NCBI GenBank assembly: GCA_964520325.1
Contig: CAZFOB010000001.1
Coordinates: 193,556-257,555 of the forward strand
DNA: 64,000 nucleotides
Reading direction: 5' to 3'
Origin: an uncultured Actinomycetes bacterium
Lineage (GTDB): Bacteria; Actinomycetota; JAICYB01
Both the position numbers and the translations under genes were made by a program. Positions within the stretch are counted from its first letter, which is position 1. Each line of letters opens with the position of its first letter. A model generated the notes under the pieces. It was given only the letters and a program-made list of their open reading frames with translations. It had not been told where the DNA came from and did no database searches. Positions 1 through 64,000 of this stretch are shown here, one piece after another.

Positions 1-669
1 GATGTTCGCGCCCGACATAGGTGAGGCGTCTTCGTCCAGCAACGAGACGACCAGACGCCCGACGTCCTCCGGCTGCAGGCCGGGGTTGAGATGAGGCGCG
101 GCCGCGCGGAGCATGTCGGTATCGACCGCGCCCGGCGAGATACAGATGGCGCTGATGTTGTGGTCGCGTCCCTCGACGGCCAGCGCCTCGGTCAATCCGA
201 TCACGCCGAACTTCGAGACGTTGTAGGCGGCGAGCCCCGGGAACTTCTCGGTCGCGTACACCCCGGAGAGGGACCCGACGGTCACGATGCGACCGCCACC
301 CGATGACTTCATCGCTTTGAATGCGTGGCGTGCGCACAGGAACGTGCCCGTGAGATTGGTCGCGATCGTGCGATCCCAGATCTCCGGAGTTGTGTCTTCG
401 ATGAGCGCCTTGTCGAGGATGCCCGCCGCGCAGACGAGCACTGCGACCGGTCCGAGCGCAGCCGTCTCCTCGAAGAGGCGATCGACCTCTTCGACGCGAG
501 AGACGTCGCAGCGGACGGCAAGCGCTGCACCCTCTGGTGAGCCCTCGCTTCGGGCAGCCGCCACGACCTGCATACCGGCTCGGCTCAGCGCCTCGGCCGT
601 TGCGCGCCCGATCCCGCGACTGGCACCGGTAACGATGCCGACTCTCCCACGCAGCCATCCGGTTCCCAT
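1..669 (-). CDS. Short-chain dehydrogenase/reductase (SDR) family oxidoreductase; start codon at 667-669, 3' end runs off the window; candidate sepiapterin-reductase-like enzyme of the pterin operon
   Basis: Minus-strand translation begins MGTGWLRGRVGIVTGASRGIGRATAEAL (TGxxxGxG Rossmann motif) with later YxxxK-type SDR features. Its ATG overlaps the upstream GT stop (ATGA at 666-671). Absent from the ORF track only because it is edge-truncated. Confidence 0.8.
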   Translation of the reverse strand, partial: MGTGWLRGRVGIVTGASRGIGRATAEALSRAGMQVVAAARSEGSPEGAALAVRCDVSRVEEVDRLFEETAALGPVAVLVCAAGILDKALIEDTTPEIWDRTIATNLTGTFLCARHAFKAMKSSGGGRIVTVGSLSGVYATEKFPGLAAYNVSKFGVIGLTEALAVEGRDHNISAICISPGAVDTDMLRAAAPHLNPGLQPEDVGRLVVSLLDEDASPMSGANI

Positions 670-1712
670 CAGGCACACAGCTTGGCGTACAGCACCTCGT
701 GCGCGTCGAGCGTGCGCTCGAGCGACAGGTGGGTCTCGGCGTGCTTACGGCAGTGCGCGCGATCGAGTTGGGGCACGTTCGAGACAGCCGCCGCCGCCTC
801 GCCGACGTCTCTTGTGAGAAAGCCGGTCACACCATCGGCGACGATCTCCACAAGCGCGCCTCGCGCGAACGCGATCACCGGTGTCCCTGCCGCCTGTGCC
901 TCGGCCGCGACGAGACCGTACGGTTCGTCCCATCGCACTGGACAGAGCACCGCCAGCGACCGCGCCATGAGCTCCCATAGTTGCGCGCGCGGGAGCGCGT
1001 CGAGGACGTGGACGCCTCCGCCACTACGGATCGCCGCCGCGTATCTCTCGTCGTAGGCACTCCCGACCACGGTGATCTCCGTTCCGGCCGAGCGTGCGAT
1101 CTCGATCGCATCGGTCGCGCCCTTCTCCGCACTGAATCGTCCGGCGAAGAGCAGACCCTCGCCTGCACGTTCCGACCACGGGATGCGATCGACGGGGACA
1201 CCGTTCCGCAGGACGACGTCAACCTCGATCATCCGGCGCCACGCGCGTGCGTGCGAGTCCGAAACGCAGGCAACGGTCGCCGTGGCGTTGTGGAGAGCGC
1301 GCGCGATCGACTCGGTCGGTGGCAGATGCAACGTGTGCACGACCGGGACGTCCGCCGGGGCGAGCTCGATCGCCGGGACGTCGAAGGCGTGGTTGTGGAC
1401 GACGTCGAAGCCCAAACCGCGGACGAGCGAATAGACGTGGGCAAACGCATCCCGTGCGATGTCGTGATCGCCCGAGTCCGGCCGTCCAGGAGAGCGGGGC
1501 GCCCGGAAGAATGTCGCCTCGAGCATCTCCGGGTTGATCCCCGTGTCAACGATGCGAACGCCCTCGATCTCTGAACCCGAGGCTGCGAAAACGACGACGT
1601 CGTGACCGCGCTCCGTCAGACCTACGGCGATGTCGGCCAGTAGAGCTTGGGATCCCCCGAGCTGCGGGTCGCGGATCGCCGTCACGTGCGGAGCAACGAA
1701 GCCGATCCTCAT
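669..1712 (-). CDS. Glycosyltransferase, group 1 (GT4-like)
   Basis: 347 aa. MRIGFVAPH...GGSQALLADIAVGLTERGHDVVVF N-terminal GT-B fold; C-terminal EPYGLVAAEAQAAGTPVIA sugar-donor motif typical of GT4/group-1 enzymes. ATGA overlap with the upstream methyltransferase. Confidence 0.85.
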   Translation of the reverse strand: MRIGFVAPHVTAIRDPQLGGSQALLADIAVGLTERGHDVVVFAASGSEIEGVRIVDTGINPEMLEATFFRAPRSPGRPDSGDHDIARDAFAHVYSLVRGLGFDVVHNHAFDVPAIELAPADVPVVHTLHLPPTESIARALHNATATVACVSDSHARAWRRMIEVDVVLRNGVPVDRIPWSERAGEGLLFAGRFSAEKGATDAIEIARSAGTEITVVGSAYDERYAAAIRSGGGVHVLDALPRAQLWELMARSLAVLCPVRWDEPYGLVAAEAQAAGTPVIAFARGALVEIVADGVTGFLTRDVGEAAAAVSNVPQLDRAHCRKHAETHLSLERTLDAHEVLYAKLCA

Positions 1713-2437
1713 AGCACGCGTTTGTGGGCCCAGTCGCGCGGTGGGTTCATGCCGAGCAGGTCGTATGGAACGTGCGCGTTACCACGCGCCCTGATCTGAT
1801 CCGCCGCAGCCGGATAGAAGATCCGAGCGAGCTCGACGGCGTTGTCGACCGTCCCGAAGTCGACGTCCATATCGCCGTCGAACGACTCATAGGTGAAACC
1901 TCGGTCGGTCAGCCACTCAACCTCTGCCGGCCAGACGAACGCGATCGTTCCGCCGGGAGCGGTCGCCCGCTCCATCTCCGCAAGTCCCGCTGCACCGCCG
2001 TGGCCGTCCACGGTGGTGAAGGCCGAGCACGAGACGACGAGGTCGGCCGCGCCGTCCGGCACAGGGATCGCATCGAAGTATCCGCCGACGATCACGACGC
2101 CCGAAAGTCGCTTGCGCGTGAGGAGCTCGCGCAAGCTCGCCGCAGGCTCGACGGCGACAACCCGGTCGTAGCGGGTCGAGAGCGAGCACGTCAGTCGGCC
2201 GGTGCCCGCCGCCACCTCGACGACGGTTCGTGCGTCGGGCAATGCATCGAGCACGCGAGGGTGGATGCGTTCGCCGGCGATGAGTCGCTCGTAAAGCTCG
2301 GGCTCCTTGCGGTAGAGGATCTCCCACGCCAGAGACTCCGGGGCGTCGTCGATGAAGCGGCGCCGCTCCTCGGTGTTGAGGAGCTCGAGGTCTTCTTGCC
2401 CGTAACGACCGACGAGTGAGCCGGGCGCGTTAGTCAC
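1709..2437 (-). CDS. Class I SAM-dependent methyltransferase
   Basis: 242 aa. VVEVAAGTGRLTCSLS (motif I, GxGxG-like) and DLVVSCSAF motif II. GTG start overlaps the PTPS stop by 8 nt. Confidence 0.85.
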   Translation of the reverse strand: MTNAPGSLVGRYGQEDLELLNTEERRRFIDDAPESLAWEILYRKEPELYERLIAGERIHPRVLDALPDARTVVEVAAGTGRLTCSLSTRYDRVVAVEPAASLRELLTRKRLSGVVIVGGYFDAIPVPDGAADLVVSCSAFTTVDGHGGAAGLAEMERATAPGGTIAFVWPAEVEWLTDRGFTYESFDGDMDVDFGTVDNAVELARIFYPAAADQIRARGNAHVPYDLLGMNPPRDWAHKRVL

Positions 2438-2840
2438 GTCTGCGTTCGGCCCAGTTCTTCTCGGTCTCGCTCAGTCGCACTGCATAGAGCAGTCCGGACG
2501 GGAGGTTCTGATCCAAACGGTCCCAGAAGGCGCACACGAGATTCTCGGTCGACGGGATCACACCGCGGAGCCAATCGACGTCGACGTTCAGGTTCCGGTG
2601 ATCGACGTCCTCGAGGATCTGCTTGCGCACAACTTTCGCAAGCTCACTCAGGTCGTAGAGATAACCGGTCTCCGGATCCACGTCGCCGCGCAACGACACC
2701 TCGAGCACGTAGTTGTGGCCGTGGCCGTTGGGGTTGGCACACTTGCCGAAGATCTCGCGGTTGCGCTCGTCGGTGAAGGCCTCGTTGGACAGCGTGTGCC
2801 CGGCGCTGAACGTCTCGCGGCGCGTGATCACGACGGACAT
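2430..2840 (-). CDS. 6-pyruvoyl-tetrahydropterin synthase (PTPS-I, eukaryote/cyanobacteria type; QueD/PTPS superfamily)
   Basis: 136 aa. FSAGHTL...FGKCANPNGHGHNYVLEV...DPETGYLYDLSELA...DHRNLNVDV...STENLVCAFWDRL aligns almost motif-for-motif with mammalian PTPS (CNNPNGHGHNY, His triad, Glu/Asp) rather than E. coli QueD (CGRLHGHSF). First gene of a four-gene minus-strand operon. Confidence 0.9.
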   Translation of the reverse strand: MSVVITRRETFSAGHTLSNEAFTDERNREIFGKCANPNGHGHNYVLEVSLRGDVDPETGYLYDLSELAKVVRKQILEDVDHRNLNVDVDWLRGVIPSTENLVCAFWDRLDQNLPSGLLYAVRLSETEKNWAERRRD

Positions 2841-2883
2841 GGACCAAGGTTATCCGGCCCCCTCGGTCGGGTATCGCCAGTCC

Positions 2884-3084
2884 ATGGCGACCAAGCGCGT
2901 GCCGATCAAGAAGCCGAGGGAGCCCGTCGCCGCTCGTGTCTGTCCGAACTGCGCGTACATCTCCGAGGAACCGGTGGCACGGTGTCCGCGCTGCAACGCC
3001 GCCATGGCCATCGAGCACGACGACAACGCTGTCGATAAGGCCGGAGCCGACTCGTTCCCGGCGAGCGATCCCCCGCAGCACTGA
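2884..3084 (+). CDS. Small zinc-ribbon protein (two CxxC pairs), function unknown
   Basis: 66 aa MATKRVPIKKPREPVAARVCPNCAYISEEPVARCPRCNAAMAIEH... with CPNC...CPRC. The longer track ORF (2713-3084) would overlap PTPS, so the internal ATG at 2884 was chosen. Confidence 0.45.
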   Translation: MATKRVPIKKPREPVAARVCPNCAYISEEPVARCPRCNAAMAIEHDDNAVDKAGADSFPASDPPQH

Positions 3085-3140
3085 AGACCGGCGCGGTAGC
3101 GTCGCGGCGAGCGCCACTCCGAGCGGAGACAGAACGACGC

Positions 3141-3524
3141 TTACTTGCGTTTCAGGTCGAGCTGCCTGGAGAGCATCTTCGGCGCCACCATGCGGTAGCT
3201 CTCCTCGACGAGCTCGGCGATCTCGTCCCAGTCCTGTTCGACGTCGAGGTACACGCCGATCCACCCCTTCGAGCCGACGTAATCGGGGACGTAGAACCGA
3301 TCGGGGGCCGAGCCGACGAGTGCCTGCTGCGCGCCGGGACGTCCCTTGATCTGCATCGAGGGGCGACCCACCTGCGTAGTGCCGCAGAAGATCTTGTCCC
3401 GCACTCGATACGCCGGAGAGGTGTGTCCGCCGAAGGGTTTGTCGACCGCTTCGGGCAAACGCAGGCAGACCTTCCGCAGGCGGGCGTACTTGCTCAAGGG
3501 AACCAGGGTGTAGCGCTTGGGCAC
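3141..3524 (-). CDS. MmcQ/YjbR family DNA-binding protein
   Basis: 127 aa. PFGGHTSPAYRVRDKIFC...GWIGVYLD pattern typical of the MmcQ/YjbR (DUF419) fold. Confidence 0.7.
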   Translation of the reverse strand: MPKRYTLVPLSKYARLRKVCLRLPEAVDKPFGGHTSPAYRVRDKIFCGTTQVGRPSMQIKGRPGAQQALVGSAPDRFYVPDYVGSKGWIGVYLDVEQDWDEIAELVEESYRMVAPKMLSRQLDLKRK

Positions 3525-3564
3525 GCCTCGACGCTACCGCGCCGGCGCCGTCGGGCTGACGTCG

Positions 3565-3783
3565 TCAGCTTGAGATGCGGCGCGGCCAGGCGATAAGAGC
3601 CAGGCCGGCGATCGCAACCACGGCACCGATCAGCACCCAGGTGGAGCTGTTCGTCATGAACGACTCGCTCACGATGACGCCGATGCCCTGAAAGAACCAG
3701 ACCCCGCCCAAAAGGACGAGCACGGCGCCGATGATCCTCCTGACCATATAACGATGGTCGCGGTGTTCCTTACGGCCGGTCAA
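3565..3783 (-). CDS. Small hydrophobic membrane protein (2 TM), hypothetical
   Basis: 72 aa with two hydrophobic helices (IIGAVLVLLGGVWFF, WVLIGAVVAIAGLALIAW). No recognised family. Confidence 0.4.
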   Translation of the reverse strand: MTGRKEHRDHRYMVRRIIGAVLVLLGGVWFFQGIGVIVSESFMTNSSTWVLIGAVVAIAGLALIAWPRRISS

Positions 3784-3800
3784 GGTGTCATCCTTCGGAC

Positions 3801-5360
3801 GTGAACGGCGAACGCCGGATCGGCGCGCTGATCGGTCTTCTGAGCGCGACGGTGGCGGTCGCCGTCGCGCACCTCTTGGCCGCTTTCATCGACGAGGCCG
3901 CCTCGCCCATCACGGCCGTCGGCGCGGCGGTCATCGATATGTCGCCGGCTGCGGTCAAAGAGTTCGCGATCAGCACCTTCGGTGCCCGCGACAAGCTTGC
4001 ACTCGTGATCGGGATCTCCGTCCTGCTCGCGGCTTTCGCAGCCGGGATGGGTGCGCTGGCGATGCGCCGTCGCTTCGTCGCCTATGCCACTCTCGGCGCG
4101 TTCGGGGCGCTCGGCGTCCTCGCTGCGATGACACGTCCTGCCGCGGGCACATTGTCCGCCCTCCCAACGATCGCCGGGATCGCGGTCGCGCTGCTGTCCA
4201 TCCGCGTCTTGTTCGCGATGACCGAGCCCCGTGGATCGCACGATGCGCCCGCTCCATCGGCAGCGCCGGTCAACGACGGTCCAAGAGAGCCGGGCTTCGA
4301 CCGCCGGCGGTTCCTGATCGCCGGCGCCGCATTCGGTGGCACGGCCGCAGCCGCGGGGATCGCAAGTCGTTTCGCGAGTGCCGCGACGCGACGGACGGTG
4401 ACCTCGCGCGCGGCACTGACGATCCCTAAGCCGTCCGATGTCGCAGCGGCAGCGTCGGGGACGGATCTCCGCATCGCCGGTCTCAGCCCCTTCCGCACAC
4501 CCAACTCGACGTTCTACCGGGTGGACACCGCGCTCTTCGTCCCGAAGATCGACGCGCGAGACTGGCGACTGCGGATCCACGGCATGGTCGATCGTGAGAT
4601 CGAGATCGACATGGAGCAACTGCTGTCGCGGCCCCTCATCGAACGCGACATCACGCTCGCGTGCGTCAGCAACGAGGTGGGTGGCTCGTACATCGGCAAC
4701 GCCAGGTGGATCGGCGCTCCGCTGAAACCGATCCTGGACGAGGCCGGCGTCCACGAGGGCGCCGACCAACTCGTGTCGCGGTCCGCCGATGGGTTCACCG
4801 CGGGCACCCCGACCGCCGACCTGATGGACGGACGCGACGCGATGCTCGCGGTCGCGATGAACGGTGAGCCGCTTCCGCTCAAGCATGGGTTCCCAGTACG
4901 TATGGTCGTGCCCGGGCTGTACGGCTACGTCTCAGCGACGAAGTGGGTGGTGGACATGAAGCTCACCACGTTCGACGCGTTCGACGCGTACTGGATCTCG
5001 CGCGGTTGGGCGCGGCGGGCACCGATCAAAACCATGTCGCGGATCGATACACCGCGCTCGTCACGGGAACTCGCGGCGGGTAACGTCGCGATCGCCGGGG
5101 TCGCTTGGGCGCAGACCAAGGGGATCGCGCGGGTCGAGGTGCGGATCGACGACGGGCCATGGGAGCGCGCTGAGCTCGCGGGCGAAGACACGATCGACAC
5201 GTGGCGGCAATGGGTCTACCGATGGAAGGCAACGCCGGGGTCGCACAGGATCGCCGTCCGCGCGACGGATAAGACCGGCTACACGCAAACTCCAAGGAAA
5301 GCACCACCCATCCCGGACGGGGCGACCGGCTGGCACACGATCTACGCAACGGTTGTGTAG
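3801..5360 (+). CDS. Molybdopterin-dependent oxidoreductase, sulfite-oxidase fold, with N-terminal 4-TM membrane domain and internal twin-arginine motif
   Basis: 519 aa. N-terminal hydrophobic helices, then DRRRFLIAGAAFGG (Tat-like), then Moco-binding core (LACVSNEVGGSYIGNARWIGAPLKPILDEAG; MVVPGLYGYVSATKWV) and a C-terminal dimerisation domain. Confidence 0.85.
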   Translation: MNGERRIGALIGLLSATVAVAVAHLLAAFIDEAASPITAVGAAVIDMSPAAVKEFAISTFGARDKLALVIGISVLLAAFAAGMGALAMRRRFVAYATLGAFGALGVLAAMTRPAAGTLSALPTIAGIAVALLSIRVLFAMTEPRGSHDAPAPSAAPVNDGPREPGFDRRRFLIAGAAFGGTAAAAGIASRFASAATRRTVTSRAALTIPKPSDVAAAASGTDLRIAGLSPFRTPNSTFYRVDTALFVPKIDARDWRLRIHGMVDREIEIDMEQLLSRPLIERDITLACVSNEVGGSYIGNARWIGAPLKPILDEAGVHEGADQLVSRSADGFTAGTPTADLMDGRDAMLAVAMNGEPLPLKHGFPVRMVVPGLYGYVSATKWVVDMKLTTFDAFDAYWISRGWARRAPIKTMSRIDTPRSSRELAAGNVAIAGVAWAQTKGIARVEVRIDDGPWERAELAGEDTIDTWRQWVYRWKATPGSHRIAVRATDKTGYTQTPRKAPPIPDGATGWHTIYATVV

Positions 5361-5501
5361 GCGGTCCGAACGCCGAACCAACGAGCCCGGCCCATCGTTA
5401 AGCTTCGCAGGACTACTCGATCAGCTCCTATTTCCTGCGGCGGGGAAGAACTCATCCAAACCGATAACTATCGCGCCGCCGCGGCGGCTGCCGCCGTTGC
5501 C

Positions 5502-7109
5502 ATGCTGGCCACTGTGTTCACGGTCGTCGACGCTCGGGCCGACAACCAACCGGTGGGCGGCGTCGTCACGGAGCAAGACCATCGCTGCGGTCGCAAGGAT
5601 CTCCCCGAGACCGGCATCCAAGGGGACGTGCCTCGCGCCGACCAGACGTCAGGACGCGCCGAGCAGGGCTACAACTGCGGCCTCGCCCTGGTGGGCCACA
5701 CAACGCTCGGCGCCCAGAAACGCCAGGCCACAGGCAACGCGAACATGGCGTGGGCAGGCAACTGCGCCTACGTTGCCGGTCCGGGTGCCGTCTTCGGCCA
5801 GCCCTCCCCCGAGCCCGGGCACGGCGTGGCCGTGGTCGACGTGTCGGACCCGGCGCACCCGCGACACGTCCGCACACTCCGCACGTCCGGCTCGATCGCG
5901 GCCTCCGAGACCCTGCACGCAGTCGAGACGGGCAAGCGATCCGTCCTCGTCGTCGGGCAGTACGGCAATCAGGCCGGCGGCAACAAGCCGATGGACGTCT
6001 ACGACGTTTCGGACTGCGCAAAGCCGCGGCTGTTGGAAACCTTCCGTTGGCCGGAGAACATCCACAACCTCACGATCTCCGGCAACGGACGCTACGTCTT
6101 CGCCACGCAGCCTCTTCAGGTTGCGGACATCGGCCCGTTGTTCGACGCGGACAAGCGCACTCGTACGAAATACCTCGGCAATCTCGAGGCCGCTACGCCG
6201 GGTCTGCCGTTCGCCGTTGGCCCCTCCGCTGATCTCGACGATGCTCTCCCGGAGTCCCTGAGAGAGGCCGACCACAACCGCTACTTGAGCCACGAAGCGT
6301 GGCCCACCTCCGACGGAACGAAGGTGTACCTCGGCGGCCAGCTCCCGGTGTTCGAGGCCTTCACGATCCTCGACATCCGCAAGTGGCTCGAGCGCGACGC
6401 CAAGGGGCGGCCCGCGGGCCCGCCGAAGGTGCTCAGCCAACGCAGCGGCCGGGGCCACTCGGTGCGCACAGCAACGATCGGCGGCCGGCCATACGTGCTC
6501 CACTCCGAGGAGAGCGTGTTCGGGCCGACGTGGGGCTGCTTGCCCGAATCACTCAACCCCTTCGCCGGCCCGGCCCAGCCCTGGCTGACCGACATCAGCG
6601 ATGAGCGGAAGCCGGTGCTGGTCTCGCAATTCGGTCTGGAGATCAACGATCCGGAGAACTGCCCCGCGCAGATCACATCGAACGTGAGGACCTCGGTCCA
6701 CTACCACGACGTCGACAACCCAAAGGACACGACGTTCGTCATGGCGTCGATGTGGAACTCAGGTGTACGACTCTTCGACGTGCGAAAGCCGTCGCGGCCG
6801 GCAGAGGTCGCGTACTTCAACCCCGGCGACGTCGACGCAACAAACGGGGTCACGCTCGATCACGCCTGGGGACACGTCCGCTTCGTGCCGGAGACCGGCC
6901 ACGTTTGGTTCGCCACCTCCGCCGGTGGCTTCTGGGTCGTCGAGATCGAGCCGCAGGTACGCCGGCGGCTCGGTCTGTATGCGAAGGGTCCCAGGCTCGA
7001 GACGCGTCACCCGATGGGGCGCCCCGCACGCCGGGGCGTGAACGTCGCAGCAGTTGCCACGGTCTTTGATGTCAGCCCGATGTACTGCACGGTTGGTCGC
7101 CTGGGCTGA
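5502..7109 (+). CDS. LVIVD-repeat beta-propeller protein (probably exported)
   Basis: 535 aa. Repeated LxVxDVSDPxxPR units (HGVAVVDVSDPAHPRHV; MDVYDVSDCAKPRLLET) characteristic of PF08309 LVIVD repeats. Start uncertain (no earlier in-frame ATG/GTG). Confidence 0.75.
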   Translation: MLATVFTVVDARADNQPVGGVVTEQDHRCGRKDLPETGIQGDVPRADQTSGRAEQGYNCGLALVGHTTLGAQKRQATGNANMAWAGNCAYVAGPGAVFGQPSPEPGHGVAVVDVSDPAHPRHVRTLRTSGSIAASETLHAVETGKRSVLVVGQYGNQAGGNKPMDVYDVSDCAKPRLLETFRWPENIHNLTISGNGRYVFATQPLQVADIGPLFDADKRTRTKYLGNLEAATPGLPFAVGPSADLDDALPESLREADHNRYLSHEAWPTSDGTKVYLGGQLPVFEAFTILDIRKWLERDAKGRPAGPPKVLSQRSGRGHSVRTATIGGRPYVLHSEESVFGPTWGCLPESLNPFAGPAQPWLTDISDERKPVLVSQFGLEINDPENCPAQITSNVRTSVHYHDVDNPKDTTFVMASMWNSGVRLFDVRKPSRPAEVAYFNPGDVDATNGVTLDHAWGHVRFVPETGHVWFATSAGGFWVVEIEPQVRRRLGLYAKGPRLETRHPMGRPARRGVNVAAVATVFDVSPMYCTVGRLG

Positions 7110-7136
7110 GTGGACCATAGACACACCTCTTGACGC

Positions 7137-7763
7137 TCAGGCCTGGTTCGTCCAGTCGAAGTCGTAGAGGATCCAGTTGCTGTCCTGGAAGCTCATGTCT
7201 ATGCCCTCTGCGGCAACGTGGAAGGTGCCTTGTCCGCAGTCTCCGCGCTTCCAGATGAATCCAGTCGAGAGATCGATTGTCACGCCGTGCGCCTCGCCGG
7301 TCACCGGGTTCTTGAGCGATCCGCCCTTCGCCTCTCCGATGCCGGGGATCGTGAAGCCGCTGTTGATCCCGTCGTCGTTGATCTCGACCGGCGCCCGCAC
7401 GACCCCAGCCACCTCGAACGTCGTCCCGAGGATCGACCACGGGAGGCCACCGAGCTGTCCCGTGAAGATCTGGGCCATCGCGCCGAGCTGATCGTCGCCG
7501 ACCTCAGGCGGCACGACGAAGACGGCCTTGCCGCCGCCATCGTGGATCGCCTTCGGCCAGTCGAAGAGAGCGACAGCCTTGATGCCACTCAGGTCGATGT
7601 CGCCGCAGCGGCCATCCACGATGTGGTTCGCCACCGCGGCCTTGCAGCTTCCGTCGGACGACGAGGGGAAGCCCGAGAAGTTGCATGTACACCCCGGCTG
7701 GCAGTTGCAGAACTCGTATCCCTTGCCCTTCAGGTACCAAGCCGTCGCAACTTCGGTCGTCAT
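7137..7763 (-). CDS. DUF1326 domain-containing protein
   Basis: 208 aa. N-terminal GYEFCNCQPGCTCNF cysteine cluster diagnostic of DUF1326. Lies 10 nt downstream of the DUF2182 gene. Confidence 0.85.
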   Translation of the reverse strand: MTTEVATAWYLKGKGYEFCNCQPGCTCNFSGFPSSSDGSCKAAVANHIVDGRCGDIDLSGIKAVALFDWPKAIHDGGGKAVFVVPPEVGDDQLGAMAQIFTGQLGGLPWSILGTTFEVAGVVRAPVEINDDGINSGFTIPGIGEAKGGSLKNPVTGEAHGVTIDLSTGFIWKRGDCGQGTFHVAAEGIDMSFQDSNWILYDFDWTNQA

Positions 7764-7773
7764 CGGTCCTCCT

Positions 7774-8565
7774 TCATGTCAAGGCCGGCAGAACGCCGGG
7801 CCGAACGAACAGAACGATACCAAGAACGAGGAAGCCGAAAGCGGCCCATCGCGCGAGGCCCTCACCCCACGAGGCGTTCTTCTCGAGAAGGATCAGCGCG
7901 GCCAGCGCAAGCATCCATCCGAGGTTCATCGTCCCGAACGCGACGAGGATCGCCATGAGCGCCCAGCAGCATCCGACGCAGTAGGCGCCGTGCGTCGCGC
8001 CCATCCGGGCGGCGCCGAGGGGTCGCGTGACCGATCCTCCGAAACGCAAGAATAGCGACATAGGTGAGCGGCAATGTCTCAGGCACGCTGCCTTCAACGG
8101 TGTGAGTTGCCATAGCGCTGCACCGATCAGGACGCCTCCAGCGCAACGGGCTGCCCAAACTTCAGCCGTCGCGATCGGATCCATCAGTGCGCGCCATGCG
8201 ACATACGCGGGCAGGCCGAGCGACGTCCATACGACGATGTATCCCGCGACGAAGAACGGGAGCGGCGCGACACGCCCGGCGGCAGCGCCGCGTCCATACA
8301 GCTTCACGACCGGCGAGATCGCTGGGAACATCATCGCGGTCATCATCGCGAGCCATGCGACCATGAAGGACGCGAGGGATAAGACGCTCTCGGCTCCCAT
8401 CGATCCCATCCCCATGGAGTCGCCCGTCATGTCCGCGACCATCCGAACCGACCACCACCAGCCAGCCACGGCGAACGCGACGAGGACGATGTGGATGCCG
8501 ACACCGTCGAGTGCACGACGACGGATCCCTGCGGTGATCCCATGGCCGGCGGAAGGAACAGGCAT
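7774..8565 (-). CDS. DUF2182 domain-containing integral membrane protein (predicted metal-binding)
   Basis: 263 aa polytopic membrane protein with the HGAYCVGCCW motif typical of DUF2182; canonical partner of DUF1326. Confidence 0.85.
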   Translation of the reverse strand: MPVPSAGHGITAGIRRRALDGVGIHIVLVAFAVAGWWWSVRMVADMTGDSMGMGSMGAESVLSLASFMVAWLAMMTAMMFPAISPVVKLYGRGAAAGRVAPLPFFVAGYIVVWTSLGLPAYVAWRALMDPIATAEVWAARCAGGVLIGAALWQLTPLKAACLRHCRSPMSLFLRFGGSVTRPLGAARMGATHGAYCVGCCWALMAILVAFGTMNLGWMLALAALILLEKNASWGEGLARWAAFGFLVLGIVLFVRPGVLPALT

Positions 8566-8657
8566 CCGGCCAACAGTACTGCTCAGCGTGAGACGTAGTC
8601 GAGCACGCGCCTTGGGTTCGCTTCGCGGCGATCCGCGGGACGGCAGGACGGCCGGCG

Positions 8658-9812
8658 TCAGCGCGCGGCGCTGAGGCGTTCGAGCGCGGTGACTGCGTCA
8701 GACGCGCCACCGTAGCCGGAGATCGTGACGGCCATCTGCTTCGCTGCGGCCCGGCACGTCGCGTCGTCGAGGACGCCGCGCGCCGCGTCGATGATCTCCG
8801 AGGCGTCGGCGTCCGGCATCAGCATCCGCCCCGCTCCCAGTGTCTGCACCTGCTCGGCGTTGAAGAACTGGTCGCGACCCATCGGCATGCACAGCAGGGG
8901 TACGCCGTTGCCAAGCGCCGACATCACGGTGCCGAGACCGGCATGCGTGATGACGAGGGACGTCGAGGGCAACAGCTCGGCGTGCGGGACGTACGACACA
9001 ACCTGCGTGTTGGCGCCGGCCGCCACGGTGGCCGGGTCGATCGACGGTCCGGTCGTGACGACCGCGCGGACCGGCAGTACCGCGACGGCATCCACGATCC
9101 GCTGGAGGAGCGCAGCCTGCCCCTGCTCGCTCGTGCTGAGACTCACGAGGACGAGAGGCGTCGATCCGTCCGTGACGTCGACGTCGTCGGTGGTCTTCAT
9201 GAGCGGTGGAGCGTCGAGCACGGGCCCCATGCGCACGACGTTGCCTGCGTCGCCCGCCTCGGGCTCGAACTCTATCGGCAACGCGACGATCGCGACGTCG
9301 CATGCGTCGTGCACGTCTCCGAGCTTCGCGACGGGAGCCAGCCCGAGCTCGTTCCTGTGCGCGTTCAGCCGCTCGAGACCGGGCGAGAACATCTCGACGA
9401 GCGGGCCGCCGCGGAAGATCGTGTAGGGCGTATGGACGAGCGTCGCGGTCGGCAAGCCCGACGCCTGAGCCACGTTCAGTGCACTCCACAACATGCAGTC
9501 GACCATCACCACGTCGGCCGGTTCGCGCTCCAGCTCGGCCGCCACGTCATCTGCGATATCGGAGCTGAAGCACAGCTGGTCCATCATCAGCTCGACCTCC
9601 GCCTCGAAGTCGTCGGGATCGTCCATCTCGTCCCACCCTTCAGGCTGCTCGAAAGAGATGAACCGCGCGCCGACGTCGCCGCAACGCTGGACGATCGTGT
9701 CGTGTCCGAGGATGCGGACGTCGTGTCCGGCCTCGACGAGGTGACGGGCGATGCCGAGCGTCGGCACGAGATTCCCCGCGCCGTCCCACGTCACGATCAG
9801 GTAACGGGCCAT
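8658..9812 (-). CDS. Glycosyltransferase family 1, MGT/UDP-glycosyltransferase type (macrolide-glycosyltransferase-like)
   Basis: 384 aa. MARYLIVTWDGAGNLVPTLGIARHLVEAGHDVRIL N-terminal acceptor domain and C-terminal UDP-sugar motif (HAGLGTVMSALGNGVPLLCMPMGRDQ). Confidence 0.85.
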   Translation of the reverse strand: MARYLIVTWDGAGNLVPTLGIARHLVEAGHDVRILGHDTIVQRCGDVGARFISFEQPEGWDEMDDPDDFEAEVELMMDQLCFSSDIADDVAAELEREPADVVMVDCMLWSALNVAQASGLPTATLVHTPYTIFRGGPLVEMFSPGLERLNAHRNELGLAPVAKLGDVHDACDVAIVALPIEFEPEAGDAGNVVRMGPVLDAPPLMKTTDDVDVTDGSTPLVLVSLSTSEQGQAALLQRIVDAVAVLPVRAVVTTGPSIDPATVAAGANTQVVSYVPHAELLPSTSLVITHAGLGTVMSALGNGVPLLCMPMGRDQFFNAEQVQTLGAGRMLMPDADASEIIDAARGVLDDATCRAAAKQMAVTISGYGGASDAVTALERLSAAR

Positions 9813-9837
9813 GAGCGATCCTCCCTCGACTCGGTCA

Positions 9838-9880
9838 CTTGACAGACTGTAAAGTAGGCTATGCTTGACAGCATGTCAAG
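9838..9880. promoter_or_regulatory. Divergent promoter region with two operator-like palindromes (CTTGACA-gac-TGTAAAG and CTTGACA-gca-TGTCAAG); putative -35 TTGACA / -10 TACTTT for the minus-strand GT gene
   Basis: Read directly: 7-3-7 inverted repeats at 9838-9854 and 9864-9880, the second overlapping the TetR start codon. On the minus strand, TTGACA (9879-9874) and TACTTT (9856-9851) are separated by 17 bp. Confidence 0.4.
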
Positions 9881-10466
9881 TGCGGGCCGGCCCGACACAC
9901 GCACGGCGATCCTCGAGTCGGCTCGCGTCCTGTTCGAAGAGCAGGGCTACTTCGGCGCGGCACTCGAAGCCGTCGGGAAGTTGGCCGGCGTCTCCCGGCA
10001 GGCGATCTATCTCCACTTCGCCTCGAAGGCCGACCTCCTCACCGAGCTGCATCTGCACATCTACGAGACGGACGTCGTCCCCGCACTCGAGCGTCATCCC
10101 ATATGGACGGCGCCGACTGCCCTCGAAGCGCTCGACGCAACCATCGCGGTGGACGCCGAGGTCGCGTCGAAGATCTGGAGGATCCATGAGGCCCTGGTCG
10201 TGGCGCGCCGGCATCATCCCGAGGTCGACGAGACGCTGCGGCCGCGAGAGGAGGAGCGTTACCAAGAGCTGGTGCGCCTGGGTCGCTGGCTCAAGAAGGA
10301 GGGTGAACTACCGCCGAGGACGAGCGCCGGGACCTTCGCCGACATGTTGTGGGGCCTGGGTTCCCTCGGCACCTTCCAGAACCTCGTCATCGAGCGCGGC
10401 TGGTCGATCGACCGGTGGACGAGATGGGTGCGCAACACGATCCGGGCCCAACTCATCGCTACGTAG
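9861..10466 (+). CDS. TetR/AcrR family transcriptional regulator
   Basis: 201 aa. N-terminal HTH RTAILESARVLFEEQGYFGAALEAVGKLAGVSRQAIYLHFASKADLL typical of TetR. Confidence 0.9.
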   Translation: MLDSMSSAGRPDTRTAILESARVLFEEQGYFGAALEAVGKLAGVSRQAIYLHFASKADLLTELHLHIYETDVVPALERHPIWTAPTALEALDATIAVDAEVASKIWRIHEALVVARRHHPEVDETLRPREEERYQELVRLGRWLKKEGELPPRTSAGTFADMLWGLGSLGTFQNLVIERGWSIDRWTRWVRNTIRAQLIAT

Positions 10467-10630
10467 CTTGCTGTTCGTCCGATCTGTTGACCTCCGAGGA
10501 CACTATCTGAACGCTCTGACCAGGAGGAATGCGACGCTGCTTCTGAGACCTGGTCGTTTTGGGGGCAAGCGCCTGGGAGCTGCGCAAAACTGCACCCGCC
10601 CGGGTCGTGACGATCGCGGCGCATCGCCGG

Positions 10631-13372
10631 TCAGTGTGTCTTCAGCGCGTACACGATGGCGTCCTCCTCGGACATCGCGCGGCCTTCGTCTCTGCAGCGG
10701 CGGGCCGTGTCGCGATCGAGCGCTTCTCGGAGGAGAGCGACGTAGTGCTTGTAGATGGCATAGGTGTGTCCCGACGGAATGTTCCGCCCAGCATCGATGG
10801 TCCGCGCGCGAACCCAGGCGAACAAACGCGAGGAGCGCTGGTGATCGCCGGAAACGTAGGCGATGCCTGCATAGCCCGCGATGAGTTGCTCCACGGCCCA
10901 GGCCGACCGCGACTCGCCACGCCCGAAGATCTCGAGCTGCTCGGCCAGCAGATCGAGTGCGCGGGCTGGCTGGCCGGCGCCGGCTATCGCTACCAAGGCT
11001 GCGGTCGTCGCTACCTCGAGGAACGGCCTCCGCGTTGCGCGGACGAAATCGATGTATCGCGTGGCCGCCTCGAGAGCCCGCTCGTTGTCGCCGAGGATGT
11101 GTGATGTTGTCGCGATGAACCCCCACGAGCCGACGTCCCTTAGGTTGAGCGCAACGGCCGCTTCGCTGGCCTCTGCTGCTTTGTGGATGTCTCCCAGGGT
11201 GAGTTCCACGAGTGCTCGGACCGTCAGGACGTGCGACCGCGAACTGGCGGAGAAGTGCTCCGTGAGCTCGTCGGCTCGGTCGAGATCTGATCGAGCTGCC
11301 GTCGCAAGCTCAGCGTCACCGATCCATTGGGAACGCACGGCGCGGTTGATCGCCCTCTGTGCGAGGGCCCGGAGCAACGGGATGCTGGGCTCGGTGCCCC
11401 CCGCTGCGACGGCACGTTCCGCGAGATCCAGCGCCTTGACCGGGTCCGACCACCCAAAGCCGGCCAGGTTCGCGGCAGAGGAAAGCGCGGCGGCGCGCTC
11501 TGCTGGTGTGAGTTCAAGATCCTCGGGACGCGCCTTCGTCAGCCAGCTATAGCCCTCGCGCGCAAGACCGGAAGCGACCCACAGATTCCCGACGCGCGCG
11601 GCCATCGCGACGACGACGTCCCGCCTGCCCTGGGCCTCGGAGAACTCCAGAGCAGCGCGCAGATTGGAAAGCTCAGAAGAGAACATGGAGCGCGAGGTGG
11701 ACAGGGGAAGAAAGACGTCCTCCCAGTCGACCGACTCTCCAAAGGCCTTGAACCAGTCTCGATGGCGCGACCTGAACTCATCGGCTTCGCCGGCTGCACG
11801 CAGCTGTTCCGAGGCGTAGAGGCGCACGGTCTCAAGCAACCGGTAGCGCGCCTCGGTCCCTGCGTCGTTCGCATCGACAAGCGACTTCGCTACAAGCGAA
11901 GCGAGCAGGTCGAGGACGTCGTCCTCCAACAAGTCCTCTCCCGAGCAGATCCCCTCGGCTGCGGGGATCGTGAAGGAGCCGGGGAAGACCGCAAGCCGGC
12001 GGAGCAGGACCTGTTCATCGGTCGACAGGAGCTCGTAGCTCCAGTCAAGTGTCGCTTGCAACGTTTGCTGGCGTTGGACGCGACCGCGTCCTCCGGTGAG
12101 GAGGCGGAACCCTTCCTTGAGGCGCTCGGCGATGTCGTGGGGCGGCAGGTGTGAGATGCGGGCGGCAGCGAACTCGATGGCGAGCGGGATGCCGTCGAGG
12201 CGCCGGCAGATGTCGGTGACAGCAGCGGCGTTGTCGGGCGTCAGCTCGAAGTTGGGTCGGACGGCCTTGGCCCGAGCTACGAAAAGACCGACCGCTTCAG
12301 ATGTCTGAGCGCCCTCAGCGTCGGCGGGCAAAGAAAGCGATGGGATCTGCCAGAGCTGTTCGCCTTGCACCGCCAATCCCTCTCTGCTCGTCGCCAGCAC
12401 CGTGACGCGCGGACAGTCGGCGAGGATGCGGTCGGCGATCTCGGCGCACCCGTCGAGCATGTGCTCACAGTTGTCGAGGATGACCAGACAGTCGCGTTGC
12501 GAAAGGAATCCGAGCAGGAGTGCATCCGAAGGCCCGGCTGGAGTCGCCCCGGTGCTGGTGTCGGCGGCGAGCGGAAGTCCGACGGCGCCTGCGATAGCGG
12601 GAACGATCGCGTCGACCGTCGAGATCGGCCCGAGGTCAACGAAGAACACGCCGTCTGGGTTTGTGTCGAGCGATTCGGCTCCGACTTGCAAGGCGAGGCG
12701 TGTCTTCCCACACCCACCGATGCCGGTCAACGTGACGAGCCGATGACCTTCGAGAAGGCTACGCACGTCGGCGATCTCGCGTTCACGACCGACGAATGTC
12801 GAGCGCTGCAACGGGAGGTTGTGGGTGAAGTGCTCGAGCGAGCGCAACGCCGGGAAGTCGTTCGGAAGTTGCTCGCCTGTGACCTGGAATAGCCGCTGTG
12901 CCTCCTCGAGATCTTTGAGGCGATGTGCCCCCAAGTCCTTCAGCTGTGTATCCGTCCCGATGAGATCCGCCGTCGTCTGCGAGATCAGGATCTGTCCGCC
13001 GTGACCGGCGTCGCACACGCGTTTCGCCCGGTGCACGTCGTGACCGATGTAGTCGCCCTCCCGGACGACTGCGTCGCCTGTATGCAGCCCCATGCGCACA
13101 CGAAGCTGTTGTGAAGTGAGGGCGCGCTGTCCGTCAATGGCCGCTGCAACGGCATCCTCGGCTCGTGCGAATGCAACGAAGAATGCGTCTCCCTCAGTCC
13201 CGACCTCATGGCCGGCGTGGGCGCTGAAGGCTTGTCTTAGAAGCTCGCGATGCGCTCCGAGCGCGTCGGCGTACCGCTCGTTCCCCATCGCCCCGACCGT
13301 CTGCGTTGACCGCTCAATGTCGGTGAACAGGAAAGTGACAGTGCCGGTCGGTAGCTCTGGGTTGCGCGCCAT
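10631..13372 (-). CDS. Adenylate/guanylate cyclase domain protein fused to a STAND (NB-ARC-like) ATPase and TPR repeats
   Basis: 913 aa. N-terminal class III cyclase motifs (VTFLFTDIERST...GDAFFVAF...HTGDAVVREGDYIGHDVHRAKR), Walker A LTGIGGCGKTRLA, and a long C-terminal helical repeat region. Confidence 0.85.
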   Translation of the reverse strand: MARNPELPTGTVTFLFTDIERSTQTVGAMGNERYADALGAHRELLRQAFSAHAGHEVGTEGDAFFVAFARAEDAVAAAIDGQRALTSQQLRVRMGLHTGDAVVREGDYIGHDVHRAKRVCDAGHGGQILISQTTADLIGTDTQLKDLGAHRLKDLEEAQRLFQVTGEQLPNDFPALRSLEHFTHNLPLQRSTFVGREREIADVRSLLEGHRLVTLTGIGGCGKTRLALQVGAESLDTNPDGVFFVDLGPISTVDAIVPAIAGAVGLPLAADTSTGATPAGPSDALLLGFLSQRDCLVILDNCEHMLDGCAEIADRILADCPRVTVLATSREGLAVQGEQLWQIPSLSLPADAEGAQTSEAVGLFVARAKAVRPNFELTPDNAAAVTDICRRLDGIPLAIEFAAARISHLPPHDIAERLKEGFRLLTGGRGRVQRQQTLQATLDWSYELLSTDEQVLLRRLAVFPGSFTIPAAEGICSGEDLLEDDVLDLLASLVAKSLVDANDAGTEARYRLLETVRLYASEQLRAAGEADEFRSRHRDWFKAFGESVDWEDVFLPLSTSRSMFSSELSNLRAALEFSEAQGRRDVVVAMAARVGNLWVASGLAREGYSWLTKARPEDLELTPAERAAALSSAANLAGFGWSDPVKALDLAERAVAAGGTEPSIPLLRALAQRAINRAVRSQWIGDAELATAARSDLDRADELTEHFSASSRSHVLTVRALVELTLGDIHKAAEASEAAVALNLRDVGSWGFIATTSHILGDNERALEAATRYIDFVRATRRPFLEVATTAALVAIAGAGQPARALDLLAEQLEIFGRGESRSAWAVEQLIAGYAGIAYVSGDHQRSSRLFAWVRARTIDAGRNIPSGHTYAIYKHYVALLREALDRDTARRCRDEGRAMSEEDAIVYALKTH

Positions 13373-13514
13373 CTCCTCACGAGGATAGGTGGCGCTCCGA
13401 ACGGAGACCTCAGGTGATCACATCGAAGCTCGAAAACGTTCTACCCCTATGAGGTCTGGGCATCGGCACAATCAGAAGTCCGACTACTAGGCAATTCTGG
13501 ATGCCGAACCGGCG

Positions 13515-13586
13515 TGGGCGTCCGAGGAATCGAACCTCGCACATCTACCTTGTAAGGGTAGCGCTCTACCACTGAGCTAGACGCCC
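13515..13586 (-). tRNA. tRNA-Val (anticodon TAC)
   Basis: Reverse complement GGGCGTCTAGCTCAGTGGTAGAGCGCTACCCTTACAAGGTAGATGTGCGAGGTTCGATTCCTCGGACGCCCA folds as a cloverleaf: 7-bp acceptor stem, GTGGTAGAGC D-arm, anticodon loop CTTACAA, GGTTCGATTCC T-arm. CCA is not encoded. Confidence 0.9.
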
Positions 13587-13610
13587 GAACTGTTCAGTCT
13601 AGGTCGGGAG

Positions 13611-14870
13611 CTACTTGTCGATCGGCTCCGTCGAGTCGGGGTCCCAGTACTTCTTGCTCTCGAGCTCCGGCGGACGGTACTCCTGCTCCACGTAGTTCCC
13701 GGGGAAGTTGTGCGGGTACTTGTAGCCCTTGCCCTCCCGGGCGAGCGTGCGTTGCCGCTCCTTGTCGGAGTCGGACAGATGCGGAGGAACTTCGTGCGAC
13801 CGCTCGTGGATATCCGTCTTCGCGGCGATCATCGCTCGCATGACCGCGTTCGACTTCGGCGCGAGCGACAGATACACGGCCGCCTGCGCGAGAGCGAACG
13901 CCGACTCAGGCAGTCCGACGTACTCGTTGGCTTGTGCGGCAGCGACCGCCACAACCAGCGCCTGAGGATCGGCCATCCCGATGTCCTCCGACGCAAGCAC
14001 GATCATCCGGCGCGCGATGAACTTCGGATCCTCTCCCCCTTCGATCATCTCGAAGAGCCAGAACAGCGCAGCGTCCGGATCCGATCCGCGCATCGATTTG
14101 ATGAACGCCGAGATCACGTCGTAGTGGCGGTCCTGCGCCTTGTCGTAGCGGATCGCCCGTCGCGCCAGCGCTTGATGCGCATCGTCGAGCGAGATGCGCG
14201 ATGCGCCGCGGGCTGCCGCCACCTCGGCCCCCGCTTCGAGGGCGTTTAAGGCGGTGCGCGCGTCGCCGCCGCTCTTGTCCGCGATCCAGTCGAGAGCGTC
14301 GTCGTCGGCTTGGGTGCCCGGCAGTCCGCGCTCGTCGGTAAGGGCGCGTTGCAACAACGTCTTGACGTCCTCCGGATCGAGTGGCTCCAGGCGGAAGAGG
14401 AGCGATCTCGAGAGCAGCGGCGAGTTCACCTCGAAGAACGGGTTCTCCGTAGTGGCGCCGATCAGCACGATCACACCTTCCTCGACGGCACCGAGGAAGG
14501 CGTCCTGCTGTGCGCGATTGAAGCGGTGGATCTCGTCGAGGAAGAGGACCGTTCGACCGAACTTCCGTGCGTTGCTGATGACCTTCCGGACGTCGGCGAC
14601 GCCGGAGGAGATCGCCGACAGCTTCTCGACGGGCGCGTTGGTGCGGTCGGCGACGATGTGGGCGATCGTCGTCTTGCCCGTGCCCGCCGGCCCCCAGAGG
14701 ATCGCCGAGCGGAGCTCGTCGCGTTCGATGAGTGCCCGCAGCGTCGTCCCGGGGCCGATCACCTGCAGCTGCCCGACGATCTCGTCGATCGACGCCGGAC
14801 GCATGCGCGCGGCCAGTGGGGGCCGGGACCCCACGCCTTCTGCGTCATCGAAGAGCTTGTCGTCGCCCAC
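13611..14870 (-). CDS. rarA: Replication-associated recombination protein A (RarA/MgsA AAA+ ATPase)
   Basis: 419 aa. GPAGTGKTT Walker A, VLFLDEIHRFN Walker B/sensor, C-terminal MgsA helical lid. Confidence 0.9.
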   Translation of the reverse strand: MGDDKLFDDAEGVGSRPPLAARMRPASIDEIVGQLQVIGPGTTLRALIERDELRSAILWGPAGTGKTTIAHIVADRTNAPVEKLSAISSGVADVRKVISNARKFGRTVLFLDEIHRFNRAQQDAFLGAVEEGVIVLIGATTENPFFEVNSPLLSRSLLFRLEPLDPEDVKTLLQRALTDERGLPGTQADDDALDWIADKSGGDARTALNALEAGAEVAAARGASRISLDDAHQALARRAIRYDKAQDRHYDVISAFIKSMRGSDPDAALFWLFEMIEGGEDPKFIARRMIVLASEDIGMADPQALVVAVAAAQANEYVGLPESAFALAQAAVYLSLAPKSNAVMRAMIAAKTDIHERSHEVPPHLSDSDKERQRTLAREGKGYKYPHNFPGNYVEQEYRPPELESKKYWDPDSTEPIDK

Positions 14871-14891
14871 ACCATGACGGTAGTCGCACGG

Positions 14892-15317
14892 CTAGACGAG
14901 GACGAGTCGGAACCCTTCGCGTCGAGCGGCGTCCGAGAGGCGCTTGTCGGCGGCAAAGAACGACTCACCGGTCGGTTGCCCATTCGCCCACGTCATCGCT
15001 GCGCCGAGTTGCAACGCATCGGCAGCACGGAGCTCGTGTCGGAGCACCACGTTGCCCGCGTAGGAGCGCACCGACTGGGTGGGCTCGATCTCGATCCAAT
15101 TCTCGCTCAGCAGAGCAAGCGCACCACGAGCAGCGTTGGCGGTGTCTGGCGTGATCGTCCCTTGCTGTTCCCGCCACGCCACAGCAGTTAGGCACTCGAC
15201 CGGCGTAGCCCACCACACGACCACGTCGCCGTCCTGTTCCAGGACTTCGCGAACTTCAGCCGTGTTCGGCTCTCGAACAAGAAGTGGGACCAGGGCTGAG
15301 GTGTCCCAGAAGATCAC
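14892..15317 (-). CDS. vapC: PIN-domain toxin VapC (type II TA)
   Basis: 141 aa from GTG: MIFWDTSALVPLL...ADALQLGAA with the PIN acidic residues. GTGA overlap with the upstream antitoxin stop. The track ORF 14892-15620 is a read-through artefact. Confidence 0.8.
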   Translation of the reverse strand: MIFWDTSALVPLLVREPNTAEVREVLEQDGDVVVWWATPVECLTAVAWREQQGTITPDTANAARGALALLSENWIEIEPTQSVRSYAGNVVLRHELRAADALQLGAAMTWANGQPTGESFFAADKRLSDAARREGFRLVLV

Positions 15318-15613
15318 AAGCCCGCTTCGCGATCTTCGATCACAGCTGCGCGGACGCTTCCCTCTGGGTCTTGTCCACGCGGAAGTTTCCAGAACTCGTC
15401 CCAGAACTCTTTCGTCCGAGGCCGCTTCGGCGGTCGCATCTGTCCCGATCGGATGAGTCGCGCCATGCGTTCGTCCTCCGGTACTGATGCGACAGGCCCA
15501 AGTTCGGCGATGGGCCGGCCCCGGTCCGTCACGACGATGCGTTCTCCCGCGGTTGCACGTCGCAGGTGCTCGGACAGGTGCGACTTCAGTTCGGAGATCG
15601 AAACAGGTCTCAT
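15314..15613 (-). CDS. Phd/YefM-family antitoxin
   Basis: 99 aa. MRPVSISELKSHLSEHLRRATAGERIVVTDRGRPIAEL is the classic Phd/YefM N-terminus; 4-nt overlap with vapC. Confidence 0.8.
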   Translation of the reverse strand: MRPVSISELKSHLSEHLRRATAGERIVVTDRGRPIAELGPVASVPEDERMARLIRSGQMRPPKRPRTKEFWDEFWKLPRGQDPEGSVRAAVIEDREAGL

Positions 15614-15643
15614 AGGTCATCAGTATGTGACCAGATAGGTCTG

Positions 15644-16606
15644 TCAGGGCGTGAACAGGTACTTCAGCCCCGGCTCGAAGCCGAGCTCGCGCTTGACCTC
15701 TTCGGCGACCGATCCGAACTCCACGCCGAGGAAGTTTCCGAAGCCACCGGGCGCCCGGTACTCCACCAGCTTCGCGTCTGAGCGATCGAGATCGGCGAGC
15801 CCCAGCGCTTCGTCGTACGCGTCGTCGAGGTCGCCGAAGGCGTCGATGAGGCCGTTGTCCTTCGCGTCGGCGCCCGAATAGGGACGTCCGTCCGCGAGCT
15901 TGCGCACGGCGTCCTCGTCCATGTCTCTTCCTTCGGCGACGGTGGCGACGAACTGGTCGTAGGACTCGTCAAGCAGACGCTGATAGATCGCACGATCCTT
16001 GTCGGTCATCTCGCGGAACGGTGAGCCCGTGTCCTTCGAGGCGCCGGACTTCAAGATGATCGGCTTCGCGCCGAGCTTCTGGACGGTGCCTTCGAGGTTG
16101 AAGAGGACGGCGATCACGCCGATCGAACCAGTGATCGTGCTGCGGTTGGCGATGATCCGCTCGGCTTGCGACGCGATGTAGTACCCACCGGATGCGGCGA
16201 GATCACCCATCGACGCAACAACCGGCTTCTCCTCGCTCAATCGCGAGACCGCGCGCGCGATGTCGTCGGACGCAACGACCGCACCGCCCGGAGAGTCGAT
16301 GCGCAGGATCACCGCGGAAACCTTGTCATCGTCGGAGGCTTGGCGGAGCTGTCCGATGACGTCGAGTGCGCCGGCTCCACCGTCGCCGAACAAGCTCGGT
16401 GCGCTCTCTCCACCGTGGATCTCACCGAACACGTCGACCACCGCGACTTTCTTCAAACCACCGCCCTGCAGATGCTTCTCGACCCAGTCACCCCCACCGG
16501 CCAGACGTCCGAGTGAAACTGCGATCAGGACACCGAACCCGAGGACCACGATGAGAACCACGGAGACGGCCCCGACGATCAGCGCGATCCAACCCCTGCG
16601 GCTCAC
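15644..16606 (-). CDS. sppA: Signal peptide peptidase SppA (36K type)
   Basis: 320 aa. N-terminal TM, ClpP/crotonase-like fold with [14 protein letters not shown] serine motif. GTG start overlaps the aspS stop. Confidence 0.85.
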
Positions 16607-18432
16607 GACTTCTCCTCTCCAAGAACGCGCAGACCGAGATCGCGAAGGAGGATCGGGTCAACCGACGCTGGCGCTCCTGTCAGCAGGTCGCTTCCGGTCT
16701 GGGTCTTCGGAAACGCCAGCACGTCGCGCAGCGACGTCGAACCGGTGAGCGCCATGACCACGCGGTCGACGCCCATCCCGACGCCGCCGTGCGGTGGCGC
16801 GCCGTGCGCGAGCGCTTCGAGGAACCAGCCGAACCGCGCCTCGATCTCCTCGGAGCTCAAGCCCAGCACCTCGAAGACCTTGCGCTGCAGATCCACACGA
16901 TGCATCCGGATCGATCCGCTGAGCAGCTCCATCCCGTTGATCACGAGGTCGTACTGCTGCGACTTCGCGTTCGCCGGGTCGGTCGCGAACGTTTCGAGCG
17001 TGTCCGGGGTCGGCGCATAGAACGGATTGCCGGCCGATTGCCATTCCCCTTTGGCCCCTTGGGCCCCTTGGGCCCCTTGGGCACCGCCATCGGTCTGTTC
17101 GAACATCGGCATGTCGATGATCCACGCGAACCGCCAGTCCGCTGGCTCCGCTGTGCTCGTGATCCATCCGAGCTCCCGCGCAAGCTGAACACGCAGAGCC
17201 CCGAGAACCTTGCTCGCCAGCCGTGGCTCGTCGGCGGCCAGAAGGAGGAGGTCACCGTTGCCGGCCTCGAGCTCCCGTCTGATCCCCGCAAGCTCGTCCT
17301 CGGACAAGAACTTCGCGATCGGCGCCCGCAGGCCGATCGAACCGTCGGTGGCGGGCTCGGCGACCATCCACACCAAGCCTTTGGCACCCAGCTCCTTCGC
17401 ACGGTCGATCAGTCCGTCGAGCATCGTTCGCGAAGCGTCGGTACCTGCACCGGCTACGCGCAGTCCCCGCACCGCTCCCCCGGCCTGAAGAGTCGCGCCG
17501 AACGCGTTGAACGTGGTTGCGGCGAACACGGCCGACAGATCGACGATGGCCGGCCCGGCTGCTTCGCGCATGTCGGGCTGATCGGTGCCGTAGGACCCGA
17601 GCGCGTCGTCGAAGCTGATCCGCGCGAACGGCACGTCGATCTCACAACCGAGTGCCTCCCGCCACACGCGCGCCATGAGCTGTTCCACGATCGCGAGGAT
17701 GTCGTCGCGTTCGACGAACGCCATCTCGAAGTCGAGCTGCACGTGCTCGATCTGGCGATCCGCACGCGGGTCCTCGTCCCGGAAGCACGGCGCGAGCTGG
17801 TAGTAGCGCTCGATGCCACCGACCATCAGCGTCTGCTTGTAGAGCTGCGGCGACTGCGCGAGCGCATAGAAGCTTCCGCGCTGGTGACGCGACGGAACGA
17901 TGAAGTCGCGCGAGCCCTCGGGGGTCGAGCGCGTCATGATCGGCGTCTCGACCTCGATGAAGTCGAGCTCTTCGAAATGGTCACGGATGGTCTTGCGCAC
18001 CTGAGAGCGGAGAGAAAGCGATCGCTGCATCTTCGCGCGCCGAAGATCGATGTATCGGTGACGCAGGCGTGTCGTCTCCTCGGCTTCGACGTCGTCGCTC
18101 ACCGGGAACGGCAACGGCGGACACTCCGATAGGACCTCGACAAGCTCCGCGACGATCTCGATCTCTCCCGTCGGGAGCTTCGGGTTGCGCGTGCCCTCCG
18201 GTCGCATGCGCACCTCGCCGGTCACCTTCACGCACCATTCGTCCCGCACACGATGTGCGACCTCGGCAACGTCCGATGCCTCGCAAACCACTTGCACGAC
18301 CCCGGATGCATCGCGAACGTCGACGAACTTCACGCCACCATGGTCACGGTGGGCGTTCACCCAGCCGGCGATCGCAACGTTGCTCCCCGCATCGCCGGCT
18401 GTCAGCGCTCCCGCGCCGTGAGTCCTGATCAC
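16603..18432 (-). CDS. aspS: Aspartate--tRNA ligase
   Basis: 609 aa. N-terminal OB anticodon-binding domain, class II motifs ([11 protein letters not shown]; GGGIGWDR-like C-terminus). Contains a (GAQ)3-4 insertion. Confidence 0.95.
17046..17081. repeat. 9-bp tandem repeat (CCCCTTGGG x3 perfect + 1 imperfect) inside aspS, encoding [13 protein letters not shown]
   Basis: Direct reading of 17046-17081; in frame, so it expands a surface loop just before the conserved xPFxxP motif. Confidence 0.9.
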
Positions 18433-19727
18433 GAAAGACCTTTCTGGAACTCCCCGACGAGTTGGCCGAGCGCCACTTCCCGCTGGTCGCCGGCCCGCAG
18501 GTCGCGGATGTTCGCCATGCCGCGACCGACCTCATCGGTTCCGAGGATCACAGCGTGCGCAGCGCCCGACCTGTCGGCAGCTCTGATCTGTGCGCGCATC
18601 GATTTCGGCTCATCCGACACGATCACGGCCAGACCCGCCGCGCGAAGGTCGAACGCCGTTGCCATCGCGATCCCGGCAAGTCCCTCGAGCCAGACCACGT
18701 AGACGTCCGGCCGCACGACCTCGAGCTCACGTTGCTCGCGCAGGGCCACCATCACCGGCTCGGTCCCAACGGCGAACCCGGCGGCGGGAGTCGACGCTCC
18801 GCCGAGGAGCTCGATCAGCCCGTCGTAGCGGCCACCTCCGCAGATCGTCCCGCGCGCACCGAACCCCTCGAGTACGAACTCGAATACCGTCCGCGTGTAG
18901 TAGTCGAATCCACGCACGAGGTGCGGATCGTTCTTCCACACGATGCCGAGCGTTTCGAGGATCTCCTGCACGGAATCGAAATGCGCTCGGCACTCGTCGC
19001 ACAGGAACTCTGTGATCAGCGGGACGTCGCCACCACGGAGGATCTTCTGACAGGACGCCACCTTGCAGTCGAAGACACGCAGCGGATTCTTCACGAGGCG
19101 GACGTGGCAGTCACCGCAGAGATCGTCGATCTTGTCCTCGAGCGCCTGACGCAACACCTCGAAGTAACGCACCCGATCCTCCGGATGACCCATCGAGTTG
19201 AGGTAGAGCTGAGGCTCGAGTCCGACGGCCGCGAAGAACTGCGATGCCAATCCGATGAGCTCTGCGTCCACGATCGGGTGAGCCGAACCGATACACTCCG
19301 CATCGATCTGGTGGAACTGACGAGTGCGTCCCTTCTGTGGACGTTCGTAGCGGAACATCCACCCCATCATCGACAAGCGAACGGGCAGAGCCTGCTTCTT
19401 GCCAAGCTCGTGCTCGATGAACGCTCGCGCGATCCCCGCGGTGGCGTCCGGACGGAGCGTGAACGACCGGTCTCGGCGATCGGTGAAGGTGTACATCTGC
19501 TTGTCGAGCACGACCTCGGACGCATCGCCCGCTGCGCGCTGGAACACCTCGGTCTGCTCGAAGACCGGCGTCTCGATGCGCCGATACCCGTGGCGTTCGA
19601 AGAGCGAACGCGCCGCGTCTTCGAGCGAGGTCAGCAGCTCGGAGCTCGGTGGCAGCAGGTCGGGAACGCCACGCGGTGCCTGAGGGGTTGGCATCTGTTG
19701 GTTATACAGGGTGCGCTTACCGCCCAC
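18429..19727 (-). CDS. hisS: Histidine--tRNA ligase
   Basis: 432 aa. Class II motifs and HisRS-specific regions (GGRYDGL, C-terminal anticodon-binding domain). GTG start with GGGG SD upstream; an alternative ATG lies at 19694. Confidence 0.95.
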
Positions 19728-19745
19728 GCGAGACCCCGCCCTTGT

Positions 19746-20186
19746 CTAGTTCGATTCGACGAGCACGGTCACGGGGCCGTCGTTGGTGAGCTCGACGTCC
19801 ATATGGGCGCCGAACACGCCCGTCCCCGTTTGGATACCGAGCTCGGTGAGAGCAGCCGCGACGCATGCCACCAGTGGCTCGGCCACCTCCGGCCGCGCAG
19901 CTTCGACGAAGGACGGACGCCGGCCCTTGCGGGTATCGGCATACAGCGTGAACTGACTCACGACGAGCGCCTCCCCGCCGATGTCCAGAACGGATCGGTT
20001 CATCTGCCCATCGGCATCGGCGAAGATGCGCAGGTTCGCGAGCTTGTCGGCGACGTATGCAGCGTCGGCCTCGGTGTCGGTCCGGTGAACACCGAGCAGG
20101 ACGAGCAGTCCGAACCCGATCTCCGAGACCAGATCACCGTCCACGTGCACGGCGGCACGGCAGACCCGTTGCGCCAACGCCCGCAC
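19746..20186 (-). CDS. dtd: D-aminoacyl-tRNA deacylase
   Basis: 147 aa from GTG preceded by GGAAGGAG SD: MRALAQRV...GLLVLLGV...SQFTLYAD (conserved Dtd motifs incl. SQFTL). Confidence 0.9.
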
Positions 20187-20228
20187 GACGCTATCTCCTT
20201 CCGCTGGGCATCGCACAGGCGCCCGTCG

Positions 20229-22478
20229 TCATCCCTCGCGCGCGCGAAGCGGGACGACGCGGTAGGTGTCGAAGACGCCTTCGAGACGACGGACCACGCG
20301 CTGGATGTGATCGAGGTGCGCGACGTCGGCGAGCTCGAACGCGAAGCGCAACCTGGCCGTCCCGTCGCGTTTGGCCCACGACGACGACGAGAGGATCATG
20401 ACGCCAGCGTCTGCCAGGGCGTCCGAGATATCGCGCAGCAGGCCGGAGCGATCGAGCGCGGAAACCTGAAGAACGACCGTGAATCGTCCTCCCTGCGTCG
20501 CATCCCACTCGACCTCGACGAGTCGCTCGGGCTGCGCCTGGAGGGCCGGGGCATTCGGACAATCGACGCGGTGAATGCTCGCGCCTCGTCCGCGGGTGAT
20601 GAACCCGATGATGTCGTCACCGGGCACCGGCGCACAGCAGCGCGCGAGCTTCGCATGCACATCGCGCGTGCCCTTGATGATCACCGAAGGTGCTTCTGAC
20701 GGAGGCCTCAGCTTCGGCACTACAAGCTCGGCCGGCGCCACCTCTTCGGGGCGAAGCACACGCTTGAGCGCATCGATCAGGTCGGTCGTCGGCAGTCGTC
20801 CTTCACCGAGCGCTTCGTAGAGCGTCTCTTCACCCGATTGTTTGAGCTCGGAGAAGATCTCGCGCCACACATCCTCTTTGAGCTCGGCTTGCGCGATCTT
20901 CTCCCGTCGAAGCGTCTTGTAGAAGAGGTCGCGGCCCTCTTCACGCGCTTCTTCGCGGCGGTGCGCCACCAGCCAGTGCTTGATGCGTGAGCGGGCGCGC
21001 GAGGTCTGGACGATCGCAAGCCAGTCCTCCTTGGGACGAGCGTCCTGCGCACGCGTGGTCAGCACTTCCACCACGTCGCCCGACTCGAGCTTTTTGTCGA
21101 GCGCGACGAGGCTTCCGTTCACTCGCGCGCCCATCGTCCGGTGACCGACCTCGGTGTGGATCGCGTAAGCGAAATCGATCGGACACGCACCGCGCGGGAG
21201 GTTGACGACCTGTCCCTTTGGGGTGAAGCAGAAGACCTCGTCGTGGAACAGGTCGAGGCGCAGCGACTCCATGAACTCACGCGGATCCTTGGCCTCACGA
21301 AAGGTCTCGACGACCTCGCCGAGCCACGGCACGTCCGAGTCGGGACGTTTCCCGCCCTTCCCGGGCTCCTTGTACTTCCAGTGGGCAGCGATCCCGTACT
21401 CCGCTGCTTCGTGCATCGGACGTGTCCGGATCTGGATCTCGAGCGGCTTGCCTTCGTCGCCCATGACCGTGGTGTGCAACGACTGGTACATGTTGAACTT
21501 GGGCATCGCGATGTAGTCCTTGAAACGTCCGGGGATCGGTTTCCACAGTGCGTGGATCACGCCAAGGGCCGCGTAGCAGTCGCGAAGGTCGCCGACGACG
21601 ATCCGGACGCCGACGAGGTCCATGATGTCGTCGAACTCGCGTCCGCGTTCCACCATCTTCTGGTAGATGGAGTAGTAGTTCTTCGCACGGCCCGAGACCT
21701 CGGCGCTGATCTTCGCCTGGTCGAGATGGGTTTGGATGCCTTGGAGCACGCCTTGCAGGTAGGCGTCTCGCTCGGTATGCCTCGCTTGAGTGAGCTCGAC
21801 GATCTCTTTGTACCGCTTGTCGTAGAGGTAGCTGAACGCCAGGTCTTCCAGCTCGGTACGCACTTGGAACATCCCAAGCCTGCTCGCGAGCGGAACGAAC
21901 ACCTCGAGCGTTTCGCGCGCCTTGATCTCCCTCTTCTCGGTGGGAAGCGCCTTCAGCGTCCGCATGTTGTGGAGACGATCGGCGAGCTTGATGATGATCA
22001 CGCGGACGTCGCGCGCCATCGCCACCATCATCTTCCGGTAGTTCTCGGCCTGGGCCGCCTCGATCGACTTGAAGGAGATCTTCGCGATCTTCGTCAGACC
22101 GTCGATGATGTCGGCGACCTCCTCGCCGAACCCCTCGCGCAGGTCGTCGAGCGATGCGTCGGTGTCCTCGACGACATCGTGCAGGAGCGCACCGACGATC
22201 GTGGTCGGGTCCATCCCCATGCCCGCGAGGATCTCAGCAACCTCGAGCGGGTGGCTGATGAACGGATGGCCCGAGAGTCTGAACTGGCCCTCGTGGAACT
22301 CCTGCGCCACACGATACGCGCGAACGACGTCCTCGACGTCGGCCTTCGGGTGTGCCGCCCGCAGTGCATCGACCAGGGACTGGGCCGCCTCTGGAACCGG
22401 GGACGGCTGCGAGGAACGGCGGAACCGACCGAGGATCGCTCGGAGCGGACTTCGGGACGCGGGCTTGGTCTGCGCCAT
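20229..22478 (-). CDS. relA: Bifunctional (p)ppGpp synthetase/hydrolase (RelA/SpoT homologue)
   Basis: 749 aa. HD hydrolase domain (HPLEVAEIL...HDVVEDT), synthetase domain, TGS and ACT C-terminal domains. Confidence 0.95.
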   Translation of the reverse strand: MAQTKPASRSPLRAILGRFRRSSQPSPVPEAAQSLVDALRAAHPKADVEDVVRAYRVAQEFHEGQFRLSGHPFISHPLEVAEILAGMGMDPTTIVGALLHDVVEDTDASLDDLREGFGEEVADIIDGLTKIAKISFKSIEAAQAENYRKMMVAMARDVRVIIIKLADRLHNMRTLKALPTEKREIKARETLEVFVPLASRLGMFQVRTELEDLAFSYLYDKRYKEIVELTQARHTERDAYLQGVLQGIQTHLDQAKISAEVSGRAKNYYSIYQKMVERGREFDDIMDLVGVRIVVGDLRDCYAALGVIHALWKPIPGRFKDYIAMPKFNMYQSLHTTVMGDEGKPLEIQIRTRPMHEAAEYGIAAHWKYKEPGKGGKRPDSDVPWLGEVVETFREAKDPREFMESLRLDLFHDEVFCFTPKGQVVNLPRGACPIDFAYAIHTEVGHRTMGARVNGSLVALDKKLESGDVVEVLTTRAQDARPKEDWLAIVQTSRARSRIKHWLVAHRREEAREEGRDLFYKTLRREKIAQAELKEDVWREIFSELKQSGEETLYEALGEGRLPTTDLIDALKRVLRPEEVAPAELVVPKLRPPSEAPSVIIKGTRDVHAKLARCCAPVPGDDIIGFITRGRGASIHRVDCPNAPALQAQPERLVEVEWDATQGGRFTVVLQVSALDRSGLLRDISDALADAGVMILSSSSWAKRDGTARLRFAFELADVAHLDHIQRVVRRLEGVFDTYRVVPLRAREG

Positions 22479-22527
22479 CGCTACCAGTCTGCCTCAGGTA
22501 CTCAGGAACGACTTGGTAGCGTTGGCC

Positions 22528-23403
22528 ATGGCCGAAGTGCACAACCTCGAGCTCACGCGATTCGACTCGGTCGATGCTTTCGAGGACCGCGCGCTCCCCT
22601 TCCTGCTCGAGCGTGAGGCCGAGCACAATCTCTTCATCGGTATCTGCGGCCAGATCCGCGAGGGCCGATACGCCGAGGCGTACCTCGCGACCGTCGAGCG
22701 CGACGGCCGGGTCGTCGCCGCCGCGTGGCGGACGCCGCCGCACAACGTCGGGGTCTCACACCTCGATGACCCGGACGCGCTCGAGCCGATCGTCCGCGAC
22801 GTCCACGACGCGTTCGGGACGATCCCCGGCGTGCTGGCGGCGAAGGAGGACGCCGCCCGCTTCGTCGAGCTTTGGACGTCGCTCACCGGGCGCCCCGGTC
22901 GCATCCACATTGCGCAGCGGATCTACGAAGCGACGAGCGTGACGCAGCCGAAGGACGTGGCAGGCGAGCCGCGTGCGGCCACGGCGGCAGACCGCGACCG
23001 TCTCATCGCCTGGCAGGTTGCCTTTTCGCTCGAGACGACGGAAGGTGCCGGAGGTTCGGCCGAAGACATGGTCGACCGCCGGCTGGACGAGGCGTCGTCC
23101 TCCGGGCAGCTGCTCTGGTGGGACGGCGACATCGTGTCGATGGCCGGATACGGCAGACCGACGCCGAACGGGATCGGCGTGGCCCCCGTCTATACGCCAC
23201 CGGAGCTCCGCGGACGCGGGTATGCGTCGGCGTGCACCGCTGCGCTCACTCGTCGACTGCTGGACGAGGGCCGGCGGTTCTGCGTCCTGTACACCGACCT
23301 CGCCAACCCAACGTCGAATTCGATCTACCAGAAGATCGGCTACCGTCCGGTCTGCGACGTTGATCAGTACCGGTTCGATAAAGCGTCATGCGCATCGGAG
23401 TGA
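22528..23403 (+). CDS. GNAT-family N-acetyltransferase (two-domain)
   Basis: 291 aa from internal ATG (the track ORF 22069-23403 would overlap relA). C-terminal acetyl-CoA motif RGRGYASACTAALTRRLL. Confidence 0.7.
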   Translation: MAEVHNLELTRFDSVDAFEDRALPFLLEREAEHNLFIGICGQIREGRYAEAYLATVERDGRVVAAAWRTPPHNVGVSHLDDPDALEPIVRDVHDAFGTIPGVLAAKEDAARFVELWTSLTGRPGRIHIAQRIYEATSVTQPKDVAGEPRAATAADRDRLIAWQVAFSLETTEGAGGSAEDMVDRRLDEASSSGQLLWWDGDIVSMAGYGRPTPNGIGVAPVYTPPELRGRGYASACTAALTRRLLDEGRRFCVLYTDLANPTSNSIYQKIGYRPVCDVDQYRFDKASCASE

Positions 23404-24122
23404 TCTCGGACATCCACGGCAACTGCGTCGCCCTCGACGCCGTTCTCGCCGATGTCGCGAACCATCCGGTGGACCGATGGGTCTGCCTAGGGGACGCGTT
23501 GCAAGGCGGTCCGCAACCGCGCGAAGTGCTCGATCGGCTCCTCGAGCTCGGTTGTCCGGTCGTTCTGGGAAACGCCGACGCGTTCGTCCTCGACGGGAAG
23601 AGTGGTGTGGATCCGGTCACCGACGCACTCAGCGTCGTCCGTGACTGGACCGTTGACGCACTCGGCCCCCATGGCGTCGAGGCCGTCCGGACATTCGTCA
23701 AGACGTACGAGCTCGAGCTGGACGGTGCCGGAACGTGGCTCTGCTTCCACGGATCGCCGGACTCCTACGACACTGTTCTCTTGCCCGAGACGCCGTCGGC
23801 GGAGCTGAGGGAGCACCTCGGGGGACGGGATGCGTCGGTGATGTCCGGCGGTCACACGCATCTGCAGTGGAGCGCGTCGCTTGACGGATGGATGTTCTTC
23901 AACCCTGGAAGCGTGGGTCTCGTCTACAACCGTCACCTGCCCCCAGAGCGCTTCTCCTTCTACCCCGCCGCGGAGTTCGTGATCCTGTCGACCGAGGACG
24001 AGGACGTCCGTATCGAGTTCTGCCGCGCGCCGTTCGACGTCGACGCGCTCGACGACGCGGCACGAGCCGGCGGTCACCCCGATGGCGGGAAGCTGGCGGC
24101 GCGTTACCGGCCCCCCACCTAG
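23388..24122 (+). CDS. Metallophosphoesterase (calcineurin-like, YfcE-type)
   Basis: 244 aa. MRIGVISDIHGN...VCLGDALQGGP...GGHTH metal-binding motifs. Confidence 0.8.
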   Translation: MRIGVISDIHGNCVALDAVLADVANHPVDRWVCLGDALQGGPQPREVLDRLLELGCPVVLGNADAFVLDGKSGVDPVTDALSVVRDWTVDALGPHGVEAVRTFVKTYELELDGAGTWLCFHGSPDSYDTVLLPETPSAELREHLGGRDASVMSGGHTHLQWSASLDGWMFFNPGSVGLVYNRHLPPERFSFYPAAEFVILSTEDEDVRIEFCRAPFDVDALDDAARAGGHPDGGKLAARYRPPT

Positions 24123-24127
24123 TGCCG

Positions 24128-25051
24128 ATGCAACCGTCTCGCCCCGGCCCCCTCGTGTTCATGGCGTTCGCCTTCGTGGTGATCGTCGGCGGATCGAACT
24201 TCGTCGCGGTCAGGCTGAGCAACCGAGAACTGCCGCCGTTCTACGGCGCGGGAGTGCGCTTTGCGCTGGCGTCCGTGCTGCTCCTCGCGATCGTCGCTGT
24301 CACGCGGATCCCTCTGCCGCGCGGCCGCGGGCTGGTTGGCGCGGTCATCTTCGGCCTCCTCAACTTCTTCGCCGCGTACGCCTTGTTCTACTGGGGACTC
24401 CAGCGGGTGCCGGCCGCGCTCGGCGGCGTGGTGTTCGGCACAGTGCCGCTGCTCACCTTCGCCCTCGCCGTGGTCCAGCGTCAGGAACGCTTCCGGTGGC
24501 GCGCGCTGCTCGGTGCAGCGATCGCGATCGCCGGCGTAGTGGTCATGGTCGGCGCGCCCGGGAATGCCGACGTCGGATTCGTGTACATCCTCGCCGTCGT
24601 CGCCTCTGCCGTCGGCGCAGCCGAAGCGGCGGTCGTCATCAAGCACTTCCCGGCGGTCCATCCCATCGCACTCAACACAGTCGCGATGGGCGTTGGCACC
24701 ATCTTCCTCCTCGTGCTCTCGGCGCTCGCGGGTGAGCCCTGGACCGTGCCCCGAGATCCGGCGACATGGTGGGCGCTCGCGTACCTGATCCCGGTCGGCT
24801 CGGTCGGGTTGTTCGTCGGCTACGTCTATGTCGTCCAGATGTGGACGGCGTCGGGCGCTTCGTATCAGTTCGTCTTGTTCCCGGCCGTGACTGCGTTGAC
24901 GGGCGCGCTGATCGTCGACGAGCCGCTGAGCATCTCGATCGCCATCGGCGGAGCGCTCGCTGTGATCGGAACCTACGTCGGTGCACTCGCGGGCGGCGAT
25001 TCCGAGGATCCGGAGGCTGCGGAAGCTCGAGATACGCTACTGAATCAGTAG
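24128..25051 (+). CDS. EamA/DMT-family transporter (10 TM)
   Basis: 307 aa. Two EamA repeats, hydrophobic throughout. Confidence 0.8.
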   Translation: MQPSRPGPLVFMAFAFVVIVGGSNFVAVRLSNRELPPFYGAGVRFALASVLLLAIVAVTRIPLPRGRGLVGAVIFGLLNFFAAYALFYWGLQRVPAALGGVVFGTVPLLTFALAVVQRQERFRWRALLGAAIAIAGVVVMVGAPGNADVGFVYILAVVASAVGAAEAAVVIKHFPAVHPIALNTVAMGVGTIFLLVLSALAGEPWTVPRDPATWWALAYLIPVGSVGLFVGYVYVVQMWTASGASYQFVLFPAVTALTGALIVDEPLSISIAIGGALAVIGTYVGALAGGDSEDPEAAEARDTLLNQ

Positions 25052-25064
25052 CGCGAGCGCCGGC

Positions 25065-26093
25065 ATGCGCACCTTGCCGGTTTGCGTACGCGGTATCTCC
25101 TCCACGACGAACACCTGCTTCGGCGCTGGGACCCCGGAGTGCGCGAGGTCGCTCCGGCCGAACCCGTACGCTGACCACGTGGCGCGGGCGGCCGGACGAT
25201 CCCAGACGATCACCCTGGCCGCGTTCCTCGTGCTCTGTGTCCTTGTCGGCGGCAACCTCGTCGGCGTCCGGTTCAGCAACCGGGAGCTCGCGCCCTTCTG
25301 GGGTGCAGCGCTGCGCTTCGCGCTCGCAACGCTCTTGCTCGCCGTCGCTGCCGCCGTCCTGCGTCTTCGGCTCCCGCGAGGACGTCGGTTCGGTGGAGCG
25401 TTGCTCTTCGGGATCCTCAGCTTCGCGCTCTTCTTCGCCTTCACCTACTGGGCCCTGCAGGAGCTCCCGACCGCGATCGCGGGGACGATCTTCGCATCGA
25501 TCCCACTCCTCACCTTCTTCCTCGCGGTCGCGCACCGCCAGGAGCGGTTCCGGTGGCGCAGCCTCGCGGGCGGCGTCATCGCGGTCGCCGGCATCGCGGT
25601 GATGGTGCGCGCTCCGGCGAATGCCGACGTCCCGCTCGTGAACCTCGGCGCGATGTTCCTCGCTGCGGTGTGCGCGGCCGAGGCCGGCATCGTCGGACGG
25701 CACTTCCGCGCCGTCCACCCGATCGTGATGAACGCGATCGGCATGGGCGTCGGGACGGTGTTCCTCGCCGCGCTCTCCCTCGTCGCGAGCGAATCACGGG
25801 TGTTCCCGTCGCGTGAAGCAACGATCTGGAGCTTCGTGTACCTGGTCACGCTCGGATCGTGCGGTGTTTTCCTGCTCTACCTCTTCGTGCTCCGGACGTG
25901 GACGGCGTCGGCGGCCTCCTACGAGTTCGTGATCGCTCCGCTCGTCGCGGCCGGACTCGCGGCCTGGCTGCTTGACGAGCCGCTGACGACGCAGGTGGCA
26001 GTGGGCGGTGCGATCGTCCTCGCCGGTGTCTATGTCGGCGCGTTGCGCAGCACAGGTGCCGGTGAACCCTCGGTCGTCAGCGAACCAGACTGA
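25065..26093 (+). CDS. EamA/DMT-family transporter, tandem paralogue
   Basis: 342 aa, clearly paralogous to the preceding gene (LVGVRFSNRELAPFWGAALRFALA vs FVAVRLSNRELPPFYGAGVRFALA). Confidence 0.8.
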   Translation: MRTLPVCVRGISSTTNTCFGAGTPECARSLRPNPYADHVARAAGRSQTITLAAFLVLCVLVGGNLVGVRFSNRELAPFWGAALRFALATLLLAVAAAVLRLRLPRGRRFGGALLFGILSFALFFAFTYWALQELPTAIAGTIFASIPLLTFFLAVAHRQERFRWRSLAGGVIAVAGIAVMVRAPANADVPLVNLGAMFLAAVCAAEAGIVGRHFRAVHPIVMNAIGMGVGTVFLAALSLVASESRVFPSREATIWSFVYLVTLGSCGVFLLYLFVLRTWTASAASYEFVIAPLVAAGLAAWLLDEPLTTQVAVGGAIVLAGVYVGALRSTGAGEPSVVSEPD

Positions 26094-26444
26094 CGAGTTC
26101 GGTCCGGCGTACCTTCCCGGTCTGCGTTCGCCCGGTCTGCGTTCGCGGCAACGCGTCCACAACGAACACCTGCTTCGGCGCGTGGGAGCCGGGGAGGCGC
26201 TCGTGAGCGAAAGCCTTCACCGCATCCGTGTCGGCGCCGCGCAGACGCGCTGACCCCACTCGTCGTCCGGCACACCGAAGATTGCGGCTTCGTCCACGTC
26301 CGGATGTTCAGTGAGAACGCGTTCGACCTCGGCCGGATAGACATTCACGCCTCCCGCCATGCATGGAATAGGGCGCCCCGATGTGGGATGCACTTTCCTC
26401 GGCCCTCGACCACTAGGGCTGTGCTGCTCGTCGATGCAGACCAT
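26077..26444 (-). pseudogene. Decayed 3' fragment of an acyl-CoA synthetase (AMP-binding C-terminal domain), frameshifted, paralogous to the 3' end of the gene at 27931-29277
   Basis: Two ORF pieces in different frames (26217-26444 [40 protein letters not shown]; 26077-26259 ERLPGSHAPKQVFVVDALPRTQTGRTQTGKVRR). Together they match residues about 360-448 of the downstream ligase. About 100 bp near 26146-26200 is nearly identical, the rest about 80% identical. No N-terminal part exists. Confidence 0.7.
26116..26145. repeat. 15-bp perfect tandem duplication (CCCGGTCTGCGTTCG x2) inside the ligase pseudogene (RTQTG RTQTG)
   Basis: Direct reading of 26116-26145; absent from the intact paralogue at about 27968. 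Confidence 0.9.
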
Positions 26445-26445
26445 T

Positions 26446-27891
26446 TTAGTTCGGTGCGATGTTCTGGTTGACCCTGAAGAAGTTGTCAGGGTCGTACTTC
26501 CGCTTCAATGCTTTTAGGCGGTCGTACTTCTCGGCGCCGTAGGACTGGCGGACCCGCTCGTCGCCTTCCTCCATCAGGAAGTTCACGAAGACGTTCTGGT
26601 GGTGCGGCTCGAGCGCAGACCACAGCCCGCGCGCCCACTCACGCTCGACGTCGAACCCCTCGCCCGTCCTGGTGATCCCGATGGCGTTGACCGTGTGGCC
26701 GGCGTCGCGCCCGGCGAACGCGGCTTCGTCCTCGCCCGCCCGCGCCACGGCACCCCCGAGGTGATAGATCGAGAAAACGGTAAGTGGCGACTCGATCCGT
26801 AGGCCGTGATCGGCCATCGTGTCGACAACCGCGTCGTTGAGCACCCGGACGTTGCAGGAACGGATGTAGTACCACCAGCCGTGCGGGAACGCCGCGTCGA
26901 GGCTCGCCTGGTGAGCGACGTACGGTTTCGGCTCGCACATGTCGAGCAAGGGCGAGCCGAACCGTCTGAGCGGCTTCAACACCTCCTCGCCTTCGTCGAC
27001 CGGCCCCGCGTAGCAGCAGCCGACCATGACGGCATGCTTGCCGTGGAACTCCGCGGGCACGACCGGGGACGGCATCACCCGGCGGTGGGTGACGATCGTG
27101 GTCAGCTCATCGGGCACCTGGGTGATCCAGTCGCGATAGAACCGCAGCACCTGTGGCGAGTCCTCCATCGCCCAGATGATGGGCCCGGCGAGCACCGTCG
27201 GCCCGACCGGGTTGAGACGAAACTCGAACTCGGTCACGATGCCGAAGTTCCCACCACCGCCTCGCACGCCCCAGAACAGGTCGGCGTTCTCCGTCTTCGA
27301 CGCCTTCACGAACTCTCCGTCCGCCGTGATCAGATCAACCGACAGAAGCTGGTCGATCGTCAGTCCGTACTTGCGCTCGAGCCAGCCGATCCCTCCACCG
27401 AGCGTGAGCCCGGCGAGCCCCGTATGAGTGACGATCCCTGCCGGGATCGCGAGCCCGAACGCCTGCGTTTCGCGGTCGAGCTCGCCGAGCAGGACGCCGG
27501 CCTGTACCCTCGCTGTCCGTCCCTGTGGATCAACCCGAGTCCCGCGCATCAGGCTCATGTCGATGACGATGCCGTCGTCGCAGACAGACAGGCCTGGATA
27601 GCTGTGACCCCCGCTTCGCAGCGCCACCTCGAGCGCGCTCTCACGAGCGAAGCGCACAGCGCCGATCACATCGGCGACGCCGGCGCAGCGCGCGATCAGC
27701 GCCGGCCGTCGATCGATCGAGCCGTTCCAGATCTTGCAGTGGTCCTGGAAATCTGCATCGGATCGGAGGACCAATTGCCCGCGGAATCGCTCCCCGAGCG
27801 CGTTCAACGCGACCGGATCGAACTCGGGCTCGCTGGCGATCGCAGTCACGTCCCGTGTGCCGTCATCGGGTTCTGGGTCGCAGCCTCCCAC
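26446..27891 (-). CDS. FAD-linked oxidoreductase, PCMH-type FAD-binding domain with C-terminal berberine-bridge-enzyme-like (BBE) domain
   Basis: 481 aa. FAD-binding region ([21 protein letters not shown]) and C-terminal [16 protein letters not shown] signature. Confidence 0.85.
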
Positions 27892-27930
27892 AATGGGTTG
27901 GGCCCTGTCACACCGCCCGTTCGGCCGACC

Positions 27931-29277
27931 TCAGCGCGTCAGGGAGACGAGCTCGGACCGCCGTACCTTCCCGGTCTGAGTTCGCGGCAACGCGTCCACA
28001 ACGAACACCTGCTTCGGCGCGTGGGAGCCGGGGAGCCGCTCACGCGCGAACGCACGAACCTTTTCCGTGTCCGCGTCGCCGGTGATCGCTGCGCACACGC
28101 GCTGCCCCCAGTCGTCGTCCGGGACGCCGAACACCGCGGCTTCGACGACGTCCGGGTGCTCGAGGAGGACGCGCTCGACCTCCGCCGGATAGACGTTGAC
28201 GCCACCCGAGATGATGAGATCCTCACGGCGCCCATCGATGAAGAGGTAACCGTCGGCGTCGAGGCGGCCGAGGTCGCCGACCGAGAACTCGTCGCCGCGC
28301 CACGCGAGAGCGGATCTTTCGGGGTCGTTCCAGTACTCAAAGCGTGCGAAAGACGGCGCTTGCGCCCAGATGGTTCCGTCGTCGTCGACGCTCAGCCGTC
28401 TGCCGGTTCGAGCACGTCCAACCGTTCCCGGACGTTGCCGCCACTCGGCCGACGAGCAGAACGTGAACTGGCCCTCGGTCGATCCGTAGAACTCGAAGAG
28501 GTTGTCCGCGCCGAACGCGTCGATCGCTCGTCGCTTGAGGACGTCCGGACACGGCTCGCCGGCGTGGAGGATCCGTCGTGCGTCTGGCGCGGCGAAGTCT
28601 TCACGCGCGAGGAGTCGGCGCAGATGCGTCGGCACGAGGAACGCTCCCGCCACGCGCTCATCGACGAACGCCCGGGCGATCTCAGCCGCGTCGAACTGCT
28701 CGAAGACGAGTACGCGGGCACCAGCGAGTAGTGCCGACGTCGTGATGCGCAAGGGGGCCGAGTGATACAGCGGCGAGCACACCAGATACGTCTCGCCGGG
28801 TCGGGCGTCCCACAACTCGGCCTCGTCTGCCGCAAGCGCGCGCGCGTCCCGTTCGGACATCACGCCGGACCAGACGCCTTTCGCCAGTCCGGTGGTTCCG
28901 GACGTGCAGTGCATCGGACGTCCGAGCGGCACGTCGGCGAGGTCGACGGGCGAGCCATCGCCGGGCTCGTCGTCGACGACGAGCGAGGGCTGCGCATCGG
29001 TGACGATCCGATCGCGCTCGGCCCCCGACAGGTGGAGATTGACCGGAACGGGAACAGCACCCGTCCGCAGCGCGCCGAGGACCAGCGGGACATACCAGGG
29101 CTCGTTGCCGGCCACGATCGCCACCCGATCTCCGGTCCTGACCCCGTTGGCCGAAAGCCATCCCGCTGCGCGCCGCGCGGCTGTCTCGACCTGCTGGTCC
29201 TCGAGGACGAACACGCCTCGAAGCATAGATTCGCCGCGGACGGGGCAGGTCTGAGAGAATCGGGCGCTATCCAGCAC
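27931..29277 (-). CDS. AMP-dependent synthetase/ligase (short acyl/aryl-CoA synthetase family)
   Basis: 448 aa. HCTSGTTGLAKGV AMP-binding motif, YGSTEG, C-terminal GKVRR. An alternative start at 29226 (MLRGVFVLED) is possible. Confidence 0.85.
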   Translation of the reverse strand: MLDSARFSQTCPVRGESMLRGVFVLEDQQVETAARRAAGWLSANGVRTGDRVAIVAGNEPWYVPLVLGALRTGAVPVPVNLHLSGAERDRIVTDAQPSLVVDDEPGDGSPVDLADVPLGRPMHCTSGTTGLAKGVWSGVMSERDARALAADEAELWDARPGETYLVCSPLYHSAPLRITTSALLAGARVLVFEQFDAAEIARAFVDERVAGAFLVPTHLRRLLAREDFAAPDARRILHAGEPCPDVLKRRAIDAFGADNLFEFYGSTEGQFTFCSSAEWRQRPGTVGRARTGRRLSVDDDGTIWAQAPSFARFEYWNDPERSALAWRGDEFSVGDLGRLDADGYLFIDGRREDLIISGGVNVYPAEVERVLLEHPDVVEAAVFGVPDDDWGQRVCAAITGDADTEKVRAFARERLPGSHAPKQVFVVDALPRTQTGKVRRSELVSLTR

Positions 29278-29318
29278 GGAGGCGACGCTGCCTCCGGCGC
29301 GTCCCGGAAGAGGAGCAC

Positions 29319-30098
29319 GTGATGAACATCGTGGTCACGGTCAAGCAGATCCCCGACCCGAACCTCGCCCCCGCACTCGACGGCAACCGGCTCAAGCGCG
29401 AAGGCGTTGCCGGCGTCCTCGATCCGGGAGACGAGTTCGGCGTCGAAGCAGGACTTCAGATCGCTGCCGGTCACAGCGGAGAGGTGACGGTGGTCTCCAT
29501 GGGGCCGGCGCAGGCGATGGAAGCGGTACGCAAGGCGCTCTCGATGGGCGCCGCCAAAGGCATGCTCATCTCGGACGACGGCCTGCAGGGCGCGGACGCT
29601 CTCACCACCGCCAAGGCGCTCGCGGCAGCGATCACGCGCAACGGTTTCGATCTCGTGATCTGCGGCGTCGAGTCGACGGACGGATACACGGGCGTGGTGC
29701 CGCAGATGGTCGCGGCGCTTCTGGACGTTCCGATGCTGACGTTCGCGAAGTCGATCGACATCGCCGATGGACCGGACGGCAAGACCGCCAAGATCAACCG
29801 ACAGACCGAGAAGGGCTACGACGTGGTCGAATGCCCACTCCCCTGCGTCATCACGGTGACCGCGGGTGTGAACGAGCCGCGCTACCCGTCGTTCAAGGGC
29901 ATCGTCGAAGCCAAGAAGAAGCCGCTCGAGCAACTGACGTTGGCCGAGCTCGAGAACCTCACCATCGACGGTGCCGCTTCGCAGTCGGTGGACGGGATCA
30001 ACGACGCCCCGCAGCGCGGGGCAGGCGAGATCATCGAGGACGACGGCACGGGAGCTGCGAAGATCGCGGACTTCCTCACACAAGCAAAGGTGATCTAA
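29319..30098 (+). CDS. etfB: Electron transfer flavoprotein beta subunit
   Basis: 259 aa. MMNIVVTVKQIPDPN...VSMGPAQA typical EtfB/FixA. Confidence 0.9.
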   Translation: MMNIVVTVKQIPDPNLAPALDGNRLKREGVAGVLDPGDEFGVEAGLQIAAGHSGEVTVVSMGPAQAMEAVRKALSMGAAKGMLISDDGLQGADALTTAKALAAAITRNGFDLVICGVESTDGYTGVVPQMVAALLDVPMLTFAKSIDIADGPDGKTAKINRQTEKGYDVVECPLPCVITVTAGVNEPRYPSFKGIVEAKKKPLEQLTLAELENLTIDGAASQSVDGINDAPQRGAGEIIEDDGTGAAKIADFLTQAKVI

Positions 30099-31061
30099 GT
30101 GCCAACAATATGGGTATTCGCAGAGTGTGAATCAGACGGCAAGGTCGCGAGCAGCGCGCTCGAGAACCTCGCCAAGGCTCGTGAGATCGGCGATGCCGAA
30201 GCTGTCGTGCTCGGACCGGGAGCGACCGCGGCCGCGGCGACCCTCGGCGAGCACGGCGCGAAGAAGGTGTACCTGAGCGACGACTCCGTCTTCACCGACT
30301 ACGTCGCACAGCCGTCCGCCTACACGTTGTGGAAGCTCGCCGAGCAACATCAGCCCGACATGATCGTGTTCGGGATGGACTACGACTCCCGCGACATCGC
30401 CGCGCGCGTGGCCGCCAGCATCGGCTCGACGATCATGGGCAACGTCACCGACATCCTCGGTGCCGACAAGGCACAGACGCAGATCTTCGGTGGCACCAAG
30501 ATCGTCGACGTCGCACTCGGTGGTCCGAGCCCGAAGATCGTCATCACACGTCCGAAGTCCTTCGAGCCGAGCGCCGTCGGTGGAACCGCCGAAACAGAGC
30601 AGGTGGCGGTGGACATCCCGGACGGCGAGAAGAAGGCCAAGCGCATCGAACGACACGAGGAAGAAGCCGCGGGCGTGAAGCTCGAGGACGCGAAGGTCGT
30701 CATCTCAGGCGGACGGGGGCTTCTCGACCCGAAGAACTTCGAGCTTCTCGATCAGGTCAGCAAAGCGATCGCAAACTCAGCCGTCGGCGCAACCCGCGCG
30801 GTTGTCGATGCGGGTTGGGTCCCCTACGCGATGCAGGTCGGCCAGACCGGAAAGACGGTCAAGCCCGAGGTGTACATCGCGGCCGGGATCTCTGGCGCGT
30901 CGCAGCACCAGGTCGGCATGAAGGACTCGAAACGGATCATCGCGATCAACAAGGACGCCGAGGCGCCGATCTTCCAGATCTCCGATCTCGGCATCGTCGG
31001 CGACACGATGAAGGTGCTCCCGGCGCTGATCGAGGAGCTCAACAAGCGCAAGGGTGGATAA
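30099..31061 (+). CDS. etfA: Electron transfer flavoprotein alpha subunit
   Basis: 320 aa. GTG start 1 nt after the etfB stop; C-terminal FAD-binding motif [17 protein letters not shown]. Confidence 0.9.
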
Positions 31062-31072
31062 CCCGACTCGGC

Positions 31073-31486
31073 CTAGCGCTTCTTGAAACGACTGGCGAAG
31101 CCGACCGCGAGGATCGTCCGGAACACTTCTTCGGTCTCCTGGAGGATCGTCCCGATCGACGCGTCAAGCTTGGGCTCATCGAGGCCCTCGAGCGAGAGGC
31201 GCGCGACGAGACAGATCACCGCTTCCTTACCGTCGATCGAGAACGCGACGCCGCCGGCACGGTGATTGCGGCGCAGGAGGAAGCGAAACACCTCGGCGTG
31301 GTTCTCTTCCGGCTCGATGATCACGTGGCTCGTGAGCTTCACCGAGCGCTCGTTCACCTCGATCTCGACGGGGATCCAGCTGCGCGCGGTTCCTGGGATG
31401 CGCACGTACCAGAATCCGTCGCGCACGCGCTCTGAGGTCGACGGCGCTGGCAACGAAGCGATCCAGGCTTCGATGACGCCCTTCAT
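31073..31486 (-). CDS. YbjN-domain protein (putative sensory-transduction regulator / chaperone-like)
   Basis: 137 aa; pattern resembles the YbjN family. Assigned by recall, not verified. Confidence 0.55.
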   Translation of the reverse strand: MKGVIEAWIASLPAPSTSERVRDGFWYVRIPGTARSWIPVEIEVNERSVKLTSHVIIEPEENHAEVFRFLLRRNHRAGGVAFSIDGKEAVICLVARLSLEGLDEPKLDASIGTILQETEEVFRTILAVGFASRFKKR

Positions 31487-31508
31487 GATGTTGGCGTCAC
31501 GAAGGGTG

Positions 31509-33608
31509 TCACGCCGGCTCGCAGACGGGACACGGCTCGCGATGCCCCGGCCGGGAGATCACGCGCGGCTCCTTCCCTTGCCCCAGCACGCAGTTCGTCC
31601 GGTGGTACATGCTTCCCTTCGGGTACGCGACGATCGCGTCGTCGTCAGGCGACGCGGGTTGGCCGGACGTCTCGATACGAGCGACCTTCTTGCGCGGCGT
31701 GAACCAGACGCGTATCTGCTCGACGAGTCCATGTGGGTTATGTGCGAGCCCGATCGCACCGAGTCCGAAGAAGATCGGCAACAGCGCCTCGAGATTGTCA
31801 CCAACGATGGCCTGCGTGACCGGGTTGTCACGCACGAACGGCTCGTGGACGAACGGCGGGATCAGCTGGAAGATCACTGCTCCCGCGAACGCGCCGAGCC
31901 AGCTCCCGATCCCGCCGATCACGGCCAGTGCGAGGAACAACAGCGATTGAAACTTGAAATACGTGAAAGGGGTAGCGAGCTGGTCGGCCCCCGACAGCAG
32001 TCCTCCACCGATCCCAGCGATGAGCGCCGACATCGAGAACGCCGTGAGCTTCAATCGCGCAACTTCGACACCAAGCGCGCCGAGTCCAACCTCGGAATCG
32101 CGCATGGCGCCGAGGGCAAGGCCGGTCTGGCTCCGACGCAGGTTCTGCACGAGCAATGCGACCGCTCCGAAGATCAGAAGCGACAGGAGGTAATACGCAC
32201 GGGGACTGGCGATCCAGCTCGGCCGCGCGAAGAAGACGCCGGACAGTCCGCCGGAAAAGCGTCTCGAGCTGAAGGCGACCTCATCCATGACCGCACCGAA
32301 GGCCAGCGTGGCAAAGCCGAGGAACAATGGCGAGAGTTGGGCCGCTCGCAATGCGATGAGCACGCCGACCGGCACGACCGCAAACCCACCGAACAAGACG
32401 GCCAAGAGGAACGGAAGACCGGCGTCGGCGATCAGATGCGCGCACACGAATGCGCCGAGGCCGGCCAGCGCCGCCTGACAGAGCGAGATCTGCCCGCCGA
32501 ACCCGCAGGCCACCACCAACGAGAGAAAGATCAACCCAACGGCCGGCACGCGGGAGAGGTGGATCTGCCAACTCGTCCCGAGCACGAATGGCGCGACGAT
32601 CGCGACGGCCGCGACGATGCCGATCCGCGTGCCGGCATCCTTCGGGGAGAGTTTTCGCATGACGGACGGCAAAGGCGGGACCGTCCACCTGTCGGTCGGT
32701 CGCCGGCGCCACTGTGGAAGGAACAGGAGGCCGAACAGGACGATGAACGGGATCGCCGGAAGAAGCTGGCGAGCGACCTCGTTACCCGCGTAGCGCTGCA
32801 CGATCAGTTGGGCGATGCCGATCCCGAAGCCGCCGGCGAGGGTGAGATAGAAGCTCTGCAACCGTCCGGCGACCGCGGCCGCGGTCGCTGCAACGATGAA
32901 GAACGTCATGGTGATCGGGTCGAGGCTCCCGAAGAACGGGGCGAGCAGGATGCCCGACAGAGCCGCGAAGCTCGTGCCGATCGCCCACGAGAAGCCCGAG
33001 ACCCTGGCTGAGTCGATGCCGCTGAGCTCGACGACGTCGGCACGGTCGACGACGGCGCGCATCTTCACCCCGAGTGAGGAGTACCGGAGGAACGCGACGA
33101 GCGCCACGGCGAGGCTGACGGCGAGCGCCACCGTTGCGATCTGTTCGACCTCGGCCCGGAAATCGCCAATCGTCCAGACAGCGGGCGAGAAGATGCTCGT
33201 CGGGGTGAGCGTGGTCCCGGTACCCCACATCACACCGGCCAATCCCTGCAAGGCGACGAGCAGTCCGATCGTCGCCACGATCTTCACGACCTCTCCGGCA
33301 TCGCGCAGACGCCGGAAGAGCGCGATGTCGAGCAGCCAGCCGAGCGCCGGTGCGAACACGCCGAGGACGACAACGAGCGCTGCGCCGGTCGGCAACTGCC
33401 ACCGCTGTGTGTACTCCATGAACAACAGGCTCACCTCGCCGCCCTGAGCGAGCTGATAGAAGACGTACGCTCCGAACATCCCGACCGCGCCGTGAGCGAA
33501 GTTGAAGACGCCGGAAGCGCGATAGGTCAGCACCAGGCCGAACGCCGAAAGCGAATAGATGCTTCCGACGACGACGCCGAGGAACAGCGTGGTCAACAAC
33601 GCTGCCAT
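31509..33608 (-). CDS. Branched-chain amino acid-type ABC transporter permease, fused LivH-LivM, with C-terminal Cys-containing soluble tail
   Basis: 699 aa. Two BPD-transport inner-membrane domains; last about 60 aa hydrophilic with C...CPVC. Confidence 0.85.
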   Translation of the reverse strand: MAALLTTLFLGVVVGSIYSLSAFGLVLTYRASGVFNFAHGAVGMFGAYVFYQLAQGGEVSLLFMEYTQRWQLPTGAALVVVLGVFAPALGWLLDIALFRRLRDAGEVVKIVATIGLLVALQGLAGVMWGTGTTLTPTSIFSPAVWTIGDFRAEVEQIATVALAVSLAVALVAFLRYSSLGVKMRAVVDRADVVELSGIDSARVSGFSWAIGTSFAALSGILLAPFFGSLDPITMTFFIVAATAAAVAGRLQSFYLTLAGGFGIGIAQLIVQRYAGNEVARQLLPAIPFIVLFGLLFLPQWRRRPTDRWTVPPLPSVMRKLSPKDAGTRIGIVAAVAIVAPFVLGTSWQIHLSRVPAVGLIFLSLVVACGFGGQISLCQAALAGLGAFVCAHLIADAGLPFLLAVLFGGFAVVPVGVLIALRAAQLSPLFLGFATLAFGAVMDEVAFSSRRFSGGLSGVFFARPSWIASPRAYYLLSLLIFGAVALLVQNLRRSQTGLALGAMRDSEVGLGALGVEVARLKLTAFSMSALIAGIGGGLLSGADQLATPFTYFKFQSLLFLALAVIGGIGSWLGAFAGAVIFQLIPPFVHEPFVRDNPVTQAIVGDNLEALLPIFFGLGAIGLAHNPHGLVEQIRVWFTPRKKVARIETSGQPASPDDDAIVAYPKGSMYHRTNCVLGQGKEPRVISRPGHREPCPVCEPA

Positions 33609-33667
33609 CAGTGATGGCTCGATGTCGTCATCCGCCCCGGATCCGGCAATGGTTCCCGCATTGACAC

Positions 33668-35296
33668 TTGAAGGGTCAAAACGCCTGTGAAAGGCTGGCC
33701 GTCATGCTACTGCCCGGGGCCATCGAACGGTTCGCAGCGAATCGGTACGCCGCGATCGGCATCGCCCTCGTTGTCATCACGGTGGCCACCTCGACGGCTC
33801 TCGTGCGCAACGACGACGAGGCGTCGAAGATCGCCGACCGCGGCCCTGATGCCGAAGCGACCGCGGAACCATCCGGGTCGACGCCACAACGAACAGCCGG
33901 CAGCGATGTCGTCGCCACGGACGCACCGGGCACGGTGGCTGCGCCCACGATCGGCGGCAGGGGCGTCATCCCCGGCATCAAAAGCGATACAACACCGTGC
34001 ACTCCGCGCACGGTAAAGGAGACCGGTGTCACCGACTCGACGATCACCATCGGGCAGATCGTCACAGACTCCAATTCGATCCCGCAGCAGTTGGGCCCGG
34101 CCCACGAAGGCCTGGAAGCCTTCGTGAAGCTCTTCAATCGTTCGGGTGGACTCTGCAAGCGCAAACTGGCCCTCGAGTACCGAAACGACACGCTCAACCC
34201 GGCCATCCACGCACAGGACGCACGCGAGCTCGCCGGCAAGGCGCTCGCATTCGTCGGCAACGAGTCGCTGTTCGATCAGCTCGACTACGACCGCGACCCG
34301 CCGTTTCAGCCGACCGTCAAGGACGGCGACTCGTTCGTCCCCGACGTCGGCGGACTTGCGTTCTCCTACCCACGGAGTCAATCGCAATGGCACGCAGGCG
34401 TGATCGGAAGCGTCTCGCCCACGCTGGTCGGCGGCGGCCAGTACCACTTCTTCCAGAGCGAGGTGAAGGCGAAGAACCAACCGTGCAAGAAGGGTGGTGT
34501 GGTCTATCTCCAGGAGCCGACCGGGGCCTCCGAGGATCAGGCGCGCGTCGGAGCTGTCTCACTCGAGCAGAGTTACGGCATGGGACTCGGTGCGGGGAAC
34601 ACGCAGCTTTACGGAGCGGGTCTGTTCTCGAACACCGTCGTCTACGAGGGGATCGTCGCCGAGATGATCGCCGACGGCATGAACTGCGTCTTCGCCTACA
34701 GCGACCTCCAGTCGAGCATCAATCTCGCCAAGGCGATGATGAACCGCGGCGTGTGGCCGCCGAAGGCGTGCAAGCTCGGCCCCCAATGCGTCCGCGTCTT
34801 CTACGTCCCGCTCTCTGCCTACGACCAGAAGTTCATCCGCGACGCCGGCGACGCGTCGCTCGACGTCAGCACATTCATCCCTCACGTCCCATTCACGGAA
34901 GGCGACAATCCGGCGATGAGCACCTACCTCGATGCGCTCAAGCAGATCTCCGGCGCGCGGCCGTCCACGTTCTCCGTCGTCGGATTCGCGAGCGGCCTGA
35001 TGCTGATCGAGGCGCTCCAGCCATGCCGCGAGGCACCGACGCGCGCATGTCTGATGGGGACGCTCCGAAAGATGAAGGGCTTCACAGCGAGCGGCCTGCT
35101 CGGAGGCACAACACCTTTCCGGACGACGCGCGTGAACTTCGACCGGTACGGTTCATTCAACTGGAAGTGGATCTTCAACCGATCTATCGCGATGCGCGTG
35201 CTTGACCGCAACGGCAAACGCGACTTCTACCGGATCAATCCGGGCAAGGGCTTCCTCGACGACGACATCCACGTCGCGCGTGGCAGCAGAGCGTGA
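33668..35296 (+). CDS. ABC transporter substrate-binding protein (type-1 periplasmic binding fold, Liv-like), membrane-anchored, unusually long
   Basis: 542 aa. N-terminal TM anchor, low-complexity linker, then PBP1 domain. Start may be the internal Met at 33706. Confidence 0.75.
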   Translation: MKGQNACERLAVMLLPGAIERFAANRYAAIGIALVVITVATSTALVRNDDEASKIADRGPDAEATAEPSGSTPQRTAGSDVVATDAPGTVAAPTIGGRGVIPGIKSDTTPCTPRTVKETGVTDSTITIGQIVTDSNSIPQQLGPAHEGLEAFVKLFNRSGGLCKRKLALEYRNDTLNPAIHAQDARELAGKALAFVGNESLFDQLDYDRDPPFQPTVKDGDSFVPDVGGLAFSYPRSQSQWHAGVIGSVSPTLVGGGQYHFFQSEVKAKNQPCKKGGVVYLQEPTGASEDQARVGAVSLEQSYGMGLGAGNTQLYGAGLFSNTVVYEGIVAEMIADGMNCVFAYSDLQSSINLAKAMMNRGVWPPKACKLGPQCVRVFYVPLSAYDQKFIRDAGDASLDVSTFIPHVPFTEGDNPAMSTYLDALKQISGARPSTFSVVGFASGLMLIEALQPCREAPTRACLMGTLRKMKGFTASGLLGGTTPFRTTRVNFDRYGSFNWKWIFNRSIAMRVLDRNGKRDFYRINPGKGFLDDDIHVARGSRA

Positions 35297-36111
35297 CGGA
35301 GCGGGCGCTCGACGTCTCGCACCTCACCGTCGACTTCGGCGGACTCCGTGCGCTCGACGACGTATCGATCGAGGTTCTTGCCGGAAGCGTCTGTGGACTG
35401 ATCGGTCCGAACGGCGCAGGCAAGACGACGCTCTTCGACTCCGTCCTCGGCGTGCTCCGACCATCGAGCGGGGGGATCGCCGTCTTCGGAACCGATGTCA
35501 CCGGACTGCCCGTGCACCGTCGGGCACGGCTCGGGCTCGGACGAACGTTCCAGCGCCTCGAGCTCTTCGGGTCGCTCTCCGTGCTCGAGAACCTCATCGT
35601 CGCCATCGAATCGGTCAGCAGCGTTGGAAACATCGCAACCGAGCTCTTGCGGCGGCCGAGCAGCATCGACGTGCGGCGGCGCGCCCAAGGGCGCGCCGCC
35701 GAACTCCTGGATCTCGTTGGTTTGACCGGCTATGAGGAGGCACGCGCAGCCGATCTATCGATCGGCTTCGCGCGTCTCCTCGAGCTCGCGCGCGCCCTGG
35801 CGGCCGAGCCCAAGCTGCTCATGCTCGACGAGGTGTCGTCGGGTCTCTCCGAAGAGGAGAGCGGGAGCCTGGTGGAGCTGTTGAAGTCGCTGCACCGGTC
35901 CACGGGGCTTTCGATGCTCATCGTGGAGCACGACATGCATTTCGTGCTTGGACTTTCACAGTTCGTCTACGTGCTCGACTTCGGCAAGCTCATCGCTTCA
36001 GGTCCGCCGGCCAAGATCCGTCGCGATCCGATCGTGCGAGCCGCCTACCTCGGAGTAGACCTCAAGACCACGAAGAAGAGGAAGCCCCGTGCCGGCGCTG
36101 CTCGACGTTAG
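35293..36111 (+). CDS. ABC transporter ATP-binding protein (LivG-like)
   Basis: 272 aa. GPNGAGKTT Walker A, LSGG signature, Walker B. Confidence 0.9.
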   Translation: MTERALDVSHLTVDFGGLRALDDVSIEVLAGSVCGLIGPNGAGKTTLFDSVLGVLRPSSGGIAVFGTDVTGLPVHRRARLGLGRTFQRLELFGSLSVLENLIVAIESVSSVGNIATELLRRPSSIDVRRRAQGRAAELLDLVGLTGYEEARAADLSIGFARLLELARALAAEPKLLMLDEVSSGLSEEESGSLVELLKSLHRSTGLSMLIVEHDMHFVLGLSQFVYVLDFGKLIASGPPAKIRRDPIVRAAYLGVDLKTTKKRKPRAGAARR

Positions 36112-36814
36112 AGGACTCGGCGTCAACTACGGCCCGTCGGCGGCATTGAGCGCCGTTGATTTCGTGGTCCCCAAGGGCGCCGTCGTGGGGATCCTCGGCG
36201 GGAACGGCGCCGGCAAGTCGACGTTGCTACGGACCATCGCCGGACTCGTCCCGCCGTCGGCCGGCACTATCACACATCGTGGCGAGCGGATCGACACGAT
36301 GAAGGCCTACGACATCGCCCGGCGAGGGATATGCCTCATCCCGGAAGGCCGAGGCATCCTTCCCGCACTGACGGTCGCCGACAATCTCAAAGTCGCGGTC
36401 GGCGACGAACGGGCCGTCCTCACCGCAACCTTCGATCGTTTCCCCGTCCTCGAGCAGCGACTCGATCAGGTTGCCGGCACGCTGTCCGGCGGCGAACAAC
36501 AGATGCTTGCGTTCGCTCGGAGCCTCCACGAGCGCGCCGAGCTATTGCTCGTGGACGAGCCATCTCTCGGTCTTGCCCCCAAGCTGGTGGACCTGATCGA
36601 AACAACCCTCCGGCATCTACACGACGATCGCAACCGCACGATCGTGTGGGTGGAGCAGTACGTGTCGCGCGTTCTCGGGTTCGCCGACTTCGTGTACGTC
36701 CTCGGGAGAGGTCGGGTCGTGTGGGCGGGCGAGCCGAGCGAGCTCGAGTCGTCAGTGCTCGCGCGAAGCTATCTCGGAGGAGCGGCTGCGCCGGGTTCCC
36801 AAAGGGCGCGATGA
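36089..36814 (+). CDS. ABC transporter ATP-binding protein (LivF-like)
   Basis: 241 aa. GGNGAGKST Walker A, LSGGEQQMLA signature. Confidence 0.9.
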   Translation: MPALLDVRGLGVNYGPSAALSAVDFVVPKGAVVGILGGNGAGKSTLLRTIAGLVPPSAGTITHRGERIDTMKAYDIARRGICLIPEGRGILPALTVADNLKVAVGDERAVLTATFDRFPVLEQRLDQVAGTLSGGEQQMLAFARSLHERAELLLVDEPSLGLAPKLVDLIETTLRHLHDDRNRTIVWVEQYVSRVLGFADFVYVLGRGRVVWAGEPSELESSVLARSYLGGAAAPGSQRAR

Positions 36815-37137
36815 GCCCGGACTACGAAGATGAGGACGATCCGTTCGTTCCGGTATGGGAAGGGCCATTCTTCGAGGCGGAACATCTGCGCCTTCGCCTC
36901 GAAGCCGCCCATATCCCAGTGGACTACGGCGACGCGCTGCAGACCGGTCACGCGCGCGTTGAGGTGCCGCGCTCGTACCTCGGCGAAGTACGCGACGTCC
37001 TCGAGGGCGTACAGGCCCGCTGGCCCGAGGTCACCAGAGCCACCGAGGACGGTTTCGACTACCACCCGGCGCTCCGGATAGCGTTGGTCGCCATGGCGGT
37101 CCTCGCGCTCGTGTTCATCGCGCTGACCGTCTTTTGA
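36811..37137 (+). CDS. Small protein with acidic N-terminus and C-terminal TM anchor, translationally coupled (ATGA) to livF; hypothetical
   Basis: 108 aa MSPDYEDEDDPFVPVWEGPF...ALVAMAVLALVFIALTVF. The ORF is the tail of track ORF 36331-37137, in frame from the ATG at 36811. Confidence 0.45.
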   Translation: MSPDYEDEDDPFVPVWEGPFFEAEHLRLRLEAAHIPVDYGDALQTGHARVEVPRSYLGEVRDVLEGVQARWPEVTRATEDGFDYHPALRIALVAMAVLALVFIALTVF

Positions 37138-38126
37138 TGCGCCTGCTCGCGTTGTTCCCTGAGCGCCTGAATCCCCAGGGCATCGCCGGCTTCGTCCAAG
37201 CAAGCTTGGGCGAGGGCTGGGAGGTCATCGGAGCCGCGGATCCAGAAGAGGACATCGACGTGCTGCGATCGGCGGACGCGATCCTGGTCGCGATCGTCAA
37301 CCTCACACGCGCTGCCATCGAGAAGGCGCCGTCGGTCCGCCTCATCCAGACACCGAGTATCGGGTTCGACCACATCGACATCGAAGCCGCGGCTTCGCGC
37401 GGCATCGCGGTGTGCAACGTCGGCACATCGGGGGCCGAGTCGGGCACGGTTGCCGAACACGCGATGCTGCTGATGCTCGCCTGTGCGCGGCGCCTCATAG
37501 ACGCACACAACGGGATCCGCGGCGGCGATTGGCCGGCGCTCGCGGGCAGCACGATCGAGCTTCAGGGCAAGACGCTCGGCATCGTCGGTCTCGGCAACAT
37601 CGGACGCGAAGTCGCCCAACGTGCTCGAGCCTTCGGGATGAACCTCGCGTACTTCGATCCGCTCACAGCCGACGAGGACGTCGAAGACGAGCTCCGCATC
37701 GAAGCCCTCGGGCTGTCCGAGCTGCTCGAACGCTCGGACGTCGTCACGGTGCACGTCCCGCTCCTGGACTCAACGCGCGGTCTGATCGGCCCCGACGAGA
37801 TCGCGCGTATGCGTCCGGGCGCGATCCTCGTGAACACCTCACGCGGACCCGTCGTCGACAACCAAGCCGTCGCCGATGCCGCGAACGCGGGACACATCAT
37901 GGCCGGCATCGACGTCTTCGACACCGAGCCCGCCCCCGACGATCACCCACTACGCTCCGCGAAGAATGTGATCCTCACGCCGCATATCGCCGGAACCACA
38001 AAAGAGTCGGTGATCCGCATCATGCAAGCGGCGCTCGACAATCTGAAACACTACGGACGCGGCGAAGCCGTGCGCGACGTCATCAATGGCATCATCCCGA
38101 CTGAACCAACAAAGGAGAGCACATGA
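37134..38126 (+). CDS. D-isomer-specific 2-hydroxyacid dehydrogenase (NAD-binding)
   Basis: 330 aa. GIVGLGNIGREVAQRA NAD motif, catalytic R/E/H pattern of the D-2-HADH family. Confidence 0.9.
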   Translation: MMRLLALFPERLNPQGIAGFVQASLGEGWEVIGAADPEEDIDVLRSADAILVAIVNLTRAAIEKAPSVRLIQTPSIGFDHIDIEAAASRGIAVCNVGTSGAESGTVAEHAMLLMLACARRLIDAHNGIRGGDWPALAGSTIELQGKTLGIVGLGNIGREVAQRARAFGMNLAYFDPLTADEDVEDELRIEALGLSELLERSDVVTVHVPLLDSTRGLIGPDEIARMRPGAILVNTSRGPVVDNQAVADAANAGHIMAGIDVFDTEPAPDDHPLRSAKNVILTPHIAGTTKESVIRIMQAALDNLKHYGRGEAVRDVINGIIPTEPTKEST

Positions 38127-39199
38127 CTGCTCAGCTCGATATGGAAAAAGCGATGGAATTCATGGAGCAGGTGTTCGGCCACCTCCAAGGAGCCGTCGTG
38201 TCGACCCTCATCCATCTCGGCGACAAGCTCGGCCTCTACAAGGCGATGCAGGACGCCGGGCCGCTCACCGCCGACGAGCTGGCTGCGAAGACCGGGTTGC
38301 ACCCACGCTGGCTGCTCGAGTGGCTGCGCAACCAGGGTGCGGCCGGTCTCCTCGTCTACCAGGGCAACGACCGATTCGAGCTGAACGCCGAGCAGGCCGC
38401 CGTGCTCGCGGATGAGGAGAACTCGGTGCTCTTCGCGGCCGGTGGATTCCAGGGCATGCCCGCTCTCGCGTCACTCGTCGGACCGCTACAGGAATCGTTC
38501 CGCACGGGCATCGGTCTGCCCTACGACGCCCAGGGCGTGGACGGCAATCACGGCGTCGCTCGCATGTTCGCGCCGTGGTTCCGCCACATGCTCGTCCCGG
38601 TGATCTTGCCCGGCCTCGATGGGGTTACGCCCAAGCTCGAGGCGGGGGCCAAGGTGGCAGACGTCGGTTGCGGCGCCGGCATCGCGCTCATCACACTGGC
38701 GAAGGCGTACCCGAACTCCGAGTACCACGGGTTCGAGCTTTCGCAAGAGGCCCTGAAGCTCGCAGCTCACAACCTCGAGGAGTCGGGCCTGCGGAACGTC
38801 ACGTTCCACGATGTCCGCGGTGAAGCGTTGCCGGACGACAACAGCTTCGACTTCATCACCACGTTCGACTGCATCCACGACATGACCCATCCCACTCAGG
38901 TGATCGGCGCGATCCGCAAGGCCATCAAAGACGACGGGACGTATCTCATCGCCGACATCAAGGGCTTCCCGACCTACGAGGAGAACCTCGAGGAGAACCC
39001 AATGGTCGCGATGATGTACGGCTTCTCGGTCCTCTCGTGCATGTCGTCGGCGACCTCAGAACCCGACGGCGAAGGGCTCGGGACGCTCGGGTTCCACGAG
39101 GCCGTCGCTCGCGAGAAGATCGAGAAGTCAGGATTCACGCGATTCACCGCACACGACTTCGGCAATCCGTTGAACTCGTACTACGAGGTGCGCCCCTAG
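38123..39199 (+). CDS. Class I SAM-dependent methyltransferase with N-terminal winged-helix dimerisation domain
   Basis: 358 aa. VADVGCGAGIALITLA motif I, DFITTFDCIHD motif II/III. Confidence 0.8.
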   Translation: MTAQLDMEKAMEFMEQVFGHLQGAVVSTLIHLGDKLGLYKAMQDAGPLTADELAAKTGLHPRWLLEWLRNQGAAGLLVYQGNDRFELNAEQAAVLADEENSVLFAAGGFQGMPALASLVGPLQESFRTGIGLPYDAQGVDGNHGVARMFAPWFRHMLVPVILPGLDGVTPKLEAGAKVADVGCGAGIALITLAKAYPNSEYHGFELSQEALKLAAHNLEESGLRNVTFHDVRGEALPDDNSFDFITTFDCIHDMTHPTQVIGAIRKAIKDDGTYLIADIKGFPTYEENLEENPMVAMMYGFSVLSCMSSATSEPDGEGLGTLGFHEAVAREKIEKSGFTRFTAHDFGNPLNSYYEVRP

Positions 39200-40104
39200 A
39201 TCGCCAGGATCTCTTCGTAGACGGCGCGGTTGGCAGGAACGTCCAACCCAAGCTCGGCCCCCATCCGGACGATCGCGCCGTTGAACGTCTCGAGCTCGAT
39301 TCGCTTGCCGCGGGCGAAGTCCCGGCTCATGGAGGACATCGCGGACACATCGATCCCTTCGGCGTAGGCGACGCGCTGTCCGAAGAAGTCATCAGGAAGC
39401 GGGACGCCCAACGTGGTCGCGATGGTCTCGCACTCCTTCACGATCGCCTCGAACTGGGTCCGCAGCATGGCGTCACTGAGGATCTCTCCCAGCGGACGCT
39501 GCGTAAGTGTCGTGAGTCCGGCCATGCCGCACATCAGTGCCATCTTTTCCCACAGCGCGACGCGGGCGTCCTCGACCGGTATCGGCTCGATCCCCTCGAC
39601 GTCGAGGATCGACGCGATGCGGTGCACGCGCTCGCTCACGCCCCCGCCGAGAGGTTCCCCAAACCGGATCCATGCATAGCTCGAGATCACGTTCACGATC
39701 CCCGGCTCGGGAAGGTCGGCAACGATGCCCGTCGTCCCGGCGACAACGACGTCACCGAGCACCTCTCGGGCGACCTTCGGCGCATCGACGCCGTTCTGAA
39801 GTGTCAGCGCGTGACGGCCCGCGCCGGCCACGACACGCGCCGCGTCGGCGAGGTCGTAGTTCTTCACGCACAACAGAGCGAGGTCGTAAGCGCCGCCTTC
39901 GACCGGAGCCTCCGATGCGTTCACATGGCCGAGCTCGAAGTCCCCCATGGCCCCGGACACGCGAAGACCGCGCGACCGAAGTGCATCGAGATTGGGTCCT
40001 CGCGCGACGAAGTCGACGCCGTGGCCGGCCCGCACGAGACACGCGCCGAAGTAGCCGCCGACCGCACCAGTTCCCACGACCAGCACGCTGGCCGGTTCAG
40101 TCAT
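39196..40104 (-). CDS. 2-dehydropantoate 2-reductase family (PanE/ApbA-like) oxidoreductase
   Basis: 302 aa. VLVVGTGAVGGYFGACL Rossmann N-terminus, ApbA C-terminal domain. ATG overlaps the apt stop by 8 nt. Confidence 0.85.
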   Translation of the reverse strand: MTEPASVLVVGTGAVGGYFGACLVRAGHGVDFVARGPNLDALRSRGLRVSGAMGDFELGHVNASEAPVEGGAYDLALLCVKNYDLADAARVVAGAGRHALTLQNGVDAPKVAREVLGDVVVAGTTGIVADLPEPGIVNVISSYAWIRFGEPLGGGVSERVHRIASILDVEGIEPIPVEDARVALWEKMALMCGMAGLTTLTQRPLGEILSDAMLRTQFEAIVKECETIATTLGVPLPDDFFGQRVAYAEGIDVSAMSSMSRDFARGKRIELETFNGAIVRMGAELGLDVPANRAVYEEILAI

Positions 40105-40648
40105 AGGTAAGGATCGAAAAGACGTGTTCGCCCGCGAGCTTCTCCCGTCCGGACAAGAACCCGAGCTCGATGATCACACCAACACCCGCCACCGTCGCCC
40201 CGAGCTCCCGGACGATCTCAAGGGCTGCCTGAGCCGTTCCCCCCGTCGCAAGCACGTCGTCAACGATGAGCACCCTGTCGCCGGATGAAACGCCATCTCT
40301 GTGCATCTCGAGGCGTTCGGTCCCGTACTCGAGCTCGTAGTCGACGCCGAGCACCTTCCACGGGAGCTTGCCGTGCTTGCGCATCGGCACCAACCCTGCG
40401 CCCAAGCGGTACGCAACGGGCGCAGCGACGATGAACCCGCGCGCCTCGATACCGACGACACGATTGATCTCCAGCCCGACGAACCGGTCGACGATCAGAT
40501 CGATGGCGGTCGAGAATGCCCGCTGGTCGCCGAGGAGTGGCGTGATGTCCTTGAAGATGATCCCCGCCTTCGGAAAGTCGGGGATGTCGCGGATCCGCTT
40601 GCGTAAAAGGGCGCGAGGGTCGTCGCGCCCGTCAGCGGGGGGGCTCAA
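40097..40648 (-). CDS. apt: Adenine phosphoribosyltransferase
   Basis: 183 aa (TTG start overlapping the secF stop). IRDIPDFPKAGIIFKDITPLL and VLIVDDVLATGGT PRPP motif. Confidence 0.9.
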   Translation of the reverse strand: MSPPADGRDDPRALLRKRIRDIPDFPKAGIIFKDITPLLGDQRAFSTAIDLIVDRFVGLEINRVVGIEARGFIVAAPVAYRLGAGLVPMRKHGKLPWKVLGVDYELEYGTERLEMHRDGVSSGDRVLIVDDVLATGGTAQAALEIVRELGATVAGVGVIIELGFLSGREKLAGEHVFSILTYD

Positions 40649-41772
40649 CGACGCCGTTTCTTCTTCTTACGTCGTCCCGGCGCGTGCCCCTTCGGTCGCT
40701 TCGGCTTCGCGCTCACGTTCGAACCGCCCACGGTTGACGATCCAATCGCGGCGGACGGTCCCACAGCAGCCTCGACCGGCAGCGGCGTTTGGGTGGGCGC
40801 CTCGAAGGCGAGCGACGTCGCCTCACTCGATCGCGCGGCGAGGCGCGAACGAAGCGTTGACCATCTGGGCTCGCGTTCCTTCCAGGCCGCAAGGATCGGC
40901 GTTGCGATGAACACCGACGAGTACGCACCGGCAGCCAGCCCGATGAACAACGCGAGAGCAAGCTCTCGAAGCGTCTGCGCCCCAAGAAGCACCGACCCGA
41001 CGAACAGCAAGCTTCCGACGGGCAGCAGCGACACGACCGTTGTGTTCAACGACCGAAGCAACACTTGATTCAGTGCCTCATTGGTTGCTTGCGAATAGGT
41101 CACCCGTCCGGCGGCGGAGAGCCCCGACGTGCGGTCCTTCACGCGGTCGAAGATCACGACGGTGTCGTAGAGCGAGTACCCCAGGATGGTCAGGAACGCG
41201 ATCACCGTCGATGGTGTGACCTCGAACCCCGACAGCGAGTACACGCCGGCGGTGATGATCATGTCGTGGACCAGCGCGATCATACCTGCGCCGGCCATCT
41301 TCCATTCGAGGCGGATCGCGAGGTAGAAGGCGACGACGAACAAGAAGATGATGAGGGCACGAACCGCCTTACTCGTGATCTGTGCTCCCCACTTCGGCCC
41401 GACATCGGTGACGTTGACCTCAGAAGACTCGACGCCGAAGACGTCGGCCATCGCCTGGACGGCCTTCTGTTGTGCCTTCGTCGAAAGGTGCTCGGTCTCA
41501 ACGAGGAAACCTCGGTCCCCGACCTGTTGGATCTTGGCTTCGCCGACGTCGGCTCCGTCCAGCGCACCTCGCACGTCGGGCACCTCGACGTCACCCCCGG
41601 CGGATTCGACCTGGAAGGCTGTGCCCCCGCGGAACTCGATGCCGGCGTTCACCTTGCGGATCGCGAGCGATGCCACGCTGACGAGGATGATCGCTCCCGA
41701 GATGAGGAGCCACGTCCGCATCCTGCCGACGAAGTCGTAAGTCGTATCGCCACGACGGATGCGCCGCATCAT
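40645..41772 (-). CDS. secF: Protein translocase subunit SecF
   Basis: 375 aa. SecF fold with basic C-terminal tail (PKRPKGHAPGRRKKKKRRR). Confidence 0.9.
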   Translation of the reverse strand: MMRRIRRGDTTYDFVGRMRTWLLISGAIILVSVASLAIRKVNAGIEFRGGTAFQVESAGGDVEVPDVRGALDGADVGEAKIQQVGDRGFLVETEHLSTKAQQKAVQAMADVFGVESSEVNVTDVGPKWGAQITSKAVRALIIFLFVVAFYLAIRLEWKMAGAGMIALVHDMIITAGVYSLSGFEVTPSTVIAFLTILGYSLYDTVVIFDRVKDRTSGLSAAGRVTYSQATNEALNQVLLRSLNTTVVSLLPVGSLLFVGSVLLGAQTLRELALALFIGLAAGAYSSVFIATPILAAWKEREPRWSTLRSRLAARSSEATSLAFEAPTQTPLPVEAAVGPSAAIGSSTVGGSNVSAKPKRPKGHAPGRRKKKKRRR

Positions 41773-43220
41773 GCGCCGCCTCCCGAAGCCGGAACGACAA
41801 CCGCGTCCTTGACACCGAATCCGCCGATGCTCGATGTCGTCCTGTTGCGAGCGATGAGCGCGATGATCGGGTGGGTGAAGAAGTAGAGCAGTCCGACGTC
41901 CATAAGGACCGAGATACCGAGTGTGAGCGCGAACCCACGCACCGGTCCGACGGCAAGCAGATAGAGGATGATCGCAGCGATGAAGGCCACAGTGTTTGCG
42001 GCGAGGTTCGTCCGCAGGGCGCTACGGAACGCGCGCTCAACAGCGCTACGGAAGGTCTTGCCTTCCTTCAGCTCGTCTTTCACCCGCTCGTAATAGATGA
42101 TGTACGAGTCGGCGGCGATCCCGAGCGACACGATCAGTCCGGCGACTCCGGCGAGCGTGAGAGAGAAGCCGCGGTACTCACTGATGACACCCATCAAGCC
42201 CATGATTAGGGCGCCGAAGATCGACAACCCGAGAAGCGTGATCAGACCGAGGAGCCTGTAAAACGCGAACATGTAGAACGCGACGAGCACCAAGCCGATC
42301 GCGCCGGCGATGAGTCCGGCTTTGAGTGAAGAGGTACCGAGCGTCGCGCTCACGCGCTGCACCTGCGAACGTTCGAGCTCGATAGGCAGGGCGCCGGTGC
42401 GGAGAACGAGCGCAAGGTCCTTCGCTTCTCCCTCGGAGAACTGACCGGTGATGCGCGCCTTGCCGTCGGTGATCGCAGAACTCACGCTCGGTGCCGACTC
42501 AACGCGCTGATCGAGCACGATCGCCAGCTGACGCTGCTGGGCGGCCAGACGCGTCGTGAGATCGGACCACTTCTTCGTCCCCTCGCCTGTCATCTCGAGA
42601 GACACCTCCCAGCCCGTGCTCGTCTGCTGATCGAAGGCCGCATCCGCGCGGTCGATGTCCGAACCGACAACCTCCGCCGGGCCGAGGCGGTACCACGCGT
42701 TCTCATCCTCAGCCGACGCGAAGACAACCTCCTCGTCGGTGGGATCGTTCTTCGTGAGCGCCCAACCCTGCTTCTTCATCTCCTTGGCGATGAACCGCTC
42801 GTACGCATCGGTTCCCGACGTCAGGTCCTTCTTGCGGGCTTTCGCGGCAGCATCGTCAAGGCTCGTGCTTCCCGTCACTTCCCGGAACCGAAGCTGCGCG
42901 GTCTTGCCGATGATCTCGAGTGCGCGGTCGGGATCGCGGATGCCGGGCAGCTGGACGATGATGTTCTCTGCTCCAGAGCGCGAGATCTCCGGCTCCTGCG
43001 CGCCGATCGAGTCGACTCGGTTACGGATGATGTCCACGGTCTCGTTGAGCACGCCCTCGTCGATCTCGTCGCCCACCGCGGTCAGGACCACGGACAGGCC
43101 CCCTTGAAGATCGAGGCCGAGCTTGGGCCGTGCTCCGAGGACCAGCACCCCGAACAGGCTCGCCGCCGTCAGGAGCAGAACGATAACGACCGAGATGACG
43201 TGGCGTCGCGTGTGACCCAT
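41769..43220 (-). CDS. secD: Protein translocase subunit SecD
   Basis: 483 aa. Large periplasmic domain plus 6 TM, conserved SecD C-terminal TM bundle. Confidence 0.9.
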   Translation of the reverse strand: MGHTRRHVISVVIVLLLTAASLFGVLVLGARPKLGLDLQGGLSVVLTAVGDEIDEGVLNETVDIIRNRVDSIGAQEPEISRSGAENIIVQLPGIRDPDRALEIIGKTAQLRFREVTGSTSLDDAAAKARKKDLTSGTDAYERFIAKEMKKQGWALTKNDPTDEEVVFASAEDENAWYRLGPAEVVGSDIDRADAAFDQQTSTGWEVSLEMTGEGTKKWSDLTTRLAAQQRQLAIVLDQRVESAPSVSSAITDGKARITGQFSEGEAKDLALVLRTGALPIELERSQVQRVSATLGTSSLKAGLIAGAIGLVLVAFYMFAFYRLLGLITLLGLSIFGALIMGLMGVISEYRGFSLTLAGVAGLIVSLGIAADSYIIYYERVKDELKEGKTFRSAVERAFRSALRTNLAANTVAFIAAIILYLLAVGPVRGFALTLGISVLMDVGLLYFFTHPIIALIARNRTTSSIGGFGVKDAVVVPASGGGA

Positions 43221-43235
43221 CAGCGCAAGATTGCC

Positions 43236-43556
43236 CTAAGGGCCATCTTGAGAGAGCTTCTTTGTGACCGAGCCCTTGTCCACCTTGATCACCACGTTGT
43301 CGGCGACCTGGAGCGACAGGGCGTCGTCGTCGACACGGCGGACCGTTCCGATCAGTCCGCCGGCGGCGACGACCTTGTCGCCCTGCTTCACATCGGACAG
43401 CAGGGCTCGGTGCTCCTTGGCCTTTCGCTGCTGGGGCCGCATGATCATGAACCAGAACACCCCGGCCAGCACGATCAGCGGCAGGAACGAGGCGATCCCT
43501 CCGCCCCCCGACCCACCGCCCTTCTGGGCGAGCAGGAACAGCGATTGTGGACTCAT
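43236..43556 (-). CDS. yajC: Preprotein translocase subunit YajC
   Basis: 106 aa. Single TM plus conserved MMRPQQRKAKEH...GDKVVAAGGLIGTV motif. Confidence 0.9.
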   Translation of the reverse strand: MSPQSLFLLAQKGGGSGGGGIASFLPLIVLAGVFWFMIMRPQQRKAKEHRALLSDVKQGDKVVAAGGLIGTVRRVDDDALSLQVADNVVIKVDKGSVTKKLSQDGP

Positions 43557-43760
43557 GCTGCAAATCCTATCTCAACGGTCCGGCCCGCTCACCCGAGGCC
43601 GCAGGCCGAGGACCACAGGAGGGAACCTCTCGAGCCTGGTTGACGTTATGCCACCAACCTGCCCACCATGGCGGGTGAGGCTTGACTTGCGGGTCAAGCG
43701 CAGTACCGGAGGGGAGCCGGGCTGAAGGGCTGCCCAAAGCCTTCGTGACGGCAGGCACAG

Positions 43761-44093
43761 TCAGGCCCCCGGTTCTGCGACGAAGGCCTGGCCGCGCACC
43801 GAGAAGCGTCCGAACCCGTCCAGCGTGACGGACTCTTCGACGGTCTTCGAGGCGACGCGGGCCTCAAAGGGACGTCGGACGAGGACGTCGTCCCGCGAGA
43901 TCGTCAGCTCACCGCCCGACCGATCCTCGATCCGGTAAACGATCCGGTAGCCGGACGCAACCCTTCTGCCGATGCGCACGCCGCCGTCACCGAGCAGCTC
44001 GGACCCGGAGCGCAGGTCCTCGCGCGGCATGAGGAACACCACAAGCAGGGTGACGATGAGCAACGGCGCAGCGACGACCAACCAACGGCGCAT
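43761..44093 (-). CDS. Hypothetical membrane-anchored protein
   Basis: 110 aa. N-terminal TM (MRRWLVVAAPLLIVTLLVVFLM); no family recognised. Confidence 0.4.
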   Translation of the reverse strand: MRRWLVVAAPLLIVTLLVVFLMPREDLRSGSELLGDGGVRIGRRVASGYRIVYRIEDRSGGELTISRDDVLVRRPFEARVASKTVEESVTLDGFGRFSVRGQAFVAEPGA

Positions 44094-44105
44094 GACGCAA
44101 GTGGG

Positions 44106-45353
44106 TTAGTTCCGCCTGATCTCTTTCCAAGCGACGCCGCGGTCAACCTCGGGCTCACGCGGCAGACCGAGGATCCGCTCCCCCATCTGCGTACGAAGGA
44201 TCTCGGACGTTCCACCTTCGATCGAGTTCGCACGGGCGCGGAGGAACGCGTGCATCCGGTTCTCGGCGTTCACATCGCCCGGCTCCCAGGCGATGGACGC
44301 CGCACCGTTGCAGTTCATGACCTCGTTGCTGCGCCACTTGTTGAACTCGGCGTTGTACACCTTCGTCACCGCGCCCTCCGGTCCCGGCTGCTCGCCGCGC
44401 ATCCGCGCCGAGTTCGCTCGGAACTGGGTGATCTCCTTGACTTCCTTCTCGATGTACGACTGCGCGATGAATTGCCGGCTCACGGCGTCCTGCTTGTCGG
44501 GGATACCGTCGAGGAATTGACCCCATGGGTCCTTACGCGTGCCGCCCATGAACGACGACGCGTCGAGCGAGAGGCCGGAAAGCGCGACGCGCTCGTTCAT
44601 CAGCGTCGTGCGTGCCACTCGCCATCCGTCGCCTTCGGTCCCGACGATGTTCTCCGCCGGGATACGGACGTCGGTGAAGTAGACCTCGTTGAACTCGGCC
44701 GAACCGGTGATCTGCCGCAGCGGCCGGATGTCGACACCCGGCGACCTCATGTCGACGATGAAGTACGACAGGCCCTCGTGCTTGGTGTTGTCTGGGTCGG
44801 TGCGCGCCAGCAGCATGCCGAACTGCGATAGCTGAGCGATCGACGTCCACACCTTCTGGCCGTTGACGATCCACTCGTCACCGCTGCGCACTGCCTTCGT
44901 TCCGCACGTCGCGAGATCCGAGCCGGCGCCCGGCTCGCTGAACAGCTGGCACCAGACCTCTTCCGACGTGAGGATCTTCTGGAGGTACCGCGACTTCTGC
45001 TCGTCACTGCCGTGCGCGATCAGCGTCGGACCCGCAAGTCCGACACCGAGGATGTTGATCCCGACGGTCGGCAGACGGTAGCGCGCGAGTTCTTCGCGTA
45101 CGACATTCTGCTGCCATGCTTCGCCGGAGAGCCCGCCGTACTCCTTGGGCCACAGCGGAGCACCGTAGCCGGACGCGCCGATGACGCGTGACCAACCGAG
45201 GAAGTCCCAGCCCTCGCGCGCCGCGGCGAGCTTCTCGTCGTCGCCCGACTCGATCGCATCAGCCCAACCCGCCGGCAGCTCCTCGCGGAGCCATCCGCGC
45301 ACCTCTTCCCGGAACACTGCGCGCTCCGGCGTGTCCTCGATCGTCCACCGCAT
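44106..45353 (-). CDS. Acyl-CoA dehydrogenase family protein
   Basis: 415 aa from MRWTIEDTPER (the track ORF 44106-45647 includes a non-coding extension). ACAD N, middle and C domains. Confidence 0.85.
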   Translation of the reverse strand: MRWTIEDTPERAVFREEVRGWLREELPAGWADAIESGDDEKLAAAREGWDFLGWSRVIGASGYGAPLWPKEYGGLSGEAWQQNVVREELARYRLPTVGINILGVGLAGPTLIAHGSDEQKSRYLQKILTSEEVWCQLFSEPGAGSDLATCGTKAVRSGDEWIVNGQKVWTSIAQLSQFGMLLARTDPDNTKHEGLSYFIVDMRSPGVDIRPLRQITGSAEFNEVYFTDVRIPAENIVGTEGDGWRVARTTLMNERVALSGLSLDASSFMGGTRKDPWGQFLDGIPDKQDAVSRQFIAQSYIEKEVKEITQFRANSARMRGEQPGPEGAVTKVYNAEFNKWRSNEVMNCNGAASIAWEPGDVNAENRMHAFLRARANSIEGGTSEILRTQMGERILGLPREPEVDRGVAWKEIRRN

Positions 45354-45355
45354 GG

Positions 45356-46456
45356 TTAGACGCCCAGCTTCTGGGCGACGAGCTCGCGGTGGTAGGTCGC
45401 GTCGCCGAGGTAGATCTCCGAGCTCTTGGCGCGACGGAAGTACAGGTGCGCGTCGTGCTCCCAGGTGAAGCCGATGCCGCCGTGGATCTGGATGTTCTCC
45501 GCGGCAGCGTGGAAGTAGGCGTCCGAGCAGTAGGCCTTCGACAGTGACGCTGCGAGCGACAGCTCTTCGGGGTCTTCGGCGGCCGCCCAACCCGCGTAGT
45601 ACGCGGCCGAACGCGCCATCTCGACCTCCATGAGCATGTTCGCGCACTTGTGCTTGATGGCCTGGAACGAACCGATCGGACGTCCGAACTGATAGCGCTC
45701 CTTGGCGTAGGTGGTCGATGCATCGAGGCAGGCTTGCGACCCGCCGACCATCTCCGCTGAAAGCGCGGCGGCGGCTTGGTCGAGTGTCTTCGTGAGCGCA
45801 GCTGCGCCGGCACCCTTTTCGCCGAGAAGCTTGGCCGGCGTGTTCGAGAACGTGATCTTCGACTGCTTGCGCGTCATGTCGAGCGTCTGCAAGTGAGTAC
45901 GCGTCACGCCATCGGCGTCCGGGTCGACAACATAGAGGTTGATGTCGTTGCCTTCCTTAGCCGCAACGACCAATAGATTTGCCGTTGCCCCATCGATGAC
46001 ATACGACTTCTCGCCCGTGAGCTTCCCGTCGGTTACCGTAGCTTCGATGCCGTCGAGCTCCCATTTGCCGTTCGGCTCGACGAACGCGAGCGCGACGCGC
46101 GTGGTGCCGTCGGCCACGCCGGGCAGGATCTCCTTCTTCTGGTCATCGGTACCCGCGTTGAGGATCGCATTGGCGCCGAGCACGATCGAGGAGAAGTAAG
46201 GGGCGGGAAGGAGCCTCTTGCCCATCTCTTCCATGAGCACCGTGACTTCGACGAAACCGAATCCGATCCCGCCGAACTCCTCGGGGATGGCCATCCCGAA
46301 CCATCCGAGATCGGCCATCTGCTTCCAGGTGCCCTCGTCGAAACCGGCTTCGGTCTCCATGAGCTCACGCACCTTCTCTGAAGGACTCTTCTCCTCCAGG
46401 AAACGCGCTGCGGTCGAGCGAAGCTCGTTCTGGTCCTCGGTGAATCCAAAAGTCAT
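45356..46456 (-). CDS. Acyl-CoA dehydrogenase family protein
   Basis: 366 aa from MTFGFTEDQ with AAGGAG SD 7 nt upstream; ACAD fold. Its stop lies 2 nt from the downstream ACAD start. Confidence 0.85.
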   Translation of the reverse strand: MTFGFTEDQNELRSTAARFLEEKSPSEKVRELMETEAGFDEGTWKQMADLGWFGMAIPEEFGGIGFGFVEVTVLMEEMGKRLLPAPYFSSIVLGANAILNAGTDDQKKEILPGVADGTTRVALAFVEPNGKWELDGIEATVTDGKLTGEKSYVIDGATANLLVVAAKEGNDINLYVVDPDADGVTRTHLQTLDMTRKQSKITFSNTPAKLLGEKGAGAAALTKTLDQAAAALSAEMVGGSQACLDASTTYAKERYQFGRPIGSFQAIKHKCANMLMEVEMARSAAYYAGWAAAEDPEELSLAASLSKAYCSDAYFHAAAENIQIHGGIGFTWEHDAHLYFRRAKSSEIYLGDATYHRELVAQKLGV

Positions 46457-46626
46457 GGCGGATCTCCTTTCCAGTCTTTGGTCCATTCTTTGGCCACTTT
46501 TTCGGCCCACTCATCTTCTTGACTCTTCAGTCAAGCGGCGTCTCATGGTTCGACACCAGGACTGTCACGTCAACCCGTAGGGTAAGCCGCCCGACGGGCC
46601 CCCGGCCAAAGGAGGCCGAATCGAGA

Positions 46627-46701
46627 ATGGCCACCCGCAAGCCCGACCTGGACGAAACAGCCCTCGAAGCGCTTCTCTTGTCCCACGTCGTGGGTTCATG
46701 A
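46627..46701 (+). other. Short ORF (24 aa, MATRKPDLDETALEALLLSHVVGS) with strong SD AAAGGAGG; possible 5' remnant of a phosphotransferase-like gene or a leader peptide
   Basis: Read directly; the peptide resembles N-termini of APH-like phosphotransferases often found beside fadE genes. Very tentative. Confidence 0.2.
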
Positions 46702-46881
46702 GCATCGTCCCGCGACTCTCTGATACGGCGTGAATCCACACCATGGACGTCTGACCTTTCGTCGAAAAGCGCGACGTCAGGAAGCTTGAACGCCGCGAAG
46801 CCCAGCGCGGCCTCGGGATCGGTTCCGCAGGACGGGCTCCACGGAACCGTTTTCTGTCACTGGTACGCACTAGTGTTCGTG

Positions 46882-48243
46882 GTGGAGGCGATAGATGGAG
46901 GGCGAAGAAAGGACTGTGCTTTGCCCTTCGAAGAACAGGTACCGATCAGTGCGCTAAGCGATCAGATCTGCGAGCTCTCCGCTCATATCGCTGCCGCAAC
47001 GTCCCGATTGCTCGTCCTGCTCGTCGAATTCGATCGGCGGACGGGATGGGCCGGAGCCGGGCTCAAGTCGTGTGCCCACTGGCTGAATTGGAAATGCGGG
47101 CTCGATCTGCGATCGGCTCGTGAATGGGTGCGCGTCGCGCATGCGCTCGAAGTCCTTCCGGTGATCTCCCTCGCGTTCTCGCGCGGTGAGCTCAGCTACT
47201 CGAAGGTGCGCGCACTCACGCGCATCGCGACCGCACAGACCGAGGACGACCTGCTCGTGTTCGCTCGCCATGGCACAGCCGCGCATCTCGAACGATTGGT
47301 GAGCGGGTATCGGAAGTGCGCCCCGATCGACCTTCAGGACGTGAACACCGCCTACGAGAAGCGCAACGTCGAGTGGCACTACGTCGAGGACGGATCGCTC
47401 CTGATCAAGGCGCGCTTGTCCGCCGAGGAAGGAGCGCTGGTAATCGAAGCGATCCAAAAGGTCCGCGAAGAGGTGCGGGCGACCAACCGAGTCCATCTGG
47501 ATGTTGCCGGAGACGGTTCCGCGGAACCGCGTCGCGACCGAGCCGACGCGCTCGTGGAGATCGCCAAGCGCGAGCTCAGTGGGGGCCAGACGCATACCGC
47601 CTCGGCCGAGCGCTATCAGGTGATGCTGCACGTCGACGCCGACGCGTTGACCGGAGGTGACGGCATCTGCTGCCTCGAGGACGGCAGTCCGTTGGCGAGT
47701 GAAACGCTCCTGCGCCTCATGTGCGACGGAGCCGTCGTTCCCGTTGTGGAGGACGCCGACGGCAACGTCCTCGACATCGGCCGCCGAACTCGGACGATTC
47801 CTCCGGCGCAGCGCCGGGCGCTCACCATCCGCGATCAGCACTGCCGGTTCCCGGGCTGTGCAAGCACGCGCTTCGTGGACGGACATCACATCGTCTCCTG
47901 GGCCCGCGGCGGGAAGACATCGCTCGACAACCTGTTACTGCTGTGCCCGTTCCATCACAGAGTCGTGCACGAGAGAGGCTTTGGCATCCGAACCGAAGCG
48001 GACGGCCAAGTTGCCTTCCTCTACCCGGACGGACGTGTTATGCAGACGGCGCCGTTCGTGGTCGAGCCGGGTGCGCTCGAGCGCAGACACGCCGAGCTCG
48101 GCCTCGGTATCGACGGTCGCACGATCACGTCCCTCTGGGGCGGCGAAAGCTGTGACTACAGCGTCGCCATCGAGTACCTGCTACGGAAGAACGTCGGTTC
48201 CGAGGAACCGCCCAGACGCGCGCCGGACGGGGTCAACGCCTAA
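46882..48243 (+). CDS. HNH endonuclease with N-terminal DUF222 domain (13E12-repeat-family-like; candidate selfish element)
   Basis: C-terminal HNH motif ([48 protein letters not shown]). DUF222-like N-terminus ([20 protein letters not shown]). Start uncertain (46786-46921). Codon usage is visibly less GC3-biased (ata, aga, gta, cta, aat, aaa) than neighbouring genes. Confidence 0.8.
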
Positions 48244-48668
48244 CGCGGCATCAAGATCATCTGCGTGCATCTGAAGAGCGCGATGGTCTTTCCGGTTGCT
48301 TCCGAGGTGACCTCGGCGTCCCAGACCTGTGTGGTGCGTCCGCGATGGAAAGGATGCGCAACACAGGCCAGGTCGCCCTCGAGCGCAGTGCTGAGGAAGT
48401 TGGTCTTGAGCTCGATGGTGGTGAACCCGATCGCGCCGTCGGGCAGGTTGCGCAGGGTGCCGAAACCGCAACAACTGTCCGCGATCGAGACAACCGTTCC
48501 GCCATGCAGGAAGCCATTCGGTGCCAAGAGACGCTGTTCGATGGTCAGTCTCGCGCGAACCTCGTCGGCCCCGACCACGAGGAACTCGATGCCGAGCAGA
48601 CCGGGCAGGAACTCCCGGCCGCGTTCGTTCCACTCGGCCGGCGTTTGGGGAACATCGATCGTGCTCAT
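48240..48668 (-). CDS. PaaI-family (hotdog fold) thioesterase
   Basis: 142 aa. [29 protein letters not shown]...LHGG motif. AAGGAG SD. The track ORF 48240-49004 is an N-terminal extension artefact. Confidence 0.8.
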
Positions 48669-48716
48669 CAAGATCTCCTTCGTCGGATACTCACTAACAC
48701 AGATAGGGTTGGTCGC

Positions 48717-50684
48717 ATGTCGAACCGGCTCGCGAAGCAGACCTCGCCCTACCTCCTTCAGCACGCGAACAACCCGGTCGACTGGCATCCCTGGGGCGAG
48801 GAAGCGTCTTCGAAAGCCAAGTCCGAGGACAAGCCCCTCCTGATCTCGATCGGTTACGCGGCCTGCCATTGGTGCCACGTGATGGAGCGTGAGTCCTTCG
48901 AGGACGACGCAACGGCTGCCGTCATGAACGAGCACTTCGTGAACATCAAGGTCGACCGCGAAGAGCGTCCGGACGTCGACGCGGTGTACATGGCTGCGAC
49001 GCAAGCCCTGACGGGCTCAGGCGGCTGGCCGATGACGGTGTTTTGCACACCAGAAGGCATCCCGTTCCTGGCCGGCACGTACTTCCCCCCTGAAGAGCGT
49101 CACGGGATGCCCTCGTTCCGCCGTGTGCTCGAGCAGGTGCAGCACCTGTGGACGACACGGCGATCCGACCTTCTCGCGCAAGGCACGCGCCTCGTCGAAG
49201 CCATCGAGCGCGCCACGCCGAAGGCGTCGAACGAACCGCTGCAGGCGAGCGTGCTCGCTACCGCGGCGTCACAGATCCTGGCAGGAGTCGATCGCAACCA
49301 CGGCGGGTTCGGCGCCGCGCCGAAGTTCCCGCAGGCCCCCGTGCTCGAATTCATGCTCCGCTCCTCCGGCCGTGTGCCCGGAGTGCGCGACGCGCTCGAG
49401 CTGACGCTTCGCAAGATGGCGCTCGGCGGGATGTACGACCAGATCGGCGGCGGCTTCGCGCGCTACTCGGTCGATCCCACGTGGACGATCCCCCACTTCG
49501 AGAAGATGCTCTACGACAACGCGCAGCTCGCGCGCACGTACACCCACGCGTGGCAGCTGTACAAGGTTCCCCTCTACCGGCGGATCGCAATCGAAACGCT
49601 CGAGTATCTCCTCCGCGACATGCGCGACGAGAAGGGTGGCTTCCATTCGTCGGAGGACGCCGACTCGGAAGGTGAGGAAGGCAAGTTCTACGTCTTCACC
49701 CAGGACGAGTTCATGCAGATCGCACCTGAAGCCGCCGACTACTACGGCATCACGGAGCACGGCAACTTCGAAGACGCGAGGAACAACCCGACAGCGGCCG
49801 GAGACCACCCACCGGTCGATGCGCGCGCGAAGCTCTTCGAGCATCGCGCGCACCGCATCCGTCCGGGCAAGGACGACAAAGTACTTGCCTCGTGGAACGG
49901 CCTTGCCATCGCCGCACTCGCGGAAGCCGGCGCGGCCTTCGGCCGCACCGACTTCCTCACCGCCGCTCGCTCCGCGGCCGAGTTCGTCCTGAGCGAGATG
50001 ACCGCCGCAGATCGCCTGCTCCACAGCTACCGGGGCCATGCGCAGATCCCCGGGTTCCTCGAGGACTACGCCTACCTCGCCGACGGTCTGCTCGCGCTGT
50101 GGGAGGCAACCTTCGAGCCGGCGTGGCTCGACGCGGCGAGCACACTGGCACGGCAGGCCGTCGAGCTTTTCGCCGACACAGCGGATGGCGGCTTCTTCAC
50201 CGCCGCATCCGACAACGATCTGATCGTCCGGCAGAAGGAGATCGTGGAGTCGGCCACTCCGTCGCCTGGTGCCACTCTCGCGCTCGTGCTGCAACGGCTC
50301 GCACACCTCTACGACGACCAAAGCATCGCCAAGCCGGCCGTCGACTCACTCCGCATCGCGCTCAGATACATGCAGCAGGCAGCCCAGGCCGTTGCGACCT
50401 GGCTCTGCGCCCTCGACTTCTACGTGGCGACGCCGAAGGAGATCGCATTCACCGGTCCCGTCGATGACGAGGCCACCGGTGAGCTCATGGGTGAGCTCAT
50501 GGGCGTGGTGAACACTCGGTTCATCCCGAACCGGGTCATGGCCGGCGGGAGCAACGGCAACAGCAAGATCGCGCTGCTACGCGATAAACCGCAGACGGCT
50601 GTACCGACGGCATACGTGTGCGAGAGCTTCGTCTGCAAGGCTCCGACGTCCGATCCGCTCGAGCTGGCACGCCAGCTCGGCTGA
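48717..50684 (+). CDS. Thioredoxin-domain protein of the YyaL/DUF255 family (N-terminal Trx-like + six-hairpin glycosidase-like domain)
   Basis: 655 aa from [30 protein letters not shown]...[19 protein letters not shown] (CxxC). Carries a 12-bp tandem duplication. Confidence 0.85.
50478..50501. repeat. 12-bp perfect tandem duplication (GGTGAGCTCATG x2) in the YyaL-family gene (ELMG ELMG)
   Basis: Direct reading of 50478-50501; in frame. Confidence 0.9.
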
Positions 50685-50699
50685 GAACGGCCTCGCTCG

Positions 50700-51296
50700 T
50701 CAGCTCGACTGATCGCCGACGAGGTTCACCCGGTCGCCTCGGATCTCGATAACACCGCTCGAAGCCTCGAACCACCGTCCCTCGAGGTTGCGCACGCCGA
50801 CTCCCGGATGCACATCGAGGTGGCGTTCGATCGCGCCGATCGCGCCGCCGTGGGTCACGACCAGGAGTTCGCCGGACTGATAGAGCGACGTCAACACGTC
50901 GAGCGCCGCGAGCACGCGTATGCGGAAGGCTTCGCGGGCCTCGCCGGTAGGAAAGACGCGTAAGCTACCGCCTCGGAGCGCCGCCCATTCGTCCGGGAAC
51001 CTCTCCGCGATCTCGTCGTTCGTGAGGCCGGAGAAGCCACCGACGTCGATCTCGCGCAGGTCGTTCTCCACATGCACAGTTCCGTCGCCGAGCTCGTCCG
51101 CGATGATCTCCGCGGTTTGGCGGGCGCGCAAGAGCGGAGAAGCGATGAACGACCCGCTGAACCCGTCCAGTCGATCGGCGGCCAGACGAGCCTCTTCGCG
51201 TCCGGAGGAGGAGAGAGGTGGGTCAGCTTGCCCCTGCCAGCGGCCCTGCGCGTTCCATTCGGATTGCCCGTGACGCACGAGAAACAGGCGCGTCAT
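50700..51296 (-). CDS. Histidine phosphatase family protein (phosphoglycerate-mutase-like)
   Basis: 198 aa. MTRLFLVRHGQSEWN (RHG catalytic motif). Confidence 0.8.
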   Translation of the reverse strand: MTRLFLVRHGQSEWNAQGRWQGQADPPLSSSGREEARLAADRLDGFSGSFIASPLLRARQTAEIIADELGDGTVHVENDLREIDVGGFSGLTNDEIAERFPDEWAALRGGSLRVFPTGEAREAFRIRVLAALDVLTSLYQSGELLVVTHGGAIGAIERHLDVHPGVGVRNLEGRWFEASSGVIEIRGDRVNLVGDQSS

Positions 51297-51312
51297 AGGC
51301 TGACGCTTGAGA

Positions 51313-52173
51313 TTACGACTGACACTGCGGACAGAAGTAGTGCGAGCGCTGGCCGACACGCATCTTCTCGATCGGTGTCCGGCATCGCCGGCACGGCTCG
51401 CCTTCCCTGCCGTGGACGAGCAGGCCGTTCTGGTGCTCTCCGGGCTCGTCGTACAGGTCGCGCCACTCCCCGTCGGACAGCGTCGTGCCGCGGTTCTTGA
51501 TCGCATCCTGCAACACCTCGCCAACCGACCGCGAGAGCCGGCGCACCTCGTTCGACGTCAGCGAATCGGAGGTCCTGTCCCATGGGAGTCCGGCCTGGAA
51601 CAGCACTTCGTCCGAGTAGATGTTGCCGAGTCCGGCGATGAACTCCTGGTCCATCAACAACGACTTCATCTTCATCTTGCGCTGGCTGACCATTTCGCCG
51701 AACAGCTGCCATGGGATCTGGTCGTTGATCGCGTCGAGACCGAGACCGTCCATCGCCTCTGCGTACGCCTCGGCCTCGGCAACGAAGCACTCACCGAAGC
51801 GGCGAGTGTCGAAGAACCGCACGTCCCCGCCCTGCGAGAAGTGGATGATGACGTGCGTGTGCTTGTCGGGCGCGCGCCTGGCTGTGGCTTTCACCAGATG
51901 CCCGGACATCCCGAGGTGCACCACGAGGTAGTTCTTATTGTCGAGCTCGAACGCGAGGTACTTCCCCTTGCGTTGGACGGATTTGACCTTTCCGCCGGCA
52001 ACCTGCTTATCGAATTCCTTCGGCGCGATCGCACGTTTGGTCACGCGTTTGCCGCTCGGCTTCGCTTCCTTGACGTACTGGCGCGTCTTCACCTCGGTCG
52101 CACGGATGCGCTTACCGACATACTCCTTCTCGAGCTGACGCCGAAGTGTTTCGACTTCCGGTAGCTCAGGCAT
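51313..52173 (-). CDS. mutM: Formamidopyrimidine-DNA glycosylase
   Basis: 286 aa from MPELPEVE (Pro2 nucleophile), H2TH domain, C-terminal zinc finger CRRCRTPIEKMRVGQRSHYFCPQCQ. Confidence 0.9.
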   Translation of the reverse strand: MPELPEVETLRRQLEKEYVGKRIRATEVKTRQYVKEAKPSGKRVTKRAIAPKEFDKQVAGGKVKSVQRKGKYLAFELDNKNYLVVHLGMSGHLVKATARRAPDKHTHVIIHFSQGGDVRFFDTRRFGECFVAEAEAYAEAMDGLGLDAINDQIPWQLFGEMVSQRKMKMKSLLMDQEFIAGLGNIYSDEVLFQAGLPWDRTSDSLTSNEVRRLSRSVGEVLQDAIKNRGTTLSDGEWRDLYDEPGEHQNGLLVHGREGEPCRRCRTPIEKMRVGQRSHYFCPQCQS

Positions 52174-52963
52174 CAGCAGCCTCCTCTTCAAGGGATGCAT
52201 CTCGCGGCGCATCCTCTTCTGATCGCAATCGGATCAATGCCTCGCCCGCCGCCGCCTGCTCGGCTTCCTTCTTCGAACGACCCTCGCCCGCCCCGCAAGA
52301 CTCGTCGTTCACGATGACCTCGGCACGGAATCGCTTCGCGTGGTCGGGCCCGGAACCGGTCACGCGGTAGCGCGGCAGCATCGCGTACTTACGCGTCACG
52401 ATCTCCTGCAGACGCGTCTTGGCGTCCTTCGGGATCTCCGCGCCGACCGCAGCATCGATCCGAGAACGGAACAACCTGCCCACGAGCTTCCGGATCGCCG
52501 AGATCCCGCCGTCGAGATACACCGCTCCGAGCACGGCCTCGAGTGCGTCGGCTTTGATCGACGGTTTATCGCGCCCGCCGCTCTGGGCCTCACCACGTCC
52601 GAGCCTGATCGCCTCACCGAGGTCGAGCTCGCCGGCGACCAAGGCCAGTGCGGGCTCTGAAACGAGCGACGCCCGCAACTTCGCGAGGTCGCCCTCGAAG
52701 TAGTCGGGAAACTTTGCGTACAACAGATCGGTGACGCACAGGTTGAGGATCGCGTCGCCCAAGAACTCCATGCGCTCGTTCGTCTCGAGGACATCCTTCT
52801 CGTAGGCGTACGACCTGTGAGTCAAGGCAAGATCGAGCAGGGCGTGGTCCTTGAACCGCACGCCGAGCCGTTCTTCGAGCAATACGCGGGCGCCGTCCAT
52901 ATCAGGAAGTGCCGGATCTTGATCCTGCTGATCCTTAGGCAGCGCGCCGACTGCCTCAGTCAT
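52166..52963 (-). CDS. rnc: Ribonuclease III
   Basis: 265 aa. ERLEFLGDAIL catalytic signature, C-terminal dsRBD. 8-nt overlap with mutM. Confidence 0.95.
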   Translation of the reverse strand: MTEAVGALPKDQQDQDPALPDMDGARVLLEERLGVRFKDHALLDLALTHRSYAYEKDVLETNERMEFLGDAILNLCVTDLLYAKFPDYFEGDLAKLRASLVSEPALALVAGELDLGEAIRLGRGEAQSGGRDKPSIKADALEAVLGAVYLDGGISAIRKLVGRLFRSRIDAAVGAEIPKDAKTRLQEIVTRKYAMLPRYRVTGSGPDHAKRFRAEVIVNDESCGAGEGRSKKEAEQAAAGEALIRLRSEEDAPRDASLEEEAADA

Positions 52964-52983
52964 CCGCCGTAACGACTCCTTCT

Positions 52984-53008
52984 CGGGCTCGCCTGACGGC
53001 CGAGCCCG
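52984..53008 (-). terminator. Stem-loop (8-bp GC stem CGGGCTCG/CGAGCCCG, 9-nt loop) between acpP and rnc; possible partial terminator/attenuator, no U-tract
   Basis: Inverted repeat read directly. It sits immediately 3' of the acpP stop and about 20 nt 5' of the rnc SD. Confidence 0.25.
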
Positions 53009-53010
53009 GA

Positions 53011-53262
53011 CTACGTGGTGGCGGAGACCCTTCCGGCGACGAAGTCGACGGCATCCCCTACGGTGCGGATGCCCTCGAGTTCCTCGTCTGGGATCTCCAG
53101 GGACAGCTCCTCCTCGAGCGACATCGCCAGCTCGACCAGGTCGAGCGAATCGGCCTCGAGGTCTTCTTCAAGTCTGGTTTCAAGCTTGATCGAGTCGGGG
53201 TCGCACTCGATGAGCTCGGCCAAGCGACCGCGGATGAGGATGAAGACTTCGTCTTTCGTCAC
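53011..53262 (-). CDS. acpP: Acyl carrier protein
   Basis: 83 aa. [11 protein letters not shown] phosphopantetheine-attachment motif. Confidence 0.95.
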
Positions 53263-53264
53263 TT

Positions 53265-54326
53265 CTACTCCTTCTCAGCAGCCAACGACTGCTCGATCTC
53301 GCCGACAAGTCCTGCCTCTACGGTCTGCGAGGCGATCCGGATGGCCGCTCGAGTGGCTTCTGCGCTCGAGCTGCCGTGTCCGATTATACAAACCCCTCTG
53401 ACCCCCAAGAGGTGGGCGCCACCATGGGTTTCAGGACTCAGCGTAGACGCCAGGCCCATCAGAGCCGGCATCACCACCTTCGCGGCCTCCTTGGCTTCGT
53501 CACAAGCCGAGAAGATGCCGAGGAGCTGCTCGAACAGGAACTTCCCGAACCCCTCCAGCAGCTTGAGCGCGACGTTGCCGGTAAAGCCGTCTGTGACCAC
53601 CACGTCGACGCGGTCGGTTGGGACATCCCCGCCCTCGACGTTGCCGATGAAATTGAGCTTGGACGCTGAGAGCAGCTCGTAGGCCGACTTGACCAGGGCG
53701 TTTCCCTTCCCCGGCTCTTCGCCGACCGAGAGCAGGCCGACGCGGGGCGAGGCAAGCCCCAGGCGGATACGGGCGAAGCTCGCGCCGAGCAGCCCGAAAC
53801 CCACCAGATGCTCCGGACGGACGTCGGCGTTCGCGCCGGCGTCCACAAGCACCGTCGGTGCGTCGGGGAACGGCAAGATGACGCCGATCGCCGGGCGGGC
53901 TACGCCGCGGATGCGTCCGGTTTCAAGGACCGCTGCGGCCAGGGCAGCCCCGGTCGAGCCGGCCGAGAAGACGGCGTCGGCTCGGCCCTCTTTGACCAAC
54001 CGTGACGCCACACCGATGGACGAGTCGCGCTTCTTGCGGATGGCGCGCGCCGGATCATGCTCGTCCATCGCGATGACCTCGGGAGCGTCGACGATCTCGA
54101 GCACCTCGCTCGGCGATGCGCCGGCTTCTGCCAGGGCTTTCTCGATCTCGTCTGGGCGACCAACGAGCAGGACGTGCGCACGGTCCTCTTCGGCGGCCGC
54201 TGCGGCGCCGGCGACGATCTGTTGTGGCGCAAGATCGCCCCCCATCGCGTCGACGGCGACGCGAACGAGGCTCCCCGCGCCGCCCGAACTCTGCGGGGCC
54301 GCGCGGTTGTTGCTCTGCTTAGTCAA
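53265..54326 (-). CDS. plsX: Phosphate acyltransferase PlsX
   Basis: 353 aa from TTG (MTKQSNN...[15 protein letters not shown]). The track ORF extends to 54374 and would overlap rpmF by 56 nt; the TTG start gives an 8-nt overlap. Confidence 0.85.
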
Positions 54327-54498
54327 GCTGGAGGACGTCCCGGCCCTTGTACGTGCCGCAATGCGGACACACACGGTGCGGGAGCTTCGGCTTGCTGCAC
54401 TGGGGGCAGCTCGAGTTGGGCGCCACAGCGACCTTCTTCCAGTGCGCGCGACGGTCGTCGCGCCGTGCCGAGGTCTTACGTCGTTTGGGGGCCTGCAT
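54319..54498 (-). CDS. rpmF: 50S ribosomal protein L32
   Basis: 59 aa MQAPKRRKTSARRDDRRAHWK...CPQC...CPHCGTYKGRDVL (zinc-ribbon L32). Confidence 0.9.
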   Translation of the reverse strand: MQAPKRRKTSARRDDRRAHWKKVAVAPNSSCPQCSKPKLPHRVCPHCGTYKGRDVLQLD

Positions 54499-54569
54499 GA
54501 TGAAGAACCTTTCCTTTCCGAGGGCCCAGGGGGCCAGGGGGCCCGGGGGAACGGCGGAACGGGAAGTCC

Positions 54570-55076
54570 CTAGTTTAACCCACCCAGCTCGCGGAGCGCC
54601 GACCACCGTGGATCGCCCTCTTCTGGGCAATCACAGGCGCTCTCGTTGAGGTCGGCGCCGCAACGGCTGCACAGGCCGGCGCAATCCGGCCGGCACAAGG
54701 GGTCGGTGGACATCGCGAGCGCCACGGTGTCGCGTGTCATCGGTTCGAGGTCGATCGTCGAGTCCTTGATGACGTAACCCTCTTCCCAGACGTCGGTAGC
54801 GGGACGGTAGAGCTCGGCTCCTTCGAACCGAAAGGGCAGCATGAGCGCTGTAAGGCATCGTTTGCACTCGCCCTTCATCGTGCCCGCCAAGACCCCGCGC
54901 GCGAGCACGCCGCCGTCGATAGCCTCGAGGATCAGGTCGAAATCGACCTCGCCGACCACCTCAACCAAACCGGAAACGAGGTCCGGTACCGGCGCGACGA
55001 AGCTGAGCGGACGCTGAACTCCTGGAGATTCCAGGAGCTCACGGACGTCGAGAACGAGGGGAGAATGCGTACGCAC
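54570..55076 (-). CDS. yceD: YceD/DUF177 family protein (large-subunit rRNA accumulation protein)
   Basis: 168 aa with C-terminal CxxC...CxxC (CKRCL...CSRCGADLNESACDC), typical of YceD upstream of rpmF. Confidence 0.8.
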   Translation of the reverse strand: MRTHSPLVLDVRELLESPGVQRPLSFVAPVPDLVSGLVEVVGEVDFDLILEAIDGGVLARGVLAGTMKGECKRCLTALMLPFRFEGAELYRPATDVWEEGYVIKDSTIDLEPMTRDTVALAMSTDPLCRPDCAGLCSRCGADLNESACDCPEEGDPRWSALRELGGLN

Positions 55077-55111
55077 GTCACACGATCGTACTGAGTCGGG
55101 CGTATTCGGAC

Positions 55112-55639
55112 TTATTCGGGCCGGGGGAGTGGTCCCGAGATCTCTCCAGAGTCCTCGAGCTCGAGCGGCTCGGGCACCCCGGTGTGTGCCTCCATACGCC
55201 GCCGAAGCTGTTCGCGCCCCTTGCCGATCGTCCGTTGCAGCTTGTCCAAGATGATCTCGACGTTCGCCATCTTTGCGTCGATGTAGTCGTCGGCCTGGTG
55301 AGCGATCTTCTCTGCCTCGGCTTGAGCCTCGGCCACGATCCGCTCAGCCTCGGTGTCGGCGGCGAGGACCACCTCGGCCCGAGACAGCAGCCGCGACCGC
55401 TCCTCCCTGGCCTGCTCGACGATGAAGGCGCGCTGCTCGTGGGCTTCGGTGAGGATCCTCTCCCGCTCGTCCATCACGGCACGCGCTTGCTCGTGCTCGG
55501 CGGGAAGCGCGTCGCGGACCTGCTTGATCAAGGCGATCGCGTCCTGGCGCGGGATCACCGCCGAGGAGGACAGCGGGACGCTGCGCGCCTCGGCCACGAG
55601 TTGCTCGAGGGCCTCGAGGGCTTCCATATAGGTCGTCAT
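55112..55639 (-). CDS. Hypothetical coiled-coil protein (Ala/Glu/Arg-rich)
   Basis: 175 aa. Heptad-like EA/ER repeats; ATG shares one nucleotide with the coaD stop. Confidence 0.45.
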   Translation of the reverse strand: MTTYMEALEALEQLVAEARSVPLSSSAVIPRQDAIALIKQVRDALPAEHEQARAVMDERERILTEAHEQRAFIVEQAREERSRLLSRAEVVLAADTEAERIVAEAQAEAEKIAHQADDYIDAKMANVEIILDKLQRTIGKGREQLRRRMEAHTGVPEPLELEDSGEISGPLPRPE

Positions 55640-56118
55640 CAGTCGAGTTTCTCCTTGAGCCGCTTCTCGACGACGAGCGGCACCAGTCCGTTGATGTCGC
55701 CCCCGAGGGAGACGACCTCCTTCATGAGGGTCGACGAGAGATACGTGTACTCGGGGCTCGCCGGGAGGAACACCGTCTCAACGCCCATCCGCGCATTCAT
55801 GTGAGCCATCTGCATCTCGTAGTCGAAGTCACTCACAGCGCGGATCCCCTTGACGACGCAGTCGGCGGAGACGTCCCGGCACAAGTCCACGAGCAGCCCG
55901 TCGAACGTGGTAACGGCGATGCCTTCGAGATGCGATGTCACGTCCGTGATGAGCGCGATCCGCTCGTCCAACGTGAACAACGGCTGCTTGTTCGGATTCG
56001 AGGGTGCCGAGGACACGGCAACGACCAGCTCGTCGAACGCCTTGACCGCGCGGTCGATCACGTCGAGGTGTCCGTTCGTGATGGGGTCGAACGATCCCGG
56101 GTACACAGCCTTTCTCAC
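55639..56118 (-). CDS. coaD: Phosphopantetheine adenylyltransferase
   Basis: 159 aa. AVYPGSFDPITNGHLDVI (T/HxGH motif). Confidence 0.95.
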   Translation of the reverse strand: MRKAVYPGSFDPITNGHLDVIDRAVKAFDELVVAVSSAPSNPNKQPLFTLDERIALITDVTSHLEGIAVTTFDGLLVDLCRDVSADCVVKGIRAVSDFDYEMQMAHMNARMGVETVFLPASPEYTYLSSTLMKEVVSLGGDINGLVPLVVEKRLKEKLD

Positions 56119-56702
56119 GACTGGAGATCCATATCCGTCTCCCCTGCTCTATAGATGAGAATCCGAGTATCCCCGTAACGGCGGTCGGCTTCCACAACCA
56201 GGCCCGCTGCGGCGGGGGCTGGCACATCTCTCCACCGGCACTCGAGCACCACCGCGCCGTCCGGCTCCAGGTGGGGGCCGAGGACCTCGAGCACCGCTGC
56301 GACCGGCTCGTCGTAGGGCGGGTCGATGAACACGAGGTCGAAGGGGCCGTCCTTGCGGGCCCCACCTTTGAGGTACCGGACGACCGGAGCCTGGCGCACC
56401 TTCACGTCATCGCCCCCCCCGGCCACCTTCGCATTGTCGCGGCATGCCTGCGCGGCTTCACGGCTCGAATCGACGAGCACCGCCAGACACGCACCGCGAG
56501 AGACCGCTTCCAGGCCATAGGCACCGGAGCCGGCGTACAGGTCGAGGACTCGAGCGTCCGGCAAGCGGTGGGCGATCGAGGCGAAGACCGCTTGGCGAAC
56601 CCGCTCGCTCGCCGGCCTGATGCCCTTCGGGACCTTGAGCTTGATGCCCCGAGCATCCCCCCCAGAGATCCTCACCGGGAGCCACGGCTGGCCGATCCAC
56701 AC
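56115..56702 (-). CDS. rsmD: 16S rRNA (guanine966-N2)-methyltransferase
   Basis: 195 aa (or 186 aa from GTG at 56675). VLDLYAGSGAYGLEAVSRGA and FIDPPY motifs. Confidence 0.9.
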   Translation of the reverse strand: MWIGQPWLPVRISGGDARGIKLKVPKGIRPASERVRQAVFASIAHRLPDARVLDLYAGSGAYGLEAVSRGACLAVLVDSSREAAQACRDNAKVAGGGDDVKVRQAPVVRYLKGGARKDGPFDLVFIDPPYDEPVAAVLEVLGPHLEPDGAVVLECRWRDVPAPAAAGLVVEADRRYGDTRILIYRAGETDMDLQS

Positions 56703-56714
56703 CTGCTATGCGAG

Positions 56715-57038
56715 TTACTCAGCAAGGTGACGGACCTCGCCGGGTGCTACGGCAGCGATGGCTTCAAGTGTCTGCGGCAAGATCGCGACAAGGTCTCTGA
56801 GTTGATTGGTCGGCGCGTCGAGCACAACGATGCCGAGCCGAAGTTCGAGCAGGTTCTGCTGGTGCTCGATGCTGCGATCGTTGGTTACCAGCACCTCGAA
56901 ACCAGCTTCCGCCGCCAAGGCGAGCAGAGCACCGTTCTTCTTGCCAGTCCAGCCCTCTCGGCGGACCGTCGAGACCTCGTGTCCGACGAGCTCGCGCGCC
57001 AAGCGGAGTGGCACGTGCTCGTCAAGCAGGACTCGCAC
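56715..57038 (-). CDS. DUF5615-family PIN-like protein (putative toxin of a DUF433/DUF5615 pair)
   Basis: 107 aa. MRVLLDEHVPLRLARELVGHEV...VLVTNDRS matches the DUF5615 pattern. Confidence 0.75.
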   Translation of the reverse strand: MRVLLDEHVPLRLARELVGHEVSTVRREGWTGKKNGALLALAAEAGFEVLVTNDRSIEHQQNLLELRLGIVVLDAPTNQLRDLVAILPQTLEAIAAVAPGEVRHLAE

Positions 57039-57243
57039 GCGGTACCGAGGTCCCTAACTCCTCCAAGACCGCGACGACCTGCTCCCGGGTCACCGACGGG
57101 AAGTCCTCGAGGAACTCCTCGAGGCTGTAGTTGCCTTCGAGGTAGTCGATGAGATTACGCAGAGGGACCCTGGTGCCAATGAAGACCGGCTTGCCGCCCA
57201 GAATCTCTGGGTCGGAGTGAACCGTCGAACCTAGACCGCTCAT
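57022..57243 (-). CDS. DUF433-domain protein (putative antitoxin partner)
   Basis: 73 aa from MSGLGSTVHSDPEILGGKPVFIGTRVPL...FLEDFPSVTREQV (DUF433 signature DPxILGGKPxIxGTR). 17-nt overlap with the DUF5615 gene. Confidence 0.75.
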   Translation of the reverse strand: MSGLGSTVHSDPEILGGKPVFIGTRVPLRNLIDYLEGNYSLEEFLEDFPSVTREQVVAVLEELGTSVPRASPA

Positions 57244-57454
57244 AGATTCAGGGTACGCCACACCAGACTGCGCAACGAATCTTGCGGCACACATCCACGG
57301 GCGAGCCAGCAATCGGCTTTGCCGTCAGCCGCGACCTCAACGCGGGAGATTTCACTTGGATGCCTTCGTACGTGGACACACGCCAAGACGACAAGTTCGT
57401 CAGAGGAAGCGCGCGCCCAAGCCGACTTCGGCCGCCTCGTACCAGCCCGCCGCG

Positions 57455-57976
57455 TTAGGCGTCAAGACGACGCTCGAGGATCACTGCGATCTCGCCGGTA
57501 GTTGTCACGAACGTGTCGATAGCGACCCATCCGCACTTCTGATAGAACGCTTCCGCGGGCCCGCCTGGTGGACCGGTCGCAACCCACACTCGATGGAACC
57601 CACGCTGCTCCGCCCATCTCTCGAGTTCGCGGACAAGTCGTGAGCCGATACCCTGCCGGCGCCGCCCAGAATCCACGACCATTCCCACTAACCACGGAGA
57701 GCGATCCCGAAACTCGTCAGGATCGAACTCAAGGATGCCGACAGCGCCAATCGCTTGTCCGCGCGCATCCATCGCGACCCACGTCAACGGAATCTCGTCG
57801 CGCCCAGCCTCGCGGCGGGTGGCGTCGACCCAGAACTCCAACTCGACAGGCTCAGGTGGTTGGCCCCACTCAGCCCATCGGATCTGACCGACCTGCGAGA
57901 TGAGATGCGGGTGGTCAGCGAGCAATCCGATCGCAATATGCTCCGCGTCGATCTTGCACGCACTCGCATCGTTCAT
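57455..57976 (-). CDS. GNAT-family N-acetyltransferase
   Basis: 173 aa from MNDASACKID. VDSGRRRQGIGSRLV acetyl-CoA-binding motif. The track ORF extends N-terminally into non-coding sequence. Confidence 0.75.
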   Translation of the reverse strand: MNDASACKIDAEHIAIGLLADHPHLISQVGQIRWAEWGQPPEPVELEFWVDATRREAGRDEIPLTWVAMDARGQAIGAVGILEFDPDEFRDRSPWLVGMVVDSGRRRQGIGSRLVRELERWAEQRGFHRVWVATGPPGGPAEAFYQKCGWVAIDTFVTTTGEIAVILERRLDA

Positions 57977-58088
57977 AGCTGGTGCGCCTAACGACTTCTG
58001 TTGCTGAGGAACGACGGAGTCCGGCGCGAAGCGCCGGGCGTCGTCGTCTCCTCCTGCAACGAGTTGATAGGCAGTACGTCCGAAGCGT

Positions 58089-58740
58089 TCACGAGATACC
58101 TGCCATTGTGAGGATTGAGATCGCGTCTGTCTGCACCAGTTCCGCGGCAGACTGGCCAGATCGTGCGATCGCAAGATCTGCGATGTAGGTACCCGCGCGA
58201 TAGCCAATCCACAGTCGGCCGTCCGGGTGGAAGAACATCCACTGCGCATACGGTGCGGACGCCGGCAGACCGAGCAGTTCGTCGACCCATTCGCGGACGT
58301 CATCGGGATACACAGCCCACGGCGGCGTGACTCCTGACGCGTCGCGTTCGAACGCCGTGGCGAGTCCCTCACAGACCACTCCGTTCATGAACGAGTCAGA
58401 CGCAGGCGCGGCCAAGACCCAGCCGCGCACCAGGTGATGACACTCATGGAAGAGCATGTGACGGAGATGGGATCCGACGATGGCGGCGACGCCCTCCGAT
58501 CGGGCGGGTTCGACGATCCAATTGATGCGTCCTTCCTCAAGAGCCGAAGCGCCGCACCCGAACTGGGGGGATGATTTCCCAGCCGGCACGTGCTTCGACC
58601 CGGATTTCGACGTCGGATGCAAGCGCCGGAAGGTGTGCGCGGATCTCCGGCTCAGCTCTCTCTCCGATCTTCTGGATAAGGTCACGGTCCGAAGACGCGA
58701 GGACGTCATTTGTGCTGTCGTCGAACACGATTCTGAACAT
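58089..58740 (-). pseudogene. DUF2268-like putative zinc-dependent peptidase (HExxH: LFHECHHL), disrupted by a frameshift at a G6 homopolymer
   Basis: N-terminal part (MFRIVFDDSTNDVL...) is in ORF 58537-58740. The HExxH-containing body is in ORF 58089-58709 in another frame. The frames switch at the GGGGGG run near 58565-58570. Could equally be a sequencing error. Confidence 0.55.
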
Positions 58741-58847
58741 TGATATCTGCCTAACGACTTCGGACGCTGAGCGGCGCGGAGCCGCGCAGCGACTCGCGTC
58801 CGCTCCTACGCCGAGTTGTACGGCTTGGTAGGTGAAAGGTCACCGGC

Positions 58848-59588
58848 TCAACTCCCCTGCTGCGACGAGAGGGCGGCCGCACCAGGACCTTCGAGATCGC
58901 TCAGTGCAGAGCGTCTCCCGGCGAGCACCATGGCAATCGCTTCGATCGAACCCCGCGCGATGTCGCCTGATCCGGTCGACCAATCGATATCGGTTGCCTC
59001 AAGTCGGACACCCTTGGGTGCGCGTCCCCAACCAAATAGGCGTCGCGCAATCGTGAGCGCGCCATCCGCCGCCAGCAGAAAAGCTGAAGGGGGAACATCG
59101 TGAGGGACGCTCAGAGCGCGTCGAATATCTTGGCCGTGGATCAGCAGTTCGCCGAGCGGGACGGCTGGGGTCGGGTGAACGCGAACACCAATCTCGTATC
59201 TCGTCCGGTCCAAAGCAGCAACGAGATCTCCAGGAGGCATACGAGCAGCTCGGCGGCGCGCGGCCTTCGCCAAAGCGGTCTGAGGACGAAAGCCCCCACG
59301 GACGAGGTCGACGAGTAGTGGATATCCGCGGCGGTAGGCTTCGTCGCTCCTGACGAGGTGGGCTACAACGTCACGAACCTTCCACCCCTCGCAGAGAGAA
59401 GGGCGTTCCCACGCTTCCGTCGGTAAGTCAGCCAGGTCGCGGACGAGCCGCGCTCGCTCCTGCGGGATGATCTCGCGGAGCTCACTACGTTTCGAGATCA
59501 GGTACCTCCGTGTGAGTCTGTACAACTCCTGATTGACCTGACCGGCCCAACATTCATCGCCGCAGCCTAATCGCGGTGGCGATGCCAC
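58848..59588 (-). CDS. Maleylpyruvate-isomerase-family (mycothiol-dependent, DinB_2-like) protein
   Basis: 246 aa. N-terminal ...WERPSLCEGWKVRDVVAHL pattern of the TIGR03083 family. Confidence 0.7.
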   Translation of the reverse strand: MASPPRLGCGDECWAGQVNQELYRLTRRYLISKRSELREIIPQERARLVRDLADLPTEAWERPSLCEGWKVRDVVAHLVRSDEAYRRGYPLLVDLVRGGFRPQTALAKAARRRAARMPPGDLVAALDRTRYEIGVRVHPTPAVPLGELLIHGQDIRRALSVPHDVPPSAFLLAADGALTIARRLFGWGRAPKGVRLEATDIDWSTGSGDIARGSIEAIAMVLAGRRSALSDLEGPGAAALSSQQGS

Positions 59589-60008
59589 TCATCACACTCC
59601 GACCAGCTAGAACACGGACGCGTATCGCCTCCAGGAATATTCGCGGAACCACCGCTGCGGCTAGCAAACGAGCATGCCAACCCAGCGGCTCCCGGTAGCC
59701 GTCGTGCGGGTATGCCAGCCGGATCGAGAGTCCCGGTCGGAGGCTCGGACGAGTCCGCCAAGTGCGACGGTGTTCAATTCCAAAGTCCGGACGATCCCGG
59801 ATCTCACTCACGATGCTCTCTCAGACGAGGTATCGACACTCGCTGACGCGATCCGCGGCGGCGGCCCTGGGCCCGAACGGAGTGCCTCATGGCAGGCGCG
59901 CAACAGCGATCACGACAGAACAGCAACACGCGCGACGTTGCGCGCCGAATGGTGAAACGGAGGGCGGGCCCAGGGCCGCCGCCGTTCGACTTGGCTTCGA
60001 CATACCTT

Positions 60009-62216
60009 TCATCCCTTGAACAGCCAATCGAGATCTTGGCCGAACCGCCGCGCCACCTCGGTCCGCAACAGTCCGTGCTCTGGCCTGGTGAGCTTGGGAT
60101 CTGATGCCACCAACGCGAAGGCGGCCTCCCGTGCCTCGACGACGATCGGAAAGTCCTCGACGATCCGCGCGACCTTGAGGTCGGTCAGTCCGGCTTGGCG
60201 GTTGCCGAAGATCGTGCCCTCACCTCGGATGCGCAGATCCTCTTCAGCGAGCACGAAGCCGTCGTTGGAGTTCGCGATGGCTTCAAGCCGCTGCTTCGAC
60301 TCATCGCTCTTCGCATCCGAGAACAGGATGCAGATCCCCCCGTACGCCCCGCGCCCTATACGTCCGCGCAGCTGATGCAGCTGCGAGAGGCCGAACCGCT
60401 CTGCGTTCTCGATGAGCATGACGGTGGCATCGGGGATGTCGACGCCGACTTCGACGACGGTCGTCGCGATGAGGACGGAGATCTCGCCATGACGGAAACG
60501 CTCCATGACGCCGTCCTTCTCGGTGTTCTTCATCTGACCGTGGAGCAGTCCGACGCGCAGGTCGGGAAAGACCTCGGTGCGCAGACGTTCCGCCTCCGCG
60601 ACCGCCGCTTTGGCTTCGAGCGAATCGGATTCGTCGACGAGCGCGCAGACGACGAAGGCGCGGCGTCCCTTTCCGACCTCGTCGCGGACGATGTCGTACG
60701 CGCGCGCCCGAGCTGAAGCCTGGTTGCCGACGACCATCGTCTTCACCGGCTGACGTCCCGCGGGAAGCTCGTCGAGGATCGACACGTCGAGGTCGCCGTA
60801 GAGGGTGAGCGCGAGTGTGCGCGGGATCGGAGTGGCCGTCATGATCAGCACATCGGGGTCCTCGCCCTTCTCGCGCAGAAGCATGCGCTGCGACAGACCG
60901 AAACGGTGCTGCTCGTCGACGACGGCCAGGCCGAGACGCTTGAAGACGACATCCTCCGAGATGAGTGCGTGCGTCCCGCAGATGAGCGGGAGATCGCCGG
61001 CAGCCAGCCGCATGAGGATGTCGCGACGCCGCGCCTGCGGAACGGCATTGGTCAACAGCTCGACGTTCACACCGACCGGCTCGCACATCTCACGGATCTT
61101 CCTCGCGTGCTGTTCGGCGAGAACCTCCGTCGGCGCCATGATCGCAGCCTGTGTCCCAGACTGCGCTGCGACCATCGCCGCTTGCACCGCGACCAAGGTC
61201 TTGCCCGATCCGACATCTCCTTGGAGGAGCCGGTGCATCGGGCGCGGCTTGGCCATGTCGCGACCGATCTCGCGCATCGCACGCGACTGCGCATCGGTCG
61301 GCTTGAACGGAAGGGACGCGACGAAGCGCTTCGTCAGCTCTCCCTCAGCGTCGTGCGCGATCCCGCGCAGGTCCTCCTCCAGATGCCGCTTACGCAAGGC
61401 GAGGCCGATCTGCAGGACGAACAACTCCTCGAAGACCAACCGCCGGCGCGCGTCCGTGATCTGCGTGAGGGCTTCCGGGAAATGGACGAGCCTCGTCGCG
61501 ACGTCCTTGCCGAGCAGGTTGCGCTCGACGCGCACATCCGCTGGGATCGGATCGGGCATGCGGCCGAGCCGTTCGAATGCGGTGTGCAGCATGCGGCGCA
61601 GCTGCGTGGCCGAAACCCGCTCGGTGGCCGGATAGATCGGAACGATGCGTCCCGTATCAACAGATTCCGCGGACGTCTTGAGCAGGTCGTACGCCGGCGC
61701 GTCCATCTGGGGCTTGCCGCGGAAGGTCTTGACCTTGCCGGAGAACGCCGCCTCGGTACCCTCGGTCAACGTTCTTGCGCGCCAGTCCTGGTTCCACCAG
61801 GTGCAATCGATGTAACCGGTTCCGTCCGAGATCGTCACGATCGTGCGCGTGCGATTGCCCCGAGAGTGAGGGGGTGCGCCCCGACGGGACGGGATGCGAT
61901 CGACCTTCGTGTTCCGGACGGTCGCGATGACCGTGGCCTCCTGTCCGAGCTTCAGCTCTCCGATCGTGCGCATGTCGCGCCGGTCGATGTAGGTCCGGGG
62001 AAGATGGTCGATGAGGTCGCCGAAGGTCTTGAGGTGAAGCGACTCGAGTCGCTCCGCGGTCTTCTCACCGACGCCGGGGAGCGTCGAGACCGGTGTGTCG
62101 AGCGGCGCCCCGCCGTCGAAGCTCCGCGGCCCCGGTGGGATGTGCGGGCTCAGCCGGTGTGCGACTTCGTCGCGTTCGTTGCGATCCTTGAGCTTGTATG
62201 ACGTCAGAGCCGCCAT
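60009..62216 (-). CDS. recG: ATP-dependent DNA helicase RecG
   Basis: 735 aa from MAALTSYKL (the track ORF extends to 62498 through non-coding repeat DNA). Wedge domain, helicase motifs I (GDVGSGKT), II (DEQHRFG), and onward. Confidence 0.9.
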   Translation of the reverse strand: MAALTSYKLKDRNERDEVAHRLSPHIPPGPRSFDGGAPLDTPVSTLPGVGEKTAERLESLHLKTFGDLIDHLPRTYIDRRDMRTIGELKLGQEATVIATVRNTKVDRIPSRRGAPPHSRGNRTRTIVTISDGTGYIDCTWWNQDWRARTLTEGTEAAFSGKVKTFRGKPQMDAPAYDLLKTSAESVDTGRIVPIYPATERVSATQLRRMLHTAFERLGRMPDPIPADVRVERNLLGKDVATRLVHFPEALTQITDARRRLVFEELFVLQIGLALRKRHLEEDLRGIAHDAEGELTKRFVASLPFKPTDAQSRAMREIGRDMAKPRPMHRLLQGDVGSGKTLVAVQAAMVAAQSGTQAAIMAPTEVLAEQHARKIREMCEPVGVNVELLTNAVPQARRRDILMRLAAGDLPLICGTHALISEDVVFKRLGLAVVDEQHRFGLSQRMLLREKGEDPDVLIMTATPIPRTLALTLYGDLDVSILDELPAGRQPVKTMVVGNQASARARAYDIVRDEVGKGRRAFVVCALVDESDSLEAKAAVAEAERLRTEVFPDLRVGLLHGQMKNTEKDGVMERFRHGEISVLIATTVVEVGVDIPDATVMLIENAERFGLSQLHQLRGRIGRGAYGGICILFSDAKSDESKQRLEAIANSNDGFVLAEEDLRIRGEGTIFGNRQAGLTDLKVARIVEDFPIVVEAREAAFALVASDPKLTRPEHGLLRTEVARRFGQDLDWLFKG

Positions 62217-62394
62217 CGCCCATGCGCGCGTGCTGCCGAGCGCGCTCGCATCTCGGTGCAAGCGCCTGAGGATCGCTGCTGCGAACCCGCCGAGCAGGCC
62301 GCGATCCTGGGAGCCGAGGGCCCGCTCGCCGTCCACCGCCTCTCGCATCGCTCCAGCGTATTCATGCGCCGGACATACGCGACCGATGGTCCGC

Positions 62395-62433
62395 CCGTGT
62401 CTCTTGGCCGTGTCTCTTGGCCGTGTCTCTTGG
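62395..62433. repeat. 13-bp perfect tandem repeat x3 (CCGTGTCTCTTGG) in the recG / hypothetical-gene divergent intergenic region, ending 14 bp upstream of the ATG at 62448
   Basis: Direct reading of 62395-62433. Confidence 0.9.
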
Positions 62434-62447
62434 CTACCATCGTGGCC

Positions 62448-63281
62448 ATGGAGCCGAACGTCGCTCGCAAGACCTGGCGAACCCTCGAGGTCTACCACGG
62501 AGCCATCTACTTCGTACCCGAGGCTCGCGACGCATACGCCGCGATCGGGGTCACCGATCGGATGATGGGTTACTTCGGCTCACGGGCGGCACCGCTCGGC
62601 CGCGTGCCCGCAGAGGTCGTGATCTCGACGTTCTTCAACTTTCACCCCAAGCTGGTCAGCGACCGGATACCGGCGGTTTGGAACATCGTCACCCCCGACC
62701 AGATCCTCGGAGCGCGTTTCTCCGCTGCCGACGCCATGCTCCGGCGCATCCTCGGCACGGCCATCGACTCTCCGGAGATGGCGGAGGCCGCCCGGCTCGC
62801 GCGGAGTGCGGCCGAGCAGTGCACACCCGATGGACGCACGCTCTACGCCGGACACGCATCGCTGAACTGGCCCAGCCAGCCGCACCTGGCGCTGTGGCAC
62901 GCGATCACGCTTCTTCGCGAGTACCGCGGCGACGGACACATCGCCGCCATGACCGCCGAGGGCTTGGACGGGTGCGAGGCCCTCGTGACGCACGCCGCTT
63001 CGGGCGACGTTCCGGCGGCAACGCTGAAGACCTCCCGGCAATGGCCGGACGACGAATGGAACGCCGCGGTGGAACGTTTGCGGTCGCGTGGTTGGATCGT
63101 GAGCGAGTCCGAGTTCACACCGGAGGGCGCTGAGCACCGCGAGTGGATCGAGACCCGCACCGACGAGCTCGCCTTGCCCCCGTGGGAGGCCATCGGTGAG
63201 ATCGGATGCAGCAGGCTCCGCGAGCTGGTGCGTCCATACAGCCGGACGATCGTGGAATCCGGCGAGCTCGCGTTCCGGTAA
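62448..63281 (+). CDS. Conserved hypothetical protein
   Basis: 277 aa. MEPNVARKTWRTLEVYHGAIYFVPEARDAYAAIGV... High-GC3 codon usage consistent with coding; family not recognised. Confidence 0.55.
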   Translation: MEPNVARKTWRTLEVYHGAIYFVPEARDAYAAIGVTDRMMGYFGSRAAPLGRVPAEVVISTFFNFHPKLVSDRIPAVWNIVTPDQILGARFSAADAMLRRILGTAIDSPEMAEAARLARSAAEQCTPDGRTLYAGHASLNWPSQPHLALWHAITLLREYRGDGHIAAMTAEGLDGCEALVTHAASGDVPAATLKTSRQWPDDEWNAAVERLRSRGWIVSESEFTPEGAEHREWIETRTDELALPPWEAIGEIGCSRLRELVRPYSRTIVESGELAFR

Positions 63282-63379
63282 CCATCCACCGGGCCCCTGA
63301 ACCCAGGCCGCCGGGACCCTGAACCCAGGCCACACTGGAGTAAGCTGCACAGAAGCTCTCAACGAAGTTGGGGGACAGC

Positions 63380-64000
63380 GTGCGCAAGACGTCCACGCAA
63401 GGCGGACTCGAGCTCGGAACCGCACTGGCCGCCGTCGTCGGCATCCTCGCCTGCGGCGCCGGCATCCTTCACCTCCTCGCCTCCCGCGACCATCTCGAGC
63501 ACGCACCCATCGCAGCGTCGTTCGTCCTCCTCGGTCTGGCGCAGTTCGCGTGGGGCGCACTCGTGGCCTGGCGGAGATCTCCGCGGGTGCTGGCGCTCGG
63601 CGCGCTCGGCAGTCTCGCTGTTGTTGCGGTATGGGTTCTCTCGCGCACCATGGGCATACCGATCATGGACGCCATCTCGCAGGCCGAGCCCATCGGGATC
63701 GCCGATGCGACGGCGACCTTCTTCGAGCTCATGGCCGCCGCGGGGGCCGGGATGCTGCTCGTACTTCCCGCGGCAGCGCTCACGTCGCACCTCGCACGGG
63801 CGCGCGCACAGCGTTTCGTGGCGAGCAGCGGTGCGATCGCTCTGCTGCTGACGGTTCCGGCGTTCGTCGTCCCAAGCCATTCGCACGGAGAAGGCGGGGG
63901 CGAGGGTCTGAGTTCAACTCACGCTCACGGGGCCGGCGATCTGGCAACCGCTGCCGATGATCATCTACACGATGTGACCGCCGTCAACGACGTCGCACAT
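63380..64000 (+). CDS. Hypothetical integral membrane protein with His-rich C-terminal region (3' end beyond window)
   Basis: GTG start after GGGGGA. Translation VRKTSTQGGLELGTALAAVVGILACGAGILHLL... has 5-6 hydrophobic helices, then SHSHGEGGGEGLSSTHAHG...DDHLHD. Absent from the ORF track because it is edge-truncated. Confidence 0.4.
   Translation, partial: MRKTSTQGGLELGTALAAVVGILACGAGILHLLASRDHLEHAPIAASFVLLGLAQFAWGALVAWRRSPRVLALGALGSLAVVAVWVLSRTMGIPIMDAISQAEPIGIADATATFFELMAAAGAGMLLVLPAAALTSHLARARAQRFVASSGAIALLLTVPAFVVPSHSHGEGGGEGLSSTHAHGAGDLATAADDHLHDVTAVNDVAH

Follow-up and report, generated by a model that had tools for sequence, protein, structure and literature searches.

A conserved four-gene operon predicted to make a glycosylated, methylated pterin in an uncultured Actinomycetes bacterium

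Layout of the operon

The window, by which we mean the whole 64,000-nucleotide stretch of DNA analyzed here, comes from an uncultured Actinomycetes bacterium. At its left edge, the minus strand carries genes for a 6-pyruvoyl-tetrahydropterin synthase (PTPS), a SAM methyltransferase, a GT4 glycosyltransferase, and a classical SDR, which together form one overlapping operon. The first gene encodes a PTPS homologue of the PTPS-II type (positions 2430..2840; 136 amino acids, ATG start). It is followed by a class I SAM-dependent methyltransferase (1709..2437; 242 amino acids), for which GTG is the sole possible start codon, and by a retaining GT-B/GT4 glycosyltransferase (669..1712; 347 amino acids). 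The last gene encodes a classical SDR ketoreductase that starts at position 669 and runs past the window edge (1..669). An identical metagenome contig (L001) contains the full-length SDR of 229 amino acids, of which the window lacks the last 6 codons and the stop codon. All four minus-strand ORFs lie where the initial annotation had placed them, and their third-position GC in these frames is 0.76 to 0.84.

The PTPS and methyltransferase genes share 8 nucleotides (GTGACTAA), and the methyltransferase and glycosyltransferase genes overlap by 4 nucleotides (ATGA), both as originally described. A second ATGA had been proposed between the glycosyltransferase and SDR genes, but that junction is really TGATG, with a 1-nucleotide overlap. 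Because a convergent DoxX gene comes after the SDR gene, and because the nearest ORF upstream of the PTPS gene is divergent, we conclude that the operon consists of exactly four genes. The 43 bp that separate the PTPS start codon from this small divergent ORF (2841..2883) presumably contain the promoter region or mark a leaderless operon start; a search of this gap found neither a match to the sigma-70 consensus nor a terminator or an Rfam element.

Assignment of the four proteins

A profile search of the 136-amino-acid protein, which the initial annotation had suggested as a check, matched the tunnel-fold domain PF01242 (E-value 1.2e-31, profile positions 2-119 of 121). The Pfam gathering score is the only one passed: the protein falls below the cut-offs of TIGR00039 (80.1 versus 125.5 bits) and of the QueD model TIGR03367 (62 versus 89.25 bits). 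Its active-site block, FGKCANPNGHGHNY, aligns position by position with the human and rat enzymes and contains a C-x5-HGH signature (C34-ANPNG-H40-G-H42). From the Zn-binding His triad and the catalytic Cys, Asp, His, and Glu of rat PTPS, we predict that H15, H40, and H42 are Zn ligands and that C34, D80, H81, and E125 are catalytic; all seven have aligned counterparts in the rat and human enzymes. The closest solved structures are human (3i2b, 2.5e-36) and rat PTPS (1b66, 4.1e-33), whereas QueD structures score 1e-8 to 1e-10, which places the protein about 27 orders of magnitude nearer to animal PTPS than to QueD. In a library of 1.84 billion proteins, 126 of the 150 nearest representatives match C-x5-HGH, and these nearest relatives include both mono-modular and bimodular proteins. 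The initial annotation had correctly recognized a motif block shared with mammalian PTPS, but its label "PTPS-I" does not fit the published nomenclature, in which CxxxxxHGH defines PTPS-II, and CxxxHGH defines PTPS-I, which is QueD (PMC5041015). We assign the window protein to PTPS-II, as a 6-pyruvoyl-tetrahydropterin synthase homologue whose activity is predicted from its sequence.

The methyltransferase matches Methyltransf_11 (4e-11). A homology comparison returned no informative relative, and its weak matches include trans-aconitate methyltransferase, BioC, and LahSb. The protein belongs to a family dedicated to this operon. Natural O-methyl pterins provide precedents for the predicted methylation, either on the sugar, as in the cyanopterin of Synechocystis PCC 6803, which contains 4-O-methylglucuronic acid (PMC3546692), or on the side chain, as in the 2'-O-methylmonapterin of Agrobacterium tumefaciens (PMC13259868). 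The pterin moieties of these compounds (6-hydroxymethylpterin and monapterin, respectively) differ in that they need no PTPS, and neither of the two papers names the methyltransferase involved.

The glycosyltransferase matches Glycos_transf_1 (4.5e-19) and Glyco_transf_4 (2.5e-15). Along its full length, it aligns with TeGSS (7fg9/8x3q, approximately 1e-37, about 31% identity) and with the BH4 glucosyltransferases (BGluTs) 5ze7 (4.8e-25, residues 5-332) and 9v0l (1.3e-24), to which it is 28% to 29% identical. The GT4 donor and catalytic motifs (G19-G20, R192/K197, and E263-x7-E271) do not vary among 16 orthologues. Many orthologues carry the JGI name "UDP-glucose:tetrahydrobiopterin glucosyltransferase." We consider the protein a member of the BGluT/TeGSS subfamily that is predicted to place a sugar on the side chain of a pterin. 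Homology does not fix the acceptor, because TeGSS, which uses sucrose, is slightly closer than the pterin-specific BGluT (1e-37 versus 5e-25). The original comparison with group-1 pteridine glycosyltransferases is thus supported by full-length homology to BGluT but is tempered by a best solved relative that glucosylates sucrose in vitro.

The SDR matches adh_short (2.7e-45), and its orthologues all preserve the TGASRGIG (TGxxxGIG) motif and N105, S133, Y149, and K153, so that the N-S-Y-K tetrad is intact. Its best sequence and structure neighbors are ketoreductases of the FabG/MabA type, and the top 50 Foldseek matches are all FabG-like. The eukaryotic-type sepiapterin reductase model TIGR01500 is absent from its 25 best NCBIfam matches, and Chlorobium sepiapterin reductase (2bd0) is absent from its 60 best PDB matches. 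The initial view of this protein as an enzyme of the sepiapterin reductase class therefore holds in that it is a classical SDR with an intact tetrad, but the protein lies outside the known sepiapterin reductase families. We predict that it reduces a diketo side chain.

Conservation and relation to known pathways

Among 80 related genome loci anchored on the glycosyltransferase, which represent three phyla, all four genes are present at about 58, so that the PTPS gene accompanies the glycosyltransferase and is paired with the SDR at these loci; the order is mostly PTPS, methyltransferase, glycosyltransferase, SDR, with overlapping junctions. In metagenome loci anchored on the methyltransferase and with enough flanking DNA, PTPS lies upstream in 68 of 68, the glycosyltransferase downstream in 47 of 47, and the SDR is present in 32 of 34. 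Since the same four genes recur in the same order in dozens of unrelated contigs, the arrangement is far beyond chance. The gene for GTP cyclohydrolase I (folE) adjoins the cluster at 18 of the 80 loci; L003, L052, and L058, the three nearest relatives, have it immediately upstream and in the same direction. Within the 64-kb window, no folE was found among the 48 called genes, 47 of which were scanned with Pfam, or in a six-frame search. The gene-neighborhood comparison proposed at the outset thus revealed a four-gene module, often with folE adjacent. The combination had also been called unusual; on the contrary, it is widespread in metagenome-assembled genomes (MAGs), and relatives are encoded on over 500 stretches each of genome and metagenome DNA. 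Uncultured soil Actinomycetota, Chloroflexota, and Dormibacterota commonly carry the operon, and every cluster-bearing genome examined is a MAG.

Three known systems resemble the operon. The BH4-glucoside pathway of Synechococcus sp. PCC 7942 (GTP cyclohydrolase I, PTPS-II, sepiapterin reductase, and BGluT; PDB 5ZE7) also combines PTPS-II, a reductase, and a GT-B/GT4 pteridine glycosyltransferase, with which the window glycosyltransferase aligns over its full length (E-value 4.8e-25). However, identity to BGluT is 28%, the window operon has a built-in dedicated methyltransferase and a FabG-like SDR as its reductase, and hosts of such operons belong to non-phototrophic soil lineages. Moreover, the cyanobacterial BH4 PTPS is reportedly bimodular (attributed to Kong et al., 2006), whereas that of the window is mono-modular. 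To our knowledge, no methyltransferase participates in the tepidopterin pathway of Chlorobium tepidum. This second system uses PTPS, the sepiapterin reductase 2BD0, and CtPGT, with UDP-GlcNAc as substrate, to make a biopterin glycoside (PMC5683033). It shares with the window a mono-modular PTPS-II, an SDR reductase, and a pteridine glycosyltransferase, but the window SDR is not 2BD0-like.

The third system comprises bacterial PTPS-FolE-SDR (BH4) operons, for example, L167 (GCA_900174565.1) and L168, in which folE and an SDR gene accompany the genes for those mono-modular C-x5-HGH proteins that come closest to the window PTPS (51% to 52% identity). For the SDR of these operons, 2bd0 is the top match, and the clade of the window PTPS is therefore wired repeatedly to biopterin synthesis. 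These operons differ in having the 2BD0-type sepiapterin reductase and neither a glycosyltransferase nor a methyltransferase; the window SDR, of another subfamily, is 27% to 28% identical to the 2bd0-like proteins. In L166, the gene for an SDR 50% identical to that of the window immediately precedes a bimodular PTPS-II gene.

A candidate pathway and its alternatives

Given the conserved four-gene module, the linkage of PTPS and glycosyltransferase to the methyltransferase, and the adjacent GTP cyclohydrolase I gene, the best reading of the operon is a pathway to a glycosylated, methylated pterin. Specifically, we estimate a probability of roughly 0.65 that this one translationally coupled operon turns 7,8-dihydroneopterin triphosphate into a glycosylated, methylated biopterin-type pterin. 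A pathway with such an end product had been suggested in the initial annotation, and the PTPS-II signature, the BGluT-homologous glycosyltransferase, and a conserved unit that often includes folE speak for it. We infer the substrates, step order, sugar, methylation site, and physiological role as follows. The triphosphate would be supplied by GTP cyclohydrolase I encoded elsewhere in the source genome. PTPS-II would then eliminate the triphosphate and rearrange the side chain to give 6-pyruvoyl-tetrahydropterin, whose 1',2'-diketone the NADPH-type classical SDR would take to a dihydroxypropyl (biopterin-like) side chain. As BGluT does, the retaining GT4 enzyme would move a sugar from a UDP-sugar onto a side-chain hydroxyl, and the dedicated SAM methyltransferase would add one methyl, with the remaining side-chain hydroxyl and the sugar as the two candidate sites.

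More tentatively, at somewhat less than even odds, the product may be an undescribed methylated tetrahydropterin glycoside that widely serves non-phototrophic soil Terrabacteria (Actinomycetota, Chloroflexota, and Dormibacterota) as a redox-active cofactor or protectant. In a 2012 review, the only listed sources of pteridine glycosides are cyanobacteria, green sulfur bacteria, and Sulfolobus, and the function of these compounds is described as still unclear; our literature search found no report of such a pterin compound in soil members of these three phyla. If this proposal is true, the methyltransferase would give methylation of a pterin or pterin glycoside its first assigned enzyme family, the SDR would represent a third kind of side-chain reductase that is not orthologous to the other two, and the pterin glycoside would, in most genomes, have a ferredoxin-reductase-like flavoprotein of its own for recycling. 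The presence of the operon in abundant, mostly uncultured soil phyla also takes the question of pterin-glycoside function beyond photobiology, and its methyltransferase is a candidate for the missing pterin methyltransferase activity. Because the four genes are tightly conserved and easily synthesized, the chemistry is directly testable in Escherichia coli with these four genes, or with five when folE is included.

The main complication is that the PTPS orthologues of this operon exhibit two loop spacings. C-x5-HGH is the spacing of the window protein, but the orthologues at 57 of 61 genome loci and at 70 of 74 metagenome loci have C-x3-HGH. Because most orthologues of the same operon thus carry the QueD signature, the motif argument for a role other than that of QueD is weaker than it first appeared. 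Either the C-x3/C-x5 rule fails in this family, or the first product of the family is not 6-pyruvoyl-tetrahydropterin. In the latter case, the enzyme would work like QueD or yield another non-pyruvoyl product, for example, 6-carboxy-tetrahydropterin, and the operon would tailor that pterin, perhaps by methyl-esterification and glycosylation, so that the product would be no biopterin-type glycoside. A PTPS-I paralogue in Synechococcus is very similar to rat PTPS and yet is not the BH4 enzyme (PMC5041015), and the weak matches of the methyltransferase include carboxyl methyltransferases. The window PTPS and QueD have the PF01242 fold and the Zn/Cys/Asp/His/Glu machinery in common. Nevertheless, we regard this explanation as unlikely. 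C-x3 orthologues still match human PTPS (5.7e-32) far better than QueD (1e-10), and they have in common with C-x5 orthologues an insertion before the Cys and a C-terminal KNWAE. Spacing is also not absolute, since it varies even among QueDs (QueD2 has C-x4-HGH), and the near-universal ketoreductase partner fits a diketone product rather than a carboxylate. Finally, no queC, queE, or queF was found among the 47 Pfam-scanned genes of the window, and no que genes were found among the recurrent neighbors examined in 80 related loci. Together with the greater similarity of the window PTPS to the human and rat enzymes, these results agree with the earlier judgment that a role in queuosine synthesis is unlikely. 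If the product is indeed the undescribed methylated glycoside, the C-x3/C-x5 rule that separates QueD from PTPS in genome annotation would fail inside one orthologous group. An orthologous PTPS with two loop lengths is also a natural experiment on that signature, by which published analyses assign members of the PTPS/QueD family.

The second alternative concerns the SDR, which could be a pterin-ring reductase that keeps the product in its tetrahydro form, with the side chain reduced by another enzyme or left partly oxidized. Known pterin-ring reductases, namely FolM, PTR1, PruA, and DHPR, are all SDRs. PruA, for example, is an SDR that reduces the pterin ring (PMC13259868), and the window SDR is unrelated to known sepiapterin reductases. 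We consider this role quite improbable, because the nearest neighbors of the SDR are carbonyl reductases of the FabG/MabA type, no PTR1, FolM, or DHPR is present within its top 50 to 60 matches, and the PTPS product is already a tetrahydropterin. In addition, redox recycling could be the task of a separate flavoprotein reductase that many related loci already encode.

In the least likely alternative, the glycosyltransferase and methyltransferase act on a sugar or other non-pterin acceptor, and PTPS and SDR are adjacent through co-regulation rather than through a common pathway. TeGSS (glucosylsucrose synthase, tll1591 of Thermosynechococcus elongatus; PDB 7FG9/7FGA), the best solved homologue of the glycosyltransferase and one with the same GT4 fold and motifs, is encoded beside sucrose-phosphate synthase and accepts sucrose in vitro (PMC9909042), and among the 80 loci the glycosyltransferase is alone at seven and accompanied only by the methyltransferase at four; but the sucrose evidence consists of TLC and a 3.0 Å structure with "loosely" bound sucrose, the window gene is tied instead to PTPS, methyltransferase, SDR, and often folE, the methyltransferase-anchored linkage is strict and survives gene-order rearrangements across phyla, and genes for sucrose-phosphate synthase or other sugar-pathway enzymes do not recur in the neighbor clusters examined, making such an acceptor very doubtful.

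The Mo enzyme and other genes that flank the operon in the window are not conserved beside the cluster at related loci. This agrees with the initial annotation, in which the operon was considered probably unrelated to Moco synthesis, and the Mo enzyme is an incidental neighbor.

Gene content and conserved neighborhood

At the left end of the window, four minus-strand ORFs run head to tail, with strong third-position GC bias (0.76-0.84); they encode a PTPS homologue (2840..2430, 136 aa), a SAM methyltransferase (2437..1709, 242 aa), a GT4 glycosyltransferase (1712..669, 347 aa) and an SDR (669..<1). The SDR gene runs off the window, and its full length of 229 aa was read from a metagenome contig of identical sequence (L001; Logan assembly, run SRR6868923), in which a convergent DoxX gene comes after it. 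Pfam assigns the proteins to PF01242 (for the 136-aa protein, the profile check that the initial annotation had proposed), Methyltransf_11/25, GT4 families and adh_short, with E-values of 4e-11 to 2.7e-45. The PTPS/methyltransferase junction is GTGACTAA (overlap 8 nt), the methyltransferase/glycosyltransferase junction is ATGA (4 nt), and the glycosyltransferase/SDR junction is TGATG (1 nt); junctions also overlap among the called genes of an orthologous operon, L083. ORFs, junctions and Pfam matches thus bear out the four-gene operon as first placed, with two corrections: the third junction had been given as ATGA, and the truncation of the SDR by the window edge had gone unmentioned. GTG is the sole start codon available to the methyltransferase ORF, for which conservation among orthologues begins at residue 7.

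Rfam was scanned in E-value mode over 1-6000 and in gathering mode over the whole window, and no riboswitch was found; a scan for promoters and terminators gave no consensus promoter. Divergent from the PTPS gene, with 43 bp between starts, is a 66-aa CxxC...CxxC zinc-ribbon ORF (2884-3084, plus strand). On contig L002, the ORF called in this DNA is 53 aa long and on the opposite strand. Neither ORF is kept near the cluster in other loci.

The decisive evidence is gene neighborhood. A scan with a glycosyltransferase profile, using one genome per species, yielded 529 confirmed relatives, and the best 80 were fetched. All 80 are from MAGs, labeled Actinomycetota (including Solirubrobacterales, Streptosporangiaceae and Acidimicrobiales), Chloroflexota or Dormibacterota, except for one Candidatus Acidoferrum contig. 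All four genes are present in about 58 of the 80 loci, mostly in the window's order; rearranged orders are methyltransferase(-)/glycosyltransferase/SDR/PTPS in some Dormibacterota and SDR-PTPS-glycosyltransferase in one Ktedonobacteraceae contig. Partial loci among the 80 have the glycosyltransferase alone (seven), only with the methyltransferase (four) or only with the SDR (four). The neighborhood comparison suggested initially therefore finds the same four genes inherited together, and a combination that had been considered unusual proves to be a widespread module across MAGs, not a one-off of the source genome. When 80 metagenome loci were anchored instead on the methyltransferase, and counts were restricted to loci with room, PTPS was directly upstream in 68/68, the glycosyltransferase downstream in 47/47 and the SDR next in 32/34. 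These counts imply that this methyltransferase family exists only inside the operon.

Two further genes often adjoin the cluster in these 80 genome loci, neither of which lies within the window. GTP cyclohydrolase I (PF01227) does so in 18; among the closest relatives, it is the next gene upstream and is transcribed in the same direction in the top three (L003, L052 and L058), whose PTPSs have the C-x5-HGH spacing described below. A ferredoxin-reductase-type flavoprotein of about 420 aa (Pyr_redox_2 + Reductase_C; for example, L083:10597-11847 and L037:4563-5846, both minus strand) does so in 49, mostly convergent after the SDR, and upstream and co-directional in several Dormibacterota-labeled MAGs. 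This flavoprotein may recycle the pterin.

The window's own flanking genes behave differently. YjbR, the zinc-ribbon ORF, the sulfite-oxidase-like Mo enzyme and DoxX were ruled out as members of the system, since none recurs beside the cluster elsewhere; nor does the gene for a 535-aa protein. This agrees with the early judgment that the block, although near a molybdopterin enzyme, is probably unrelated to Moco synthesis. The sole flanking gene with a match near the cluster is the TetR gene, at a single locus (L052). Because the flanking genes do not recur, the four genes are a self-contained module.

PTPS identity and catalytic-loop spacing

The window PTPS carries the motif C34-ANPNG-H40-G-H42. 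In COG0720 nomenclature, CxxxxxHGH denotes PTPS-II (biopterin), CxxxHGH denotes PTPS-I/QueD, and ExxHGH denotes PTPS-III (PMC5041015). The initial annotation was thus correct in setting the protein apart from QueD and incorrect in calling it PTPS-I, a naming slip that leaves the substance unaffected. Against all solved structures, the protein matches human PTPS at 2.5e-36 and rat PTPS at 4.1e-33, whereas QueD structures reach merely 1e-8 to 1e-10. Its active site is intact: the three Zn histidines, the Cys/Asp/His triad and the C-terminal Glu are all retained in the alignment to these structures. It scores below the curated cut-offs of TIGR00039 and of the QueD equivalog TIGR03367.

When 1.84 billion representatives were searched exhaustively with HMMER, 120 proteins matched at 1e-30 or better. 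Among the best 150, 126 have a C-x5-HGH match; 64 of the 150 are mono-modular, and the other 86 have two or more modules. For the nearest mono-modular C-x5 relative (56% identity), a methyltransferase homologue comes next, as in the window. Two other near ones (51-52% identity) are housed in PTPS-GTP cyclohydrolase I-SDR operons. Among solved structures, the one SDR tested from these operons (locus L167) is best matched by 2bd0, the sepiapterin reductase of Chlorobium (1.4e-28). Such an arrangement is what one expects of a bacterial BH4 operon.

Within the operon's family, C-x5-HGH is held by the window PTPS and by L003, L052, L058 and L064. The shorter C-x3-HGH ('FGKCANL--HGHNY') occurs in 57/61 other genome loci and 70/74 metagenome loci. 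Under the published motif rule, most operon PTPSs would be labeled QueD, and orthologues would be split into two different enzymes. Resemblance to rat PTPS can mislead (PMC5041015), and the C-x3 proteins form two separate groups in a neighbor-joining tree built on a short alignment. That same tree places every cluster PTPS with animal PTPS. The E. coli QueD outgroup sequence in alignment and tree is approximate, and the PDB E-values are the reliable PTPS/QueD comparison. By that measure, a C-x3 operon orthologue matches human PTPS at 5.7e-32 and QueD at 1.2e-10. Common to both loop variants are eight inserted residues ahead of the Cys, DHRNLN, and a C-terminal ETxKNWAE not present in animal PTPS. 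Nor do QueDs keep strictly to one spacing, given that QueD2 has C-x4-HGH (PMC9894224), and 'PTPS-II-like' variants adjoining folE have been reported (PMC5445326). From these sequence comparisons, we read the loop difference as a probable indel within one orthologous, isofunctional PTPS family.

A deazapurine/queuosine pathway, initially judged unlikely, is rejected: no que genes, queC, queE and queF included, lie within the 64-kb window (47 of its 48 called genes scanned with Pfam). A PTPS-III folate bypass is ruled out by the absence of ExxHGH from the window PTPS.

The partner enzymes and a proposed pathway

The SDR is a classical ketoreductase (TGASRGIG) with an invariant N-S-Y-K tetrad. 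Arg is conserved at positions 18 and 40, which by the usual pattern in SDRs suggests that NADPH is used. Its best sequence and structure neighbors are FabG/MabA-type enzymes, Foldseek yields FabG-like ketoreductases only, and its orthologues bear generic names only. The early assignment to the enzyme class of sepiapterin reductase holds insofar as the protein is a classical SDR; family and PDB matches and identities rule out both the 2bd0 type and the eukaryotic type. In another contig (L166:1-1177), an SDR fragment 50% identical to that of the window lies directly upstream of a bimodular PTPS and overlaps its start, and both PTPS domains have C-x5-HGH. This SDR subfamily is thereby tied to PTPS-II in two independent architectures, which suggests that it partners PTPS-II enzymes generally and differs from the Chlorobium-type sepiapterin reductase.

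The predicted methyltransferase model has a pLDDT of 96. Its matches to known structures are confined to the Rossmann core and include methyltransferases that act on sugar O, carboxyl O, N, S and C atoms; about 65 residues at the N-terminus, and the C-terminal region, are specific to the family. In four loci a methyltransferase-glycosyltransferase pair persists where PTPS and SDR are missing, a weak hint that the glycoside is what receives the methyl group.

The GT4 motifs for donor binding and catalysis do not vary among orthologues of the glycosyltransferase. Two BH4 glucosyltransferases, 5ze7 (Synechococcus BGluT; 4.8e-25) and 9v0l (1.3e-24), align with the window enzyme along its whole length. 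The match to TeGSS (tll1591; 7fg9/8x3q, about 1e-37) is better, at 31% identity versus 28-29% for the BGluTs. The TeGSS gene adjoins that for sucrose-phosphate synthase, sucrose glucosylation was seen in TLC assays, and BGluT served as the search model for solving its structure (PMC9909042). Given these identities, the cluster glycosyltransferases constitute a third branch of the GT4 subfamily, and their acceptor is not fixed by homology. Many orthologues bear the JGI name 'UDP-glucose:tetrahydrobiopterin glucosyltransferase'; automated annotation has already half-recognized the enzyme. In three MAG loci (L051, L053 and L068, from Dormibacterota, Chloroflexia and Actinomycetes), a glycosyltransferase homologue without nearby PTPS, methyltransferase or SDR is directly followed by a response-regulator/GGDEF gene. 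A histidine-kinase gene lies upstream in L051, L053 and a similar glycosyltransferase-only locus, L056.

The sequence data establish what the four genes encode, that their active sites are intact and that they are inherited together. On this basis we propose a pathway whose substrates, sequence of steps, sugar, site of methylation and function are putative. PTPS would convert dihydroneopterin triphosphate into 6-pyruvoyl-tetrahydropterin, the SDR would reduce this to a biopterin-type diol, the glycosyltransferase would form a glycoside, and the methyltransferase would methylate it. We place the probability of this pathway at about 0.65, and not higher mainly because the motif rule gives QueD for most members and because of the published warning on PTPS resemblance. 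In a 2012 review, pteridine glycosides are listed solely from cyanobacteria, Chlorobium and Sulfolobus (PMC3546692; PMC5683033). Methylated examples are cyanopterin, with 4-O-methylglucuronic acid (PMC3546692), and 2'-O-methylmonapterin (PMC13259868). Full-text literature searches found no published description of a PTPS-methyltransferase-glycosyltransferase-SDR cluster, nor of pterin glycosides in the cluster-bearing phyla; the cluster is a widespread module, as yet uncharacterized. Its working logic would be similar to that of the cyanobacterial and Chlorobium pathways; unlike them, it includes a methyltransferase dedicated to it, its reductase is not orthologous to theirs, its glycosyltransferase belongs to a separate branch, and its host range is different.

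Rest of the window

The remaining window is housekeeping (aspS, hisS, dtd, relA, apt, secDF, yajC, ETF, plsX, recG and fpg), and folE and genes for an aromatic amino-acid hydroxylase and carbinolamine dehydratase are absent from the window. The gene orders yajC-secD-secF-apt (39196-45647) and relA-dtd-hisS-aspS (16603-22478) look like those of an Actinomycetota chromosome; neither tgt nor queA adjoins yajC in the window. The sulfite-oxidase-like Mo enzyme (3801-5360) is followed directly by the 535-aa protein (5502-7109, plus strand), which has good coding statistics and no Pfam match. A DUF1326 protein and a PpoB2-type copper chaperone (7137-8565, minus strand) are possibly a metal-handling pair. 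At 8658-10466, genes for a glycosyltransferase of the GT1 type (EryCIII-like/UDPGT) and a TetR regulator diverge; they look like a small unit for small-molecule glycosylation or resistance, unrelated to the pterin operon. Amid the housekeeping genes is one for a DUF222-HNH endonuclease (46786-48243, plus strand), a family that is repeated and mobile in Actinomycetota. A single tRNA-Val(TAC) lies at 13514-13586.

Follow-up and report, generated by a model that had tools for sequence, protein, structure and literature searches.

A ligase fragment beside a BBE-like oxidase gene in an uncultured actinobacterium as the probable remnant of a displaced gene end

In the genome of an uncultured soil actinobacterium, a gene for a BBE-like FAD-linked oxidase lies between direct repeats: the 3' end of an intact acyl-CoA ligase gene on one side and a ligase-like fragment on the other. 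The locus belongs to a 64,000-nt stretch of DNA (the window, to which all coordinates refer), and the question it raises is which of the two ligase ends is the newcomer. A first-pass annotation of the letters alone had taken the fragment for a decayed duplicate of the neighbouring ligase, left either by an ancestral second ligase or by insertion or duplication of the oxidase region. Our analysis points elsewhere: the fragment, here called relic A, is probably the original 3' end of the resident ligase gene, displaced by an imported ligase tail together with the oxidase.

Relic A (26077-26361, minus strand) extends from the A8 motif to the stop codon and aligns colinearly with the terminal ~285 nt of the intact ligase (27931-28213), far more than a short shared motif. 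The first-pass annotation was right about colinear homology and too generous about its extent (350 bp, 26094-26444). A tblastn search with the ligase C-terminus hit the fragment twice, in different frames (E 8e-22 and 2e-21), and the Pfam domain AMP-binding_C (PF13193) was recovered in both: profile positions 1-31 in frame 1 (E = 2.5e-9) and 43-75 in frame 2 (E = 9e-4). The translations retain the A8 hinge motif (GGxNVYPxEVE) and the A10 lysine motif (PRTxxGKxxR), which identifies the fragment as what is left of an ANL-superfamily (AMP-binding) ligase C-terminal domain. Neither Pfam nor comparison with the ligase revealed an AMP-binding N-domain upstream of 26361. Since the N-terminal adenylation domain is absent and a 13-nt deletion shifts the frame, relic A is a remnant and not a gene. 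That deletion, between 26235 and 26236 relative to ligase positions 28075-28087, is the sole frameshift, so that the 12-nt indel and separate frameshift noted earlier reduce to one event. A 15-nt tandem duplication private to the fragment (26116-26145, minus strand; two copies of CCCGGTCTGCGTTCG) was noted correctly; it is in frame and doubles RTQTG directly before the conserved GKVRR. The reported overlap of the stop region with the second EamA gene, EamA2, also holds, and covers the final 17 nt of that gene (26077-26093).

The pattern of divergence is not that of a decaying copy. Outside a near-identical patch described below, relic A and the intact ligase differ with a dS of 1.18 and a dN of 0.117 (dN/dS 0.10), and 27 of their 37 mismatches fall at third codon positions. 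Differences carried by the fragment alone number 27, of which 21 are at third positions (p = 3e-6); at 21 of the 27 sites, the fragment's base is also present in another relative. The third-position excess persists against an expectation of 40% (p = 7e-5), and neutral decay with a GC-to-AT mutational bias was rejected on this basis. Because synonymous divergence is so high yet dN/dS so low outside the patch, relic A is best read as a working gene end until recently, one that appears to have stayed functional through most of the time over which the two copies diverged. With a dS of 1.18 between them, the copies do not pair with one another along their full length, as the products of a tandem or segmental duplication would, and the idea of a decayed duplicate of the neighbouring ligase has to be given up.

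The patch itself (26092-26196, minus strand; ~105 nt) is of the type found in the ligase and in a related locus, L168. It matches ligase positions 27946-28035 at 86 of 90 nt, including a 56-nt perfect run (permutation test, p = 1.7e-4), against 125/162 (77%) on its 5' side and 9/15 on its 3' side. Third-position identity is 27/30 within the patch and 27/54 in the 5' part (Fisher p = 2.7e-4), and other ortholog pairs show ordinary divergence across the same tract. In a three-way comparison of fragment, ligase and L168, 82 patch sites are the same in all, with private differences at 2, 2 and 4 sites, respectively. A segment of low divergence with sharp bounds and diverged homologous flanks on both sides is the signature of an ectopic gene-conversion tract. 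The earlier proposal of gene conversion at the 3' end, made from about 100 bp of near-identity beside roughly 80% elsewhere, thus gains statistical support; the identity follows a sharply bounded mosaic and not the gradient that had been described.

Relatives reveal what the locus looks like without the oxidase. Seven of them, compared through DNA or gene tables, have the common order ETF-ETF <-> ligase -> (variable slot) <- EamA-Metallophos-GNAT <-> RelA; all seven carry one ligase and no oxidase, with the ligase adjoining EamA or other cargo genes, which bears out the suggestion that the oxidase region is an insertion. In one (L162), the 3' ends of ligase and EamA overlap by 29 nt, resembling the overlap of relic A and EamA2. 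The best homologue of the oxidase, P0121 (90% amino-acid identity), stands in the order ligase -> oxidase -> <- EamA_b on a 23-kb syntenic contig (JGI sample 3300041965, represented, like the contig of P0021, by a gene table only), and L168 has the same order: a plausible donor arrangement of the kind that accompanies a 3'-displacement scar. None of 80 GTDB-representative oxidase loci has a ligase or EamA gene beside the oxidase; that scan had suggested a private insertion with no donor, a reading overturned by the 90% homologue in the same slot from a larger protein database. A metagenome scan with the ligase returned relatives of at most 63% identity and no synteny.

Comparison with L168 places a boundary inside the ligase gene (P0001; 27931-29226, minus strand; 431 aa as called in the database, with a maximal ORF reaching 29277). 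The window is 87.8% identical to L168 over 1,945 nt (28390-26447), and sliding identity to L168 versus L161-L167 reveals a relatedness breakpoint within the ligase, a mark of recombination inside an anchor gene. The dS to L168 is 1.30 upstream of 28260, 0.21 at and below 28210 and 0.36 in the oxidase; third-position identity is 76/92 in the present ligase 3' end (copy B, 27931-28215, minus strand) versus 33/66 upstream (Fisher p = 2e-5). The putative homologous crossover zone (28210-28260, minus strand) coincides with the start of relic A homology; because all relatives are conserved there, the position of the crossover is resolved no more finely than about 28100-28260. Across the ~160 nt of the 5' part, private sites number 27 in the fragment, 5 in the ligase and 7 in L168, which places the ligase copy with L168, the two having 12 private differences between them; a further 6 sites private to the fragment lie in the final 15 nt. 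The intact ligase thus appears to be a chimera of a resident 5' portion (~1,000 nt) and an imported 3' portion (~285 nt), and the newcomer, as judged from these comparisons, would be copy B, arriving together with the oxidase, and not the fragment. Relic A, in its 5' part, stands somewhat further from all relatives (pS about 0.6) than resident genes usually do (0.4-0.5), an observation from only 53 codons that counts against the displacement model we favour.

The oxidase gene (26446-27849, minus strand; Pfam FAD_binding_4 and BBE) likely begins at GTG 27849, giving 467 aa by alignment to homologues of 464-467 aa, within a maximal ORF that reaches 27891. Its product is 90% identical to those of L168 and P0121 (dS 0.36), which occupy the same slot. 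The ligase-oxidase spacer (27850-27930, minus strand) is homologous to the 84-nt spacer of L168, and no terminator was predicted in it; terminator, promoter and Rfam scans over 24-30 kb yielded nothing relevant and no Rfam match. The window can be aligned with L168 exactly as far as the oxidase stop codon, which is followed in L168 by 7 nt and then EamA and in the window by a junction filler of ~83 nt (S7; 26362-26445, no strand assigned). Compared with the ligase, the filler (26362-26444) scores no higher than shuffled sequence, and it has no significant match in the fetched loci, the EamA tails, the remaining window or the DNA downstream of related oxidases. Lacking homology at this junction, the filler would mark the side on which the insertion was joined illegitimately. 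On the boundary of filler and relic A is the palindrome CCATGCATGG (26357-26366); the joint falls within or beside it, and its exact place would be recoverable only with the donor sequence. Insertion of a mobile element or integron cassette was considered and rejected: neither transposase nor integrase occurs among the neighbours (RelA, GNAT, Metallophos, EamA, ETF, YbjN-like and Liv-type genes), the oxidase is not bracketed by meaningful inverted repeats, and Rfam was silent.

The following history would account for these observations. An ancestor would have had the order ETF genes <-> ligase -> <- EamA2, the stop regions of ligase and EamA2 overlapping. DNA carrying ligase -> oxidase, from another Thermoleophilia-like lineage, would have entered by a single homologous crossover, where the ligase encodes the conserved A8 motif (about 28210-28260), and a single illegitimate join at 26361/26362, possibly through one-ended homologous repair with end-joining. 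The net insertion of about 1.85 kb would comprise the donor ligase from A8 to stop, the spacer, the oxidase and the 83-nt filler. The ligase would have stayed intact as a chimera, with the oxidase landing just downstream and probably co-transcribed with it, while the resident A8-to-stop segment was shifted downstream as a dead remnant. A ~105-nt patch of this remnant would have been converted to donor sequence at the event or soon after, and the 13-nt deletion and 15-nt duplication would have been gained later. Only the presence of the relic indicates the direction of transfer, because L168 is 88% and not ~100% identical and is a mosaic in its own right, resembling L163/L164 in its upstream part. 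That the two backbones are not close is seen in the 3' part of EamA_b, where window and L168 share only 72% identity, compared with 91% for L168 and L163. The relatives sampled include neither the donor lineage itself nor a close pre-insertion relative of the window's own lineage.

Other histories can produce repeats of this geometry. A circularised donor bearing the ligase 3' part and the oxidase, integrated by a single Campbell-type crossover, would be a true insertion-duplication with direct repeats around the insert, and the near-identical patch could then be the crossover or heteroduplex zone. It predicts a donor-type relic upstream of the crossover, whereas the 5' 160 nt of relic A resemble neither copy B nor L168 (27 fragment-only sites); moving the crossover to the extreme 5' edge makes the scenario nearly the same as the displacement model, and as a separate explanation we consider it unlikely. 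Two long-functional tandem ligases, the downstream one later losing its 5' two-thirds to the oxidase, would explain a relic under purifying selection and deeply diverged from the intact copy, and the similar C-terminal tails (ELVSLVR-stop versus ELVSLTR-stop) could reflect earlier concerted evolution. Yet none of the nine syntenic relatives examined has more than one ligase, and the ligase's switch to L168-like sequence exactly at the start of the relic, like the ELVS(L/M)TR-stop tail held in common with L168, is left unexplained. The ancestral second ligase entertained in the first-pass annotation is therefore disfavoured, and we judge a truncated tandem paralogue quite improbable.

An artefact joining two co-occurring strains in the metagenome assembly would fit the MAG-type source, a 318-kb NCBI contig, and the 56-nt identical run. 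The junctions, however, lie away from that run (at the A8 motif with its 83-nt filler and at the oxidase stop), a strain switch predicts a hybrid gene and not a truncated fragment with unique filler, and the relic has indels of its own; such a chimera is very improbable. Still less credible is a recent duplication of the ligase 3' end within the genome, for instance a long target duplication upon insertion, with one copy decaying neutrally. In its favour are the arrangement as direct repeats and a stretch of about 100 nt with 96% identity, but synonymous sites are saturated outside the patch (27/54 third positions identical) with few amino-acid changes (dN/dS 0.10), and neutral decay, which would strike all codon positions, is already contradicted by the 21 of 27 third-position sites (p = 3e-6).

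Relic A is not the only orphan at this locus. The a-type EamA transporter gene EamA2 (25179-26093, plus strand), convergent with relic A, has its real start at GTG 25179 and not at ATG 25065. Four nucleotides upstream of this start ends the orphan 3' tail of a b-type EamA gene (25141-25174, plus strand; ..REVAPAEPVR-stop), colinear with the EamA_b stop/EamA_a start junction of L161 and L164 and matching the L163 EamA tail at 27 of 30 nt when counted by eye. Next to it lies a second, shorter ligase-tail relic, relic C (25037-25140, minus strand), which ends in APKQVFVVEEIPRTQTGKVRMPALALLIQ and a stop codon and carries a 1-nt deletion; it is supported by tblastn (E = 4e-7), alignments and junction analysis. 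Relic C is convergent with and situated behind EamA1, and the stop codons of both share the palindrome CTACTGAATCAGTAG (25037-25051). It is older than relic A. The slots of L161-L166 yielded no ligase-tail relics.

The event is of a known kind, homology-facilitated illegitimate recombination (HFIR) with 3'-end displacement, and nothing suggests a new molecular system. HFIR has been described for Acinetobacter, Pseudomonas stutzeri, Streptococcus pneumoniae and E. coli conjugation (PMC3240628; references in PMC5361080). These cases share with our locus the integration of foreign DNA that is anchored by homology on one side (the conserved A8 region of the ligase in our case) and joined without homology on the other, with a cargo gene trapped beside the anchor. 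Unlike those cases, the present event is read from sequence only, in an uncultured Thermoleophilia/Solirubrobacterales-like lineage not known for competence or HFIR, and it is a net insertion without loss of resident DNA, which is why the resident gene end survives as a repeat. Displacement of C-terminal (3') ends with orphan 3' fragments is also known from Rhs, CDI and T6SS effector loci (Kirchberger et al., 2017, PMC5361080; for rhs, Jackson et al., 2009, as cited there). There too, an incoming 3' end with its downstream gene displaces the old end, which is left downstream as an orphan, and repeated events can stack orphans, as relics A and C may do here. In contrast to those loci, the gene is a metabolic acyl-CoA ligase whose C-terminal domain is conserved and not polymorphic, the cargo is an oxidase or transporter and not an immunity gene, and we see no selective logic of the kind behind toxin/immunity diversification. 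Relic A otherwise resembles ordinary pseudogene fragments in being a truncated, frameshifted coding piece, and its patch resembles ectopic conversion tracts between nearby repeats in being short, sharply bounded and homogenised with the functional copy; it differs from ordinary gene remnants in nothing of substance, only its origin by displacement and not duplication being unusual.

A bolder reading, which we regard as doubtful, is that the conserved 3' third of the ligase is a recurrent recombination anchor through which modules of ligase tail and cargo are swapped among Thermoleophilia-like soil actinobacteria, with orphan tails such as relics A and C stacking as in Rhs/T6SS polymorphic-toxin loci. 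Candidate cargo under this reading comprises the oxidase, EamA_a, metallo-beta-lactamase-fold and TetR genes and lipoprotein-like genes. If it were true, there might be a functional match between imported C-terminal subdomain and cargo, such as co-adaptation of a ligase C-domain variant and the BBE-like oxidase, both working on one acyl substrate.

A crossover within the 56-nt identical run could still remove the oxidase, and would leave the ligase with a 5-residue duplication beside its catalytic lysine motif. For annotation, the locus is a warning that direct repeats around a gene are not always duplications and that an 'intact' gene can be a chimera. It is an ordinary yet well-preserved gene-transfer scar: a clean natural record of a single accessory gene entering a conserved chromosomal neighbourhood in uncultured soil actinobacteria, in which the recipient's own gene end would have been kept as a datable fossil because one homologous crossover within a conserved gene was paired with one non-homologous join.

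The window is actinobacterial DNA of 65% G+C, in which a minus-strand AMP-binding ligase gene (27931-29226; 431 aa as P0001; maximal ORF to 29277) lies divergent from ETF-beta/alpha genes (29319-31061) and is followed on the same strand by a spacer, a FAD_binding_4 and BBE oxidase gene (26446 to ~27849), 83 nt of filler (26362-26444) and a ligase-like fragment, relic A (26077-26361), with a stop that overlaps the stop region of EamA2, a gene convergent with it. A scan of the spacer found no terminator-like site between ligase and oxidase, which makes their co-transcription plausible. The maximal oxidase ORF (GTG 27891, 481 aa) is probably overlong, homologues having 464-467 aa; where the oxidase of L168, a 2.3-kb relative contig with ligase and oxidase, has its ATG, the window has ATC, and two codons further upstream lies a GTG in the same frame, at 27849.

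The direct ligase repeat proposed in the first-pass annotation is real: relic A is colinear with the last ~285 nt of the ligase (copy B, 27931-28213), matches it in tblastn with E ~1e-21, and contains AMP-binding_C in two frames. The repeat had been placed at 26094-26444; homology holds over 26077-26361 and not over 26362-26444, where local-alignment scores against the ligase equal those of shuffled sequence. The private 15-nt tandem duplication is present (26116-26145), as is the frameshift, but the 12-nt indel described beside it was mis-sized, a single 13-nt deletion being itself the frameshift. A 10-nt palindrome, CCATGCATGG, lies exactly on the boundary of relic A and filler (26357-26366) and may be a trace of an illegitimate joint. 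A 75-codon ORF (26217-26444, minus strand) begins with an ATG one base past the oxidase TAA (TAAAATG) and crosses the filler into relic A frame 1; its translational-coupling geometry looks accidental.

Relatives were traced via ligase homologues, giving syntenic contigs L161-L167 and one gene table without DNA, all with the order ETF-ETF <-> ligase -> slot <- EamA(-EamA)-Metallophos-GNAT <-> RelA and a single-copy ligase. The slot between ligase and convergent EamA is empty in L161 (68 nt) and in L162, where the two gene ends overlap by 29 nt; across L161-L167 and the gene-table contigs it holds nothing, EamA_a, a Lactamase_B-fold gene with TetR, a BsuPI-like gene of 176-179 aa, the oxidase, or a lipoprotein-like gene of 244-261 aa whose L165 and L166 versions are 64% identical. 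This synteny and these slot contents indicate an ancestral state in which the ligase was directly convergent with EamA, and relic A sits at that ancestral ligase-end position, against EamA.

Among 80 GTDB loci with related oxidases no synteny was found; the closest GTDB-representative oxidase locus (L071 10001-11459, 83% nt) is matched by tblastn in three pieces in different frames, which may reflect a pseudogene or frameshift errors in this MAG. A large protein database yielded P0121, an oxidase 90% identical to that of the window, arranged as ligase -> oxidase -> <- EamA_b in the same slot, both in a syntenic 23-kb contig (compared by gene table) and in L168. The 23-kb contig, of 23,091 bp and from JGI sample 3300041965, has its ligase at 2630-3940, its oxidase at 4025-5419 and its EamA at 5427-6332. 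Over 1,945 nt (window 28390-26447) the window shares 87.8% of positions with L168, and dS switches inside the ligase from 1.30 upstream of 28260 to 0.21 at or below 28210, with 0.36 in the oxidase; identical third positions number 33/66 upstream of the switch and 76/92 downstream of it (p = 2e-5). The site counts behind these ligase comparisons, and those of relic A below, are small (53-92 codons per segment). In its part upstream of ~28260 the window ligase shows no greater similarity to L168 than to other relatives and is nearer to L161 and L162, whereas the upstream ligase part and EamA of L168 are L163/L164-like, its EamA being 91% identical to that of L163 and only 72% to window EamA1. 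The dS switch and the unlike backbones point to the ligase from its A8 hinge motif to the stop, the spacer and the oxidase as one module common to two otherwise distant backbones. Together with the other slot contents of L161-L167, this bears out the suggestion that the oxidase region is an insertion. The breakpoint zone, ~28210-28260, coincides with the start of relic A homology. The L168 ligase (L168 1-544) is also mosaic, L163/L164-like upstream and window-like in its last ~200 nt, so that the module seems to have entered the L168 lineage by recombination too; there, 7 nt separate the oxidase stop from EamA and no relic is left.

Relic A is itself a mosaic. Its 5' part (26197-26358) is identical to the ligase (28036-28210) at 125/162 positions (77%), with 27/54 third positions; a patch (26092-26196 against 27946-28035) reaches 86/90, with 27/30 third positions and a 56-nt perfect run, ~26141-26196 against ~27980-28035; the last 15 nt (~26077-26091 against 27931-27945) fall to 9/15. 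Both the third-position contrast between 5' part and patch (Fisher p = 2.7e-4) and a run-length permutation test of fragment against ligase (p = 1.7e-4) uphold the gene conversion hinted at earlier; in other ortholog pairs the patch region has diverged to the usual extent at synonymous sites, so its low divergence here is not sequence constraint. When L168 is added, private differences number 27 in the fragment, 5 in the ligase and 7 in L168 over the 5' part, and 6, 0 and 1 over the last 15 nt; in the patch, 82 sites are the same in all three and private differences are 2, 2 and 4. Fragment-only sites of the 5' part are third positions in 21/27 cases (p = 3e-6), and at 21/27 the fragment's base is found in another relative. 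This site pattern points to relic A as the 3' end of the resident allele, in which donor-type sequence has replaced a patch of ~105 nt; the three sequences are about equidistant within the patch, which would date the conversion to about the time of transfer.

Relic A had been read as a decayed duplicate of the present ligase. Outside the patch, fragment and ligase differ with dS 1.18, dN 0.117 and omega 0.10, this omega being no higher than in comparisons of functional orthologs over that stretch, and 27/37 mismatches are at third positions. A duplicate in neutral decay would not show this pattern; relic A was a working gene end until recently. With the breakpoint against L168, this reverses the proposed direction: the fragment is probably the end that the gene first had, and its present end the import. 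The anatomy of the locus fits a one-ended homologous event, which would begin by strand invasion or crossover where the ligase is conserved, around A8; donor ligase tail, spacer and oxidase would then be copied or integrated, and a non-homologous join, via the 83-nt filler, would lead back into the resident ligase at its A8 motif. One-ended homology with an illegitimate join has been described as homology-facilitated illegitimate recombination (HFIR; PMC3240628), and the window locus would match it in combining a homologous crossover on one side with a non-homologous join on the other. The same process has been put forward to explain 3'-end displacement at T6SS and Rhs loci, where orphan 3' fragments are left (PMC5361080) as relic A would be here. 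Integration by a Campbell-type single crossover would differ little from this, but it predicts a donor-type 5' part of relic A, and the sequence there is not donor-type.

A second ligase-tail remnant, relic C (25037-25140, minus strand, ~100 nt; tblastn E = 4e-7), lies between EamA1 and EamA2, with a 1-nt deletion and its own C-terminal tail, ..MPALALLIQ*; over 60 nt its identity to relic A, to the intact ligase and to all relatives is about the same (75-85%). Adjoining it is an orphan 34-nt b-type EamA 3' tail (25141-25174, plus strand, REVAPAEPVR*); 4 nt separate the end of this tail from the true start of EamA2 (GTG 25179), and in L161 and L164 EamA_b meets EamA_a at a colinear junction. 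EamA1 now ends in another tail, ..DPEAAEARDTLLNQ*. The TAG stops of relic C and EamA1 have in common a 15-nt palindrome, CTACTGAATCAGTAG; it is perfect (25037-25051, arms CTACTGA and TCAGTAG around a central A) and supplies TAG on both strands, both frames ending LL(N/I)Q*. The most economical reading is that relic C is the scar of an earlier, like event, by which EamA2 would have arrived while the ligase tail resident at that time stayed behind EamA1; as a less economical alternative, a small patch may have been inserted into the EamA1 tail.

The locus thus belongs to known kinds, namely a gene remnant, an HFIR or 3'-displacement scar and a conversion tract, and is a tidy example of known recombination scars, not a new system.
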